Origin: a bacterium
Lineage (GTDB): Bacteria; UBA8248
Direction: 5' to 3'
DNA length: 64,000 bases
Assembly (NCBI GenBank): GCA_022828125.1
Contig: JAJEJD010000019.1
Location: 78,875 to 142,874, forward strand
Below the pieces are notes generated by a model, which did not search any database, was not told where the DNA came from, and saw only the letters and a program-made list of their open reading frames with translations. Numbering within the stretch: the first letter of the stretch is position 1; the number at the start of each line of letters is the position of its first letter. A program made the translations under genes and the position numbers. Positions 1 through 64,000 of this stretch are shown in pieces.

Positions 1-858
1 TTCCGCCCGCGAGAAATCAAATGCTCCATGATTCCCATCCCATTGCGGCTATACAGATACAATATATCGGCAACGATTTCAGTGGTTACGGAAAGATCCT
101 GCAACGAGTCCAGAAACTCTATCGAAGCACCGCCTTTCAATTCGTAGACTTCATCGCCCACTTTTTCCTGAACCAGAGTTTGCGGCGGCCCCTCGACAAG
201 AAATTTCCCCCCGTCCATGATGCCGATGCGGTCGCACATCTGCGCCGCTTCCTCCATGTAATGCGTGGTGAGGAGGATGGTCAGACCCTGCGCCTTCAGT
301 TCCCGGAGCCTCTGCCAGACAAGGTGCCTCGCCTGCGGGTCGAGGCCTGTAGTGGGCTCGTCCAAAATCAGGAATTTCGGCTCGTGAATGAGGGCGCGCG
401 CGATGTGGAGGCGCCGCTTCATTCCGCCTGACAGAGTCTTGATTTGTGAATCCCATTTCTCGCGGAGCTGCATGAAATCGAGCAGATACTCGATGCGGGT
501 TAGCGACGCCTTCTTGGAAATACTGAAAAATCCGGCATACACCCAAAGGTTTTCATATACGGTCAGATCGCGATCCAGGGTATCTTCTTGGGACACGATG
601 CCCATTTGCGCGCGAATGAGCCGACTCTGGGTCGCCACATCCCTGCCCAACACCCTCAGCGAACCTGCATCAGACTCAACGGCTCCATGCAGCATTTTGA
701 TTGTCGTGGTTTTGCCGGCTCCGTTCGGACCCAGAATCCCGAAACATTCTCCGGGTTTCACCTGCAGCGAGACGCCATCGACGGCTTTGAGGGTTCCGAA
801 GGATTTTTCGATGCTCTGGGCGTCTATCACGAATCCAGGCAACGAAGACTCCACCAAT
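1..858 (-). CDS. ABC transporter ATP-binding protein (partial; 3' end lies beyond window start; start TTG/GTG near 853-858)
   Basis: Minus-strand frame encodes Walker A GPNGAGKTTTIKML, signature LSGGMKRRLHIARAL, Walker B FLILDEPTTGLD and H-loop LTTHYMEEA. Not in ORF track because it runs off the edge. Confidence 0.8.
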
Positions 859-868
859 GTGGCTGGCT

Positions 869-2119
869 CTACAAACCGCGAAGGCGCTCGGCCTCCGCGA
901 TTCTTTTAATGGCAAGAATGAAGGCCGCCGTACGCAAAGACACCTGTTTCTCCTTGGCCAGCGCATACACTTCCGCGGTGGCTCGCTTCATGATTTTGCC
1001 CAGCTCGCTGTTCACCCGCTCTTCATCCCAGCCGAATTGCTGGATGTTCTGAACCCATTCAAAATACGAGACCGTCACGCCGCCGGAACTCGCCAACACG
1101 TCCGGGATCAGCATGACGTTCCCGCCATCGACCAGAATGTTCTCTCCCTCTTCGGTTACGGGGGCATTGGCCGCTTCCAGAACAACCCGGGCTTTCACGT
1201 TTGCCGCGTTGCGGGCATGAATAACGCCGCCCAGAGCCGCCGGAAGCAAGATAGCCACATCGAGCGCCAGAAGCTCTTCATTGGTGATCTGCTCGACTCC
1301 CCCAAGGCCTTCGAGTGTACCTGTATCCCTTCGATGCGCGGCGGCAGCTTCGATGTCGATGCCATCGCCGTTAAAATAAGCGCCCCTGCTGCCCGAAATC
1401 GCCACCACCTTTACTCCAAGCTCCTTGATGAATCTGGCGGCGAAAGAGCCGACGTTCCCGAAACCTTGTATCGCCGCCGTCATGATCGCCGGGTCCCATC
1501 CCTCTTTTTTCGCAATCTCCTCAAACACCATCACGGCGCCCCGCCCCGTGGCCGCCTCCCTTCCCGGAGAGCCGCCCATGGCCAAGGGTTTTCCGGTGAC
1601 GCAAGCCGGCGCATATCCGTGCCGACTGCTGTATTCATCGAAAATCCACGCCATCACCTGCGCATTCGTGTTCACGTCGGGGGCGGGGACATCGCGGTAC
1701 GGCCCCAGAATATGACCGATTCGCGCGATGAATTTTCTGGTCAGCCGCTCCAGTTCAAACACGCTGAGCTCTTTCACGTTGACGGTGATGCCCCCTTTTC
1801 CACCACCGAAGGGGATGTCGACCAAAGCCGTCTTCCAGGCCATCAGGGCCGAGAGTCCGCGCACTTCGTCCATGTCGACTTCGTGGTGGTATCGGATGCC
1901 GCCCTTGAAAGGCCCTCGAGATCCGTTGAACTGGACGCGGTAACCCTGCCAAACGCCCAGGGAGCCGTCGTCCCTGCGGATGGGGAGCTCGACTTTCACC
2001 TCACGAAAGGGAGTCTTGAGGAGGAGCTGCGTTTCATCGTCCAGACCGATGAGTCCGGCTGCCCGGTCGAATTGCGCGGCTGCGGTTTCGAATACGCTGA
2101 CTCGCTCGTCTTGGGACAC
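869..2119 (-). CDS. gdh: Glu/Leu/Phe/Val-family glutamate dehydrogenase
   Basis: 416 aa. Motifs GGGKGG, GFGNVG Rossmann and full-length similarity to GDH family. Confidence 0.9.
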   Translation of the reverse strand: MSQDERVSVFETAAAQFDRAAGLIGLDDETQLLLKTPFREVKVELPIRRDDGSLGVWQGYRVQFNGSRGPFKGGIRYHHEVDMDEVRGLSALMAWKTALVDIPFGGGKGGITVNVKELSVFELERLTRKFIARIGHILGPYRDVPAPDVNTNAQVMAWIFDEYSSRHGYAPACVTGKPLAMGGSPGREAATGRGAVMVFEEIAKKEGWDPAIMTAAIQGFGNVGSFAARFIKELGVKVVAISGSRGAYFNGDGIDIEAAAAHRRDTGTLEGLGGVEQITNEELLALDVAILLPAALGGVIHARNAANVKARVVLEAANAPVTEEGENILVDGGNVMLIPDVLASSGGVTVSYFEWVQNIQQFGWDEERVNSELGKIMKRATAEVYALAKEKQVSLRTAAFILAIKRIAEAERLRGL

Positions 2120-2199
2120 GATGTTCCCTCTCCTGGGAATTCCCTCAAAGGATGGAACGCGAATCAGGCGGCGAGAGAGTATTACTCAGCCTCGAGGGA

Positions 2200-2430
2200 T
2201 CAGTGGCAAGAACACATGCCTCCGCAGCCGCCCCCGCCAGCCGAGTATCCACCGGCAATCGGAGCCGACGCGGCAGCGCCCGAAGTGGATTTGGCGAACA
2301 AGGAAAGTTTCTTGTGAACCTTCTTCGAGCCGCATTCGGGGCATTCGACCTCGTCGGCGGCTTGCGCGGATGAAACGATGGTCTCGAAATCTTTCTCACA
2401 GCTTCCGCAAAGGAATTCATACATCGGCAT
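2200..2430 (-). CDS. FmdB-family zinc-ribbon regulatory protein
   Basis: 76 aa, MPMYEFLCGSCEKDFE...CPECGS CxxC pairs, Gly-rich tail. Confidence 0.6.
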   Translation of the reverse strand: MPMYEFLCGSCEKDFETIVSSAQAADEVECPECGSKKVHKKLSLFAKSTSGAAASAPIAGGYSAGGGGCGGMCSCH

Positions 2431-2453
2431 GATTTTTCTGGCCTCCAGAAGAG

Positions 2454-3104
2454 TCAGCGCATCTCATTGGCGCGGCGCCAATCCGCCAAAAATTTCTCCA
2501 ACCCGATATCCGTCAGGGGATGCTTGAGCAACTGCGCGATCACCCCGAAGGGGACCGTCGCGACGTCCGCCCCCATTTTCGCGGCCTCGAGCAGGTGAAT
2601 CGGCGTGCGAACGCTCGCCACCAGCACCTCGGTGGCGTAGTCGTAGTTCTCGAATATCTGAACGATATCGCTCACGATCTGCATGCCCGGGTTGGAGATA
2701 TCATCCAGCCGGCCCACGAAGGGACTCACGAACGAAGCCCCCGCCTTGGCGGCCAGCATGGCCTGCGCGGGGCTGAAGATGAGCGTGACGTTCGTGTTGA
2801 TGTTCTCCTCGCGCATGGCCTTGACGGCGCGCAGGCCCTCGACGCCCACCGGAACCTTCACGACGACGTTCTCGTGTATCGCGGCCAGTTCGCGGCCCTC
2901 TTCGACCATCTCCTTCCACTCCGTGGCGATGACTTCGGCGCTCACCGGCCCGTCGACCACCTCGCATATCTCCTTGATCCTCGTGTGGTGGTCGGCGCCC
3001 TCTTTCGCGATGAGCGATGGGTTCGTCGTCACGCCGTCCAGGATGCCGGTGGACGCCGCCTCGGTGATTTCCTCCAGGTTCGCCGTATCGATGAATATCT
3101 TCAT
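2454..3104 (-). CDS. tal: Transaldolase / fructose-6-phosphate aldolase (short Fsa/TalC type)
   Basis: Start taken at [13 protein letters not shown]. Conserved FIDTAN, VTTNPSL, KVP motifs. The upstream in-frame extension was judged spurious. Confidence 0.85.
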
Positions 3105-3261
3105 GTGCTCTCCCGCCGGACGTGTGGATGGCTTCGCGGGGGACGCGCCCCGCATCTGAGAAGATGACGCGGCTGCGCCCAAATGTCAACTTGGCGGAGA
3201 ATGAGAATTTGCGCGGATTTACGGGGAAATGCGCCGGACTGCGTTCAACTCATCGAATCTG

Positions 3262-3440
3262 CGGGCAAATGCGGGTCGGGAAAATTTTTTTAATTCGATA
3301 AATTTCGATAATTTTATAATGTATTACTTTAATATATTCCGGCAACTTGCTTAATTCATAGAGTAATATGCCGTTAGTTTGACCCATAAACCTTTTCGGG
3401 AATTTATCGATATTTATCGTATTTTTCGGGAATTCCCGGT
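3262..3440 (+). repeat. AT-rich ~200-bp noncoding element, copy 1 (tandem CAAATGCGGG motifs followed by AATGTATTACTTTA...TTTATCGATATTTATCGTATTTT core)
   Basis: Aligns by eye over about 180 nt with 49655-49860. Shares the TTCGATAAATTTCGATAA motif with 40215-40310. Confidence 0.55.
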
Positions 3441-3852
3441 TCAAGCCCGCGTGCTCGCCCGGCATGCTCTCCATCGCCCGGCCGGAGCCGCCGATGCCCG
3501 TCAGGCGCGCGAAATTCTCCCGCCTCCCCGGATGCGCCGGGGTGAATGGTTCGCATGAAATTTGCTTCGTCATTGTCTCATCCTCATGAAAGCGCCGCGC
3601 CCGCTTCGAGCGCCGTGCTCCCGCGCAAGGAGCGATTCGCTCCGCCACCCTACCAAACGCCCGCCGCACGCAAGAACCGCAAATGCGGGTAAATGCGCTT
3701 TCGCCTTTACGTGAAAATTTCTCGGGGATAAAAGACAAAAAACCGACGATTGCCGATGAAAAGCCGACGAAAGGCGATAGATTCCCGAATGAATACTTGC
3801 CTGATGAGTAGGTGGTATTACGGAGAGACAGGCCCCTGCGCCTGCCGCTTCC

Positions 3853-4158
3853 TTACGCCGCCGTTTCGCGCGGCTTCACCCGCCTGGCGATCTCCCGGCC
3901 CTGCGCAATCTCGGCCCGGCGAAGCTCCCAGGTCTTCTGCAGGTTCATCCAGAGTTCGGGCGTGGTTCCGAAATACCGCGCCAGGCGCAGCGCCGTGTCC
4001 GCGCTCACGCCCCGCCGGCCGTTCAGTATCCTCGTGATCCGGTTCACCGGCACGCCGAGCGCCTTCGAGAGCGCATTGGCCGAGAGTTCCAGCGCGCCCA
4101 TTTCCTCGCGCAGTATCTCGCCCGGATGCACCGGCCTCATTTTGTTCTTCATGTTCAT
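3853..4158 (-). CDS. higA: HigA-family antitoxin (XRE-type HTH)
   Basis: 101 aa. MRPVHPGEILREE...LSKALGVPVNRITRILNGRRGVSADTALRLARYFGTTPELWMNLQ is a canonical HigA HTH. No intact HigB upstream, only a 14-codon remnant. Confidence 0.75.
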   Translation of the reverse strand: MNMKNKMRPVHPGEILREEMGALELSANALSKALGVPVNRITRILNGRRGVSADTALRLARYFGTTPELWMNLQKTWELRRAEIAQGREIARRVKPRETAA

Positions 4159-4256
4159 TCCCGCGTCCCCTCAATGGTAGTCCACAATCTCCACGTCATT
4201 CTTTTCGTCGTCTTGCAGGCAAAGGAGTTTGCGTAGGGGCAAGCCCCCTGTGCCCG

Positions 4257-4502
4257 CTATTCATAATTGGTCCTACACCCTGCGGCTGGGTCTGTAATGG
4301 CGTTCTCGATCAATTGTGAGAGATGTCTGCGAAGCGATTCCTTCGTGTCGAAGGTCCGGAACCGCCCCTCCTCGATATCGGCGATCCCGACATCGGCGGC
4401 CTCGCGCAGGGCCTGCAGGTGAGCCTCGTCCTCCGCGGCCTGACGCTCCAGGGAGCGGATGCCTCCCTTGAGCAAGCGCGATTTCCCGGTGGGCCGCTTC
4501 AT
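4257..4502 (-). CDS. ParD/COG3609-like antitoxin (tentative), no cognate ParE toxin
   Basis: 81 aa. [30 protein letters not shown] resembles the ParD C-terminal region. Overlaps the ORF6N stop (ATGA). Confidence 0.45.
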
Positions 4503-5044
4503 TTTCGCTTGCCGCTTGAGGGGGAAAATCCGATTCTGCCTCTTTTCTCCAGCTCGGGCGGGGCCATCAAGTCCCGGATAGCTTCGAAAACGACCTTGAA
4601 CTGCTTGTCATATTTCTTCTCCATAGAGAAGAGCTTGCGCGCGAGATCGGCATGGCTCGCCTGCATCCGCCGTAACTCCACGAAGGCGCGCATGATCTCG
4701 ATGTTTACCCGAATCGCCCGCTCGCTGCGAAGAACGCTGGAGAGCATGGCGACCCCCTGTTCGGTGAACGCATAAGGCGGGTAACGCCTGCCGCCCCAAC
4801 TTGAGATCACAATTTGTGATCTCAAGTCCTCGAATTCGGGTTTCGTGAGCTGAAACATGAAATCCACCGGGAAGCGCTCGACGTTCCTCCTGACGGCTTG
4901 CACGAGTGTCCTGGTATCGACGCCGTAGAGAGCGGCCAAGTCGGCATCCAGCATGACTTTTTGATCGCGGATGAGATGGATGGACCGCGCGATACGCTTC
5001 ACAGGCGCGGATGGAGAAGCATCCTTCTTTTTCCTTGTTCCCAC
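4499..5044 (-). CDS. ORF6N-domain (KilA-N-like) DNA-binding protein
   Basis: [46 protein letters not shown]...[25 protein letters not shown] matches the ORF6N family signature. Confidence 0.75.
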
Positions 5045-5409
5045 ACTCCGATCCCCTCAGGTCGTCAGCAACGGCGGCGAACCGACACCCCCTGCGCTTC
5101 TGCTCTATCGAGCGTCGGCATGGCGAGGGTCCTCATGGAATCGGTACGAGCAGACTACGCCAATCGCCTCCACGGAGCAAGAGCGATTTCAGCGTGGTTA
5201 AATACCCGACTGGTGAAGAGATTTTTTTGTAGGGGTGTCGAACTTTCCCGAGGAGGGGAAGTTCGAGGGCGTCCGCCCGCCATCGGGAAACGACCCTGTC
5301 TATGTTTCCTACAGGCGGTTCTCAAGCCGCACTTACAGAATACGCATCTCATTGGGCAAGAAATAATCTAAGGGCTATAGAAATTTAGATTGCCATGAAT
5401 ATGGCAAAA

Positions 5410-6330
5410 TTAACCTGTAATTTGATTTATACTAAGATAGATATCCCCAGTTTGCGCAGCGTGCCTCTTCTTTCGCAAAAGCAGCAAAACAAAGTCAATA
5501 CGCTCTTCAAGCACGGCCATTAAATCTGCCCCATCCATCAGAATTATACTCGGGCGTGTTTTTGAATGGGTTTTCACTCCGTCTGGTGAAAATCCATTTA
5601 TGGACAAAAAAAGACCAAGCGTATTATCAAGCTTTCTTTGTACCTTCAGTGAAAAAGCATCTAGATGTTGAACTCCTGCTACTTCTTGTTGCCATTTTGC
5701 TTCAAATAAATAATCAGTCCCTTTTAAAGTAAATGCACCGTCGATTTGTTCTCCAGTATTTTTAAAAGAGGCTTTTGGATCTAAATCGAAGAGTTCAAAT
5801 AAATCACGCATAAAGCGTTCTAGAGCAAATCCACGACATTGTGGAGATGAACCAGTAGCAATATCTTTAAACAGAGCGTTTAATTCTTCGAGCTTTTCCC
5901 TTATCGCTGTATTGTTCTTTATTTTTTCTGCATTTTCTTCTCTTCTTTTTGAAGCATCTTTTTCATCTTTGACTTTATCTTGATGAGGCTCTACTAACTT
6001 TTTCAATTGAGCAACAGCTTTTCGTGCCTTGCGAGCTTTTTGCTCCCCGTCCTCTAAATCTTCTAAATGAGCAAACGAAGTTAAATTTACAACTTCGTAG
6101 CAAAGCTTTGTGAGGGCACCAAGGTGGGCTTCTTGATCTTTCGTTAATTCATCAATCAGGTCAGTAACAATTTGACGCTTATAATTGTTCCAGTTCAATG
6201 ACCCAATCAGTGAACGGCTTACTGTGCAATTCGAGAGAAAGCTTCGAAGGTCATTTTTGTACCAATAGATATTGACCAGCGCTTCCTTTAGGGCATTGAT
6301 TGCTGATGGTGATAATCGCTTGACACTCAT
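5410..6330 (-). CDS. Two-domain protein: unknown coiled-coil/Lys-Glu-rich N-terminal region plus C-terminal Mrr-cat-like PD-(D/E)xK restriction-endonuclease-fold domain
   Basis: 306 aa in the AT-rich island. C-terminus GFALERFMRDLFELF...GEQIDGAF...YLFEAKWQ gives a D...ExK catalytic arrangement typical of Mrr_cat. Confidence 0.6.
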   Translation of the reverse strand: MSVKRLSPSAINALKEALVNIYWYKNDLRSFLSNCTVSRSLIGSLNWNNYKRQIVTDLIDELTKDQEAHLGALTKLCYEVVNLTSFAHLEDLEDGEQKARKARKAVAQLKKLVEPHQDKVKDEKDASKRREENAEKIKNNTAIREKLEELNALFKDIATGSSPQCRGFALERFMRDLFELFDLDPKASFKNTGEQIDGAFTLKGTDYLFEAKWQQEVAGVQHLDAFSLKVQRKLDNTLGLFLSINGFSPDGVKTHSKTRPSIILMDGADLMAVLEERIDFVLLLLRKKRHAAQTGDIYLSINQITG

Positions 6331-6402
6331 TGGCGAAAGTGTTCCATCCTTAAGGCTAGTTTATAATTTCGCAACTCTCGCGAGTTTGGGCTCACCATCT
6401 TT

Positions 6403-6597
6403 CTAATATATACATATGCTTCTGTCGTCTTTTTCACCTTGCTCTATACCTCGCGACATACGGTCTAAGCTTTTCCGACCTCCCAACAAAACCCTTACAC
6501 CCAAATGGTCTATCTGCTCTCGCATGACTCCGTATCCCTCATTTTCTTCGTCAGATACTTCGTCTTTTATGATGATACTAATTGAATTGAATGGCAT
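6403..6597 (-). CDS. Small acidic protein (64 aa), translationally coupled to the upstream HEPN-like gene
   Basis: Its ATG overlaps the stop of the 6598-7266 gene (gtgTGAATGcc on the coding strand). Acidic stretch DEVSDEENEGYG. No recognisable family. Confidence 0.35.
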   Translation of the reverse strand: MPFNSISIIIKDEVSDEENEGYGVMREQIDHLGVRVLLGGRKSLDRMSRGIEQGEKDDRSICIY

Positions 6598-7266
6598 TCA
6601 CACCCAAAGTCGTTTTCCGGTCACACGCCGAACATGGGAATTGACAGCTCCTCCAGTTTTGGCAGCTAAACTTTTGACAAATCCGAAATAATCTGTGACT
6701 TGCTGCTTCTTTACCGATTGAGAGTGCTGACCTCGATGTGCAATTGCGCCTCTTAATTCCACAAACTTATCAAGTTTTGCGGTCGCCCGTGCTACCGTCA
6801 TTTTTTTCGACCAAGACCAAGAGCTGGAAATTTTTCTAATGCCGATTGTCGATAAAAAAAGGTGATCTATATTTTCCGACTTGGGTGTATTTAACCTTCG
6901 ATTTCGCTCTTCACGAAGACTTTCCAATCGATCACTTAAATATATCCGCCAACCGTCATCAGCAATCTTCCACATTTCCAATTCATGATTACTGTTCTTT
7001 AACTCTTTTGCGATTTGCTTCTTCAGCTCCGTCGGAAGTGCGTCTCCTGAATTTGCATGCTTGATGAGATGCTCTAGTCCCTCAGATGCGATATCTTCAC
7101 AATATGCTTCCCAGAAAGCGGTGATAAGAACAATTGCTGATTTGTTCAACACCTCAAGACCATAGCGTCGTCCTTGCTGATTACCACCTTTCATTTCGTG
7201 TAATTCGAGCAATCCCTCAATATCTTTAAGATTTTCATCAAACGCATTTCGAGCAATACTTGCCAT
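6598..7266 (-). CDS. HEPN-like protein (Rx4H motif), possible abortive-infection component
   Basis: 222 aa. ELRGAIAHRGQ fits the HEPN Rx4-6H motif near the C-terminus. Alpha-helical composition. AT-rich codon usage unlike the host. Confidence 0.45.
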   Translation of the reverse strand: MASIARNAFDENLKDIEGLLELHEMKGGNQQGRRYGLEVLNKSAIVLITAFWEAYCEDIASEGLEHLIKHANSGDALPTELKKQIAKELKNSNHELEMWKIADDGWRIYLSDRLESLREERNRRLNTPKSENIDHLFLSTIGIRKISSSWSWSKKMTVARATAKLDKFVELRGAIAHRGQHSQSVKKQQVTDYFGFVKSLAAKTGGAVNSHVRRVTGKRLWV

Positions 7267-7461
7267 GTAATATTCTCCGATTCATTTTTGGTCTGTATAA
7301 ACTTCTCACCCCATCTACAAAAATGTTAATATTTACCTTGCTCAGTAAAATCGGGCGGACACAGAGGTCCGCCCCTACGAAACCATCTTGTTTTCTACAT
7401 GGATTGGGACCGCAAACACTTCCTCACCGGTCGGAGGAATTCCTCCTTCATCAGTCGGAAT

Positions 7462-8196
7462 TCACCCCCCCAACCGCTTATACGCCTCCGTCCCTCTTAA
7501 CGGCGAGTCGGGCTTCACGCCCTCTTTGGGGGTCCTGCCTTCGGAATCTTTCGCGGCGGGGTCGGCGCCGGCGTCGAGCAGGGCATCGACCACCGCGAGG
7601 ATGACGCCGTCTTTCGCCGCCGCGTAGTGGAGGGGAGTTCGCACGCGCTTGTCGCGCACGTCGGGGTTGGCGCCCGCCGCGAGCAGGGCCTTCACGATGG
7701 CGGGGGCCGAACTGCGCATCCCCGCCCAGTGCAGCGGCGCCAGGCCCTTCCTGTCCGGCGTGTTCACCCGGGCGCCCGCACGCACGAGGATCTCCACGAC
7801 GTCCGAGGCTTCGCCGAACGCCGCCGCCGCGTGCAGGGCCGTCCATCCGAATATGCCCTCCGCGTTCGGGTCGGCGCCGGCGTCCAGCAGGGTCGTCACG
7901 ATCCCGGGAGCCGCGTTGAACGCCACCGCCGTGTGGAGGGGCGTCGCTCCTCTCTCATCCGGCGCGTTCGGGTCGGCCCCGGCCCGCGTCAAGGCGGTCA
8001 GCACCGCCGAATTATCGGCGAAGCATGCCGCCCAGTGGAGCGGCGTCCATCCTTTGTTGTCCCGCGCGTTCACCTCGGCCCCGGCGTCCAGCAGGCCCTC
8101 CACGATTTCGGGGGCGCCCTCGTCCATCACCGCACGGTGCAAGGCCGTGGCGCCGTCTTCACCCCGTGCGTTCGGGCCGCTTGCTTCCGTAGACAT
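7462..8196 (-). CDS. Ankyrin-repeat protein
   Basis: At least six ANK repeats (GxTPLHxAA...LLxAGAxxN). Start taken at MSTEASG. Confidence 0.85.
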   Translation of the reverse strand: MSTEASGPNARGEDGATALHRAVMDEGAPEIVEGLLDAGAEVNARDNKGWTPLHWAACFADNSAVLTALTRAGADPNAPDERGATPLHTAVAFNAAPGIVTTLLDAGADPNAEGIFGWTALHAAAAFGEASDVVEILVRAGARVNTPDRKGLAPLHWAGMRSSAPAIVKALLAAGANPDVRDKRVRTPLHYAAAKDGVILAVVDALLDAGADPAAKDSEGRTPKEGVKPDSPLRGTEAYKRLGG

Positions 8197-8228
8197 CGTG
8201 TTCTCCCGTTTTGCAGTGCCTTTCAGGC

Positions 8229-8519
8229 TCATCCGGCCTCCGCCTCCGGCGGGCCGCCTCGCTCATTGAACTTCTCCGCGCACGCCACGCTGCAGAACGA
8301 ACGCCTGCCGCCGCCCGCGCGCTTCGTAATCCCGATGCGCGACGGGAAGAACGTCGCACACTCGGGGCAGTTGAGCATCTCGTCGTCGAGGCCGCCTTCG
8401 GCCTCGGGATTCTTCCGTCCCGCACCCGTGATACCGCTGATGAGACTACGAATAAGATAATATATCAACCAGGACAAAACCAGATAAAAAATGATGCGCA
8501 GCATGAGCCGGGGCCTCAC
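8229..8519 (-). CDS. Small membrane protein with C-terminal Cys4 zinc-ribbon
   Basis: N-terminal TM helix IIFYLVLSWLIYYLI, then CPECATFF...CSVACAEKF. Confidence 0.5.
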   Translation of the reverse strand: MRPRLMLRIIFYLVLSWLIYYLIRSLISGITGAGRKNPEAEGGLDDEMLNCPECATFFPSRIGITKRAGGGRRSFCSVACAEKFNERGGPPEAEAG

Positions 8520-8579
8520 GAGGTGAGAGCAGAATCGGAAAAACGCTACTCTACACCCTGAACCGACGGATGGAAACGG

Positions 8580-11831
<3,252 letters not shown>

Positions 11832-12019
11832 GAATCAGGTCACTCGCTTGAAAAAGGAAAATATAAAGGGCGTTTCAGATTCCCGCTGATGAAATCGCCT
11901 CCCCGCGCCTCCCGGTTTTCGGGAATGAGATACTCCGGTTGACGACTCCTTCTCGCCGGTCAATTCATATTTCTTCTCCGAAACCACGCTCCGCCGCCTG
12001 GGTTTTTTCGCTCCTCCCT

Positions 12020-12150
12020 CGTCAGGGGACAAAGGCAACCCCCCCTACCCCCCCTTGTCAGGGGGGTATAAAAAGGCGATGCGCCCTCGCCGCCGGTGGA
12101 AGGGGTTTTGCTTTTTCTTGCCCCCCTGACAAGGGGGGGTAGGGGGGGTT
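12020..12150. mobile_element. MITE-like palindromic element, family A (G/C-run inverted termini AACCCCCCTACCCCCCCTTGTCAGGGGGG ... CCCCCCTGACAAGGGGGGGTAGGGGGGGTT), inserted between carA and carB
   Basis: Near-perfect ~30-bp terminal inverted repeats. Same element at 51536-51738, 57140-57302, 58897-59046 and as solo ends at 50885-50942 and 56794-56845. Confidence 0.7.
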
Positions 12151-12197
12151 AAAAGGCGCAAACACTCGTTCCTCATTCGCATCCCCCGTGCGCACCC

Positions 12198-13285
<1,088 letters not shown>

Positions 13286-13289
<4 letters not shown>

Positions 13290-14591
13290 GTGGTGAGCGC
13301 CTCCTGCCCGGAGATTCTCATTTCGCCCTCGAGCCTGCTCATCCGCACGTCTCCCCCGACGACCGTGGCGACGGCGCAACCCTTGAGCTTCCAGCCCGCG
13401 AAGGGCGTGTTCCTGCCGTTGCTCTCGAAGGCGTCGGGGTCGACGGTGATCTCGCGCCCGGGGTCGAGAATCGTCACGTCCCCCGGAGCGCCCTCTTTGA
13501 GCGTACCGTGGGGCAGGCCGAGCACCTCGCACGGCCCCGCCGTGAACTTCGCTATCATCTCGGGCAGCGTGAGCACGCCCCCGCCCACGAGCCTGTCCAG
13601 CGCGAGCGATACGGCCGTCTCCAGCCCCACGATCCCGAACGGAACGGCGTCGAACTCCCTCTGGAGTTCGGCCTCGTAGTGCGGCGCGTGGTCAGACGCG
13701 ATGGCGGATATCGTGCCGTCTTTCAGGCCCTCCAGCAGCGCCAGTCTGTTCGCCTCATCGCGCAGCGGCGGCGCCATCTTGGCGGCCGAGTCGAAGCCGT
13801 GAATCACCTCGTCCGTAAGTGCGAAATGGTGCGGCGTCACCTCCGCCGTCACGCGCACCCCGCGCGCCCGCGCCTGGCGGACCAGGTCCACCGCGCCCGC
13901 GGAGGAGATGTGCAGGATGTGGAGCCTGCCGCCGGTCAGCTCCGCCAGGCGGATGTCGCGGTAGACGCAGATGTCCTCGCTCGCCGCCGGGTTGCCCGCC
14001 AGGCCGAGCAGGGTGGATACCGCCCCCTCGTTCATCACCTTGCCGCCAGAGAGCGACATATCCTCCGCATGGTCGAGCACGCTCACGCCGAGCATGCCGG
14101 CGTATTCCAGGGCCGCGCGCATCAGCGCCGCCGTCCTGACGGGTACGCCGTCGTCGCTGAAGGCCACCGCGCCCGCCTCTTTCTGCTCGGCCATCTCGCT
14201 CAGTTCCTCGCCCTCGAGGCCCACCGATACCGAGCCGACCGGGAACACGCGGCAAGCGCCCACCTCGCGCGCGCGCTTCAAGATGCGCTCGGTGATGGAA
14301 CTCGTATCGTTCACGGGATCGGTGTTCGCCATGCAGGCCACGCCGGTGAACCCGCCCGCGGCGGCGGCGCGGGTGCCGCTCTCGATGTCTTCCTTGTACT
14401 CCTGGCCGGGTTCGCGGAAATGGACGTGCATGTCGATGAACCCCGGCGCCACGACGAGCCCCGCCGCGTCGATGATCTCATCCCCGCCGCGCGGCAGGAT
14501 GTTCTTTTTCCGGTGCGCGACCTTTCCCTCCTCGATCAGGATGTCGCACTTCTCATCGACGCCGTCTGCGGGGTCGATGAGGCGCCCTCCC

Positions 14592-14608
<17 letters not shown>
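13286..14608 (-). CDS. pyrC: Dihydroorotase (multifunctional-complex type)
   Basis: 440 aa. [13 protein letters not shown] metal-binding motifs. Confidence 0.9.
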
Positions 14609-15611
<1,003 letters not shown>

Positions 15612-15651
15612 ATGTTCCCCCCCTTTTTCACGCCCGGCCCCCCGGGCATGT

Positions 15652-16176
15652 CTATCGCTTGTAAACGGCGTCCTGGCCGTCGGTCTCCTCCAGATGCACC
15701 CGCACCTCCTCGGGATGGACCGCCTCAATGTTCTTCCCGACGAAATCGGCGCGGATGGGCAGTTCCCGCCCGCCCCTGTCCACCAGGATGGCGAGCCGCA
15801 CCCTGCGGGGCCGGCCGAAGCCCATGAGCGCGGCCAGGGCGGCGCGCGCCGTGCGGCCCGTGTAGAGCACGTCGTCGACGAGAACCACGTCTTTCCCCTC
15901 GCAGGAGAAGGGCAGGTCCGTCTTCTTGAGGCCGGTCCTCACGCCTCCGCCCTGGTTGAGGTCGTCGCGGTAGAGCGTCACGTCGAGCGCGCCCACGAGC
16001 GGATGCACGCCCACCAGCGACTGGAGCTCCCGGGCCAGCCTCTCCGCGAGCGGCGCGCCCCTCGTGCGAACCCCGATGAACACGAGATCCGACAGATCGG
16101 CCGTTCGCTCGATAATCTCATGCGAGAGGCGCCTCAGGGTGCGCCTCAGCTGCTCGGCGTCGAGTTGTTTAACCAT
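15652..16176 (-). CDS. pyrR: Bifunctional pyr operon regulator / uracil phosphoribosyltransferase PyrR
   Basis: Start at [18 protein letters not shown]-binding [13 protein letters not shown]. Confidence 0.9.
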
Positions 16177-16412
16177 GACCGGCGTCCGGCGTATGCGCGT
16201 AAGCGGGGCGCAAAAAAAACTCCATACCCAAAGGGCATGGAGTGCCGGGAACAGGCGAGAAAATGGCAAGCATTCGCGCTTCCTCCTTCGCCGCCTCACG
16301 GGACGACATTAAAGGGGAATCTCTCAATCATCAGGCTGTTTTCACCCGGCGAAGAACCTGCCGGGCCATTTCCCGAAAACTAGCAGTCTTTCCGAGAAAG
16401 AGCAAGAGGGAA

Positions 16413-16727
16413 TCAGGAACGCTTCAAAAAATCGAGCGGCGCGCCCGAGCGTTCCTCCTCTTCACCGGGGACATGGGCGGATTCTTCCAGAATCTCGAAC
16501 AGGGCGGAGGCGTCTTTTTTCGACAGATTGCGCCTCGCCTCCCCCAGGACGCGGACCCGCAGGGTCCTGTTCTCGAGCCTGAGGCGCAGCACGTCTCCGA
16601 CTTCCACCCGGGAGGAGGCCTTGGCCGTTTTCCCCTCGATATCCACCGCACCCCCGTCCGCCAGGCTCTTGGCCAGGGGACGGCGCTTGACCAGACGGCT
16701 ATAGCGCAAAAACTGGTCGAGGCGCAT
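16413..16727 (-). CDS. S4-domain RNA-binding protein (Hsp15/YbcJ-like)
   Basis: 104 aa. MRLDQFLRYSRLVKRRPLAK is an S4 motif. Confidence 0.7.
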   Translation of the reverse strand: MRLDQFLRYSRLVKRRPLAKSLADGGAVDIEGKTAKASSRVEVGDVLRLRLENRTLRVRVLGEARRNLSKKDASALFEILEESAHVPGEEEERSGAPLDFLKRS

Positions 16728-16736
16728 CTTACGTCA

Positions 16737-18260
16737 TCATTGGGTGATTTCTTTCGGATCCGCCACGATGCTGCGCGTCTTCTGAACTTCCACCTCGAAC
16801 TCGAGCCGCGCGGCCTTGTTGTTCGTCTCGAAGGACATCGTTCTCGACCCGGCTTTTCCTCCTTCGCCCTTCGACCGTTCCGAGAACGCCTTGATCATGT
16901 CCGCGAAATTCACTTCGCCGATGTAGGAGTCGGGCAGCAGGTACACGTAACGGAACAAATAGACGTTCGCCGAAGGGTCGGGGTTCACGAAAAGCCTGTG
17001 CCCGGCCTCCAGGGCGTTGATGGCGTCTTTCCCCACGCTCGCGCCCTCGCCCACCTTCACCCTGCCCGATTTCCAGCGGGGCTTGTCCCTGTTCGCGCCG
17101 TAGGCCCACAAAATCCTGTCCTGCCCGAACAACCTGCCGCCGCTTTGCTTGAGCTTGACGCCGACCAGCCTGAAGCTGATCTGTTCGCGAACGTCCCGGA
17201 ACACGGAAGACAAGCCGTCGGCGGAGGGAGCGGGGTCGTAGCTGATTTCGAGAAAAGCGGCTCTTTTGAGATCCGTTATCCATTCGCGGCGTCTCTTGGT
17301 GAATTTCTCCTGGAAGAGTTTGCTGCGGATTTTGCCGGACACCCTGTCGAGGGTAATCACCTTCCCCGGCGCCACGTCATCGACGTGGACGACGTGAAAG
17401 CCCACCCTCGTCCTCGTCGGCTTGCTCGTCCCGCCCTTCGCCGTCGAGAAAATGAGTTGTTCGAGTTCGGGGAATACCTCGCCCTTCTTCACGGAGCCCA
17501 GCGATCCGCCCCGGCTCCCGGCGGGGCCTTCGGAATGCTTCTCCGCCACTTCCGCGAAATCAGCACCCGGCTTCGCGGCTTCCGCGTAAGCGAGGTCCGC
17601 CTTTTTGCGCTGCGCCTCGATTTCCGAGGCGGAGGCGCCCTTGCTTACGGGAAAGAAAATCTGCCGCACCGTCCGCTTCTCGGCCTCGCGGTAGTCATCG
17701 GAGTGCGCGTCGTAGTAATCCGCAATTTCCTGCTCCATCACCGAAACGCGCCCGCCGACTTCCATCCTCTCCACTTTTCGCGCCAGCAGCTTCTTGCGAA
17801 GCTCGTCGCGATATTGCTCCATCGTCATTCCCTGCGAATCCAAAAAGGCGCGCAGCCCGGCCGTCGTCGTCTTGTTCTGGCGAAGTATGTCCACGACCGC
17901 GTTTTCAATTTCTTTTTCACTGACGTTCAACTCGAGAGCCGAGGCGCGCTTCGCGATGAGCTTGCTCTGGATCATGGCGTCGAGGGCCGCGAGCTCCAGT
18001 TCGCGAATCCGCCGGCTCAATTGTTCGCCCCTGTAACTCTTCCTCAACTTCTCGGCGTCCGGTTTCACCAAATCCTGAAGCTCCGAGAGCATGATGATGT
18101 CATCGTCTATCTTCGCAATGATTCTCTCGATCGTCACGGCGGCGGAGGTCGCCGGGGCGGGCGCGCCCGCCAGGACGCAAAACGCAATCGCCAAAACGCA
18201 AAAACATCTAGCCCGATACGACATTTTCAAGATTTTCCGGATAGTATGTGATCTTCGCAT
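16737..18260 (-). CDS. SurA-like periplasmic chaperone / parvulin PPIase with about 160-aa C-terminal extension of unknown function
   Basis: Signal peptide, SurA N-domain, one PpiC parvulin domain (GFHVVHV), then an unassigned extension. Confidence 0.7.
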   Translation of the reverse strand: MRRSHTIRKILKMSYRARCFCVLAIAFCVLAGAPAPATSAAVTIERIIAKIDDDIIMLSELQDLVKPDAEKLRKSYRGEQLSRRIRELELAALDAMIQSKLIAKRASALELNVSEKEIENAVVDILRQNKTTTAGLRAFLDSQGMTMEQYRDELRKKLLARKVERMEVGGRVSVMEQEIADYYDAHSDDYREAEKRTVRQIFFPVSKGASASEIEAQRKKADLAYAEAAKPGADFAEVAEKHSEGPAGSRGGSLGSVKKGEVFPELEQLIFSTAKGGTSKPTRTRVGFHVVHVDDVAPGKVITLDRVSGKIRSKLFQEKFTKRRREWITDLKRAAFLEISYDPAPSADGLSSVFRDVREQISFRLVGVKLKQSGGRLFGQDRILWAYGANRDKPRWKSGRVKVGEGASVGKDAINALEAGHRLFVNPDPSANVYLFRYVYLLPDSYIGEVNFADMIKAFSERSKGEGGKAGSRTMSFETNNKAARLEFEVEVQKTRSIVADPKEITQ

Positions 18261-19191
18261 TTCGCTTGAGTTCTCCGAGCCAGCCCTCGAGTCTCGTTCT
18301 CCCCTTATCGGCCAGCAAGCGTTTTTTGATGTCGTCCCTCACGGACGCCAGTGTTTTCTGGAACGGCAGCCTCCTCTCCGATACCTCCAGGAGGTGGAAG
18401 CCCACCGGACTCTTGACGACCCGGCTCACCTCGCCCAGCTTCAGCGATTCCACCACGTTCTCGATGTTTTCGGGCAATTCGCCTTGCTGGAAATAACCCA
18501 AATCGCCGCCGACGTCGCGTTCGGGACCGATGGAATGTTCCTGCGCAAGCGCCGCGAACGATTTCCCCTCGAGGATGAGCTTCCGCAACTGCAAAGCCAT
18601 TTTAGTCGAAGAGACGACGATTTGGCGAACCCGCCAGCGTCTTCCAACCCGGAATTTCCCCTTGTTGCGGTTATAATAATCTTCGATCTCCGAATCCGAG
18701 ACCTTCAACTTCGAATACACTTCCCTTTCCAGCAGGTGCTCAATCTCGAGCGTCTCGCGCATCGTCTTGAGCCACGACTCCTCGTCGATCCCCTGTTCTT
18801 TCATAATGGCCTTCAAATCCTGATCGCCGTACTGGCGGCGGATGAACTCGACGAAACGCCTCACCCTCCTCTCGCTTACATATTCGCCCGTTTCCCGGAA
18901 ACGCTGGAGCAGGAGACGTCTTTCCACGAGTTGTTCCAGGAGGACCCTGGGGATGGATTGCTCGGCCTTGCGGGGCGCCTCCTGATACTCGCTCGCCATG
19001 AAATGCGCGCGCACGTCCTCGCGGGTAATCGGCTCGCCGTTCACCTGCGCGAGCAGGACGTCTTTTTTCTCACGCTTCGCCTGAAGCGAAGAATCACAAC
19101 CCGCCGCGACGAGCAGCGCCACCCAGCAAATCCACGTCCACCGGGTCAGGCCGCCTCGCATCAGACGCCGCGCACGCCTCACATTTCCCAT
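18208..19191 (-). CDS. SurA/PrsA-like parvulin peptidyl-prolyl isomerase, lipoprotein
   Basis: LVAAGC lipobox, PpiC domain GFHLLEV. Start chosen at MGNV; an alternative start lies 30 nt downstream. Its stop overlaps the next SurA-like start region. Confidence 0.7.
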   Translation of the reverse strand: MGNVRRARRLMRGGLTRWTWICWVALLVAAGCDSSLQAKREKKDVLLAQVNGEPITREDVRAHFMASEYQEAPRKAEQSIPRVLLEQLVERRLLLQRFRETGEYVSERRVRRFVEFIRRQYGDQDLKAIMKEQGIDEESWLKTMRETLEIEHLLEREVYSKLKVSDSEIEDYYNRNKGKFRVGRRWRVRQIVVSSTKMALQLRKLILEGKSFAALAQEHSIGPERDVGGDLGYFQQGELPENIENVVESLKLGEVSRVVKSPVGFHLLEVSERRLPFQKTLASVRDDIKKRLLADKGRTRLEGWLGELKRNAKITYYPENLENVVSG

Positions 19192-19201
19192 GATGAGAGC
19201 C

Positions 19202-22200
19202 TCATGCCTCTTTCGCCGCCAACTCGCCTTCCGGGACCTTGCACACTTCCAAAGCATCCAGCACTTGAACGAGAAAGTCAAAATCCTCCGGCCAGCGCCC
19301 GCTGATGCCGGCTCGAAAAGCGTGGGCGTCGGTAAACACCATGCCCGGCATGTCGAGAAAGGCGGCCGTCAACTCATAGTCGCCCGGGAAGATCTCCAGA
19401 TGCGCCTCCTTGCCGCGGACGTGGAGAGACTTGATTCCGCAAAGGCGGGCGCGCAAGCGGATTTCCCCGAGTTGCAGAAGGTGGAGGGCCCGCGCCGGCA
19501 TCGCTCCGTATTTATCCTGGAGTTCCACGCCCAACTCCCTCAACTCGGCCGGCGCCTGCGCCGACGCGATTCGGCGATATACGTCCAGGCGCTCGGCCTG
19601 GGCCGGAATCCAGGAAGGAGGCAGCGTGCCCGCCACCGGCGCGGCGATATCGGGTTCGCTGCGCTCGACGGTCTCGCCCTTGGCCTCCTGCACGACTTCT
19701 TCCAGAAGGCGGCAGTACATGTCGAACCCCACGGCCGATATCTGCCCCGATTGGCGATGCCCGAGCAAGTGCCCCGCGCCGCGGATTTCCAGATCGCGCA
19801 TGGAGAGCTTGAAGCCGGCCCCCAGTTCGCTCAACTCCTCGAGCGCCTGGAGGCGTTCTCTGGCCTGCTTCGTCAGGGAGCCCGCGCCCGAGACCAGGAG
19901 GTAGGCGTGCGCCTGGAACCTGTCGCGCCCCACCCGACCGCGCAACTGGTATAGCTGCGCCATGCCGAACGTGTCCGCGCGATTGATGACGATCGTGTTG
20001 ACCGAGGGAATGTCGAGACCGCTCTCGATGATCGTGGTGCACAGCAGCACGTCGGCCCGCCGGGTCACGAACTGCTCCATCACGTCTTCGAGTTCTCTTT
20101 CTTTCATCTGGCCGTGACCCACCAGGATGCGCGCGTCGGGCGCGAGTTTCCGCAGAAGCCGCTGCATGGCGGGGAGGCTCTGCACCCGGTTGTGCACGAA
20201 GAACACCTGGCCGCCCCGGTCGATTTCCTTGGTGACGGCGTCCCGGATGAGTTTTTCGCTGAAACGCGAAATATACGTGCGCGGCGCGACCCGGTGGCGC
20301 GGAGGCGTCTCGATGACGCTCAAATCGCGGGTGCCCGAGAGCGCCATCTCCAGGGTCCGGGGGATGGGCGTGGCGGTGAGCGTGAGAACGTCCACGTTGA
20401 CGCGGAGTTTTTTGAGCTTCTCCTTATGCGAGACGCCGAAACGATGCTCTTCGTCGATGACCAAAAGCCCCAAATCGCGAAACGACACGTCTTTTTGCAA
20501 CAATCGGTGGGTGCCGATGACGATGTCCACCCGCCCGGCGGAGAGCCCCTCCACAACTTCAGTCTGCTCTTTTCTGCTTCTGAAACGCGAGAGCATCTCC
20601 ACGCGGGCCGGCAGCGATTCGAAGCGCGCGCGAAAGGTGTCCCAATGCTGGTGCGCCAGGAGCGTCGTCGGCACGATGACGGCGACCTGCTTGCCCGCCG
20701 AAATCGCCCGGGCGGCGGCCCTGAGCGCCACCTCCGTCTTTCCGTAGCCGACGTCCCCGCAGATGAGACGGTCCATCGGTCGGGCGCGCTCCATATCCTC
20801 CAGCACGGTGCGAATCGCCTGCTCCTGATCGGGCGTCTCCTCGAACCCGAAGCCGGCGGATATTTCATGATCGAACGCGCCTTCCGCCGAAAAAGCATAC
20901 CCGTGAGCGGCACTCCGCTCCGAATACAGCCGCACCAGGTCGCGAGCGACCCCCTGGAGCGATTTCTTGACGTTGTTCTTCGTCTTGTTCCACCGGTTCC
21001 CGCCCAACCTGTCGAGCGGCGGCGCGACTCCCCCTCCACGATATTTGTGGATGCGCTCGACGTCGTCCATCGGGACGTAGAGCTTGTCGCCCCCCGCATA
21101 CTGGAGGGTGAGAAACTCGTTCTCCCCGTCGCGGTGCTCGATGACGCGCGTGCCCAAATAGCGGCCGACGCCGTGCTCCACGTGCACCACGAGGTCGTTT
21201 TCGCTCAAATCCTTGAACCCCTCGCCGGGCTTCGACCGGGGGAGACGGCGCGAATCCCGCCCCAAAGCGCCGACGAGCAGGTCCTGCGCCCGAAAGAACA
21301 CCCTGCGTTCATCGGGCAGCCGGAAGCCGGCGCCGAGTTTCCCCTCCGCCAGAACGACGTCGTGACGCCCATCCATGAGCGAGGCGCCCCGGGGCAAAAT
21401 TTCCACGCCCACCTCGTGCTCGCGCAAAAGCGCCTGTATCCTGAGCGCGAGGGTCTTCTCCTCCGCCACGATGACGACGCTTTCATCACCTCGACGCCAC
21501 GAGCGCAGTTGCCCGACGAACGCCTCCACCCGCCCCCGGAAAGGGCTGATGTTTTCCGCGCGCAAGACCCCGGATCCCTCTTCGGAATCTTCGGCGTCGA
21601 GCCCCAGCGAATGGAACTCCAGACGCGGCCAGATGGAGAGCTCCTCGCGAATTTCTTCAGGCGCGAGCCACAAACGCTCGGGCGCGAAGGAGACAAGGCC
21701 CCTCTCGGGCGCGAGACGCGCCTCCTCGTTCACTTCGCCCCACAGCTTCTCGATCGCTTCATCGAGGTTTTCCGCTTCGTTCACAACCCAGAGCGCGCTC
21801 CCGGGCGCCACGTCGAACAAGGTCGTCATGTCGGACAAGAACATGGGCGCGAGACCCTCCACCCCCGAAAAATGTCCGTCCGCATCCAGGTATTCGAGAA
21901 GGCGCTCGACCCGTTCGCTCGTCTCAGGCCCAGCGGCTTCCAAAAGAGCGCGGCGGCCCCTCTCCACCTCCTCTGGCGAGAGAACAATCTCTCTCGATGG
22001 AAAAACGTCCGTACTTTGCAGGGTGTCCAGATTTCGCTGCGTCTGGGGATGGAAGTTCCGCAGGGAATCGATTTCGTCCCCGCGAAGCTCCAGGCGCGTG
22101 GGGTATGCGTTCTGGGGGGAGAAAAAATCCAGAATACCGCCCCTTACGGTATATTCTCCGGGGGATTCGACCACCGACCGCCTCTGGTACATCAGCGATT

Positions 22201-22654
22201 CGAGTGAGCCGATGAACGGGTCGCGCTCAATCTCCAACCCTTCGCGCAAGTGAATCATGGCGGCGCCCAAACGCTCGGGCGGAGGCAACCTCGTCCCCAT
22301 GGCCGATACGCTCGTCAGTACGACGCCTTGTCCTCCGTCGCGCAAAAACCGCAGCGCGGACATCCTCTCGCCGACAATTTCACTCGATGGAGACAACCGG
22401 GAGAAGGGGTACACGTCCCATGCCGGGAAACCCAGGACCGGCGCATCCCGCTCCCCCGAGGCGCCGAGGAACAGCTTCATGTTCGCTTTGATCGCTTCGA
22501 GGCGACGCTGCTCTTCCTCGACGTAAACGACGGGTCCGGGGTGCTCGCGCGCAATCCTGACCAGCCACCAGGCGATCGACGCATCGTTCGCGCCACGCAA
22601 GTGAACCCGCCTGGCCCCGTCGAGACCCCGAAGCGATAAAATGGATTCATTCAT
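19202..22654 (-). CDS. mfd: Transcription-repair coupling factor
   Basis: 1150 aa. UvrB-homology N-term, RNAP-interacting domain, SF2 helicase motifs GDVGYGKTEVA, DEEHRFG, TRID C-terminus. Confidence 0.95.
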   Translation of the reverse strand: MNESILSLRGLDGARRVHLRGANDASIAWWLVRIAREHPGPVVYVEEEQRRLEAIKANMKLFLGASGERDAPVLGFPAWDVYPFSRLSPSSEIVGERMSALRFLRDGGQGVVLTSVSAMGTRLPPPERLGAAMIHLREGLEIERDPFIGSLESLMYQRRSVVESPGEYTVRGGILDFFSPQNAYPTRLELRGDEIDSLRNFHPQTQRNLDTLQSTDVFPSREIVLSPEEVERGRRALLEAAGPETSERVERLLEYLDADGHFSGVEGLAPMFLSDMTTLFDVAPGSALWVVNEAENLDEAIEKLWGEVNEEARLAPERGLVSFAPERLWLAPEEIREELSIWPRLEFHSLGLDAEDSEEGSGVLRAENISPFRGRVEAFVGQLRSWRRGDESVVIVAEEKTLALRIQALLREHEVGVEILPRGASLMDGRHDVVLAEGKLGAGFRLPDERRVFFRAQDLLVGALGRDSRRLPRSKPGEGFKDLSENDLVVHVEHGVGRYLGTRVIEHRDGENEFLTLQYAGGDKLYVPMDDVERIHKYRGGGVAPPLDRLGGNRWNKTKNNVKKSLQGVARDLVRLYSERSAAHGYAFSAEGAFDHEISAGFGFEETPDQEQAIRTVLEDMERARPMDRLICGDVGYGKTEVALRAAARAISAGKQVAVIVPTTLLAHQHWDTFRARFESLPARVEMLSRFRSRKEQTEVVEGLSAGRVDIVIGTHRLLQKDVSFRDLGLLVIDEEHRFGVSHKEKLKKLRVNVDVLTLTATPIPRTLEMALSGTRDLSVIETPPRHRVAPRTYISRFSEKLIRDAVTKEIDRGGQVFFVHNRVQSLPAMQRLLRKLAPDARILVGHGQMKERELEDVMEQFVTRRADVLLCTTIIESGLDIPSVNTIVINRADTFGMAQLYQLRGRVGRDRFQAHAYLLVSGAGSLTKQARERLQALEELSELGAGFKLSMRDLEIRGAGHLLGHRQSGQISAVGFDMYCRLLEEVVQEAKGETVERSEPDIAAPVAGTLPPSWIPAQAERLDVYRRIASAQAPAELRELGVELQDKYGAMPARALHLLQLGEIRLRARLCGIKSLHVRGKEAHLEIFPGDYELTAAFLDMPGMVFTDAHAFRAGISGRWPEDFDFLVQVLDALEVCKVPEGELAAKEA

Positions 22655-22745
22655 GATGTGAAATTTCTGGTTTCTGCTCGAAGCGCATGAGACGATGCAA
22701 TGAGTCGGAGCGTCACGTACGGCATGTAAACTTTCAGATAAACCC

Positions 22746-23969
22746 TTAATTCAAAGAATTCCTGGTAAGGACGAAATCCCTGAGCACGTTGGAAGTATTT
22801 TGGGGCAACGCGACCTCCGCGCCGTTCAAGGATACCTGAGTTCCCGCCACGTTGCCCACCGTAAGGGCAAATTTTTCCGACGCCTTCCAATCTTTCTCGT
22901 TGCCCGCCAGCAAAAGGAGTTCTTCCGTATTTTTCGCATCGACCACGATCCGAAGCCACGTGTCTTCCGCCGCAAAAATCCTGAGTGTCAGGGGGGGCTC
23001 CCCGGGAGCCGGCGGCGCCGCCGAGGGCTGCCCCTCCTGGGGCGTGGATTGAACTTGCGGCGCCGTGTTGAGGGCGATTTCCTTCTCGGCCGGAGGGTTC
23101 GCTTGAACCGAAGCGTCCGGGGAAGCCGGGGTATCCGCCTGAGCCGGCGGGTTTCCCGAAACCGGAGGAGTCTCTTGAAGCTCGACGCTCGCTTGAACCG
23201 GGGGATTTTCCTGCGCCCGGGCCGGTGGGTCTTCTTGATCGGTAGGAGTCTGTTCAGCCACAGAATTCTCCTGGACCGGAAGCTCATCCTGAGCCGGAGA
23301 CTTCTCTACGGCCGGAGAAGGCTTTTTCTCCTCCCCGGAAACCGGAGGCTCCTTCAAGTTCACGGCCGCGACGGGAGAGCGCTCCTGCCCGGGAGCCTCC
23401 TTCTCGATAACGGCGGGTTCTTTCCCCGTTCCATTTTCATCTTTAGCTTTTTCATTGAAGCCGGGTATCTTCTCCGCCACGGGCGCAACAGCGGTCTTGA
23501 TTCTGCCGACAATCGATTCAACCGGAACAAGCTGCTCCGTTCTCCCTTTCATGAACCAGAGAAGACCCCCGCCGGCGACCAGGAAAATCAACACGAAACC
23601 GAGGGTGGCGACGGATGAGAATCGATTCACCCGGGAAACGGGGCTGTAGAAGGTTCGGGGCTCGGTCTCCAGCCCGAACTCCTCCAATGGAACCTCGCCC
23701 GCTGTTTCGCGCTTATAGCTCGCGGTGACGGCCCGGCAGTCCACCCCCACCGCATCCGCAAAAGCGCGAACGAAGCCCAGACCGACCGGTCCGGTCGGCA
23801 ATTTATCGAAATCGCCGTTTTCAATACTTTCCAGATAGTATGTTCGGATTCGGGTGTGCTCGGAGATCGAGCGAAGAGGCACGCCTTTTTTCTCACGCGC
23901 AGAGCGCAAGAAAGGCCCTACTCCGTCTTTTTCGATTCGCGCCATCAGTGTCGGGTCGAGATTCTCCAT
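22746..23969 (-). CDS. rodZ: RodZ-like cytoskeletal protein (XRE HTH + TM + Pro-rich linker + C-terminal DUF4115-like domain)
   Basis: N-terminal HTH, single TM LGFVLIFLVAGGGLLWF, Pro/Glu-rich linker. Confidence 0.7.
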   Translation of the reverse strand: MENLDPTLMARIEKDGVGPFLRSAREKKGVPLRSISEHTRIRTYYLESIENGDFDKLPTGPVGLGFVRAFADAVGVDCRAVTASYKRETAGEVPLEEFGLETEPRTFYSPVSRVNRFSSVATLGFVLIFLVAGGGLLWFMKGRTEQLVPVESIVGRIKTAVAPVAEKIPGFNEKAKDENGTGKEPAVIEKEAPGQERSPVAAVNLKEPPVSGEEKKPSPAVEKSPAQDELPVQENSVAEQTPTDQEDPPARAQENPPVQASVELQETPPVSGNPPAQADTPASPDASVQANPPAEKEIALNTAPQVQSTPQEGQPSAAPPAPGEPPLTLRIFAAEDTWLRIVVDAKNTEELLLLAGNEKDWKASEKFALTVGNVAGTQVSLNGAEVALPQNTSNVLRDFVLTRNSLN

Positions 23970-24131
23970 CCTGCGCCCCATTTCGCCAAAATATTACGAA
24001 AACGACCCGAAATATGAGTATCGAGTCTATTTCATAACCGGGTCGAAAGTCAACGTTTGAAAAACGGGAACCGCCTCTTTCCGGGCGGATATCACACTTG
24101 AGCGGCACAGCAGACAATCTTTGCGAAAAAT

Positions 24132-25001
24132 TTACGAAATCATGGTGAGAATCAGGGGTGTTACATGGCAGATGCTCGGATTCACGGCATCCGACAGCAA
24201 GGTGTCCGCACCCTTCCCGTAGAGCAAAATGGGTACGGGATTTCTGGTGTGCGCGGAGGTTTCCATATCCTCCACGTTGCCGTGATCGCTGCTCAGAACG
24301 AACGTATCCTCGGCCGGGTCGATGTGCCGAAGCGTGGCCTGCAGGAAACGGTTCAAATCCGCCAGGACCTCGAATGCCTCCTCGGCGGTTCCTCGGTGTC
24401 CGACGTGATCGGTCTGGAAAAACTCATAGACCAGCAAATCCTTGGTTCGCGCCAGCTTTCCGAGGCGTTCGCCCGCCTCCTCGGGGTCCAGCGTCGCGAC
24501 ATGATGGCCTTGCTCGACGATTATCTTGTTCGTGTAGTCTCGATAAACGGCCCTGCCCTCGACGAGATCCTCGAGCCGGTTCAGCCGCATTCCCGCGCTC
24601 TCGGCCATCACCGTGGTCACCGAGCGGATGCGGTTTCTGCGGCGCATGAAAAAACGAGGCGTATACGTGTTGGCGAACCCGACGCAGGCGCCCCTCTCGC
24701 GGGCGCGCCTCAAGAGTCCGTTTCGAGCAATGATGCGGCGCAACTGCGTATTCGGCAGGGCCTGAACGTGCCTGCCCACCGCCTTGGGCGCGTTCACGCC
24801 CGTGAACAAGGCCGTGCCGCCCGTTGCGCTCTGGGGAACCCCCTCGACGCCGAGGCAGGCGTCCGCCTCGATGAGGCGGAAACCCGGCGCCACGTTTCCG
24901 CACAAAAGCCCCAGCGGAGGTTCACTCACGCGGGAGAGCGGATTTCCCGGCGCAGGCGGCGCAATTCCCAGGCCGTCCACAAACACGAAAAGAACGGACA
25001 T
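24132..25001 (-). CDS. Metalloenzyme-superfamily protein (iPGM / phosphopentomutase / alkaline-phosphatase-like core)
   Basis: [11 protein letters not shown]-term and SSDHGN motif are typical of the metalloenzyme superfamily. Confidence 0.55.
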
Positions 25002-25002
25002 G

Positions 25003-26022
25003 CTACAGCGTTCTTCCGGCGGCCTCTGCGAAAACCTTGAGTTCATCGACGAGGGCGGCGAACTTCTCGGGTTTTAGCGACTGCGGCCCGTCGCTCATCG
25101 CCCTCTCGGGTTCGGGGTGCATCTCCAGCATCAGGCCGTCCGCCCCGACGGCCACGGCCGCCTTCGCCAGGGGCGCGACGAACCGCCAGGCGCCCGCCGC
25201 GTGGCTCGGGTCCACCACGACCGGCAAATGCGTCTGCTCCTTGAGTACGGGCACGGCGCTGATGTCCAGCGTGTTGCGCGTGGCCGTCTCGAAGGTGCGT
25301 ATCCCCCGCTCGCACAGCACGACGTTCGGGTTCCCCTGGCTCATGATGTATTCGGCCGACATCAGGAACTCCTCTATCGTCGTGGACATGCCGCGCTTCA
25401 AGAATATCGTCTTCTTCGTCTTGCCGACTTTTTTCAGCAGCGAGAAGTTCTGCACATTGCGCGCGCCGATTTGCAGCACGTCCGCATATTCGCAGCACAC
25501 GTCGATGTCTTCTGAATCCATGACCTCCGTCTGGATGGGAAGGCCCGTTTTTTCGCGCGCCTCGGCGAGGAGTGCAAGGCCCTCTTCCGCCATGCCCTGG
25601 AAGCTGTAGGGCGAGGTGCGCGGCTTATAAGCGCCGCCCCTCAGGACGTGGCCGCCGCCCGCCTTCACCGCCTCGGCGGATTCCATGATCTGCTCCCTGC
25701 TCTCCACGGAGCACGGCCCGCCGACGATGATGAGTTGATCCCCGCCGATTTCCACTCCTTCGCCCATCGGCAACTGGCTGCGCTCGGGCCTTCCCTCCGC
25801 GCTCGCCAGTTTGAAGGGCTTGAGAATGGGCATCGCGCTTTCCACCCCATTCAACGACACAAGTGATTCCAGCATGTATTTCCCCCGTTCATCCCCGATG
25901 GCCCCGATCACCGTACGCTCCACCCCTTTGATGACGTGCTCCTTGTAGCCGAGTTCGTTGATCCTGCTGATGGCGTTCTGGATTTCCTCATCCGTCGCGC
26001 CCTGTTTCATCACGATAATCAA
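25003..26022 (-). CDS. aroF: 3-deoxy-7-phosphoheptulonate (DAHP) synthase, Thermotoga type with N-terminal ACT-like regulatory domain
   Basis: Strong collinear similarity to T. maritima DAHPS ([37 protein letters not shown]). TTG start giving MIIVMKQG with AAGGAG RBS 7 nt upstream. Confidence 0.9.
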
Positions 26023-26337
26023 GATAAATCTCCTTTTCCTTTTTGAAATTTTCAGCGCTAGCTTCAAAAAAAATCGCCGTGAGGCTTCCCACGGCGAATG
26101 TGTCTCGATTGTCCGTGGCGGCCGGGCTGTCCGCCCGCCGCCGTTTTGTTTTCTACATCACGGCGCGCGGACGGACGGGGATAAAGCCGAAAAAGCAATA
26201 CCCGCCAAAATATCTTGTCGTCGTCCGCATCTTGCATGCCCCTGGATGTTCAAAAAAGTTTTATGCCCCTGAAAAACAAGGCCGTAAAATAATCCCGCCA
26301 AGCCGGGGAGTCAACCCCCCGGCGCCGGAATTTCAGA

Positions 26338-27504
26338 TTATTTCCGTTTTGCCGATACTTCGGTGAGTCTTCGCCGCTCCTTCCCCGATGGCCTGAGCAG
26401 CCTGCCCCCCAGAACCACGTGCGTCGCCTCGAGCATCCGCCTCCCCGTGCGCCGCGCTCCCATGGCGTCCTCGAAAACGAACCGGCCCTCCTTCACCCGG
26501 AACACGGCGACGTCGCCCCTGGCTTCCTTTCTGAGCGTCCCCACTTTGCCCTTGAGGCCGATCCACTCGGCCGCCGTCTGCGTGCTGAGCCGCACCACTT
26601 CGGCGAGAGGGAGTCCTAAGGCCAGAAACTTGCTCATGAGACTGGGAAAATCATACACAGGCCCGTGGATGCAGTGCGTATGGAGATCGGTGCTCAGGTT
26701 CCCCGGCATCAGACCCTGCGCCATGGCGCGCTCCATGATCTCGAAGCTGAAACTCGATCGTCCGTGCGCCACGTCGAGCAGCACGCCCGAATCCCGCGCC
26801 TCCCACACGGCGCGGCGCACCCGGCCGCTCCTATCGAGTATGTTCTCCCGCCTGCCGTGAAAGGCGTGCGTGAGCACGTCGCCGGGGCGCAGCCGCTTCA
26901 GAATGCTCGGCAAAGAAGAAGGCGTGTCGCCCACGTGCACCATGAGGGGGACTTTCAGACACTCCGCCGCTTCGAGGGCCGCATCTAGAGGCTTCGAGCC
27001 GCTTCGCTCCACCACGTTATCGCTCAAGCGCACCTTCATGCCGATCAAGTATTTCCGGTGAGCCTGATAGCAATCCACCGCCCTGTCGGCGCGCAGCGCG
27101 CGCATGTCGATGTTCTCGCCGAGGCCGTCTATCAACAACCCGCCTTCTGAGATGTTGAGATACGCGCGCACCGTCGGGCGCGCCTTCTCCAGGAACCATT
27201 CCTGGAAACCGGGATACGTCTGCGCGCCGGCGCTGCCCGTATCCACCGCCGTCGTCACGCCGCGCGAGAGCATGGCGGCCTCTAAATTCACGCCGTAGTG
27301 CGTAAAGCCCTCATAAAAATGGCAGTGGAGGTCGACCAGGCCGGGCGTGACGATTTTCCCCCGCGCGTTTAGTGTCTGTCTGCCTTTCGGCTCGATGTGG
27401 GGAGCCACCCTTCTGACGCGGCCGCGCGCGATCTCGACGTCCATCGTCCCCTCCAGGTTCTGTGATGGATCGATCACGTATCCGCCGCGTATGACGAGGT
27501 CCAT
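26338..27504 (-). CDS. Amidohydrolase-family metallohydrolase (dihydroorotase/deacetylase-like)
   Basis: Start at MDLVIRGGYVID. DLHCHF metal-binding motif. Confidence 0.65.
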   Translation of the reverse strand: MDLVIRGGYVIDPSQNLEGTMDVEIARGRVRRVAPHIEPKGRQTLNARGKIVTPGLVDLHCHFYEGFTHYGVNLEAAMLSRGVTTAVDTGSAGAQTYPGFQEWFLEKARPTVRAYLNISEGGLLIDGLGENIDMRALRADRAVDCYQAHRKYLIGMKVRLSDNVVERSGSKPLDAALEAAECLKVPLMVHVGDTPSSLPSILKRLRPGDVLTHAFHGRRENILDRSGRVRRAVWEARDSGVLLDVAHGRSSFSFEIMERAMAQGLMPGNLSTDLHTHCIHGPVYDFPSLMSKFLALGLPLAEVVRLSTQTAAEWIGLKGKVGTLRKEARGDVAVFRVKEGRFVFEDAMGARRTGRRMLEATHVVLGGRLLRPSGKERRRLTEVSAKRK

Positions 27505-27661
27505 GCGCAAGGCTCCTTTCATGCAACAAATGCGCAAACCGAGAACTTCGGCGAACGCCTAAGCGAACGAAATTGGTTCCGGGGCATTATTCCCCCGGCA
27601 GCGTTGAGGCGCAATCGCTGCGAAGAGGGATGAAACGCCTCCCGTGTAAATCAACGCAAAA

Positions 27662-27690
27662 TTGACAAAGCGAAAGCGTGAAATTATATT
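27662..27690 (+). promoter_or_regulatory. Sigma70-like promoter for the relBE module (-35 TTGACA, 17-bp spacer, -10 TATATT)
   Basis: Consensus hexamers with canonical spacing. AAGGAG RBS 5 nt before the antitoxin ATG. Confidence 0.55.
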
Positions 27691-27719
27691 GCGCATACCC
27701 ATGAACAAGGAGAAACGAG

Positions 27720-27899
27720 ATGGGTCGGAACGTCGCGAAAGATCTGGAAGATGTCGCGAACCACGAGGAAACCGGAGAGTTCGAAGACGCCGTCGACGCC
27801 GAAATGGCCGAGAAGATACTGAGAGACATTGAAGAAGGGCGTGAGCAACTCGTATCGGGACAAGAATTAACCGAGACCCTTGATCGCATCACCAAGTAG
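27720..27899 (+). CDS. relB: Small antitoxin (59 aa) paired with RelE/ParE toxin
   Basis: MGRNVAKDLEDVANHEETGEFEDAVDAEMAEKILRDIEEGREQLVSGQELTETLDRITK. Strong RBS. Stop overlaps toxin GTG start by 1 nt. Not in ORF track (under 60 aa). Confidence 0.5.
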   Translation: MGRNVAKDLEDVANHEETGEFEDAVDAEMAEKILRDIEEGREQLVSGQELTETLDRITK

Positions 27900-28159
27900 T
27901 GAATCCGTCCGAAATTCGGTATACGGACAGGGCGATACATGCCCTCGAAAAACTCCCGACCAAAAAGCTGAAACGACAGATAAGGAACAGGATTGACAGA
28001 TTGGCGGCTAGCGAGACGCATGGAGGAACGAGAGTCCGCGGGATTTCGAGCGATGTATACAGGATACGCTCGGGCGATTACCGGATTTTATATGCTCTTG
28101 AGGGCGGCTCCAGAATCACGATTCTCGACATCGGGCACCGAAAAGACATCTACCGTTAG
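27899..28159 (+). CDS. relE: RelE/ParE-family type II toxin
   Basis: 86 aa. YRIRSGDYRILYALEGGSRITILDIGHRKDIY is the family hallmark. Confidence 0.8.
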   Translation: MNPSEIRYTDRAIHALEKLPTKKLKRQIRNRIDRLAASETHGGTRVRGISSDVYRIRSGDYRILYALEGGSRITILDIGHRKDIYR

Positions 28160-28281
28160 CACAGATATTTAATGGAATTGTTTCAATATTACCTCACAAC
28201 TTATTGATTGGACAATTTTACAAGGTTTTATCAACTTGCCTATCGCATTCCCACCGAAAATCAAACCGCTGGAGCCATGAA

Positions 28282-29454
28282 ATGAGTCTGCAAACGGAAA
28301 CCACGCTTCAATTCGACCTCGACGAAACCCAGAAGATGCTCCGCCAGACGGTGCGCGAACTCTCGGAGCGCTATATCTCCCCGCGGGCCGCCGACATCGA
28401 CGAGAACGAGGAATACCCCGAGGACATCTACCAGCTCCAGAAAGAACACGGCCTGCTCGGCATCTTCTTCCCGGAGGAATACGGGGGCGGCGGAATGGGC
28501 TTTCTGGGCGGCTGCGTCGCCATCGAGGAGATCGCGCGCGTCTGCTCGAATTCGCCGCTGTTCATCGTGCTCAACATGCTCTCGAGCCGCGTCATCGACT
28601 TGAGCGGCACGCAGGAGCAGAAAGACCACTACATGACGGGCCTCGCGAAAGGCGAACTCAGAGGCTCCTACGCCCTCACAGAACCCCACGCGGGCTCCGA
28701 CGCCGGCAACATCCGCACCCGCGCCGTCAAGGAGGGCGACGAGTGGGTCATCAACGGCACGAAGTGCTTCTGCACGGGGCCGGACAAGGCGGACTTCATC
28801 ACCGTGGCCGCCAAGACCGACCCCCACGCGGGCACGCGCGGCATCACCTACTACATCGTGCCCACCGACGCGCCGGGCTTCAGCATCGCCAAGCACGAGC
28901 GCAAGATGGGAATGCGCGGCATCGCCACCTGCATGCTCAATCTCGACAACGTGGCCGTCCCGCTCGAGAACCAGGTGGGCGAGCTGAACGCGGGCTTCAA
29001 GACCGCGATGATCGGCTTCAACCAGATGCGGCCCGCCATCGGCTCGCGCGCGGTGGGTCTCGCCCAGGGCTGTCTCGACTACGCGGCGAACTACGCCAAG
29101 GAGCGCGAGGCGTTCGGCAAGCCCATCGCCCAGCACCAGGCCGTGCAGTTCATGCTGGCGGACATGTTCATGGACATCGAGGCGGCGCGCCTGCTCGTCT
29201 ACCGCGCGGCCGCGATGGTGGACGCCGGCCGGATCGGCAAGGAGAACGCCAGGTATTTCTCGACGGCCAAGACCTACGCGGCCGACATGGCGATGAAGTG
29301 CGCGATAGACAGCATCCAGGTCTTGGGCGGCGCCGGCTACATGAAGGACCACCCGCTGGAGCGGTTCATGCGCGACGCCAAGCAAATCCAGATCGTCGAG
29401 GGAACGAGCCAGATACAGCGGATGATCATCGCCCGGAACCTGCTCGACCTCTAG
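28282..29454 (+). CDS. Acyl-CoA dehydrogenase family protein (paralog 1)
   Basis: ACAD motifs YALTEPHAGSD, QIHGGAGY-like VLGGAGYM, C-terminal IYEGTSQIQR-like IVEGTSQIQRMII. Confidence 0.9.
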   Translation: MSLQTETTLQFDLDETQKMLRQTVRELSERYISPRAADIDENEEYPEDIYQLQKEHGLLGIFFPEEYGGGGMGFLGGCVAIEEIARVCSNSPLFIVLNMLSSRVIDLSGTQEQKDHYMTGLAKGELRGSYALTEPHAGSDAGNIRTRAVKEGDEWVINGTKCFCTGPDKADFITVAAKTDPHAGTRGITYYIVPTDAPGFSIAKHERKMGMRGIATCMLNLDNVAVPLENQVGELNAGFKTAMIGFNQMRPAIGSRAVGLAQGCLDYAANYAKEREAFGKPIAQHQAVQFMLADMFMDIEAARLLVYRAAAMVDAGRIGKENARYFSTAKTYAADMAMKCAIDSIQVLGGAGYMKDHPLERFMRDAKQIQIVEGTSQIQRMIIARNLLDL

Positions 29455-29467
29455 GAGTGGACCTGGG

Positions 29468-30634
29468 GTGACGGGAAAGGTGGATGCCAGGGGCGCGTTC
29501 GAACTTGACGAATCCCAGCGGATGCTGGCCGATACGGTGTATGAACTGAGCCGACGCCACGTCGCGCCGCGCGCCGCTGCGATCGACGAGAACGACGAAT
29601 ACCCCGAAGATATATTTCAGCTCTTGAAATCCCACGGCCTCCTCGGCCTCTACGTTCCCGAAGCCTACGGTGGCGCAGGACTCGGGATACTCGAAACCTG
29701 CGTCGCCATCGAGCAGATGGCGCGGTTTTGCTCGAACTCCCCTCTTTTCTTCTCCGTTCACCTGCTCGCCACGCGGCCCGTCGCCATCGGGGGGAGCGAG
29801 GAGCAGAAAAAAACCTATCTCACCGGCGTCGCGCGGGGCGAATTGCGGCCCGCCTTCTCGCTCACCGAGCCGCACGCGGGTTCTGACGCGGCGAACATAT
29901 CGACGCGGGCGGTCCGCGACGGCGATTCGTGGGTCATCAACGGCCAGAAATGCTACTGCACGGGCTCGAGCGTCGCGGATTTCATCACCGTGGCGGCGAA
30001 AACAGAACCAGATAAAGGGGCGAAGGGCATATCGTTCTTCATCGTTCCCAGGGGCGCATTCCGCGTGGGCCGCCATGAGCGGAAAATGGGGATGCGGGGG
30101 ATACCGACCTGTGAAGTCTTTCTCGAAAATGCGCGAGTCCCCCTGGAGAACATGATCGGCGAGCAAGGCCTCGGCTTCAAGACGGCCATGCTCGGCTTCA
30201 ACCAGGCGCGGCCCGCCATCGGCGCACGGGGGGTGGGTCTGGCGCAGGGGTGTCTCGATTACGCATCTGCATACGCCAGGGAGCGCGAGGCGTTCGGCAA
30301 GCCTATCGCGCAGCACCAGGCCGTGCAGTTCATGCTCGCCGACATGTTCATGGAAACCGAGGCCGCCCGTCTGCTCGTTTACCGCGCCGCCTCGATGGTG
30401 GATAATGGCGATTACCGGAAAGAACACGTGCATTTCATCTGCGCCGCGAAATGCTACGCCACCGACACCGCCATGAAGGCCGCCGTGGACGGCGTTCAGG
30501 TGCTCGGCGGCGCGGGCTACATGATGGACCATCCGCTAGAGCGGTTCATGAGGGACGCGAAGCAGTTGCAGATCATCGAGGGAACCAACCAGATACAGCG
30601 CATGGTCATCGCCCAGAATTTATTAAGTTTATAG
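29468..30634 (+). CDS. Acyl-CoA dehydrogenase family protein (paralog 2, tandem)
   Basis: Over 60% identical by eye to the upstream ACAD across the full length. Confidence 0.9.
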   Translation: MTGKVDARGAFELDESQRMLADTVYELSRRHVAPRAAAIDENDEYPEDIFQLLKSHGLLGLYVPEAYGGAGLGILETCVAIEQMARFCSNSPLFFSVHLLATRPVAIGGSEEQKKTYLTGVARGELRPAFSLTEPHAGSDAANISTRAVRDGDSWVINGQKCYCTGSSVADFITVAAKTEPDKGAKGISFFIVPRGAFRVGRHERKMGMRGIPTCEVFLENARVPLENMIGEQGLGFKTAMLGFNQARPAIGARGVGLAQGCLDYASAYAREREAFGKPIAQHQAVQFMLADMFMETEAARLLVYRAASMVDNGDYRKEHVHFICAAKCYATDTAMKAAVDGVQVLGGAGYMMDHPLERFMRDAKQLQIIEGTNQIQRMVIAQNLLSL

Positions 30635-30662
30635 TTTTCGTTCCCTATTACGGAGATTCGAG

Positions 30663-31271
30663 ATGAGCCAGACGATTGAAATCTTACAACCCACCTCTTT
30701 CGTCCGCGCGGGCGACCACCCCCTGGCGGAGCGGCCCGAAGACCTGGGCGGTCTCAAAATCGGCTTTTTCCACAACAACAAGCCCAACGCCGACGTCCTT
30801 CTCGAACGGATCGAGGAGTTGTTCGCCCAGGAGGACGAGACGCTGCGCTTCATCCGCTGGGGAAAACCGAATCCCACCCTCCCCGAGGATCGCCTCGAAG
30901 AATTCCTCGAACAGGTCGACGTGGCCGTCTGCGCGGTGGGCGACTGAGGGAGCTGCACGTCATGGAGTATCTATGACTCGGTGGAGATGGAAAAAGCGGG
31001 CGTTCCGACGGCCACGTTCTGCTCGAGCGAATTCTCGGCCTTGGGCGCGAACGAGAGAACTGCTTTGGGCATGCCCGGCCTTCCCATAGTCGTCGTGGCG
31101 CATCCGGTGGGCGGCATCGCGCCCGAACAAGCGCGCGCCCTGGGCGACGGCGCGGTGGAGGAGGTGCGGCGCATCCTCACGAGCGATGCCGAATCGCTCA
31201 GACGAGAATACCGGGAGCGCGAATACGTCCCGCCCCGAAAGACCCTGCGCCACAAGGCGCTCTTCGCATAG
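30663..31271 (+). CDS. UGSC-motif selenoprotein (202 codons, in-frame UGA at 30945-30947 read as selenocysteine)
   Basis: The two ORF-track fragments 30663-30947 and 30981-31271 are in the same frame. Reading through TGA gives ...AVCAVGD-U-GSCTSWS..., a UxxC redox motif. Candidate SECIS hairpin GTCAT-GGAGTATCT-ATGAC begins 11 nt after the UGA. Confidence 0.7.
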
Positions 31272-31283
31272 GCGGGCTTCGAT

Positions 31284-32360
31284 GTGAACGACCATTCTGA
31301 GGACAATCTCGTGTTTGAGAGCGAGCGCGTGAAGGTGCGCGACACGCCCGAGGCGATGGCGCGCCTGCTCGAAGCGAGAGGCTGGGGCGACGGCCTGCCC
31401 GTCGTTCCCCCCACGCCCGAGCGCGTCGCCCGGATGGTGGAGGGCTCAGGGCTCACGCCCGATGCGGAAATCGGCCTCATGCCCCCACGCCAGGGAGTCA
31501 TCTCCACCGAGGCCCTCGCCGTGAACGCCGTGATGGCCGGCTGTCATCCGTCGTACATGCCCGTTCTGGTGGCCGCGGTCCGGGCGGTGCTCGAACCCGA
31601 ATTCTCGCTCCACGCCATTCAGGCGACGACCCATCCGGTGGCGCCCCTCATCATCGTGAACGGTCCCATCGTCGAGGAAATCGGTTTGAACGCGGAGTAT
31701 GGGTGTTTCGCCCCCGGCAACCGGGCGAACGCGACGATTGGACGCGCGATGCGCCTGACGCTCCTGAACATAGGCGGCGCGAGCCCGGGCGTTCTGGACC
31801 GCGCCACGCAAGGCTCGCCCGCGAAATACGCGTTCTGCATCGCCGAGAACGAGTCGGCCTCCCCCTGGGAGCCGCTGCACGTCGAGCGCGGTTTTGCGGC
31901 CGATGAGAGCGCCGTGACGCTCGTGGGCTGCGAGGGACCCCACAACATCAACGATCACGTGAGCCACACGGCGGAGGGCATCCTCGCCACCGCCGCGGAT
32001 ACCATGTCCATCATGGGGAGCAATAATTTCTATCTGCGCGGAGAACCCGTTCTCGCCTTGGGCCCCGAGCACGCGGCGACCATCGCGGGAGACGGCCTCA
32101 CGAAAGCGGACGTGAAGGGGAGGATTTTCGAACTCGCCCGAAAGCCCGTGCGCCTGTTAAAGCGCGGCGCCATGTGGGGGATGCAGACCTGGGGCGAGGA
32201 AATAGCCGAACACGAAGACGACGATGATTTCGAGATCCCGCTTCTCGACGAACCGGAAGATTTGCTACTCATCGTTACGGGCGGCGCCGGCAAGCATTCG
32301 TGCTATATGCCCACCTTCGGCCCCACGCGCTCCGTGACTCGGAAGATCGATACTGGTTGA
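31284..32360 (+). CDS. Hypothetical protein (358 aa), operonic partner of the UGSC selenoprotein
   Basis: 12-nt spacing from the upstream gene. No family recognised by eye. Conserved-looking Cys-containing patch GGAGKHSCYMPTFG. Confidence 0.5.
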   Translation: MNDHSEDNLVFESERVKVRDTPEAMARLLEARGWGDGLPVVPPTPERVARMVEGSGLTPDAEIGLMPPRQGVISTEALAVNAVMAGCHPSYMPVLVAAVRAVLEPEFSLHAIQATTHPVAPLIIVNGPIVEEIGLNAEYGCFAPGNRANATIGRAMRLTLLNIGGASPGVLDRATQGSPAKYAFCIAENESASPWEPLHVERGFAADESAVTLVGCEGPHNINDHVSHTAEGILATAADTMSIMGSNNFYLRGEPVLALGPEHAATIAGDGLTKADVKGRIFELARKPVRLLKRGAMWGMQTWGEEIAEHEDDDDFEIPLLDEPEDLLLIVTGGAGKHSCYMPTFGPTRSVTRKIDTG

Positions 32361-32407
32361 GAGAAGTTTTTGGTACGCAAAACCGGTGTCTGCTCTTTTC
32401 CCGAAGC

Positions 32408-32998
32408 CTACGAAGCAGAGGTAGGCGGCGGCAAGAGGGCTTTCGCCTGTTCGACGACGGATTCCAGAAAGCTCCGGTCGGGAGAAACGCACGACAGCAC
32501 CCTCAGACCGAGGAACAGACCGAGCAGAGACTTCGCCGTTTGTTCCGGAGCAACTTCGGGGCAAATCTCCCCATGGGCCTGGCCCCGCTCGATGGAGGCG
32601 CAAAAGAACTTCGACATGCCGGCGAAAGCGTCGGCAATCAAAGAAGCCACCCCCTCATCGTGCGCCCCAAGCTCCAGGGCGGCATTGACTTCGAGACAGC
32701 CGTTTCGCGAACCATCCTCCACCGCGGCGGAGGCGGCGGTTTCGAAAACGGCCAGCACCGCCTCGCGCGGCGAGGGATGCTTTTCGAGTTCCTCGATGGG
32801 AGCTTCGCGGTAGAGCTGGTCGTAATGGTGGAGCGCCTGGACGAACATCTCACGCTTATCGCCAAATGCGTGATACAAACTGCCTCGAAAGAGACCCGTC
32901 GCCTCCTCGAGATCGCTGATCGATGTTGCAGAATAGCCGTGACTCCAAAATCGACTCATGATTTTCGCTAAAACTTCGTTCATATCGTACTTTGGCAT
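32408..32998 (-). CDS. TetR-family transcriptional regulator
   Basis: N-terminal HTH SATSISDLEEATGLFRGSLYHAFGDKREM. Convergent with the selenoprotein operon. Confidence 0.85.
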   Translation of the reverse strand: MPKYDMNEVLAKIMSRFWSHGYSATSISDLEEATGLFRGSLYHAFGDKREMFVQALHHYDQLYREAPIEELEKHPSPREAVLAVFETAASAAVEDGSRNGCLEVNAALELGAHDEGVASLIADAFAGMSKFFCASIERGQAHGEICPEVAPEQTAKSLLGLFLGLRVLSCVSPDRSFLESVVEQAKALLPPPTSAS

Positions 32999-33410
32999 TT
33001 TCCCCACGGGTCCTCTCCTCGTCCGCTCGGTGAAACATGGAATTCATTCGCATGCCACACTGCGGTTTGGTGGTTCCAGCCATCAATTTGAGTCAAAACT
33101 TATCACACGAAAAATCCGATTTCACGAAAAATCGCACCCACTCGAGGCCACAAAAAAGCCCCCCTGAAAAGGGGGGGTGGGGGGTTCGACAAGGAAGCTT
33201 GTTGAGTTCGGGGGGAACCGTGCTTCACTCGCTCTCCTCGCCTTGTAAGGCAACCCCCTGTCCCCCTTTTCAGGGGGGCAAAAGCAGCTCTCCCGGCGGG
33301 AGGTTTTCAACAGCCCCGTTCGCGTTGCCTCGGTTTCGGCCCCGTGCTAGATTTCCGTTTCCGGGGAAGATGACCATTCTTTTCTGATGAGATGCGAGAG
33401 GGAGAACCCA

Positions 33411-33803
33411 ATGGCGAAACAACAAATCAACTCCGATAAGGTGAAACCGGTCGCCGCGTATTCCACGGGCTGGAAGGTATCGAACGGACATCTCATCATG
33501 CTGGCGGGCCAGGTGGCGGTTGACGTAGATGGGAACACCGTCGGGGGCGAGGATATCAGAGGCCAGACCCGGCAGGTATACGAGAACATCAAGGCCGCGC
33601 TCGAGGCGGCGGGCGCCGGGATGGCGGACATTATCCGCCTGACCGTCTATATCACCGACTCTGCGAATGTCCCGGGGTGCATGGAAGTACGGCAGACATA
33701 CTTCAGCGAGCCGTACCCGGCGAGCACGCTCCTGATCGTGAGCGGCCTGGCGAAACCCGAGTGGCTCATCGAGATAGACGCGATCGCCTTCGTGGAAGAC
33801 TAG
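33411..33803 (+). CDS. ridA: RidA/YjgF-family reactive-intermediate deaminase
   Basis: Start at MAKQQINSDKVKP. AAYSTGWKVSNG...LTVYITD pattern. Confidence 0.85.
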   Translation: MAKQQINSDKVKPVAAYSTGWKVSNGHLIMLAGQVAVDVDGNTVGGEDIRGQTRQVYENIKAALEAAGAGMADIIRLTVYITDSANVPGCMEVRQTYFSEPYPASTLLIVSGLAKPEWLIEIDAIAFVED

Positions 33804-33807
33804 AAGC

Positions 33808-34662
33808 ATGAGCAGCCGCAGGTCCATCGCCGAGACGCTTGTGCTCGTCAAGGGAGGCGGCGACCTCGCCACCGGCGTGTCGCATCGCCTGCACCGCGCG
33901 GGTTTTCCGGTCGCGATCACCGAAATCGAAAACCCCACGATGGTGAGGCGCACCGTTTCCTTCGCCGAGTGTCTGTATGCCGATGGGTGGAGAGTGGAGG
34001 GCGTTACCTCCGTCCGGGCGGACGGCGAAACCCTTGCGGAAAAAGCGCAGAAGGCGCGCGCCATCCTGGAGGCGAGTTCGATTCCGGTAATGGTGGACCC
34101 GCAAGCCGAGGTGATCGATCACCTCCGGCCCGCCGTCGTGGTCGACGCGATTCTCGCGAAGCGAAACCTCGGCACGCGCATGGACGACGCGGAGGTCGTC
34201 GTCGGCCTCGGGCCGGGCTTCACGGCGGGCGTCGATTGCCACGCCGTCATCGAGACCTCGCGGGGACACGACCTGGGAAGGGTTATTCTTGAGGGCGCAG
34301 CAAAACCCAATACCGGCGTTCCGGGCCCCATCGGCGGCTACACCACCGAGCGGCTGCTGCGGGCGCCCCAAGCCGGCGTCTTCACCTCCATCGCCGGGAT
34401 AGGCGACGCGGTGAGGGCGGGAGAGGCCGTCGCCCGCGTGGACGACGCCGAAGTGACCTCCGCCATCGACGGCGTTTTGCGGGGGCTGTTGAGAAACGGC
34501 ATCGAGGTACCTGCCGGCTTCAAGGTGGGCGACGTCGACCCGAGGGCCGAGCCCGCCCATTGCCATACGATATCGGATAAATCGCGCGCCATCGGAGGCG
34601 GCGCGCTCGAGGCCATCATGATGTTTCTGTTCGGCGTTTCAGCCATGGAGTATGCGAATTGA
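33808..34662 (+). CDS. Conserved protein, possibly YqeB-family selenium-dependent molybdenum-hydroxylase accessory protein (tentative)
   Basis: 284 aa, N-terminal Gly-rich VKGGGDLATG. Assignment rests on gene context (adjacent MoxR/VWA/YqeC-like/XdhC) and an imperfect recollection of the family; needs an HMM check. Confidence 0.35.
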   Translation: MSSRRSIAETLVLVKGGGDLATGVSHRLHRAGFPVAITEIENPTMVRRTVSFAECLYADGWRVEGVTSVRADGETLAEKAQKARAILEASSIPVMVDPQAEVIDHLRPAVVVDAILAKRNLGTRMDDAEVVVGLGPGFTAGVDCHAVIETSRGHDLGRVILEGAAKPNTGVPGPIGGYTTERLLRAPQAGVFTSIAGIGDAVRAGEAVARVDDAEVTSAIDGVLRGLLRNGIEVPAGFKVGDVDPRAEPAHCHTISDKSRAIGGGALEAIMMFLFGVSAMEYAN

Positions 34663-35543
34663 CTACCGAAATCTTGACCGAAACGGTGAAAAACGGAACC
34701 TACCGGATCGGGCGCAGCGAAATCCCCATCAACGAGACGAACGGCAACTCCTTCGTTCCCCCGGAGCAATTCTATCTGGCGGCGGGTGACGCGCTCGAGC
34801 GAATCGCTTGGGCGGTGAGCAGGAACCTGCCCGTCCTCCTCGTGGGGGAGACCGGCGTCGGCAAGACCCTCTCGGTGCGCCACCTCGCCCACATGACGAA
34901 CAACGGCTTCCGGCGCGTGAACCTGAACGGCATGACCACGGTCGACGAGTTCGTGGGCAAACTGATGATCAACGAACAGGGCACCTACTGGGTGAACGGC
35001 ATCCTGGTCGACGCCATGCAATCGGGCGACTGGCTGCTCATCGACGAGATCAACGCGTGCCTGCCCGAAATCGCCTTTTGCCTGCACAGCCTGCTCGACG
35101 ACGACCGCATGATCGTCTTGTCGGAATACGACGGCCGCATCGTCAAGCCGCATCCGAATTTCAGGCTTTTCGCCAGCATGAACCCGCACGAGGACCGCAG
35201 GTACGGCGGCACCAAGCCCCTGAACGAGGCGCTTCTGGACCGCTTCCCGGTCACCGTGAAGATGGACTACCTGCCCTTCGACGCGGAAGTCGAGGTCATC
35301 ATGCAGCAGAGCGGGAACAACGATGAGGAACTCATCAAGCGCATGGTGCGCGTGGGCCACGACGTGCGCGAGGCCATGCAGAACGAGAAGGTGTTCTGCA
35401 CGTTCAGCACCCGGCGCCTCATCGACTGGGCGCGCATGGCGGCGCAGTTCGACCCCATGGATGCCGCCGTCTCGACCATCTTCAGCAAGGTCAACTCTTT
35501 CGACGCCAAAGTGCTCGAGGACATCGTAGACAACCACTTCTAG
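34659..35543 (+). CDS. MoxR/CbbQ/NorQ/CoxD-like AAA+ ATPase (AAA_5)
   Basis: Walker A LLVGETGVGKT, Walker B LLIDEINA, arginine finger region. TTG start overlapping the upstream stop. Confidence 0.85.
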   Translation: MTTEILTETVKNGTYRIGRSEIPINETNGNSFVPPEQFYLAAGDALERIAWAVSRNLPVLLVGETGVGKTLSVRHLAHMTNNGFRRVNLNGMTTVDEFVGKLMINEQGTYWVNGILVDAMQSGDWLLIDEINACLPEIAFCLHSLLDDDRMIVLSEYDGRIVKPHPNFRLFASMNPHEDRRYGGTKPLNEALLDRFPVTVKMDYLPFDAEVEVIMQQSGNNDEELIKRMVRVGHDVREAMQNEKVFCTFSTRRLIDWARMAAQFDPMDAAVSTIFSKVNSFDAKVLEDIVDNHF

Positions 35544-35557
35544 CCGGGAGATGAGGC

Positions 35558-37330
35558 ATGGAACGCCGACGCGCCCGTCTCGAAGCGCTCGCGCAGGTAA
35601 CCGCGCACGATTACGACCTCGCCCTGAACTTCGGTCCCAAGGCGAAGAACGGCGAAGACGCCATCCACGTCGAAGACCCCGAGCAGACCCTGGCGCGCCT
35701 GGGCGGCGGACTCAACGACGAGCACGTCTTGAGATTCCAGAAGGGCATGACGCTCATCGAGGTGGCCCACAAAATCCACGGTACGTTCCGCTGGGCGGGG
35801 CGCGCCGCGCTCGCGAACCGCGAGAGGCCGGGTCTTTTCCACATCTGGCACACGCTCGAGGACGCGCGGTGCGAAAACCGCCTCGCGGAATCGCTGCCCG
35901 GCACCAAGAAGAATTTCCGCGCCTTCATTCTCCCGGCCATCGAGGCGGCCGAACGCAACCAGATGAGCGGGCAACTCCCCTTGTTTCTCCAGATCCAGTG
36001 GGGGCTCTACCTCGCCGGGATCGGGCAGACACCCGGCGTCCCCTCCTCTCGGCCCGGAGACTTGCCGGCGGCCTGGTTCGATACCGCCGTCGTCCAGATT
36101 TTTCACAGGCTCATCCCTCTGGTAGACCGCGCCTGCGCCGCCGATGACCCCAAAACCGCCTTCGATTGCGCGAACGAGATATATGACGCCATCCAGCGCT
36201 ATCTCACCGAAGATCAACTCTCCCGGATGAGCGAGGATCAGGATTTATCGGAGATTCCCGAAGAAATTCTGCAGAAAATCGAGAGCCAGAACCTGGAGGG
36301 CGACGACGACGAAGCGCTCGAGATGCTCCACCCCGAGGCGGCGGAGGAAATCGACGAGGAAGACGTAGGCGAGCAGGTCGAACTCAGCCCCGAGGAACTC
36401 GCAGCGCTCGGGCACTGGGCCGCCCCCTGGTTCGAACTCGAAGGGAACAAGAAGGAAATCCACCCCACCGCCGAGCACCCCGACGAGCGAACCATCGTGT
36501 TGCCGCCCGAGGGCAAGGCCGAAGAATACGCGGCGGTCATCGACAACGCGGGCAGCCACATCAAAGTGCTGGTGTGGAAACTCATGCAGATCATCCAGGA
36601 GAGAACCTACACACGCTACAGCGGCTCGCACCGCTCGGGCAAGCTGAACCTCCCGAAGCTGTGGAAGCAGCGGCTGGGGAAATTCCATCTCTTCCACCGA
36701 AAAGAAGAGCCCGACAAGCTCGACGTGTGCTTCACGCTGCTCGTGGACGAGAGCGGCAGCATGAACCGCGAGTCGAAATACATGGCCGCCAGGGAGGCGA
36801 CCATATTCTTCGCCGAAGCGCTCGACCGCCTCGATGTGCCCTTCGAGGTCATCGGCTATTCCACCGAGAGTTCCGAAGCCGCCATGGCGGCGGCCCTGGG
36901 CCACATCCCCGCGTTCAAGTTCCGCCACATCCGGCACTCGCCGCTCCAGCACCGCATCTACAAGGGTTTCGAGGATCATTTCGCCCAGGTGAAGAACAGG
37001 CTCGTCAACATCTACCCGCGCTTCAACAACTGGGACGAGGAGCACCTGCTCTTCGCCTACCGCAGGCTCATCCAGCGACCCGAGGAGGAGAAAATCATCA
37101 TCATCACCTCGGACGGCCAGCCCAACGGGGACGCGACCCACCTCGTGAACACGGTGAACCGGCTCCAGAAGCTCGGGGTGCGCGTCATCGGCGTCGGCGT
37201 GGTGGACCCATTCGTCGAGCAGATCTACCCCAACCACATCGTGGTGCAGGACCTCACCCAGCTATCCACCGAACTCGTGAACATCCTGAGGCGCGAACTG
37301 CTCGGCGGCGTGGAGAGCCGCACTTGGTAG
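35558..37330 (+). CDS. von Willebrand factor A domain protein (CoxE/CbbO/NorD/CobT-like partner of the AAA+ ATPase)
   Basis: 590 aa. Acidic linker DDDEALEMLHPEAAEEIDEED. C-terminal VWA with MIDAS DESGSM...S...T and IIIITSDGQPN. Confidence 0.8.
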   Translation: MERRRARLEALAQVTAHDYDLALNFGPKAKNGEDAIHVEDPEQTLARLGGGLNDEHVLRFQKGMTLIEVAHKIHGTFRWAGRAALANRERPGLFHIWHTLEDARCENRLAESLPGTKKNFRAFILPAIEAAERNQMSGQLPLFLQIQWGLYLAGIGQTPGVPSSRPGDLPAAWFDTAVVQIFHRLIPLVDRACAADDPKTAFDCANEIYDAIQRYLTEDQLSRMSEDQDLSEIPEEILQKIESQNLEGDDDEALEMLHPEAAEEIDEEDVGEQVELSPEELAALGHWAAPWFELEGNKKEIHPTAEHPDERTIVLPPEGKAEEYAAVIDNAGSHIKVLVWKLMQIIQERTYTRYSGSHRSGKLNLPKLWKQRLGKFHLFHRKEEPDKLDVCFTLLVDESGSMNRESKYMAAREATIFFAEALDRLDVPFEVIGYSTESSEAAMAAALGHIPAFKFRHIRHSPLQHRIYKGFEDHFAQVKNRLVNIYPRFNNWDEEHLLFAYRRLIQRPEEEKIIIITSDGQPNGDATHLVNTVNRLQKLGVRVIGVGVVDPFVEQIYPNHIVVQDLTQLSTELVNILRRELLGGVESRTW

Positions 37331-38151
37331 TGGAAGAAGACGTCGTTCGCTCCCTCGGGGTCGGGCCTGGCCAGAGCATCGCGGCGGTCGGCGGAGGCGG
37401 AAAAACGAGCCTGCTGACCGCCATCGCCAGAGAGTTTCATGCGCAAAGCGGAAAGCCTGCGATTCTCACGACGACAACGAAAATTTTCGCGCCGCTGCCC
37501 GAAGAAAAAACCCAACTCGCCCTGGGTGACGCCGCGACGCTCGCCAAGAACCTCCGCCCCTACATGGACGCTTGCGGCGTCTCATGGTTCGCACGCTGCC
37601 GCGAGGGGAAAGCCCCGGTTCCAGGCAGCGAGAGCGAGCAGCGAATGAAGCTGGGCGGCTTCGCGCCTCGAGAAATCGCCCGCCTGAAGCTCGCCGACGC
37701 CCTCACACTCATCGAGGCGGACGGCGCGAGAAGACTGCCCATCAAGGCCCCGGGGCCCGATGAACCCGTATTGCCGGAAAATCTCGACGCCGTGCTGGGC
37801 GTCGTGGGGCTGGACGCAATAGGCGCGCCATTGAGCGAAACGCATGTTTTTCGTCCCGAGGCGCTTTCGCACATTTGCAGCCTGCAGATCGGCGGGGAGA
37901 TAACGGCCGAGGCCATAGGAAAGCTGTGCGCACATCCCGATGGTCTTTTTCACAAGGCCGAAGAAGGCGCGCGCAAATGGATCGTCATCAACAAGGCGGA
38001 TATGGAAACCTCGCTGGAAAAACTTGAAAAAACGGCCTATACTATATGGGAGTTGGCCGGAAAGCCTCATGGTCCGGCGGACGGCATCCTCTTCACGTCT
38101 TGTATGAACAACGAATGTAAAGTATTCATACGGCTTGCGTCGGATGCGTAA
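37330..38151 (+). CDS. P-loop protein, YqeC-like (putative selenium-dependent hydroxylase accessory protein)
   Basis: GTG start overlapping the VWA stop by 1 nt. Walker A AAVGGGGKTSLL. About 274 aa. The first 750 nt of the long ORF in the track (36574-38151) is out-of-gene. Confidence 0.5.
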   Translation: MEEDVVRSLGVGPGQSIAAVGGGGKTSLLTAIAREFHAQSGKPAILTTTTKIFAPLPEEKTQLALGDAATLAKNLRPYMDACGVSWFARCREGKAPVPGSESEQRMKLGGFAPREIARLKLADALTLIEADGARRLPIKAPGPDEPVLPENLDAVLGVVGLDAIGAPLSETHVFRPEALSHICSLQIGGEITAEAIGKLCAHPDGLFHKAEEGARKWIVINKADMETSLEKLEKTAYTIWELAGKPHGPADGILFTSCMNNECKVFIRLASDA

Positions 38152-38182
38152 CGACTGAAACTCCATGTAAACGGAGCAAGGA

Positions 38183-39328
38183 ATGAGCAAAGACGTATTC
38201 AAGGAAATGGCAAGGCTCAAGGAAGACGGCCAGAGCGGTGCGCTCGCCACGGTCGTAGCTCGCAAGGGATCCGCGCCCATGAGCGGCGACGCGAAGATGC
38301 TAGTGCGCGAGGACGGCAGCACGGAGGGAACCGTCGGGGGCGGCTGCCTCGAAGCCGAGGTGTGGGAAACCGCCATGAGCGTCCTGGAGACAGGCGAACC
38401 CGAAAAACTCCGGTTCGACCTCACCCAGCAGGAAGCCGAAGACAGCGGCCACATCTGCGGCGGCGTGGTGGAAATACTCGTGGAACCCTTCCAGGCGTTT
38501 CAGGAAGAGTTGCTCGGCGAGATCAACCGCATCAGAAACCAGGGCGGCAGCGCGGCGCTGGCGACCATCGTTCAACCGGGCGAACTCGAAGTCCCGTCGA
38601 CTGAGGCCAGAAAGATGCTCTTCCGGCGCGACGGCAGCGCCGTGGGCGAGATTCCCGACTATTCAACGGAAATCTGGGCGGAGAGCACGCAAATCATCCG
38701 AAACGGCAGCCCCACACTCCTGCAGTTCAACAGGGACGCCGCGCGCGCGGGAGAAAAGAGGTCCACCCTCACGGACGCAACCGAAATTTTCGTCGAACCC
38801 ATATCCGGCCAGCCGCTCGTCTATATTTTCGGCGGCGGGCACGTGTCGTTCTGCGTCGCGCAGGCGGCCTATCTTGCCGGTTTCCGCGTTTCGATCGTCG
38901 AGGACAGGCCCTCGTTCGCCAACAAGGAGCGCTTCCCGATGGCGGAATCGTTCCATGTCGGCGAGTTCCCCGAAATTTTCGAGAAAATCCCGGTCGATGA
39001 GTCCGACTACCTGGCCATCATCACCAGAGGCCATTCGAACGACGAGGTCGTCCTCGAATGGGCCATGAAGTCGGACGCGCGCTACATCGGGATGATCGGC
39101 TCCAAAAGCAAGGTGCTGCTCACCTATCGCCACCTCCAGGACAAGGGCTACGACAGGAGCGAACTCATCGATCGCGTCCATGCCCCCATTGGTTTGGACA
39201 TCGGCGCGGATACGCCGGGAGAGATCGGGGTCGCCATCGTCGCCGAACTCATCCGCCACCGCCGCCGGGGCGAGGCGGAGAGCGAGGGCGCAGGCAGCAA
39301 AAGGGTGCAACTCAAAAGAAAATCCTAA
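38183..39328 (+). CDS. xdhC: XdhC/CoxF-family molybdenum-hydroxylase maturation factor
   Basis: N-terminal XdhC_CoxI ATVVARKGSAPMSGDAKMLVREDGSTEGTVGGGCLE and C-terminal Rossmann IFGGGHVS. Confidence 0.85.
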   Translation: MSKDVFKEMARLKEDGQSGALATVVARKGSAPMSGDAKMLVREDGSTEGTVGGGCLEAEVWETAMSVLETGEPEKLRFDLTQQEAEDSGHICGGVVEILVEPFQAFQEELLGEINRIRNQGGSAALATIVQPGELEVPSTEARKMLFRRDGSAVGEIPDYSTEIWAESTQIIRNGSPTLLQFNRDAARAGEKRSTLTDATEIFVEPISGQPLVYIFGGGHVSFCVAQAAYLAGFRVSIVEDRPSFANKERFPMAESFHVGEFPEIFEKIPVDESDYLAIITRGHSNDEVVLEWAMKSDARYIGMIGSKSKVLLTYRHLQDKGYDRSELIDRVHAPIGLDIGADTPGEIGVAIVAELIRHRRRGEAESEGAGSKRVQLKRKS

Positions 39329-39409
39329 AATTTATCGCCGCAACCGGCCCGTACGAGGGGGCCGCATTCTTTCATACCCGGGACCCGAAGCGAGTGTATT
39401 CCAGGGCTC

Positions 39410-40165
39410 ATGGGTTATCTCCGCAGGATCATCGGCGCAGCGACGGACTTCCTCATCCCCCCGAAATGCCTCTTGTGTTCGGCTTCCATGGAAATCGGCG
39501 ACCCTCAGGCGATATGCGCCTCCTGCACGGATGCTTTCGAGCGCTTTGAACCCCCCTGGTGCCCCAGGTGCGGAAACCCTTTCCACTCCCTGACCACCCT
39601 CACCCATTCCCCGGTCCACGTCTGCGCAGATTGCCTCGAAAACGGGCATCACTACGACATGGCCCGCGCCATCGGCGCGTATGAGGACTCGCTGCGCGAA
39701 GCGGTCCACCTCTTCAAGTTCCAGGGCTTCACGAAGATCGCGCGCGAGTTCGCGCCCCACCTCGCAAAGCTCGCGGCAGACGAATTTGGTGCCGGAGAAA
39801 ACGCCCGAAATGTATTGGTCACGCACGTGCCCATCGACCCCGCCCGCTGGAGGACGAGAGGCTTCGATCAGGCGATGCTGCTCGCCCTCATGACGTCGGA
39901 ATGCCTGGGCAAACCCCACATGGACCTCCTCGAGCGCGCGAAGAAGACCCGCTCGCAGACGGGACTATCCGCGCGGGAGCGGCGCCGGAACATGCGGGGC
40001 GTCTTCCGGGTTCGGATTAAGGGGGTGCGGCAAATGCCCGAAGCGGTCACGTGCATCCTCGTCGACGACGTCGTCACGACCGGATCGACCGCCTCGGCCT
40101 GCGCCCGCGAACTCAAAAAAGCGGGCGCCGAAGCAGTGCACCTGCTGACGATATGCCGATCTTGA
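39410..40165 (+). CDS. comF: ComF/GntX-family phosphoribosyltransferase-domain protein
   Basis: N-terminal Cys4 CLLC...CASC...CPRC...CADC and C-terminal PRTase ILVDDVVTTGST. Confidence 0.85.
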   Translation: MGYLRRIIGAATDFLIPPKCLLCSASMEIGDPQAICASCTDAFERFEPPWCPRCGNPFHSLTTLTHSPVHVCADCLENGHHYDMARAIGAYEDSLREAVHLFKFQGFTKIAREFAPHLAKLAADEFGAGENARNVLVTHVPIDPARWRTRGFDQAMLLALMTSECLGKPHMDLLERAKKTRSQTGLSARERRRNMRGVFRVRIKGVRQMPEAVTCILVDDVVTTGSTASACARELKKAGAEAVHLLTICRS

Positions 40166-40214
40166 GGGGGAGGTGTGGGGTTGCATGCTTAGGAGTCGCT
40201 TCCAGGCGGCGGGA

Positions 40215-40310
40215 AAATCGAATTGATGAAAATTTCGATAAATTTCGATAAAATTCACGGGGTTTTTCGATAAAAAAATTGCTGTAGTATAAGATAATAT
40301 ATCTTTTAAT
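40215..40310. repeat. AT-rich element, partial copy 3 (AATTTCGATAAATTTCGATAAAATTCACGGGGTTTTTCGATAAAAA)
   Basis: Shares the TTCGATAAATTTCGATAA direct repeat with copy 1, and an inverted CACGGGGTTTTTCGATAA segment with copy 2. Confidence 0.5.
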
Positions 40311-40311
40311 T

Positions 40312-41343
40312 TCAGTTATTTACAACCATCCGCGCCGCGAGGAGCAGCGCATCGACCATGCTGGAGGGGTCGGCAATACCCTGCCCGGCGATGGGGAATC
40401 CCGTCCCGTGCTCGACCGAGGTTCTGACGATGGGCAGACCCAGCGTCACGTTCACGCCGCGAACGCTCGCCTGCCCATCGGAGTCGAAGCGAAAACACAT
40501 CAGCTTGCCCGGAATATGGCCCTGATCGTGATACATGGCCACGACGCCGCTGTAGAAGCCGCCGCGCAGTTTGCCGAAAATCGTGTCCGGCGGCTCGGGG
40601 CCGTGCGCGTCGACGCCCATCTCCCTTAAATCCGCGACCGCGGGCGCGATTTCCTCCACCTCTTCCCTGCCGAACAAGCCGCCCTCGCCCGCGTGGGGGT
40701 TGAGGCCCGCGACGCCGATTCTGGGCGTTTTGCGATCCAGCCGGCGTAAGGCGTCGTCCAGAACGCGCGCCACGTACACGATTCGCTTTCTCTTGACGCG
40801 CCGAAGCGCCACCCTCAAGGGACAATGGGTGGACAGGTGCGCGATTCGAATCCTGCGGTGCGCCAGCATCATGACGGGCCGCCCTCCGCCGCACAGGTCG
40901 GCGAGCATCTCGGTGTGACCGGGGTAGTCGTACCCTCCGGCTTGCAGGGATTCCTTGTTGATCGGCGCGGTCGCTACGGCGTCCACGAGGCCCGAGCGCG
41001 CCATCGAGACGGCCTTTTCGATATATTGGCCCGCCGCCATTCCCAGCTCGGGGAGGACTTTTCCGTAAACGCGATGTTCGGGAGCGACGTTTTTCAGATC
41101 GACTACGGGCGTACGCGCCGAGTCCTGGTATTCCGCCAGGGTTTCCTCGCCTGTCACCCGTGCCAGACGCGCCGGAATCTTCATCCTTCTCGCGTGTTTC
41201 CTGAGAACGGCCATGTCGCCCACGATGAGGGGGGCGCATTTTTTCCGAACGCTCACCTCAAGAGCGGCTTTGAGGCAAACCTCAGGCCCCACCCCCGCCG
41301 GGTCTCCCATGGTCATCGCGATTACAGGTCTTCGCCTCGACAT
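40312..41343 (-). CDS. pdxA: 4-hydroxythreonine-4-phosphate dehydrogenase family (PdxA/PdxA2)
   Basis: Start at MSRRRPVIAMTMGDPAGVGPE. NPHAGE and metal-site H residues. Confidence 0.85.
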   Translation of the reverse strand: MSRRRPVIAMTMGDPAGVGPEVCLKAALEVSVRKKCAPLIVGDMAVLRKHARRMKIPARLARVTGEETLAEYQDSARTPVVDLKNVAPEHRVYGKVLPELGMAAGQYIEKAVSMARSGLVDAVATAPINKESLQAGGYDYPGHTEMLADLCGGGRPVMMLAHRRIRIAHLSTHCPLRVALRRVKRKRIVYVARVLDDALRRLDRKTPRIGVAGLNPHAGEGGLFGREEVEEIAPAVADLREMGVDAHGPEPPDTIFGKLRGGFYSGVVAMYHDQGHIPGKLMCFRFDSDGQASVRGVNVTLGLPIVRTSVEHGTGFPIAGQGIADPSSMVDALLLAARMVVNN

Positions 41344-41497
41344 GCTTACTTTCTCTCCGCACCATACAGGAAAAATCTCATTCCTCTTGAAGAAGCCCGA
41401 GCAATTCATTGCCGGCAGGTTATCATATTCCCGCCCTCTACGATTCCGGGATTATTTCGCCCGGAACTCTTGACTTGAGCGTTATGCGGCGCAGAAG

Positions 41498-42058
41498 ATG
41501 ACCCCTCGACAGACAAGAATATGCAATTCTAATTCGAGAGGAAAATACTTGAGCGGGAACGGCGCAAGCGCAAGCAAAACGGTCCGGAAACTTCACGAAC
41601 TCGGCTTCACGCACGCTCTCATGATACCCGACAGCGAGAGCCGCCTTCTATACGAAGCCCTGGAAAACGACCCGGAAATCGACCTGATCACCCCCTGCCG
41701 GGAGGGAGAATCCGTCGCCATCGCAGCCGGGCTCTGGACGGGCGGCCTCAAGCCGTTGCTCGTGATTCAGAACACGGGCCTCATGGAGGCGGGAGACTCT
41801 TTGAGGGGCTGCGGGGTCGGCCCCAAGGTGCCCCTGCGCATGATGGTCGGCTGGCGGGGATACGGCGGGGCGACGGCCGGAAAGTTGCCGATCGATTCGG
41901 CATATACCTTCACGGAGCCACTGCTTCAGGCGTGGAGAATCCCGACCTGGCGCCTCATGTCGGACGATGACCTGGGAACGCTCGAACTGATGGACCAGAC
42001 GGCGGCGGAAACTTCTTATCCGGCGGCCGTCATCACCGGCTACGGGTTCAAACCTTGA
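41498..42058 (+). CDS. TPP-dependent sulfopyruvate/phosphonopyruvate decarboxylase, alpha (ComD-like) subunit
   Basis: N-terminal TPP-enzyme PYR domain pattern. Exact start uncertain. Confidence 0.6.
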   Translation: MTPRQTRICNSNSRGKYLSGNGASASKTVRKLHELGFTHALMIPDSESRLLYEALENDPEIDLITPCREGESVAIAAGLWTGGLKPLLVIQNTGLMEAGDSLRGCGVGPKVPLRMMVGWRGYGGATAGKLPIDSAYTFTEPLLQAWRIPTWRLMSDDDLGTLELMDQTAAETSYPAAVITGYGFKP

Positions 42059-42071
42059 AAGGCGGATCACC

Positions 42072-42656
42072 TTGATAGAGCGCATGGAACTGTTCCGCGC
42101 AGTGGCGGAACGAAGAACGAACGAGATCGTGGTAATGACCATGACGGCCACCCTCCAGTGGCCGCTGGTCTCTAAAAGCGACCTCGATTTCGATTTCCTG
42201 GCCTTCGGCATGGGGCACGCCGCGGATTTCGGCCTGGGACTCGCCATCGCCCGGCCCGAGCGAAAAACCATCGTCTGGAAGGGCGACGGAGGGATACTGA
42301 TGAGCCTGGGCTCGCTGGTGACACTGGCCAGGTATGCGCCCGAAAACCTTGTCGTATTCCTGCTCGAGAACAGGAGCTACGAGATGGTGGGCGGGCAGGA
42401 GCTTCCCCCTCGGGCCGATTTCGTCGAACTGGCGCGCGCCTCGGGCTTCGAGGGCGGGGGAGCGGCGGGAAAAGGCAAGGTGGAGCGCATTGATGCCCTG
42501 GAAGCGTTTCAGGACGCCCTGCCCCGGATACTCACCGAGGCGGGCCCTCATTTCATCGTATTGCCGGTCACAAACAGGGAGAAACTTCCGCCGGTGAACC
42601 ATTCGGACCATGCGGGGAGAATCCGGACTTTGAGAAAGGCCCTGAACGTGTCATAG
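42072..42656 (+). CDS. TPP-dependent sulfopyruvate/phosphonopyruvate decarboxylase, beta (ComE-like) subunit
   Basis: TPP-binding GDGG...N motif (WKGDGGILMSLGSLVT...LLEN). Confidence 0.65.
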   Translation: MIERMELFRAVAERRTNEIVVMTMTATLQWPLVSKSDLDFDFLAFGMGHAADFGLGLAIARPERKTIVWKGDGGILMSLGSLVTLARYAPENLVVFLLENRSYEMVGGQELPPRADFVELARASGFEGGGAAGKGKVERIDALEAFQDALPRILTEAGPHFIVLPVTNREKLPPVNHSDHAGRIRTLRKALNVS

Positions 42657-42660
42657 GGCA

Positions 42661-43350
42661 TCACTTCTGAATCAATATCTTGTCCAGTTCGTCGAGTGAG
42701 GTGATTTCCGCGTCGATTTCATGCGGGACGCGCTCTTTCTTCTGCCCGAAGCGATTCACCCAGACGACGCGATACCCGAAATGAGAGGCACCCGCGATAT
42801 CCCAGCCGTTCGAGGAGAAGAAACAGATTCTATTCGCTGGAACGCCGAGCCGGTCCACCGCCAGTTGATAGACTGATGCGTGCACCTTGAATATCCCGGC
42901 ACTCTCCACGGATAGAACGTCTTCGAGATATTTCTCGATTCCGGCGTTCTTCACCGCGCTGCCGAGCATTTCAGGTGAGCCGTTGGAGAGTATCGCAGCC
43001 CGCACCCCGTCTTCCCGCAGCTTTTCGAGCACGCCCTTCACCTCGGGGTATGCGCTCAATCGCTTGTAGAGCATCATGAGTTCTTCACGAAGGCGCGGGT
43101 TCTCCATTCCCAGCGTATCCATGGCGAAATCGAGCGCATCGCCCGTTACCTGCCAGAAATCCGCGTGATTGCCCATCAGGCTTCTCAGCCACGTGTATTC
43201 AATCTGCTTGGTCCGCCAGAGCGAGGAGAGCGCCTGCCAATTATCGCCAAGCTCTGATTGTTTTTCCGCCGCCGCAGCGGTTACATCGAACAGCGTGCCG
43301 TAGGCGTCGAACAGACACAGGTCGATTTCATGATCACCCAGCCGGAGCAT
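42661..43350 (-). CDS. HAD-superfamily hydrolase (L-2-haloacid dehalogenase type II-like)
   Basis: DAYGTLFD nucleophile motif, SNG, C-terminal D motif. Confidence 0.8.
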   Translation of the reverse strand: MLRLGDHEIDLCLFDAYGTLFDVTAAAAEKQSELGDNWQALSSLWRTKQIEYTWLRSLMGNHADFWQVTGDALDFAMDTLGMENPRLREELMMLYKRLSAYPEVKGVLEKLREDGVRAAILSNGSPEMLGSAVKNAGIEKYLEDVLSVESAGIFKVHASVYQLAVDRLGVPANRICFFSSNGWDIAGASHFGYRVVWVNRFGQKKERVPHEIDAEITSLDELDKILIQK

Positions 43351-43387
43351 CTCTCATCCACCTCCTCAAAATGCGGGGATTCCTCTT

Positions 43388-44362
43388 CTAGGGCGCCAAA
43401 TTGATTTTGCCCAGGAATTTTCCGCTCAGAAGAACCTCGTGCGATTCATTCGCCTGCTCCATCGGAAGTTCCCGCCCGATGTGAGGCTTGATGGCGCCGC
43501 TTTCCAGCAAGGGAGCCAGACGCCTCAATATGCCCGGTACGAGAGGATTCAGATTACCCGAAGAGAGCGCCAGAATCCGGGCGTCCCGGCCCATGGCCGC
43601 AGGCAGCGGAATCGTCACTTCCGGGCCTTTGCCCGTCCCCGTTCCGACGATGACGATCCGGCCGTTGACGGCGTTGAGCTTCAGATCCGACGACAGATTA
43701 TCACAGCCTATATTTTCGACGACGACCTCGACGCCTCGGCCCGAAGTGAGCTCCATCACGCGCTCGGGCACGTCTTCTTCGCGGTAGTTGATGGTCGCCT
43801 CGGCGCCCCCCGCAAGACAGAAATCCGCCTTTTCCTTGGAGCTCACCGTCGTGAACACCCGGCAGCCTAACGTGCGGGCGAGCTGGATCGCCAGATAGCC
43901 CACGCCGCCGGCTCCCCCCTGCACGAGCACGCAATCGCCCGGAGCCGCCTCTCCCTTCACGACCAGCGCGTTCCAGGCCGTAAGGAGCGGGATGGGCAGC
44001 GCGGCGCCTTCCGCAGAAGACATCGAATCCGGCAGCCTGCCCGTCGAGTCTGCGGGCAACAACCCTTTTTCGGCATACGCCCCGGTGGAGGCGCGGCCCC
44101 ACACCCGGTCGCCCGGCGCGAACGCCTCGACGCCCTCGCCCACCGCTTCCACTTCGCCCGCGACGTCCGTGCCGCACGTATAGGGCAGCGTCATCGCCCC
44201 TGCGCGTGGATGATTTCCAGAGCGTATGGCGACTTCCAGAGGGTTCACGCCCGCCGCCGCTATCCGCACCAGCATCTCACCCGGCCCGGGTTCGGGCTCC
44301 GCCACCTCCTCCAACTCCATAGGATGCTCAAGCCCGAACCGCGTTACCCGTACCGCTTTCAT
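43388..44362 (-). CDS. NADPH:quinone oxidoreductase / zinc-type ADH-family (Qor) paralog 1
   Basis: MDR fold with GGAGGVG Rossmann motif. Confidence 0.85.
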   Translation of the reverse strand: MKAVRVTRFGLEHPMELEEVAEPEPGPGEMLVRIAAAGVNPLEVAIRSGNHPRAGAMTLPYTCGTDVAGEVEAVGEGVEAFAPGDRVWGRASTGAYAEKGLLPADSTGRLPDSMSSAEGAALPIPLLTAWNALVVKGEAAPGDCVLVQGGAGGVGYLAIQLARTLGCRVFTTVSSKEKADFCLAGGAEATINYREEDVPERVMELTSGRGVEVVVENIGCDNLSSDLKLNAVNGRIVIVGTGTGKGPEVTIPLPAAMGRDARILALSSGNLNPLVPGILRRLAPLLESGAIKPHIGRELPMEQANESHEVLLSGKFLGKINLAP

Positions 44363-44392
44363 CGCATTCTCCTTTTACGCCTCGTCCCGAAG

Positions 44393-45367
44393 CTACGGGA
44401 CCAGGACGACCTTGCCCAGGAATTGACCATCCAGAACGTAATCATGCGCCTCGTTCGCTTCTTCGAAACGCGACGCCTTATCGACGTTGATCCGGAACGC
44501 TCCCTCGCGCAGCAGGGGCGTGAAGCGGCGCACCAACTCCGGCATTTTCGGAAACAGATTCACCACGGCCAGCCCCAGCACCACGGCGTCTTTCGTCATG
44601 ACCGCAGGCACCCGGAATTCCGCGCCCGGGCCCTTGCCCGTACCCGTACCGATGACGATGATTTTCCCGTCCACGCGGATGGCGTCCAGGTCCTTGTCGA
44701 AATTATCGCAGGCGCAAAGCTCGACGACGACGTCGACGCCGCGCCCGCCGGTGAGCTCCATGCAGCGCTCGGCGAAATCCTCCTCGCGGTAGTTGATCGT
44801 TTCGTCCGCGCCCATCTCCTTGCAGAACTCCGCCTTCGCATCGGAACTCACCGTCGCGAAAACGCGGCAGCCCAGGCGCTTGGCGAGCTGAATCGCCGCC
44901 ATCCCGACGCCTCCCGCGCCGCCCTGCACGAGCACCGTCTCGCCGGGTCCCGCCTGCGCCTTGATGACGAGCGCGTTCCAGGCCGTGTAGAACGCGACCG
45001 TGATGCACGCCCCCTCTTCATAAGAGTAGGCCTCGGGTAGTTCCGCCGTGGCGTCGGCGACGAGCCGCACGTTCTCGGCGTAGCTTCCCCCCATGGCGCG
45101 GCCATATACCCGCTGCCCGATCCGCCAGCCCTCCACGCCCTCGCCCAGGGCGATGATCTCTCCCGCCGCCTCGGCTCCGGGAATATAAGGCGGCGTCACC
45201 AGCTTGGCGTAAGGGTGCTTGGCGGCCCGTATCGCCAAATCCACCGGGTTGACGCCGACTGCGCCGGCTTTTACCAGCACCTCGCCGGGCGCAGGCCGTG
45301 CGTCTTCCACCTCGTCCACCCGCATCGGAACATCCATGTTGAATTCATGTACGCGCACCGCTTTCAT
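44393..45367 (-). CDS. NADPH:quinone oxidoreductase (Qor) paralog 2, tandem
   Basis: About 50% identical by eye to the adjacent Qor. GGAGGVG. Confidence 0.85.
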   Translation of the reverse strand: MKAVRVHEFNMDVPMRVDEVEDARPAPGEVLVKAGAVGVNPVDLAIRAAKHPYAKLVTPPYIPGAEAAGEIIALGEGVEGWRIGQRVYGRAMGGSYAENVRLVADATAELPEAYSYEEGACITVAFYTAWNALVIKAQAGPGETVLVQGGAGGVGMAAIQLAKRLGCRVFATVSSDAKAEFCKEMGADETINYREEDFAERCMELTGGRGVDVVVELCACDNFDKDLDAIRVDGKIIVIGTGTGKGPGAEFRVPAVMTKDAVVLGLAVVNLFPKMPELVRRFTPLLREGAFRINVDKASRFEEANEAHDYVLDGQFLGKVVLVP

Positions 45368-45461
45368 CAGAATTTTCACTCCTCGGTTTAGAGAAACAGT
45401 CCGAAAATTATCGAACGATTAGAATATCCCGCCTCATACTTTATCAGGCATACGTGAAAAT

Positions 45462-46316
45462 TTAATACTCATCCGTCCAGCTTCTGCGGCGCTTCTCGCC
45501 GGCGTCACACGGCGGGACCGCCCTCGACACCAGGACAGGGCCTTCCTCCGTGATTCCCGGATCATGCGCCTGTTGCCGCCTCTCCCTCCCCGGCAGGCCG
45601 ACAATCTCCAGAATCAGTTTCCTCCTGATGGCGCGACCGAAAGACTTGAAGTCATTCGCGACCACCAGGAAAGAGCGCCGGCCCCCGATGACGCATTTCC
45701 TGTAATACAGATCCAGGTTCGGCATCGGCATTCTGCCCCAGGGACTCGGCCGGTTATTCACGATGGGAAGCCCGTTTATCGTCACGCCGGCCCGTACGGC
45801 CCTGTCCCGGGCATTCGTCACGTAGTCCCCGCTGTTGTTCGGCCCGTCGCCGGAAATGTCGATGGTGCGGCGCTCGCTCGAGAACCCGTTGTTCTCGAAC
45901 AGCGGCAGCGCGAACTCTATCGCGCCGCTTATCGACGTGTAGGGACCCACCCCCACCGGCGCCTGGGAGAGCAGGTAAGCGAACTCCTCGGCGCTCGCGC
46001 CGTCGTGAATCCGCTTCCAGCCCACGACGATCCTCTGAAAATCGAAGCCCGCCCACTCCATGTAGGTGACCGCAATGCTTTTGTGTCTTCCCGATTGGAT
46101 GGCGCGCAAGACAGACGGCGAGCGAAAGGCGTTCACGTACCCCATCCGCTGGAGTTTCCCCTCCTCCTCATCCACGCTCCCTGAGACATCGACCGCCAGG
46201 ACGAGTTCCAGATCCACGCTGACGGGAGCGGGCCACGCGAAACCCGCATGCAGGGAGAGCGCGAAAATGGTCAGGAAACCCGCCAGGCCGCACCGCACTC
46301 TCGAATAGCGCATCAT
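45462..46316 (-). CDS. DUF1194-family (VWA-like) secreted protein
   Basis: Start at MMRYSRV with signal peptide. LVLAVDVSGSVDEEE...ISGDGPNNSG...GVTINGLPI. 4-nt overlap with the TPR gene. Confidence 0.6.
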   Translation of the reverse strand: MMRYSRVRCGLAGFLTIFALSLHAGFAWPAPVSVDLELVLAVDVSGSVDEEEGKLQRMGYVNAFRSPSVLRAIQSGRHKSIAVTYMEWAGFDFQRIVVGWKRIHDGASAEEFAYLLSQAPVGVGPYTSISGAIEFALPLFENNGFSSERRTIDISGDGPNNSGDYVTNARDRAVRAGVTINGLPIVNNRPSPWGRMPMPNLDLYYRKCVIGGRRSFLVVANDFKSFGRAIRRKLILEIVGLPGRERRQQAHDPGITEEGPVLVSRAVPPCDAGEKRRRSWTDEY

Positions 46317-47329
46317 TTCTCTTTCAACACGCCGGCCGCGGATTCCAGTTCCAGGCGAATCTGCTCCATCAGGGAGGAATACATGTGTTTTTCGGTGAGC
46401 AATTCCCTGGTTTCCTCCTCCACGTCTTCCTGCTTCCCCAAGGCGTAATCGCAGCGAATCACGCGCCATTTGGAAAATTCGCGGTACAGGCCCGAAATCC
46501 CGTCTTTCGACTCTTTCAGCCGGGACAGCAGTTTCGCATATTCCGTCCGCGCGCGCGGGTAATCCTCGGCGATGAAAAAACTCTCCGCGTATGCAACGTC
46601 GTACAAGGCGTTCTTGGGATAGCGCGCGCGCAGGTACTCGACGTCCCCTCTCGCCTCCTTGAATTTCTTTGCCCTGTAGAGCGCCCAGATGAGGTCCAGC
46701 CGCGCCGTAATGGATATCCAGCCGCCTCCATCGACCGCGCGGCGCAGATAGGCTCTGCCCTTAGCGCTCGTATCGCCGACGAAAAACCGGAACATCCTCA
46801 CCCAGCTCTCGGTGCTGCCCCTGATGTGATAAATCCCCAGCCCGTAGTAGGCGTCGTGAATTTCCGGGTCGAGTTCGAGCGCCTTTTCGAGATGGTTCTG
46901 CATCGCGCCGGCCCGCAGGAACGCCGTGAGATAGCTGCTGCTGTCGAGCGCATCGACGATGCGCATGCCCTCCGTCAGACCGGCGAGGAGGAGCGCTCTC
47001 GTGTCTTCGGGGTTTTTCTCCAGCAATGCCTCGGAGAGGGCCATCGCCTTCTCGGCGTTCTTCCGCCAGGTCTCCTGATAATCCTCCCGCCGGATATGCC
47101 CTTTCAGGATGTGGAAAACGGACGCCTTGAAGAAATATCCCTCGGGACGCCCGGGCGCGGACGCTATCACCCGGTCGAACGAATGAGACGCCGCTGAATA
47201 ATCGCCCGCGGCGACCCGTTCGAGCCCTGCGTCAATCGATTTCACGTCCAAAGACGCGCCATGAGCGAGGTTCGCCGAAGCCGGGAAAACGACGATAAAA
47301 ATGAGTATTCTCGCGAAATGGGACGCCAT
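46313..47329 (-). CDS. Secreted TPR-repeat protein
   Basis: Signal peptide. Several TPR-like helix pairs. Confidence 0.6.
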   Translation of the reverse strand: MASHFARILIFIVVFPASANLAHGASLDVKSIDAGLERVAAGDYSAASHSFDRVIASAPGRPEGYFFKASVFHILKGHIRREDYQETWRKNAEKAMALSEALLEKNPEDTRALLLAGLTEGMRIVDALDSSSYLTAFLRAGAMQNHLEKALELDPEIHDAYYGLGIYHIRGSTESWVRMFRFFVGDTSAKGRAYLRRAVDGGGWISITARLDLIWALYRAKKFKEARGDVEYLRARYPKNALYDVAYAESFFIAEDYPRARTEYAKLLSRLKESKDGISGLYREFSKWRVIRCDYALGKQEDVEEETRELLTEKHMYSSLMEQIRLELESAAGVLKEK

Positions 47330-47466
47330 TGCTCCTCCGGTCATCAACGCGCGGGCAACCGGCCCTGAAACGGGCGGGCATCTGCGCGAACGACGGTTTG
47401 CCCGCGCTCGTGATTGGGCATATCGTAGTATCGGGGTACGGGTATTTCAACCATAGCGAGCCGGCC

Positions 47467-48795
47467 ATGCTGAACATAAAACCTCCCGAAGCGGCGATTC
47501 GGATCATCCGGGCACTTGAGGCCTCGGGCCACCGGGCGCTCCTGGCGGGCGGATGCGTGCGCGACGCCCTGCTCGGCTCCCCCCCGAAGGACTGGGACAT
47601 CGCCACCGACGCGGCGCCCGAAGCCGTGCAGGGCCTCTTCGAGAAGACCGTCGCGGTGGGAGCGCAGTTCGGCGTGGTGCTCGTTCGGGCGGGCGGCCAG
47701 GAGTTCGAGGTGGCCCGGTTCCGCGAAGACGGCCCCTACGGCGACGGGAGACACCCCGACTCGGTTCGCCCTTCGGATGAGAAAGGCGACGCGAACCGGC
47801 GCGATTTCACCATCAACGGGATGTTTTACGACGTATCGAACGATCAACTCCTCGATTACGTGGGCGGCCGGCGCGACCTGGGCGAGGGGATCATCCGGGC
47901 CATCGGCGAGCCGGCTCTCAGGTTCCGCGAAGATCATCTGCGCATGATGCGGGCGATCCGCTTCTCGGCGAGGTTCGGCTTCGCGATCGAGGCGGCGACC
48001 GCCGCCGCCATCGAAGCGGGTGCCGGGCTCATCGGGAAAATCAGCCCCGAGAGAATACGCGACGAACTGACGATAATCCTGACCCAGGCGAATTCCGATA
48101 CCGCTTTCGCCGCCCTCGATTCCTCGGGCCTCCTCGAACACGTCCTGCCCGAGGTCGCCGCCATGCGCGGGGTGGCCCAGCCGCCTGAATTTCACCCCGA
48201 GGGCGACGTGTGGACGCACGTGCTGGCCATGCTGCGCATCAAGAAACGCTCCGCCTCGCCGACGCTCGCCTGGGGCATACTGCTCCACGACGTCGGGAAA
48301 CCGGCGACTTTTACCGAGACGGACAGAATCCGCTTCAACGGGCACGACAAGGCCGGTGCGGCGATGAGCGAAGAGGTCTGCGGGAGGCTCCGCATGCCCA
48401 AAACGCAGGGGTCGAGAATCCGCGATCTGGTCGCCAACCACATGCGCTTCATGCACGTCGAGAAAATGCGCGAGAGCCGCCTCAAGCGCTTCCTGCGCGA
48501 GCCGTATTTCGAGGAGTTGCTCGAACTCCACCGCGTCGACTGCCTCGCGAGCCACGGGAACCTGAGGACCCATGAATTCTGCGCGCGGAAACTCGGGGAA
48601 ATTCACGAGGAGGCCCTGCGCCCGCCGCGCCTGCTGGGCGGCCACGAACTCATGGCGATGGGCTACCCGGCGGGGCCCGGGCTGGGGGAAATCCTCCTGG
48701 CGGTCGAGGATGCGCAGCTCGAAGGCCGCATCTCCACCGGGGAGGAGGCCCGGGAGTTCGCCCGGCGGCATTTTCCGCCTCCGGAGGGTTGTTGA
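47467..48795 (+). CDS. cca: CCA-adding tRNA nucleotidyltransferase with HD domain
   Basis: Start at MLNIKPPEAAIRII. Pol-beta NTase GGCVRD...DWDIAT, RDFTINGM, HD motif HDVGK. Confidence 0.85.
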   Translation: MLNIKPPEAAIRIIRALEASGHRALLAGGCVRDALLGSPPKDWDIATDAAPEAVQGLFEKTVAVGAQFGVVLVRAGGQEFEVARFREDGPYGDGRHPDSVRPSDEKGDANRRDFTINGMFYDVSNDQLLDYVGGRRDLGEGIIRAIGEPALRFREDHLRMMRAIRFSARFGFAIEAATAAAIEAGAGLIGKISPERIRDELTIILTQANSDTAFAALDSSGLLEHVLPEVAAMRGVAQPPEFHPEGDVWTHVLAMLRIKKRSASPTLAWGILLHDVGKPATFTETDRIRFNGHDKAGAAMSEEVCGRLRMPKTQGSRIRDLVANHMRFMHVEKMRESRLKRFLREPYFEELLELHRVDCLASHGNLRTHEFCARKLGEIHEEALRPPRLLGGHELMAMGYPAGPGLGEILLAVEDAQLEGRISTGEEAREFARRHFPPPEGC

Positions 48796-48823
48796 AATAG
48801 CCCGCCGCTGCGGGATTGTGGTT

Positions 48824-49012
48824 GCGCGCACGCTTTTGAAGTTCACTCCCCCCTTGAGGGGGAGTCGAGGAAGCCGAGCGGTTTGTGCGAAGGCTGACTC
48901 GGTGGGGGGTGAAATGCGTTTTATCGCCATCCGAATTATACCCCCCACCGGCGCGACTTCTGGCTTCGCCCTCGTCTTGCCGACTCCCCCTCAAGGGGGG
49001 AGTTGATTTCCT
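48824..49012. mobile_element. MITE-like palindromic element, family B (termini CACTCCCCCCTTGAGGGGGAGTC ... GACTCCCCCTCAAGGGGGGAGTG)
   Basis: Long imperfect palindrome. Same family at 50501-50654, 56528-56700, 56863-57080, 58608-58762 and flanking the DUF559 gene at 60358-60853. Confidence 0.7.
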
Positions 49013-49104
49013 TCTTTCCAGGTCGGCGGCTACCTTCAAAAGCGATTGATTGATCCGCGGACCCATCGGCGCTAGGATGGCGTGAATCCGCTTTCCGCAG
49101 ACCT

Positions 49105-49650
49105 TTGGACACCCCCATGACGCGAATCGCCATCATGACGGCGCCAGAACTCGAACTCTCGCTCAAGAGGATAGCCTCCGAGATGACCGAGGCGTGCGCG
49201 GCGGATAAGGACATCGCCCTCATCGGCGTGCTCACCCGGGGAGAACCGCTCGCGCGGCGCCTGGCGGGGCACATCGAAGAGATGGAGGGCGTCTCGCCGC
49301 CTCTGGGCGCACTCGACATCGGCCTCCACCGAGACGACGGCGGCCACCCCGCCGAGGGGCGCGGCTTCGAGCGCACCCTCATCGATTTCGACCTGACGGG
49401 CCGGGGCGTGTTCCTTATCGACGACGTCTTCTTCACGGGCAGGACGGCCCGCGCGGCCATCGACGCCCTGATGGAGCTGGGCCGCCCGCGCAAGATATGG
49501 CTCGCCGCCCTCATCGACCGGGGCCACCGCGAGCTCCCCTTCCGGCCCGACTTCATCGGCAAGAACGTGCCCACCGCGCTTGCGGAGCGCATCCGGGTGC
49601 GGACCCGCGAGGTCGACGGCGAGGACGGCGTCTGGCTGGAGCGGGAGTGA
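49105..49650 (+). CDS. pyrR: PyrR-like regulator / uracil phosphoribosyltransferase (second paralog)
   Basis: 181 aa. PRPP motif VFLIDDVFFTGRT. About 45% identical by eye to the operon-encoded PyrR. Confidence 0.75.
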   Translation: MDTPMTRIAIMTAPELELSLKRIASEMTEACAADKDIALIGVLTRGEPLARRLAGHIEEMEGVSPPLGALDIGLHRDDGGHPAEGRGFERTLIDFDLTGRGVFLIDDVFFTGRTARAAIDALMELGRPRKIWLAALIDRGHRELPFRPDFIGKNVPTALAERIRVRTREVDGEDGVWLERE

Positions 49651-49654
49651 GAGC

Positions 49655-49860
49655 AAATGCGGGCAAATGCGGGGTTGCGGAAAACGCTTTATTTTCCGGA
49701 ATTTCTTAATGTATTACTTTAGATACTTCCTGCAACGGGATGATTATATTTCCTGATTCCACGAATCCGCTTTTCGGTAATTTATCGAAAAACCCCGTGA
49801 ATTTACCGGAATTTATCGATATTTACCGTATTTTACGGGAAATATCATTACTTTCATTTC
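49655..49860 (+). repeat. AT-rich ~200-bp noncoding element, copy 2
   Basis: CAAATGCGGGCAAATGCGGGG then TTAATGTATTACTTTAGATACTTCCTGCAAC ... GGAATTTATCGATATTTACCGTATTTTACGGGAAAT. Collinear with copy 1. Confidence 0.55.
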
Positions 49861-50500
49861 CGCCTCGCTCCCGCATCCATGCGCGCCGCCCCCGGCGGGA
49901 AAAAGCCCTGTGGAGGGGTTGCCGGAGAAACTTCGTGATGGTTCTGTAGCAGGACAACCCAAAAGGGTTGTCCTGCCCTCCGTGGTTGTCCTTCGTCAGG
50001 ACAGGCACAGAGGCCACGGACAGGCGCAGGGGCCTGTCCGCTACGGGGTCGGTGGCCAAAACGATGAGCGATAGCGCGTTCACCGCCTCCACCCTCGCCC
50101 GTTCGCCCGGTTCCATCAGAAAGCCTCCTCTCCCCGGGGTTGTTGAAAAAGTCCATCGAGGAGGAAGTGACGCCTGCGCCTCCGCCCGGTTTCGGGTTTT
50201 GGCCGTCATTCCCTCACCTCTCGGCGGGGGGGAGGACACACAGTCAGACATATATGTCTGACCCCTACGGAACCATCGCGTCTTGACCCGTAGGGGCGGA
50301 CCTAAGTGTCCGCCCGCTCTCGAAACAGGGTTTCTCAACAACCCCTCCCCGGGGCGGTCGCTCCCGGTTGATCGAGCAGGGATCGCCGTTTCCCCGCTTC
50401 GCGCGCACGATAGCCGGGTACGCGATTTCACGGAGTACGGCAAATGCGGGGAAATGCGCGGCGCGCGAAGATCGCTCCCCACCGAGGAGAATTTCAAATC

Positions 50501-50654
50501 CACTCCCCCCTTGAGGGGGAGTCACAGAGGCCGAGCGGTTTGTGCGAAGGCCGATGTGGTGGGGGGACATGCCACAGAAAAACTCCCCCCACCGGTTCGG
50601 TTTCGGGCAAAATCCCCCTCACCTCACCGACTCCCCCTCAAGGGGGGAGTGAAT
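50501..50654. mobile_element. MITE family B copy
   Basis: Termini as in 48824-49012. Confidence 0.7.
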
Positions 50655-51069
50655 ATGAACCTCGTCTGAGGTAAAAACCCCGTCCCGCCGACGTTTGACG
50701 ACGCGCGGAACACCTTTTTATACTGAACGTCCACGAGAGTTTCAGGAGACCCTGATTTTTCACCCATGACAAGACCCGCACGTATGCGTGGGGCGATCCC
50801 GAGGAGGGATCGCCACCTGCAACAGCATCCCGACCGACCCGCAAGGATTTTTTCAACAGCCCCCTCAAGGGGGGAGTTGATCTTTTTTGCGGGGTGTTGC
50901 CTTTTCATACCCCCCTGTCAAGGGGGGGTAGGGGGGTTGCCTTTCGCGGCGCCTGGACGCTTGACGAGGCGCGACCCCTCTTTTCATCGGGATTCAATAC
51001 GATACCCGACAAGAGGAATGAGGGAGGGAACTGAAAATGTGCGGAGAACTCACCAGGGGAAAAGGCGCC

Positions 51070-51489
51070 ATGCGGATAAAGCGGTTCGCCATTGCCATGT
51101 TCTTGATGTTTCTGGCAGCGGGGTGTCAGGACGATGCGGATATCGCATCGTATAATCTGTCGAAGTCGGCGGACAATTTCGAGATCGACCGGAGAATCGT
51201 GTTCTACAACGGGATTACGGATACTTATATGTTGACAATCGAGGGGCGGTGCTCGATTGAGGATCAGGAGAACCAGCTTGAAGTTACATGCAAGCTGGGG
51301 AGCGACAGTTTCAAGAAACATTTTTTGGGGTTGAGCGATAATGTGACGTATTTTGCGGAGCAACTGGACACGGCGGACGTGAGCGTATTCCATCACCGGA
51401 TCACGTTCAAGCCTCGGCAGATTGTTCCGGATGTTGATTTAAGAAATAGTCCGGGAGAAATGATTCAGGATCGCCCGGAGAATAAATAG
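51070..51489 (+). CDS. Lipoprotein of unknown function
   Basis: MRIKRFAIAMFLMFLAAGCQ lipobox. Host-like codon usage, but sits in the repeat zone. Confidence 0.5.
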   Translation: MRIKRFAIAMFLMFLAAGCQDDADIASYNLSKSADNFEIDRRIVFYNGITDTYMLTIEGRCSIEDQENQLEVTCKLGSDSFKKHFLGLSDNVTYFAEQLDTADVSVFHHRITFKPRQIVPDVDLRNSPGEMIQDRPENK

Positions 51490-51535
51490 CGAAGCGGCGA
51501 GCGGGCGCGTTCGGCGCGCCCTCCCTCGCCTGAAA

Positions 51536-51738
51536 ACCAACCCCCCCTACCCCCCCGTGACAGGGGGGTATAAAAAGGCGACGCCCACCGCCGGACGCTC
51601 GCCACCGATAGAGGGGCTTTTGTTTTTTCTTACCTCCCTGATAAGGGGGGGATATAAAAAGGCGATGCGCTCCCACCGGGCTGAGGGGGGTTTGCTCTTT
51701 CTTACCCCCCTGTCAAGGGGGGGTAGGGGGGGTTGGTT
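51536..51738. mobile_element. Array of two to three MITE family A units
   Basis: Repeated CCCCCCTACCCCCCC-TGACAGGGGGG-TATAAAAAGGCGA units. Confidence 0.7.
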
Positions 51739-52077
51739 TTTCTCGGGGCAAGAGGGGTTCGTGCGGAAACACGCAAAAGAGGCGGCCCCCTTCACGGGAC
51801 CGCCTCCTTGAATCCATCCGTCCGGGCTTGCCAAACGCGCCCGAACCGCGTATTAAGTCAGCTGGGGGTTACTCATTATTCCCGTCCCAAACCGAGAGGA
51901 CTCAAACTCTGTAGCATGGGCCGGTACAATTTGCTCCCGACGATGTAGAGCAACCAATGAGTAACCCCCAAAGGTCACGCGTCCCTTCCCGGCAACCTGC
52001 CCTTTCCTGTTTCTGACTCGCTTATCAGGCCCGCCCCGGCCCCGGGTCAGGCCAGGAGCCAAAGGCGTCTTTCTTCG

Positions 52078-53718
52078 TTACCTGTTCGCCGCGAACGACC
52101 CGATCAAAGCCGCGCTTCCCGCCGGATTGCTCTGCTGCGTGGCGTAGAAGGTCCCCGCCACCGAACCGGGAGCCTCGGCCGAATACGTCGTCGTTACCGT
52201 TCTTTGCGGATCATTCGTATCAATCGTTTCCGTTTTCGTGGATCTTCTGTTTCTTATTCCGAAGAACTGGCCCTTCCAGTCGCCGCTGAAGGATTTGCCG
52301 TCGACCACGCCGACGGCTTCGCCCCCGAAAGCGGCTTCAATGGTAGTTCCAATTCCAAATTTAGGCTCCTGTAACTCGATGCTCCCCGCGATGGATTTCC
52401 CGGCAGCGACGATGTTGGTGACTGCACCCTCGATGCTTCCCGAACCCGTCCCGGCTGCGTTCTGGAACTCGGCAGTGAGCGTAACGTCCGCCTCGAAGTA
52501 GCTCATATTGCCGTCCGCGAGGTAGGCGCCGTTCGCATCTCCCCGGTAGGTCGCCGTCATATCCTTGTCTTCCGCGACGAAATCGGTAATTTGGTTTAAA
52601 GTTCCTGTATCACCGCAAACTCTGGTAACACCTGTGCCACCTGCCGGGTCACTTACATTTTCAATACCGGTACAGAAGTTCTGAGTGGTAGTGGGGATCG
52701 GTTGGCTCCCGTACGCGAACGCCTCTATCGCATTACTCTGGACCCAGATGCCCGCGAGCAGGTAGTCCGTGTCGGCCACGTCTGCCGTTGTATACCGCTC
52801 GTCGTCGGGCGTTCCCGTATCGTCTGCCAGCGTAGCCGTTCTCATTCTGACGTCGGCCCTCGTTTTCGTAATGTCCGTGTAGGCGTTAACGAGAATGGAG
52901 TTGTCGGCGTTTTTCAGATCGAAGCCGTTAGGAAGGCGGCCCGTTCCGCTGAGTTTCGGCGTCTTGCTGTTCGATGAAAGGGTATTTACCGTAACCCCGC
53001 GCTCACCAACGACTCTGTCCGCGCCGGTCCCGGTATCTTTGGGGTATGTAGCTACATTTCCTCCAGTAGCCTCACCTATAGTCAAGGGATCCGTATTAGT
53101 GTTCACCAGGTCTGCCAGAATCGCGTCATAAATGATCTTGTTCTCTCTCACGTGCTGGATAAGCCCGGAGCCGTTCGTCGCGAGTTCCTCGTCCCTTTGC
53201 TGTTGTTCGCGAAGGTTCGCCACCGCATTCACGGCGCTCAGGAGAGACGCCAATGATTGTTGGGCGCTTATCAGGTCGTTCAGCGCCGCTTGTGCGTCCA
53301 ACACCGCGCCTTCCGCCTGCGCTCCCGTGGTGGCCACGTTCGCCACGGCGCTCGCGGTTACGATGTCCGTCAGCGCGTTCCGCGCGGCGTCGCCGAGGGA
53401 GCCTGCGCTTGTAATCTGCGCCTCCGTGGCGTCGTCGTGGCCCTGCACGGCCGAAGCGTCCGAGCGCGCCAATCCCTCACGCGTCCGGGCGTCGGCGATG
53501 ATCCCCGCGAGCGTATCCAGCGCCGCTTCGATTCTTTCCTCATCCGTCGGCGGCGGATCCGTGCAGTTCGGGTACGTTCCGACCTGACCCTGCGGGCATT
53601 CCATCACCGGCGGCATCTCTTCCGCAGTACCGCCGCCACCGCCACCGCCGCAACCGGAGGCAAATGCCGCAATGCACACGACAAGTACCGCCAATCTAAA
53701 AAGCTTGAGCATTTCCAT
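52078..53718 (-). CDS. Surface lipoprotein with TbpB/fHbp-like C-terminal beta-barrel (paralog 1)
   Basis: Lipobox AAFASGCGGGGGGG. Ala-rich helical region. C-terminal GDWKGQFFG...AGTFYATQ...GSFAANR resembles TbpB-like lipoprotein C-lobe handle. Confidence 0.6.
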   Translation of the reverse strand: MEMLKLFRLAVLVVCIAAFASGCGGGGGGGTAEEMPPVMECPQGQVGTYPNCTDPPPTDEERIEAALDTLAGIIADARTREGLARSDASAVQGHDDATEAQITSAGSLGDAARNALTDIVTASAVANVATTGAQAEGAVLDAQAALNDLISAQQSLASLLSAVNAVANLREQQQRDEELATNGSGLIQHVRENKIIYDAILADLVNTNTDPLTIGEATGGNVATYPKDTGTGADRVVGERGVTVNTLSSNSKTPKLSGTGRLPNGFDLKNADNSILVNAYTDITKTRADVRMRTATLADDTGTPDDERYTTADVADTDYLLAGIWVQSNAIEAFAYGSQPIPTTTQNFCTGIENVSDPAGGTGVTRVCGDTGTLNQITDFVAEDKDMTATYRGDANGAYLADGNMSYFEADVTLTAEFQNAAGTGSGSIEGAVTNIVAAGKSIAGSIELQEPKFGIGTTIEAAFGGEAVGVVDGKSFSGDWKGQFFGIRNRRSTKTETIDTNDPQRTVTTTYSAEAPGSVAGTFYATQQSNPAGSAALIGSFAANR

Positions 53719-53738
53719 CAGTTGCCCCCTAAGGCTAC

Positions 53739-53765
53739 GCCCCCCTTCCAGGACGGAAGGGGGCG
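53739..53765 (-). terminator. Stem-loop (CCCCCCTTCC-AGGA-CGGAAGGGGG) downstream of the 53861-55588 lipoprotein gene
   Basis: Perfect 10-bp GC-rich stem about 100 nt after the stop. No clear U-tract. Confidence 0.4.
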
Positions 53766-53860
53766 GGCGGTTGAAACCAGCTTCCTGATTATCTTTTGCT
53801 TTGAGAAGCCCCGGCCCCGGGCGTCATGCCGACGCCCGAGACCTGAGGCGTGGTGCTCTG

Positions 53861-55588
53861 TTACTCAGCCTTCCACGAGCCGAACGAGCCAAGAATGCTC
53901 ACGGGCGTATTTCCGCCGCCCGTAGCGGCGAAGGTGCCGGCCGCTGTCGTGGGGTATTCGGTTCGAGCCGCCATGGAATCCGCGGCCTCTTCGTTCGGGC
54001 CGTAGAACTGGCCGCCCCACATGCCTTTCAGCAATTGGCCTCCCACGGTGCCCTCGGCGGCGCCATCGAAGCCGCCTGTGCTGTCGCCGTTCTCTGCGCC
54101 CGCGATGACGGGCGCCCTCTTGAGCTCCAGCATGCCGGCCACATCCATGCCGCCGGCCCTGATGCCTGAGACGCTTCCGGTTACGGCGCCTATGAGCAGT
54201 CCGTCATTTTCGTCGGCGTTGCCGGTTGCCGGAGTGGAATCAGCCCCGACGGTGCCGCCGAAGTTGGCCGTCAGGCTCACGTCCGCGTCAAAGTACTCGA
54301 CCATGCCGCCCGCCGAATACATGCCCGTCGCGACGCCGTTATACGTCGCCGTGCCCGTGAGTTCGGCCCTGACCTGGAACGCGTCGCTGCCGCTCGCGAA
54401 TGCGCCGGCAACGGCCAAGTCCGTGGCTTCCGTAGCGTCCGGAACCGTCAGCCAGACGCCCCAGGCCAGATAGTCGGCGTCGAGCACTGGAGACGTGCCG
54501 GAAGCGATGGGCTGGAACGTATAGCCCTGAAGCGCCACGATAGCGCCCTTGTCGTCGACGCTGATCGAGCAGGCGGTGCCTGCGACGCAGTTGAACCGCC
54601 CCGTCTCCGTCGGGATGTTGTCGGTAGCGGACACGTTACGCGTCCCCGTGAAGGTTTTGCCGTTCCCTGGAATATCGCCCGTGATGATATGGCCTACTGC
54701 CAAGGCGGTAGCGCTATCAGCTCCATAATTCTGCCTCATCATGGGCGCCTGGATGTCCGTGTAGACGTTGACGTAGGTGTCGGAAGCGGCATTCTCCAGC
54801 AACTCTCTGCCCATCCAGTCCCCACGGGTCGTCAGCAACGCCGGGGTTTCGCCTCTCTGCAACGCGGTGCCGACGCCGGCTACTGTGATTGTAGGTCCAT
54901 TCGCGCCGTGAGCCACCGTTGCGCTGGCGGCCGGGGGGCCTTGAGAAACGCTTCCGGCTTCAACACCGGGACCATCAGTTACAGCGGTTTGTTCGGCGGC
55001 TTCACCGGCCACCGTTGCCAACTCCGTGCCGACTCTCGTCGCGTTGGAAACGGCTTTGGGCGCTTCCCGACCCTCGAGTACGGCATTGTCGATGGCCGCC
55101 TGGTTGGTGATCTTGTTCGCCAGCTTGGTCAGACCCAGGCCGCGCTCGCCGGCCGCTTCCATCGCCTTGTCGCGGGCCGCTTCGGCCGCCATCTGGTGCT
55201 CCATGGCCATTGCGGAAGTCGCCGCCGCCTGCGCAGCCGTGTTGGCTTCAGCTGCCATCGCCGCGTACGAGTGCGCGTTGCTGGCCGCCACGGGGTCTTT
55301 CGCGCCGTATACGGCCATCATCGCCGCCGAAGCCGCCGCCGCGGCCGCGTCCTGCGCGCCGCTCAGGGCCATCTCTTCGGCAAGATCCGCAGCGGAGGTG
55401 CAGGAACCGTCCGCGTTATACCGGCCACCGTCACCCTCGCACATTTCCTGCGCGGAAGGTGGTTCCGGCATCGGCATCGGTTCCTCTTCAACGGCAGCCG
55501 TTCCGCCGCCGCCGCAGCCGGCCAGCGTCAGCGCGAAGGCCGCCGCCAGCATGAATGAAAAGATTTTGTTGCCAGTGAGTTTCATCAC
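53861..55588 (-). CDS. Surface lipoprotein with TbpB/fHbp-like C-terminal beta-barrel (paralog 2)
   Basis: Lipobox LTLAGCGGGG. Shares with paralog 1 a Cys-x(n)-Cys loop just after the lipobox, YF(E/D)ADV(T/S)LTA(E/N)F, DYL(L/A)xG(I/V)W and the C-terminal G(Q/M)WxGQF(F/Y)G...GTF(Y/A)AT...GSF motifs. Confidence 0.6.
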   Translation of the reverse strand: MMKLTGNKIFSFMLAAAFALTLAGCGGGGTAAVEEEPMPMPEPPSAQEMCEGDGGRYNADGSCTSAADLAEEMALSGAQDAAAAAASAAMMAVYGAKDPVAASNAHSYAAMAAEANTAAQAAATSAMAMEHQMAAEAARDKAMEAAGERGLGLTKLANKITNQAAIDNAVLEGREAPKAVSNATRVGTELATVAGEAAEQTAVTDGPGVEAGSVSQGPPAASATVAHGANGPTITVAGVGTALQRGETPALLTTRGDWMGRELLENAASDTYVNVYTDIQAPMMRQNYGADSATALAVGHIITGDIPGNGKTFTGTRNVSATDNIPTETGRFNCVAGTACSISVDDKGAIVALQGYTFQPIASGTSPVLDADYLAWGVWLTVPDATEATDLAVAGAFASGSDAFQVRAELTGTATYNGVATGMYSAGGMVEYFDADVSLTANFGGTVGADSTPATGNADENDGLLIGAVTGSVSGIRAGGMDVAGMLELKRAPVIAGAENGDSTGGFDGAAEGTVGGQLLKGMWGGQFYGPNEEAADSMAARTEYPTTAAGTFAATGGGNTPVSILGSFGSWKAE

Positions 55589-55796
55589 TTTTGAGTCCTC
55601 CTAGTCTCGTGATATTAAAGAGCTTTGCAACCAACAAAACTTTGAAGTGTTCGGATTCGACCTCCTTTCTTTGACTTTCCGATATTTCATTTCATTCCGT
55701 TATCGGGCTTCTATCGTTTCATCGAATCATCAACCGGGGCCGGAGCGCGCGGCCGCCGGCCCGGACTCACGCGCCCGGGCCGGTGACCGGCTTATC

Positions 55797-56142
55797 CACG
55801 AGACTGGTGTGGGATTCTTGGCGTTCTTCATGATGGTTAGAGTCCTCCAGCCCCGCGATAAAAAACTTCCTGGCCCCTGGCCGAATTTTTCGTTTCAGGC
55901 TCCTGCCGGGCCTTTCCTTGAATCGATCACGAGTCTGGAGAGGGATTTGTGGCGTGGTTCATCATGAGTTGAGTCCTCTAGCCTCGTGATATTTCGTCTT
56001 CCGGCTCTCGCCGGGCTTGCCGTTCCCGCCTGAGCGCCGCCGAGTGCACGGGCCGCCGGGCTTTCCGGTTCACGAGACTGGAGGGGGATTGGTGGCGTGG
56101 TTCGCCGTGGGTTGAGTCCTCTGGCCTCGTGATGTTTGCTGC
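55797..56142 (-). repeat. Three tandem ~140-bp repeat units, each reproducing the 5' leader/RBS/start-codon region of the downstream lipoprotein gene (bounded by TCACGAG...CTCGTGA inverted ends)
   Basis: Units at 55797-55859, 55928-55990 and 56083-56142 match the genuine leader at 55590-55620 (ATCACGAGACTAGGAGGACTCAAAAGTGATG on the coding strand). Two units carry mini-ORFs (MMNHATNPSPDS, MKNAKNPTPVSW...). Confidence 0.6.
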
Positions 56143-56527
56143 AAGCGCCCGGCTAGTTACTGGGTCGTCGTCTTCCGGGCCGTCAAGTTACTTGAGCGAA
56201 CAATCTACACCCCGGGGTTCCCGCTCTCTCCGTCTTTCGGGAGAAATCCGCGTTGCATGGAGCGGGCGGCCCTGAGGGCGACTACTCACGTCTATTGCTT
56301 GACATATATGATAGTGCGGCAAGCTTTCCGCTTTTGTCAACCCTTTATTTCAACTTGCGCGCAACTTGCATTCCGTTCCGGGCGGTTCGGGTATGGTTCG
56401 ATTATGAACCATCGGGGATCGGGGGTCAAACGGGATTGGGGAGGGAGCGTTTGACCCGATTGAGGAATGAGGGTTTGACGGGATTGGGGAGGGGCTGTTG
56501 AAAAAGTCCCGTGGAGCGATTTGGGCT

Positions 56528-56700
56528 GAGCGCACGCTTTTGAAGTTCACTCCCCCCTTGAGGGGGAGTCACAGAGGCCGAGCGGTTTGTGCGAAGGCTG
56601 AATCGGTGGGGGGACATGCCACAGAAAAGCTCCCCCCACCGAGTCAGCCTTCACCTGTCGGTTCGGCTTCCTCGACTCCCCCTCAAGGGGGGAGTGAATT
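56528..56700. mobile_element. MITE family B copy (with conserved left flank GCGCACGCTTTTGAAGTT)
   Basis: Same termini and flank as 48824-49012. Confidence 0.7.
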
Positions 56701-56793
56701 TCTTCTCTACTCTGTCGACAACTTCCCGCAAGGCGTTGTTGAAAAAGGCCACATTTCAGGGGTAGAGGAGAAGCCCCTCTCGCCTGGAAAAGC

Positions 56794-56845
56794 AACCCCC
56801 CCTACCCCCCCTTGTCAGGGGGGTATAAAAAGGCGATGCCCACCG
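56794..56845. mobile_element. Solo end of MITE family A
   Basis: AACCCCCCCTACCCCCCCTTGTCAGGGGGGTATAAAAAGGCGATGCC. Confidence 0.6.
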
Positions 56846-56862
56846 ATGAGAGAGAAGAGAAT

Positions 56863-57080
56863 CACTCCCCCCTTGAGGGTTATTACCAAAGAAACAAGAA
56901 GGGAATTCACTCCCCCCTTGAGGGGGAGTCGAAGAGCTGAGGGCGTAAGCCCGAAAGCGATTCGGTGGGGGGAGTTTTTTTGTGGCATGTCCCCCCACCG
57001 ATTCAGCCTTCGCACAAACCGCTCGGCTTCATCGTCTGGCTTTCCCCTCGGGAAGCCAGACCCTCAAGGGGGGAGTTGAT
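56863..57080. mobile_element. Composite/nested MITE family B copy (duplicated left terminus)
   Basis: Two CACTCCCCCCTTGAGGG left ends 45 nt apart, then the perfectly palindromic core GCCGAGCGGTTTGTGCGAAGGC. Confidence 0.65.
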
Positions 57081-57139
57081 TTTCTCTCTCGTCGGTCGGT
57101 TACATGCGACAAATCCAGAGTTCCGGGGTTTTTCAACAA

Positions 57140-57302
57140 CCCCCTTGTCAGGGATAAAGGCCCCCCCCCTACCCCCCTTGACAGGGGGGCATGAAAAAGC
57201 AAAACCCTGGCCCGGTGGTGGGCGTCGCCTTTTTTCATATCCCCCACATGCCGGGGCGTCGGCCTTTTTTACCCCCCTGTCAAGGGGGGGTAGGGGGGGT
57301 TG
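57140..57302. mobile_element. Full-length MITE family A copy
   Basis: Both TIRs present. Internal palindrome GCAAAACCCTGGCCCGG...CCGGGGCGTCGGCC. Confidence 0.7.
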
Positions 57303-57563
57303 ATTTCATCAATCACGTTTCCCGTAGGAGCGGGGTGCCCGCCCGTTGTTGATATACGACCCTGGGACGCAGGACAGGCACGGAGGCCTGTCCCTACGGG
57401 ATCGAACCCGATTGATGCGGGAGGGATTCGTCGTAAAAACCCCCTACCCCCCTTCCCGCCGTTGTTGTAAGATGTCCCTCTCGGCCCGGGGGCGGCGCGG
57501 GTCTTGTAACCGCATTTGTATGCCACCGCATCCCGAGGCCGGGGGTTTTCGGGAGAATCCGAC

Positions 57564-58526
57564 ATGGCTCCCCCGCCCGACATTCCGGACCGCCTGCTCG
57601 TCGCCGTCGGCGGCAACGCGACCCACCCGCCCGAGATACGCGGCACCGCGGCGGAACAGGCCGCCATCGCCGCAGCGACCGGCCGCGCCCTGCTCCCGCT
57701 TCTGCAACTCCAGAACGAACTCATCATCACGCACGGGAACGGTCCCGTGGTCGGCAAGATACTCATGCGCCAGGCGGTATCGAGCGAGCAGGTGACGCCG
57801 ATGACGCTCGACATCTGCGTCGCCCACAGCCAGGGGGGCATCGCCTATCTCCTCATGCAGGCGTTCGAGAACGCGTTAAGACGCGCAGGGGATCCCCGCC
57901 ACGTGGTCTGCCTGCTGACGCAGGTGGAGGTCGACCCGGCGGACCCGGCCTTCGACGCGCCGACCAAGTTCGTGGGCTACACCTACACGGAAGAAGAGGC
58001 GAGGCGGTATGAACGCGAGATGGGCTGGACGTTCAAAGAAGACGGCGGCCGCGGCTGGCGGCACGTCGTCGCATCCCCAAAGCCTAAACACATCGTGGAC
58101 ATCTCGCTCATCGAGACGATCGCCAAAAGCGGCGCGGTCGTGATAGCGGGCGGCGGCGGGGGCATCCCCGTCGTGCGGGAAGCGGACGGGGCGCGGCGCG
58201 GACTCGCCGCCGTCATCGACAAGGATTTGACGTCCGCCCTCATGGCGAACGTCCTGGGGATCGAGACGATGATGATCCTGACCGCCGTGCCGAGGGTGGC
58301 GATCCACTTCGGGACGCCCGAGCAAAGAGAGCTGGATATGGTGTCGCTCGACGAGATCAAGAGATACCACGCCCAGGGCCACTTCCCGCCCGGCAGCATG
58401 GGCCCCAAGATAGAGGCGGCGATCCGCTTTCTGGAAGGCGGCGGCGAGCGGGTGCACATCGCCGCGCTGGAAGACGCCGTCCCCGCCCTGAGGGGTGATG
58501 CGGGGACGTGTGTGTATAAGAGGTAA
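57564..58526 (+). CDS. arcC: Carbamate kinase family protein
   Basis: Start at MAPPPDIPDRLLVAVGGNA. Amino-acid kinase fold motifs VAVGGNA, ITHGNGPQVG-like ITHGNGPVVG, GGGGGIPV. Confidence 0.8.
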   Translation: MAPPPDIPDRLLVAVGGNATHPPEIRGTAAEQAAIAAATGRALLPLLQLQNELIITHGNGPVVGKILMRQAVSSEQVTPMTLDICVAHSQGGIAYLLMQAFENALRRAGDPRHVVCLLTQVEVDPADPAFDAPTKFVGYTYTEEEARRYEREMGWTFKEDGGRGWRHVVASPKPKHIVDISLIETIAKSGAVVIAGGGGGIPVVREADGARRGLAAVIDKDLTSALMANVLGIETMMILTAVPRVAIHFGTPEQRELDMVSLDEIKRYHAQGHFPPGSMGPKIEAAIRFLEGGGERVHIAALEDAVPALRGDAGTCVYKR

Positions 58527-58607
58527 GGATGGGCGGTTTTGGTTCGTCATTCCGGCCTTGAGCCGGAATGACGGCGGTGGGCAATCGCGATTGATGAGGG
58601 AGGAATA

Positions 58608-58762
58608 CACTCCCCCCTTGAGGGGGAGTCACAGAGGCCGAGCGGTTTGTGCGAAGGCCGATGTGGTGGGGGGAGATTTATTCTGTGGCATGTCCCCCCA
58701 CCGATTCGGTTTCGGGTTTACACCCTCACCTCATCGACTCCCCCTCAAGGGGGGAGTGAATC
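58608..58762. mobile_element. MITE family B copy
   Basis: As above. Confidence 0.7.
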
Positions 58763-58896
58763 CTTCTCTTCGTCGGCGGGGAATTCCCTCCAAGGGGGAG
58801 CGACTTCGGACAGGCACGGAGGCCTGTCCCTACGATTCCTCCCGCGTCAATCGCGTTTCACCTGTAGGGGGTTGTTGAAAAAACCTGTGTAAAAAA

Positions 58897-59046
58897 ACCA
58901 CCCCCCCCTACCCCCCCTTGACAGGGGGGTAAGAAAAAGCAAAACCCCTGGCCCGGCGGCGGGCGTCGTCTTTTTTCATATCCTCCACTTGCCGGGGCGG
59001 CGGCCTTTTTATACCCCCCTGTCAAGGGGGGGTAGGGGGGGTTGGT
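58897..59046. mobile_element. Full-length MITE family A copy
   Basis: Near-identical to 57140-57302. Confidence 0.7.
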
Positions 59047-59223
59047 TTTCAAGGCGAAAGGGTACGACCCCGGACAGGTCGCGACCTGCCCCTACAAAAC
59101 CCTCCTCTTATTATATACACCCCCTTTGCACACCCTCTCCCTGCGGTGCTACGTTTTTCCCCATAAAAATTCCGGTATCCACGAGCGCGCAGGCGCGCGC
59201 CTTTTCAAAAGGGGGGACGCAAG

Positions 59224-60327
59224 ATGCAGGCCGACCTGTTCCGCGTGGCGATGGACTCGCCCGACGACATCTCAGGGGTCGCCGCTCTCATCGAGGGGGG
59301 CGAATGCCGGGCGGAGGACGTCGTCGGCATCATGGGCAAGACCGAGGGCAACGGCTGCGTGAACGATTTCTCGCGCGGGTTCAGCAACTTCGTCCTGCTC
59401 GATTATTTCTCGCGCGCGATGGGCAAGAGCCGCGAGGAGGTGGAGGCGCAGATCGCCCTCATCATGTCCGGCGGAACCGAAGGCGTCATGTGCCCGCACT
59501 TCTCCGTGTTCACGAAGTCGGAGAACGGCGCGGGCGACGGGCGCGCCAAGCGCCTCGCCATCGCCTCGGGCCACACGGCGGATTTTTTCCCTGAGGAGAT
59601 GGGCCGGATGGCGCAGGTGCGCGCGACGGCGGACCTCGTGCGGAGGCTGATGGAAGAGGCGCAGATCGAGAGCGCGGCGGATCTCCACTTCGTCCAGGTG
59701 AAGTGCCCGCTCCTGACGGGCGAGCGCATGGCGGACGCGGCGAAGCGCGGGAAGAGCGTCTGCACGGAGGACACGTATAAGTCGATGGGCTACTCGCGCG
59801 GGGCTTCGGCGCTGGGGGTGGCCCTGGCGGCGGGCGAGGTGGCCGAAAGCGCGTTGAGCGACGAGGTGATTTGCAGGGACTGGTCGCTCCAATCGGGCGT
59901 CGCCTCGACCTCGGCGGGCATCGAGCTCATGTGCAACGAGGCGATGGTGATCGGCAACAGCGCGGCCTGGGGCGGGGACCTCGTCGTCGGCCACAGCGTG
60001 ATGGAAGACGCCATCGACAGGGATGCCGTGCGCGAGGCCATCGTGAACGCAGGGGTGGCGTTCGAGTGGTCGCTCACGCCCGAGCAGCGCGCGCGCGTCG
60101 TGAACGTCTTCGCCAAGTGCGAGGCCTCCCCCGACGGGCTGGTGCGCGGGCGGCGGCACACGATGCTCGACGACTCGGACATCAACAACACGCGCCACGC
60201 GCGCTCGGTGGTGAACGCGGTGGTGTCCTCTATCGTCGGCGACACGATGACCTACGTCTCGGGCGGGGCCGAGCACCAGGGCCCTCCCGGCGGCGGCCCC
60301 GTCGCGGCGGTCGTAAGGGCGGGGTAG
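59224..60327 (+). CDS. Ring-opening amidohydrolase of the cyanuric acid amidohydrolase / barbiturase (AtzD/TrzD) family
   Basis: 367 aa. N-terminus ...GKTEGNGCVNDFSRG and the internal threefold repeat architecture are characteristic of this family. Confidence 0.6.
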   Translation: MQADLFRVAMDSPDDISGVAALIEGGECRAEDVVGIMGKTEGNGCVNDFSRGFSNFVLLDYFSRAMGKSREEVEAQIALIMSGGTEGVMCPHFSVFTKSENGAGDGRAKRLAIASGHTADFFPEEMGRMAQVRATADLVRRLMEEAQIESAADLHFVQVKCPLLTGERMADAAKRGKSVCTEDTYKSMGYSRGASALGVALAAGEVAESALSDEVICRDWSLQSGVASTSAGIELMCNEAMVIGNSAAWGGDLVVGHSVMEDAIDRDAVREAIVNAGVAFEWSLTPEQRARVVNVFAKCEASPDGLVRGRRHTMLDDSDINNTRHARSVVNAVVSSIVGDTMTYVSGGAEHQGPPGGGPVAAVVRAG

Positions 60328-60357
60328 GGGGGGGCCGCTACCAGCGAGATATGCAAT

Positions 60358-60853
60358 CACTCCCCCCTTGAGGGGGAGTCGAAGAGGCCGAGCCATTGGG
60401 CGAAGGCCGATTCGGTGGGGGGTAAAACGAGATGGGTGAAAGCGGACGTCAATACAATCCCCGGCATTTGGGAAACGCCCGCGCCCTCCGCCGTGATCAC
60501 ACCGACGCTGAAGGGTTGCTGTGGAGTCGCCTGCGCGACAAACAGATCGATGGCCACAAATTCCGCCGCCAGCAACCGATAGGTCCGTATATCGCGGATT
60601 TCGCGTGCATGACGGAAAAACTGCTGATCGAACTCGACGGCGGAGGCCATGCGGAGCAAAAAGCAAAGGACCGCCGGCGCGAAGAATATCTGCGGCGCAG
60701 TGGTTATCGCGTGCTGCGTTTCTGGAATACGGAGGTCTTTGAGAATCTTTCCGGTGTTCTGGAAAGAGTGCGAGAAGCGCTAGCAGACCCCCCCACCGAT
60801 TCAGCCTTCGCATAAATCGCTCGGCTTCATCGACTCCCCCTCAAGGGGGGAGT
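60358..60853 (+). mobile_element. Full-length family B element carrying a DUF559 endonuclease gene (putative autonomous progenitor of the family B MITEs)
   Basis: Left end CACTCCCCCCTTGAGGGGGAGTCGAAGAGGCCGAGC...GGTGGGGGG and right end CCCCCCACCGATTCAGCCTTCGCA...GACTCCCCCTCAAGGGGGGAGTG are the same arms that abut directly in the MITE copies. Confidence 0.65.
60432..60815 (+). CDS. DUF559 (Vsr/Mrr-like PD-(D/E)xK) endonuclease-domain protein
   Basis: 127 aa. ...AEGLLWSRLRDKQIDGHKFRRQQPIGPYIADFACMTEKLLIELDGGGHAEQKAKDRRREEYLRRSGYRVLRFWNTEV is the canonical DUF559 pattern. Confidence 0.8.
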   Translation: MGESGRQYNPRHLGNARALRRDHTDAEGLLWSRLRDKQIDGHKFRRQQPIGPYIADFACMTEKLLIELDGGGHAEQKAKDRRREEYLRRSGYRVLRFWNTEVFENLSGVLERVREALADPPTDSAFA

Positions 60854-60957
60854 GATTTTATCTCTGCTTGGTCGACAAAACCTACAGAGGTCCCCCCTTC
60901 GGACAGGGGCGGAGGCCTGTCCGCTACGAATGGAACCTGTTTGAACAGAGAAGAACC

Positions 60958-62022
60958 CTACCCCGCCCTCACATTCCGCCGCGCCTGCACGAAGACGACC
61001 GTGAGGACGATGATGGCCTGGAAGACGAACACGGCGGCGCCGGGGAGGCCGATGCTGCGCTGTAAGGAATCCGACCCCGAGACGAGGACGGCGAACACGG
61101 CGGCGGCTATAGTGACGCCGAGCGGGTTGTTGCGCCCGATGACGGCGATGAGGATGGCCATCGCCCCGTAGTTGGGCGCGCCCTCAGCGCCGCTGATGCC
61201 CAATAACAGGCTCTGGTGGAAGCCCGAGACCTCGATGGCGCCCGCGAGGCCCGAGAGCGCGCCGCAGGTCGGCATGATGATGAGCGTGACGCGCGCGACG
61301 TTGATGCCGCCGAAGCGCGCGGCGCGGGGGTTGTCGCCCACCGCGCGTATCTCGTAACCCGCGATGGTGCGCGTCATGAAGAAGTACATGCCGACCGCCG
61401 CCACGAGCGCGATGATGAAGCCCGCGTGCGCGCCGGCCCTCGGCATCACCTGCGGCAGCACGGAGGCGTCGGGGATGGGGAGCGAGATGGCCTCGCCCGC
61501 CAGCGGGTCGTTCCAGGGGCCGTTCGCGAGGTAGTCCACGAGGTAGAGCGCCACGAAGTTCAGCATGACCGTCACGAATATCTCGCTCACCTGGAAGCGC
61601 ACGCGCAGGATGCCGGGGATGAAGCCCCAGAACCACCCGCCGAGGATTCCGCCCAGCAGTCCCAGCGGGACGAAGACCGGCCAGGGGAGGTTCATGCCTT
61701 CCAGGGCGAAGGCCGTGCCCGTCATGCCGATGGCGCCCGCGTATATCTGCCCGTCCACGCCGATGTTGAAGTGGCCGCCGCGCATCCCGAAGGCCACCGC
61801 GAGCGAGGCGAGAAGCAGCGGGGAGAACTTGTTGAGCGTCTGCGCGAATCCGCCCCACGTGCCGAGCGAGGAGCGAAGCACCGTCCCGAGCGCCACGAGC
61901 ACGTCGCCGCCGAAGGCGACGATGAAGACGGCCCCGCAGGCGAGCGCCAGCGCCCCCGCCGCCGCGTAGGTGACGGCGAACTCCATCGCGACTTTTTTCT
62001 TCTCGCTCACGCCCGCCGCCAT
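60958..62022 (-). CDS. ABC transporter permease (BMP-family nucleoside/simple-sugar type)
   Basis: 354 aa, about 9 TM helices. Confidence 0.85.
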   Translation of the reverse strand: MAAGVSEKKKVAMEFAVTYAAAGALALACGAVFIVAFGGDVLVALGTVLRSSLGTWGGFAQTLNKFSPLLLASLAVAFGMRGGHFNIGVDGQIYAGAIGMTGTAFALEGMNLPWPVFVPLGLLGGILGGWFWGFIPGILRVRFQVSEIFVTVMLNFVALYLVDYLANGPWNDPLAGEAISLPIPDASVLPQVMPRAGAHAGFIIALVAAVGMYFFMTRTIAGYEIRAVGDNPRAARFGGINVARVTLIIMPTCGALSGLAGAIEVSGFHQSLLLGISGAEGAPNYGAMAILIAVIGRNNPLGVTIAAAVFAVLVSGSDSLQRSIGLPGAAVFVFQAIIVLTVVFVQARRNVRAG

Positions 62023-62023
62023 C

Positions 62024-63571
62024 TCAGGACACCTCTTCTCTCTGGCCCGCCATGAGCGCGCCTATCCGGTAGATGTCGTATTCAGGGCCGTCGAAAGCGC
62101 CCAGAATCTCGCCCGCATAGATGGCGACGATGCGGTCGCTCATCAGGCAGAGCTCGTCCAGGTCTTCCGATATCAGCAGCACGCCCGCCCCGCCCGCGCG
62201 AAGCTCGCGCAGCCGGCCGTGCACGAACGAGGCGGCCATGACGTCGAGCCCGCGCGTGGGGTTGTTCGCGATCATCACCTTCCCGCCCGTCTCGTGGGCG
62301 AGCATGACCGCGCGCGCCACGATGGTCTTCTGGATGTTCCCGCCCGAGAGGTGCGCGGCCGGCACGTGCTCGTTGCGCGCGAGGATGTTGAATTCCGCGA
62401 TGGCGTTCCTGCCGAGCTCATGAGCGGCCTCGCGCTCGAATACGCCGCGCCGCCTGAAGATGTGGGGATGGAGGCCCAGCACGAAGTTCTCGGCCAGGCT
62501 CAGGCCCGGCAGAATCCCCTCCTCTATCCTGTCCTGCGGCAGGAGGCTCATCCCCCGCGCGATGCGCCCGGCCACCGAGAGAGCGGAGACCTCCTCGCCG
62601 TCGATGTGGACCTCCCCTTCTTCCACCTCGATCAGGCCGGCCACCGCTTCCGCCAGCTCCTTCTGGCCGTTCCCCGAGATGCCCGCCATGCCGACGATGA
62701 GCCCCCGGGGGACGTCGAAGGCGACGCCGGTGAGCGGCACCCCCCACTTCGCCGACGTGCGCACCCCCCGCACCGAAAGCGCGGGCTCCCCCTCCCTGGC
62801 CACCGAGGGTCCGGTCGGCCGCTCGCCCTCGGGAGGCATGCCGCGCTCGCCCATCATCATCCGGACGAGTATTTCGCGGGTGGCTTCTTCTCTGGGGATG
62901 GTGTCTATCTTCCGCCCGCCGCGGAACACGGTGATGCGGTCGCAGTTGTCCAGCACCTCCTGGATCTTGTGCGTGATGAAGACGACCGTCAGCCCCCCCC
63001 TGGCGAAGGATTTCAGGATAGTGAACAGCCCGTCCACCTCGTGGGGGGTCAGCATGGTCGTCGGCTCGTCCAGGATCAGGATGTCCGCGCCGTGGTAGAG
63101 GGCCTTCAGTATCTCGACCTTCTGCTGGATGCCCGCGGGCAGGCTCTTCACCCCCTCATCGAGCGGGATGGAGAGGCCGTAATTCGCCGCGAGTTCCTCC
63201 ACGGAGCTGCGCCGGGCTTCGACGTCGAGCCGCCAGCGCGAGCCCTCGCGGCCCAGCAGGATGTTCTCGAGCGCGGTGAAGTTGCCGATCAGCTCCACGT
63301 GCTGGTGCACCATCCCGACGCCGACCGCGATCGCATCCTGGGGCGAGTGGATGTCCACCTCGCGCCCTTCGATCGCGATCTGTCCCTCATCCATGCGGTA
63401 GAGGCCGCTCAGGATGTTCATGAGCGTGGTCTTGCCCGCGCCGTTCTCGCCCAGGAGGGCGTGGATCTCCCCCTCCGCGGCCTCGAAGTCGACCGCGTCC
63501 AGGGCGCGGACTTCCCCGAAGGACTTGCTGACGCCGTACATCTCGACGCAAGCGGCGGTTTTTTCCGTCAT
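62024..63571 (-). CDS. ABC transporter ATP-binding protein with duplicated ABC domains (nucleoside/sugar type)
   Basis: Two ABC domains; the first has a canonical Walker A (GENGAGKTT), the second domain's P-loop is degenerate. LSGG signatures in both. Confidence 0.9.
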   Translation of the reverse strand: MTEKTAACVEMYGVSKSFGEVRALDAVDFEAAEGEIHALLGENGAGKTTLMNILSGLYRMDEGQIAIEGREVDIHSPQDAIAVGVGMVHQHVELIGNFTALENILLGREGSRWRLDVEARRSSVEELAANYGLSIPLDEGVKSLPAGIQQKVEILKALYHGADILILDEPTTMLTPHEVDGLFTILKSFARGGLTVVFITHKIQEVLDNCDRITVFRGGRKIDTIPREEATREILVRMMMGERGMPPEGERPTGPSVAREGEPALSVRGVRTSAKWGVPLTGVAFDVPRGLIVGMAGISGNGQKELAEAVAGLIEVEEGEVHIDGEEVSALSVAGRIARGMSLLPQDRIEEGILPGLSLAENFVLGLHPHIFRRRGVFEREAAHELGRNAIAEFNILARNEHVPAAHLSGGNIQKTIVARAVMLAHETGGKVMIANNPTRGLDVMAASFVHGRLRELRAGGAGVLLISEDLDELCLMSDRIVAIYAGEILGAFDGPEYDIYRIGALMAGQREEVS

Positions 63572-63628
63572 CGCTTTCTTCCGTTCTTGCGCCCCGCCCT
63601 CTTCGCGGCGGCGGGGCGCTCAGGTGCC

Positions 63629-64000
63629 CTATTTCGCCAGCATGACCTTCTTCATCTCCAGCCGGGGCTTGATCTTCCCGGCGCGTACTTTTTCATACGC
63701 CTCTTTGGTTCGCTTCATGGCCTCGGCCGATACGTTGCCCAGAGAGGTGATCTCGAATCCGACCCCGAGCTGCATGGGCACGTATCCCCCGGGCGATCCT
63801 TTCAGGATGCCCGCCAGGGCCTTGCGGTAGGGCGGCCTGAAATCGATGATCAGCGTGCCGGCGAAGTGCTTGGGCGCCTTGTCCGTCTTGTCGGTGTAGA
63901 AGGTGGTGACCAGCACCTTGCGCTTCGACTTCTTGGCGGCCTCGACGACGCCGTACACGCCCAGGTTCACCATGTTGATGATGAAGTCGACGCCGCCCGC
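63629..64000 (-). CDS. BMP-family (Med/PnrA-like) ABC substrate-binding lipoprotein, partial (N-terminus beyond window end)
   Basis: C-terminal region ...VLVTTFYTDKTDKAPKHFAGTLIIDFRPPYRKALAGILKGSPGGYVPMQLGVGFEI typical of BMP family. Confidence 0.7.
   Translation of the reverse strand, partial: AGGVDFIINMVNLGVYGVVEAAKKSKRKVLVTTFYTDKTDKAPKHFAGTLIIDFRPPYRKALAGILKGSPGGYVPMQLGVGFEITSLGNVSAEAMKRTKEAYEKVRAGKIKPRLEMKKVMLAK

Follow-up and report, generated by a model that had tools for sequence, protein, structure and literature searches.

Among the closest described systems is that of plasmid pADP-1 of Pseudomonas sp. ADP, in which atzDGEHF is divergent from atzR-atzSTUVW and the pathway, controlled by the LysR regulator AtzR, is completed hydrolytically by AtzEG, AtzH and AtzF. 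A phosphorolytic route is known from E. coli, where the oxamic transcarbamylase AllFGH converts oxalurate and phosphate to carbamoyl phosphate and AllK then generates ATP; oxalurate is the only proven AllFGH substrate, and all three subunits are required in E. coli (PMC11326118, PMC9843812). Comammox Nitrospira and ammonia-oxidising archaea carry clusters of trtA/biuH/atzF, bmpA-nupABC and allFGHK, in which allFGHK lies together with biuret and triuret genes; no atzD was present in any genome of that study, which read allFGHK as oxalurate catabolism (PMC12625717). In clusters of the Rhizobium leguminosarum type, which encode AtzD and BiuH, the genes of a BMP-type ABC transporter are intermingled with cyanuric-acid or biuret genes. 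Finally, uncharacterised AtzD-AllH-AllF-AllG clusters, some with a carbamate kinase (CK), occur in Moorella, other Firmicutes, archaea and enterobacterial plasmids.

We analysed a 64,000-nucleotide stretch of DNA (the window) from a Nitrospinota-like bacterium. On balance, its sequence leads us to favour an island for uptake and catabolism of the s-triazine cyanuric acid that would be phosphorolytic rather than purely hydrolytic. The carbamate kinase, AtzD-family enzyme and BMP-family ABC importer on which the original prediction of an accessory ring-nitrogen island was built were all found intact between 57564 and 64000, and the second pyrR paralogue and the MITEs that it described are also present:

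49105..49650, + strand: second PyrR paralogue, PyrR/uracil phosphoribosyltransferase family (NCBIfam PyrR equivalog NF003549)
56539..57320, unstranded: MITE cluster upstream of the carbamate kinase, with family A and palindromic family B copies (repeat families D2-D7)
57564..58526, + strand: carbamate kinase, AllK/ArcC type, 320 aa (PF00696, AA_kinase; NF009007)
58597..59062, unstranded: MITE cluster between the carbamate kinase and AtzD (repeat search, alignment)
59224..60327, + strand: predicted cyanuric acid amidohydrolase, AtzD/TrzD family, Toblerone fold, 367 aa (PF09663, NF052395)
60340..60874, + strand: mobile insertion with a DUF559 (Vsr-like endonuclease) ORF at 60432-60815 (PF04480, 134.7 bits)
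60958..62022, - strand: ABC importer permease, first of two (PF02653, 126.7 bits)
62024..63571, - strand: ABC importer ATPase with tandem (two fused) nucleotide-binding domains (PF00005 twice)
63629..64000, - strand: BMP-family periplasmic substrate-binding protein, C-terminal 123 codons, cut by the window end (PF02608 in L001 and L002)

As on pADP-1, whose AtzD is 53% identical, AtzD adjoins a BMP ABC transporter (one binding protein, a tandem ATPase and two permeases), and among solved structures the plasmid's AtzT comes closest to the island's binding protein. Unlike pADP-1, the island lacks AtzEG, AtzH, AtzF and AtzR; it has instead the carbamate kinase, a cyclase-family hydrolase, AllF and AllG, and no dedicated regulator besides the neighbouring PyrR paralogue. 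It resembles E. coli allFGHK in the predicted passage from a ureide and phosphate through carbamoyl phosphate to ATP, but the E. coli operon follows allantoin genes, acts on oxalurate and includes AllH, whereas the island combines AtzD with a triazine-type importer. The uncharacterised clusters share its enzyme set and AtzD clade but keep AllH and have PucR or LysR regulators, and most have an NCS2 permease and a 411-aa membrane protein without a Pfam family rather than an ABC importer. Rhizobium and nitrifier clusters depend on the cysteine hydrolase BiuH or on TrtA, both absent from the island, where AtzD is present.

The AtzD-family protein (PF09663, 495.6 bits) scored 523.8 bits against the NCBIfam cyanuric acid amidohydrolase equivalog NF052395 (cut-off 360). 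Its matches in the PDB were TrzD (5T13, 488 bits), the Moorella cyanuric acid hydrolase (CAH; 452), AtzD (384) and barbiturase (271). Alignment revealed that all three Ser-Lys dyads of the family (K39/S82, K160/S230 and K298/S346) are invariant, as are R51, R192 and R324, so that the cyanuric-acid site, with its three-fold symmetry, retains all its Ser-Lys-Arg triads. A function as cyanuric acid hydrolase, predicted to open the ring to 1-carboxybiuret, is well supported by this homology. The original prediction had also allowed for a pyrimidine ring. Read as oxidative pyrimidine catabolism, the island would use a barbiturase on uracil-derived barbiturate, a nucleoside importer for supply and the second PyrR as regulator. 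Barbiturase does belong to the same family as AtzD; this option nevertheless drops out because the TrzD and Moorella scores exceed that of barbiturase and the CAH equivalog model is passed. Furthermore, no uracil dehydrogenase or ureidomalonase candidate was found among the island's genes. Pyrimidine catabolism is largely refuted by the sequence, and we assign it almost no probability.

BMP transporters commonly import nucleosides, and the original prediction had labelled the island's importer accordingly; however, the importer proteins reached no curated transporter model, nucleoside models included, and the ATPase gives no substrate assignment because its best NCBIfam model lies far under the cut-off. 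The complete binding protein, seen in loci L001 and L002, has 333 aa, of which the window holds residues 211-333. The nearest match among solved structures was AtzT (6PI5, 80 bits), a protein of the atrazine plasmid that binds nucleobases and triazines; its affinity for cyanuric acid is weak (340 µM), with guanine and ammeline preferred. ABC systems of the BMP type are likewise encoded beside atzD on pADP-1, in Rhizobium and on a Klebsiella plasmid. We infer that the importer would bring the ring compound into the cell. Its first permease is 89-98% identical in L005, L006 and L010, and the second (PermB) lies past the window end.

Sister contigs of the same organism continue beyond PermB into an operon of the cyclase-family hydrolase, AllF and AllG. 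AllF scored 441 bits against the FdrA model, above the cut-off of 433. Identity with the E. coli homologues is 39% for AllF and 53% for AllG, and the boundary between the two genes is shifted, with the first ~50 residues of AllG matching the C-terminus of E. coli AllF. Neither the window nor the 10-kb flanks from related genomes yielded an AllH. Its slot upstream of AllF is occupied by the cyclase-family metal hydrolase, a twist specific to this lineage. The carbamate kinase scored 312.9 bits against the NCBIfam subfamily NF009007 (cut-off 266) and 333.9 bits against the arcC equivalog, slightly below the cut-off of 358.25; it is 40% identical to E. coli AllK (YbcF). Homology and context support its predicted reaction, in which carbamoyl phosphate and ADP give ATP, NH3 and CO2. 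The original prediction had ATP harvested from carbamate; the kinase uses carbamoyl phosphate, and the step that was missing would be supplied by AllF-AllG beyond the window.

Together, these enzymes probably convert the triazine ring to ammonia, CO2 and ATP. With its Ser-Lys dyads, AtzD would cleave the ring of cyanuric acid; the product, 1-carboxybiuret, is readily decarboxylated to biuret. AllF-AllG would then split the terminal carbamoyl group off the ureido chain with phosphate, yielding carbamoyl phosphate for the kinase. Candidate substrates for this step are carboxybiuret, biuret or allophanate, each a close analogue of oxalurate. The cyclase-family hydrolase may cut the leftover amide or replace the missing AllH subunit. 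Ring opening is the only step that draws on close homology; the AllFG substrate we infer. This combination of enzymes occurs repeatedly in many phyla, and in the searchable literature we found no paper describing such a phosphorolytic AtzD-AllFG-kinase route.

Comparison with related genomes indicated that the neighbourhood is conserved. Locus L002 contains CK, AtzD, the ABC importer, the cyclase, AllF and AllG, and L006 has the same set up to the locus end, which cuts AllG. All but the kinase are also found together in L005 and L012-L014, where the kinase does not adjoin AtzD. This conservation and the intact dyads bear out the accessory ring-nitrogen island of the original prediction in its triazine form and with its kinase; the pyrimidine form does not stand against the CAH scores. 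We also sampled 80 GTDB species loci with related AtzD genes across phyla and scored AllF/AllG within 10 kb. AllF/AllG lay near AtzD in 28 of the 80 species, with a carbamate kinase as well in 21 of these 28. The linked bacterial loci come from Firmicutes, Acholeplasma-type Mollicutes, Desulfovibrionaceae, Rokubacteria, Chloroflexota, Eggerthellaceae, Casimicrobiaceae and Huaxiibacter, and the archaeal ones from Bathyarchaeia and Nitrososphaera. Gene order differs among phyla; in the Bathyarchaeia locus, AtzD has AllG on one side and AllH-AllF on the other, and start and stop codons overlap. Two enterobacterial plasmids and a Moorella genome from outside the sample show this linkage as well: the same enzymes are encoded on one E. 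coli and one Klebsiella plasmid, in IS26-flanked and IS3-flanked modules, and Moorella sp. Hama-1 has the order AllH-AllF-AllG-AtzD. Because the association recurs in so many phyla, it far exceeds chance.

These data bear on an ordinary hydrolytic pathway that would yield nitrogen only, with biuret and allophanate hydrolases encoded elsewhere and the kinase and AllFG as unrelated oxalurate or allantoin neighbours. Only hydrolytic routes have been described in the literature, AllFGH is proven on oxalurate alone, and BiuH-like or AtzF genes are additionally present in some AllFG-linked clusters, so hydrolytic steps may still be used. Viewed from the AllG side, AllF-AllG modules are common in contexts other than AtzD, which accompanied them in 2 of 55 longer metagenome loci. 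In L100, a close relative of the module, a hydantoinase/oxoprolinase takes the place of AtzD as partner, and the adjacency in the window could therefore join two partly independent modules. However, a biuret hydrolase, which the original prediction had considered as a possible neighbour, did not turn up: no BiuH, AtzE, AtzF, AtzG or AtzH was detected in the window or the loci of this lineage, and no allantoin gene (allB/C/D/E) near its AtzD. AtzD-AllFG(H)-CK linkage persists through shuffled gene orders and overlapping archaeal ORFs, and many of these clusters hold no other enzyme genes. In a neighbour-joining tree that placed the window protein, AllFG-linked AtzDs formed one clade that includes it, apart from the AtzE-, AtzF- and BiuH-linked clades. 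We consider the hydrolytic explanation unlikely, if the strongest of the alternatives.

The lineage's AllG is about 53% identical both to other AtzD-linked AllGs and to the E. coli oxalurate enzyme, and AtzD-linked AllGs are dispersed over the AllG tree; the phosphorolysis substrate cannot be read from homology because AllG is no closer to its AtzD-linked counterparts than to that of E. coli. Its position near the oxalurate enzyme in the tree would also suit a purine-derived ureide pathway, in which AtzD opens a natural ring (oxonate or parabanate-like) to oxalurate, and AllFG and the kinase act as in E. coli. The Firmicute and Moorella clusters encode purine regulators of the PucR type and NCS2 permeases for nucleobases, which fits such a pathway, as does the preference of AtzT-like binding proteins for purine bases. 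On the other hand, the enzyme of Moorella thermoacetica is an established, biochemically characterised cyanuric acid hydrolase, and its 86%-identical orthologue is the AtzD of the Hama-1 operon. The complete triads and CAH equivalog match of the window AtzD likewise argue against a different ring, and no purine-oxidation genes were found nearby in the window or sister contigs. We regard the ureide pathway as distinctly improbable.

The second PyrR passed NF003549 with 199.9 bits (cut-off 138) and is 46% identical to the window's other PyrR (about 15652-16299, - strand), which heads pyrB, pyrC and carB. In L006, a relative free of MITEs, the carbamate kinase gene follows 126 nt downstream of it, and the two genes also adjoin in L007 and L010. 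This adjacency, which fits the link to PyrR made in the original prediction, would suit both pyrimidine catabolism and an anabolic use in which the kinase and AllFG capture the ring's carbamoyl units as carbamoyl phosphate for pyrimidine and arginine synthesis rather than for ATP. Carbamoyl phosphate is the pyrimidine precursor, and such a use would account for the PyrR neighbour. However, no PyrR-binding RNA site (Rfam) was detected, and four related genomes (L005, L012-L014) have the island without PyrR, at odds with control by PyrR. We therefore describe PyrR as a syntenic neighbour of the island; a regulatory role is not supported. Anabolic use is further opposed by the full carbamoyl-phosphate synthetase and pyrB/pyrC with their own PyrR in the window, by the kinase being superfluous for biosynthesis once AllFG makes carbamoyl phosphate, and by the catabolic role of its E. 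coli homologue AllK, and we hold it to be very improbable.

Finally, the island's genes are interspersed with repeats. A repeat search of the window mapped two MITE families at 56.5-57.3, 58.6-59.06, 60.34-60.42 and 60.79-60.87 kb, with more copies at 12.0, 48.8 and 50.5-51.7 kb. The cluster upstream of the kinase is supported by inverted pairs I1-I3, I13 and I16 and by alignment A2, and it is enriched in terminator-like hairpins; such hairpins also occur at 58951-59040, within the cluster between the kinase and AtzD, where the spacer is 697 nt in the window versus 105 nt in L006. The MITEs, the DUF559 element and two lipoprotein genes would be later insertions that spread the genes apart and broke none. 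The DUF559 ORF is flanked by inverted ends of MITE family A (inverted pair I12), and in alignment A2 the MITE copies correspond to the DUF559 element minus its ORF. L005 and L006 lack this element at the corresponding position, which is taken by two IS transposases in L010.

The original prediction joined a carbamate kinase (CK), a ring-opening amidohydrolase of the AtzD/barbiturase family and a BMP-family ABC importer into one ring-nitrogen island at 57564-64000. All of these genes were confirmed at their coordinates by an ORF list and profile searches:

57564-58526, plus strand: carbamate kinase with the AA_kinase fold, NCBIfam subfamily NF009007
59224-60327, plus strand: AtzD/TrzD-family cyanuric acid amidohydrolase, PF09663
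60958-62022, minus strand: ABC permease
62024-63571, minus strand: tandem-domain ABC ATPase

On sequence grounds, the amidohydrolase is a cyanuric acid hydrolase (CAH). It matches PF09663 over its full length (495.6 bits, cut-off 25), as well as TIGR02714 (514 bits, cut-off 153.1) and the NCBI cyanuric acid amidohydrolase equivalog NF052395 (523.8 bits, cut-off 360). The family's three Ser-Lys dyads are all present, one per domain (K39/S82, K160/S230 and K298/S346, equivalent to Lys40/Ser83, Lys161/Ser231 and Lys299/Ser347 of the Moorella enzyme), and are invariant in an alignment of 15 sequences, as are R51 (Moorella Arg52), R192 and R324. Missing dyads, named with the original prediction as grounds for refuting it, were thus not seen. 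Solved CAH structures scored 488 bits (TrzD of Acidovorax citrulli, 5T13), 452 bits (Moorella thermoacetica, 6BUM), 384 bits (AtzD, 4BVQ) and 342 bits (Azorhizobium, 4NQ3) against the window protein, while the barbiturases 5HWE and 5HY0 scored 271 and 227 bits. The barbiturase reading was rejected on these scores and the equivalog match; of the two ring types first proposed, triazine was upheld and pyrimidine (barbiturate) was not supported. The nearest assayed relatives are 53-66% identical. The exact protein also occurs on two ENA metagenome contigs, L001 and L002, and the closest genome records, including Nitrospinota/Nitrospinaceae MAGs, carry AtzD proteins 75-98% identical to it.

The window kinase exceeds the cut-off of carbamate kinase subfamily NF009007 (312.9 bits, cut-off 266), falls slightly below that of the arcC equivalog TIGR00746 (333.9 bits, cut-off 358.25) and shares 40% identity with E. 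coli AllK across 311 residues. ATP had been predicted to be harvested from carbamate. A carbamate kinase needs carbamoyl phosphate instead, and the missing step would be supplied by AllF-AllG, which that model lacked. On L002, which continues past the window end, the importer is followed by a tight opposite-strand operon, cyclase-AllF-AllG, including:

L002 10137-11687: AllF/FdrA homologue, 516 aa, HMA_AllF_N/Ligase_CoA
L002 11687-13105: AllG/DUF1116 homologue, 472 aa, Pfam AllG

AllF passes the FdrA model NF004760 (441.1 bits, cut-off 433), and AllF and AllG are 39% and 53% identical to their E. coli counterparts. In E. coli, AllFGH is an oxamic transcarbamylase that interconverts oxalurate plus phosphate and oxamate plus carbamoyl phosphate, from which AllK then makes ATP (PMC11326118, PMC9843812). 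That activity requires all three subunits, AllF, AllG and AllH, and a function was assigned to the family only in 2024. The AllH (DUF2877) profile had no match in the window, on L001 or L002, or in the close-relative loci L005, L006, L010 and L012-L014, and no homologues of the allantoin genes allB/C/D/E were found near the island. The operon's first gene encodes a cyclase-family protein (PF04199) with an HxGTHxDxPxH metal motif. Among known structures its closest matches are metal-dependent hydrolases, kynurenine formamidases and isatin hydrolases, and its homologues at 50-57% identity are found in unrelated contexts. The first ~50 residues of AllG (L002:11687-11850) align with residues 506-554 at the C-terminus of E. 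coli AllF, indicating that the AllF/AllG gene boundary has shifted between lineages.

About 75 nt before the cyclase-AllF-AllG operon there is a conserved 22-nt motif, TTCATACATAATGCGCGCATTG, at L002:9302-9323 and in the same place in L005, L012 and L013 (four relatives in all). It holds a perfect 12-bp palindrome, AATGCGCGCATT, and could be an operator. The window has no second copy, so the motif does not tie the operons together as a shared operator would.

The neighborhood, whose lack of conservation would have counted against the original prediction, is conserved in close relatives. A 2.9-Mb chromosome (L006), whose AtzD is 86% identical to the window protein, has the order TPR, CCA enzyme, PyrR, CK, AtzD, permease, ATPase, three BMP genes, permease, cyclase, AllF and AllG, with short spacers and without MITEs. 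AtzD, the importer, the cyclase, AllF and AllG are kept in four other genomes (L005/L013, L012 and L014), in which the genes upstream of AtzD differ. In the closest genome (L010, AtzD 98% identical), the spacer between AtzD and the permease holds two transposase-like ORFs of 476 and 449 aa (L010:11100-14860; judged by translation alone) where the window has a DUF559 element; this spacer is an insertion hotspot.

The importer set is complete when L001 and L002 are considered. The minus-strand ORF cut by the window end encodes a BMP-family binding protein of 333 aa, with a second permease after it. The set comprises two PF02653 permeases, a tandem-domain ATPase and a PF02608 binding protein; one permease and the larger part of the binding protein are located past the window end. 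The nucleoside label originally given to this importer was not supported: none of the curated transporter equivalogs was reached (the best, 'putative B6', gave 59-434 bits against cut-offs of 400-670), and the solved structure nearest to the binding protein is AtzT of pADP-1 (80 bits). AtzT binds nucleobases and triazines (guanine at 0.11 uM, ammeline at 0.36 uM and 2-hydroxyatrazine at 2.2 uM); its binding of cyanuric acid is weak (340 uM). On pADP-1, atzDGEHF and the BMP-type atzSTUVW genes are arranged divergently; Rhizobium has atzD and the cysteine hydrolase genes interspersed with a BMP-type system; and in a survey of nitrifiers, bmpA-nupABC adjoins trtA/biuH/atzF and allFGHK (PMC12625717). 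Together, the AtzT match and these gene contexts place the importer in a branch of the BMP family that is associated with triazines or ureides. A plasmid search with the binding protein was not decisive: the BMP proteins it returned were only ~30% identical and came from amidase-rich Rhizobium loci.

A different membrane protein of ~411-425 aa, belonging to no Pfam family, directly adjoins AtzD in Firmicutes, archaea, Moorella and an E. coli plasmid (L043:1346-2581, L024:11132-12394, L091:4838-6073, L094:8707-9942 and about 20 other loci). It has only faint GntP/DcuC similarity and is usually accompanied by an NCS2 permease. Cyanuric acid, or what is made from it, may be the cargo of this candidate new transporter.

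These genes can be ordered into a putative pathway. A ring compound would be imported by the BMP-family ABC importer and opened by AtzD to 1-carboxybiuret, which loses CO2 within minutes to give biuret. AllF-AllG would then remove a carbamoyl group phosphorolytically and carbamate kinase would form ATP, while the cyclase-family hydrolase may hydrolyze the amide product or substitute for AllH. Oxalurate is H2N-CO-NH-CO-COO-, and carboxybiuret, biuret and allophanate have the same kind of head (H2N-CO-NH-CO- or H2N-CO-NH-COO-), from which we infer that AllF-AllG could act on them. We see an even chance that the island is one case of a widespread, undescribed phosphorolytic s-triazine pathway that runs from a CAH through an AllFG(H)-type carbamoyl-group phosphorylase to ATP formation by the kinase. 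Such a pathway would ferment cyanuric acid (and probably also biuret or allophanate) to NH3 and CO2, coupled to substrate-level phosphorylation, and in its Nitrospinota version the cyclase-family hydrolase would replace AllH.

To survey AtzD neighborhoods, one genome per GTDB species was scanned with the AtzD alignment, the best 80 loci were kept, and genes within 10 kb of AtzD were searched by tblastn with the island proteins. In 28 of these best 80 species loci, AllF and/or AllG lay no more than 10 kb from AtzD, and 21 of the 28 also had a carbamate kinase. The linked taxa include Firmicutes (Carnobacterium, Enterococcus aquimarinus, Hungatella, Amphibacillus, Proteiniclasticum, Lachnospiraceae and Oscillospiraceae), Acholeplasma relatives, Desulfovibrionaceae, Rokubacteria, Chloroflexota, an Eggerthellaceae MAG, Casimicrobiaceae, Huaxiibacter, Bathyarchaeia and Nitrososphaera. 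Gene order varies between loci: in the Bathyarchaeia locus AtzD is flanked by AllG on one side and AllH-AllF on the other, and start and stop codons overlap, whereas Moorella sp. Hama-1, whose AtzD is 86% identical to the characterized M. thermoacetica hydrolase, has PucR and then membrane protein-AllH-AllF-AllG-AtzD. An E. coli IncC/IncR plasmid has an AtzD-AllFGH set in a segment bounded by IS26, and a Klebsiella IncF plasmid carries the set together with a BMP-type ABC system and atzF; these enterobacterial modules sit between IS elements. By profile, AllH adjoins AllF in nearly all of the AtzD-AllFG loci outside the Nitrospinota lineage, in whose loci it was not found. The gene set is widespread, and the window island is a lineage-specific version with an ABC importer, a cyclase in AllH's place and many MITEs. 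In many clusters AtzD, AllFGH and the kinase are the sole enzymes, which suggests that these suffice.

The remaining AtzD loci among the best 80 are mostly proteobacterial, with AtzE, AtzF, AtzH or BiuH nearby or nothing recognizable. A neighbor-joining tree grouped the AllFG-linked AtzDs (all except that of locus L052) into one clade and placed the pADP-1 and Rhizobium AtzDs in others. The window protein, for which placement among AtzD, TrzD and barbiturase clades had been proposed, falls within the AllFG-linked clade. A biuret hydrolase had been suggested as a possible neighbor of AtzD; tblastn with Rhizobium BiuH and with pADP-1 AtzE/F/G/H matched nothing in the window and nothing in the 10-kb flanks of the lineage's loci.

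The view from AllG weakens the phosphorolytic reading, as does the absence of an AllH match in the window and the lineage's loci. Across 80 metagenome loci, AllF-AllG appears in many contexts, and among the 55 loci of at least 7 kb, AtzD is present in only 2, amidases in 13 and cyclase-family genes, more distant ones that come after AllG, in 13. AllG phylogeny was dropped as a guide to substrate: AtzD-linked AllGs form no clade and are scattered, E. coli AllG is not an outgroup, and no other AllG is closer to that of the lineage than the E. coli oxalurate enzyme is, so the tree says nothing on substrate.

A distant cyclase-family gene (20-28% identical) was seen directly 3' of AllG in many metagenome loci (L102, L115, L120, L130, L141, L142, L149, L154, L160, L165, L167 and L168). 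Most AllG-cyclase loci have an AllH-like gene before AllF, giving the order AllH-AllF-AllG-cyclase, and we found no description of this recurrent pairing of a PF04199 hydrolase with AllFGH. A 13.3-kb metagenome contig (PVBE010378342.1; L100:297-11829) bears a close relative of the module and encodes hydantoinase/oxoprolinase-cyclase-AllF-AllG-CK and then an AtzF-like gene, with AtzD absent from the contig. Its cyclase and AllG are 89% and 78% identical to those of the lineage, and its 1314-aa hydantoinase/oxoprolinase was assigned by N-terminal motif alone. Here the cyclase-AllF-AllG-CK cassette appears to have been paired anew with another ring opener, as would be expected of a portable unit that takes ureides via carbamoyl phosphate to ATP and serves various ring openers.

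Cyanuric acid is a high-volume industrial chemical and a common intermediate of s-triazine herbicide breakdown, and older reports describe its ready degradation under anaerobic conditions. In the literature searched, its catabolism appears only as hydrolytic and as a nitrogen source; if the proposed pathway is correct, it would be an energy source as well, and the carbamoyl-phosphate route may explain the anaerobic degradation. The pathway would also give a role to the CAHs of Moorella and many Firmicutes that lack an adjacent biuret or allophanate hydrolase, extend AllFGH substrates beyond oxalurate to wider chemistry, and place cyanuric-acid mineralization in Nitrospinota and archaea. We could not find a description of the gene set or the implied pathway in the literature searched. 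Within this limited search, no paper connected a cyanuric acid hydrolase with AllFGH or carbamate kinase, and the nitrifier survey (PMC12625717) was the only paper to turn up on cyanuric acid, biuret or allophanate together with carbamate kinase, AllFGH or the families FdrA, DUF1116 and DUF2877. In that survey atzD was absent from every genome examined, whereas the Nitrospinota lineage has atzD with a complete-looking uptake and ATP-harvest set.

The window does contain two PyrR paralogues, one heading pyrB-pyrC-carB at 8.5-16.3 kb and the other, as predicted, at 49.1 kb. The suggested tie between the second copy and the island was not supported: this PyrR abuts the kinase in L006, but the island is present without it in four genomes. 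No PyrR-binding RNA (RF00515-type) was found across the window at the Rfam gathering threshold, and relaxed Rfam searches of window 48.7-59.3 kb and L006 6.7-10.1 kb gave only chance hairpin matches on MITEs; the model is built mainly on other phyla, so a divergent site is possible. PyrR control of the island is therefore not supported, and we treat the second PyrR as a syntenic neighbor rather than a shown regulator.

In the window, ~8 kb of repeats, two lipobox ORFs and a small phage-family ORF is inserted between PyrR and the kinase, and a further 0.6 kb of MITEs is inserted between the kinase and AtzD. These insertions and related elements elsewhere in the window lie at:

51037-51489, plus strand: small Phage_VG64-family ORF
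52078-53718 and 53861-55588, minus strand: two paralogous-looking lipobox ORFs, 546 and 575 aa, no Pfam family
60340-60874: DUF559 element with MITE family A ends
60432-60815, plus strand: DUF559 endonuclease-like ORF
48835-49040, 50492-50671, 56539-56731, 56868-57112 and 58597-58798: MITE family A copies
12030-12156, 50890-51741, 56775-57320 and 58881-59062: palindromic MITE/REP-like family B (CCCCCCCTACCCCCCC...GGGGGGTA)

Both lipobox ORFs have lipoprotein signal sequences and are Gly-rich after the Cys; they are absent from L006. The DUF559 element shares its two ends, of ~85 and ~75 nt and bearing the terminal inverted repeats CACTCCCCCCTTGAGGGGGAGTCG, with the ~190-nt MITE family A. These MITEs are the same element minus the ORF, and the DUF559 element may thus be their parent or mobilizer. 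Family B copies form strong hairpins followed by T-runs, and terminator-like matches number 22 in 56-61.1 kb versus 5.4 +/- 2.4 expected, some of them between the kinase and AtzD; such hairpins may split what is a tight operon in L006. Finally, AT-rich short repeats (TTTCGGGAATTTATCGATATTTA... and TTTCGATAATTTTATAATGTATTACTTTAATATA...) occur at intergenic positions 3303-3432 and 49693-49841, one of these sites being just downstream of the second PyrR.
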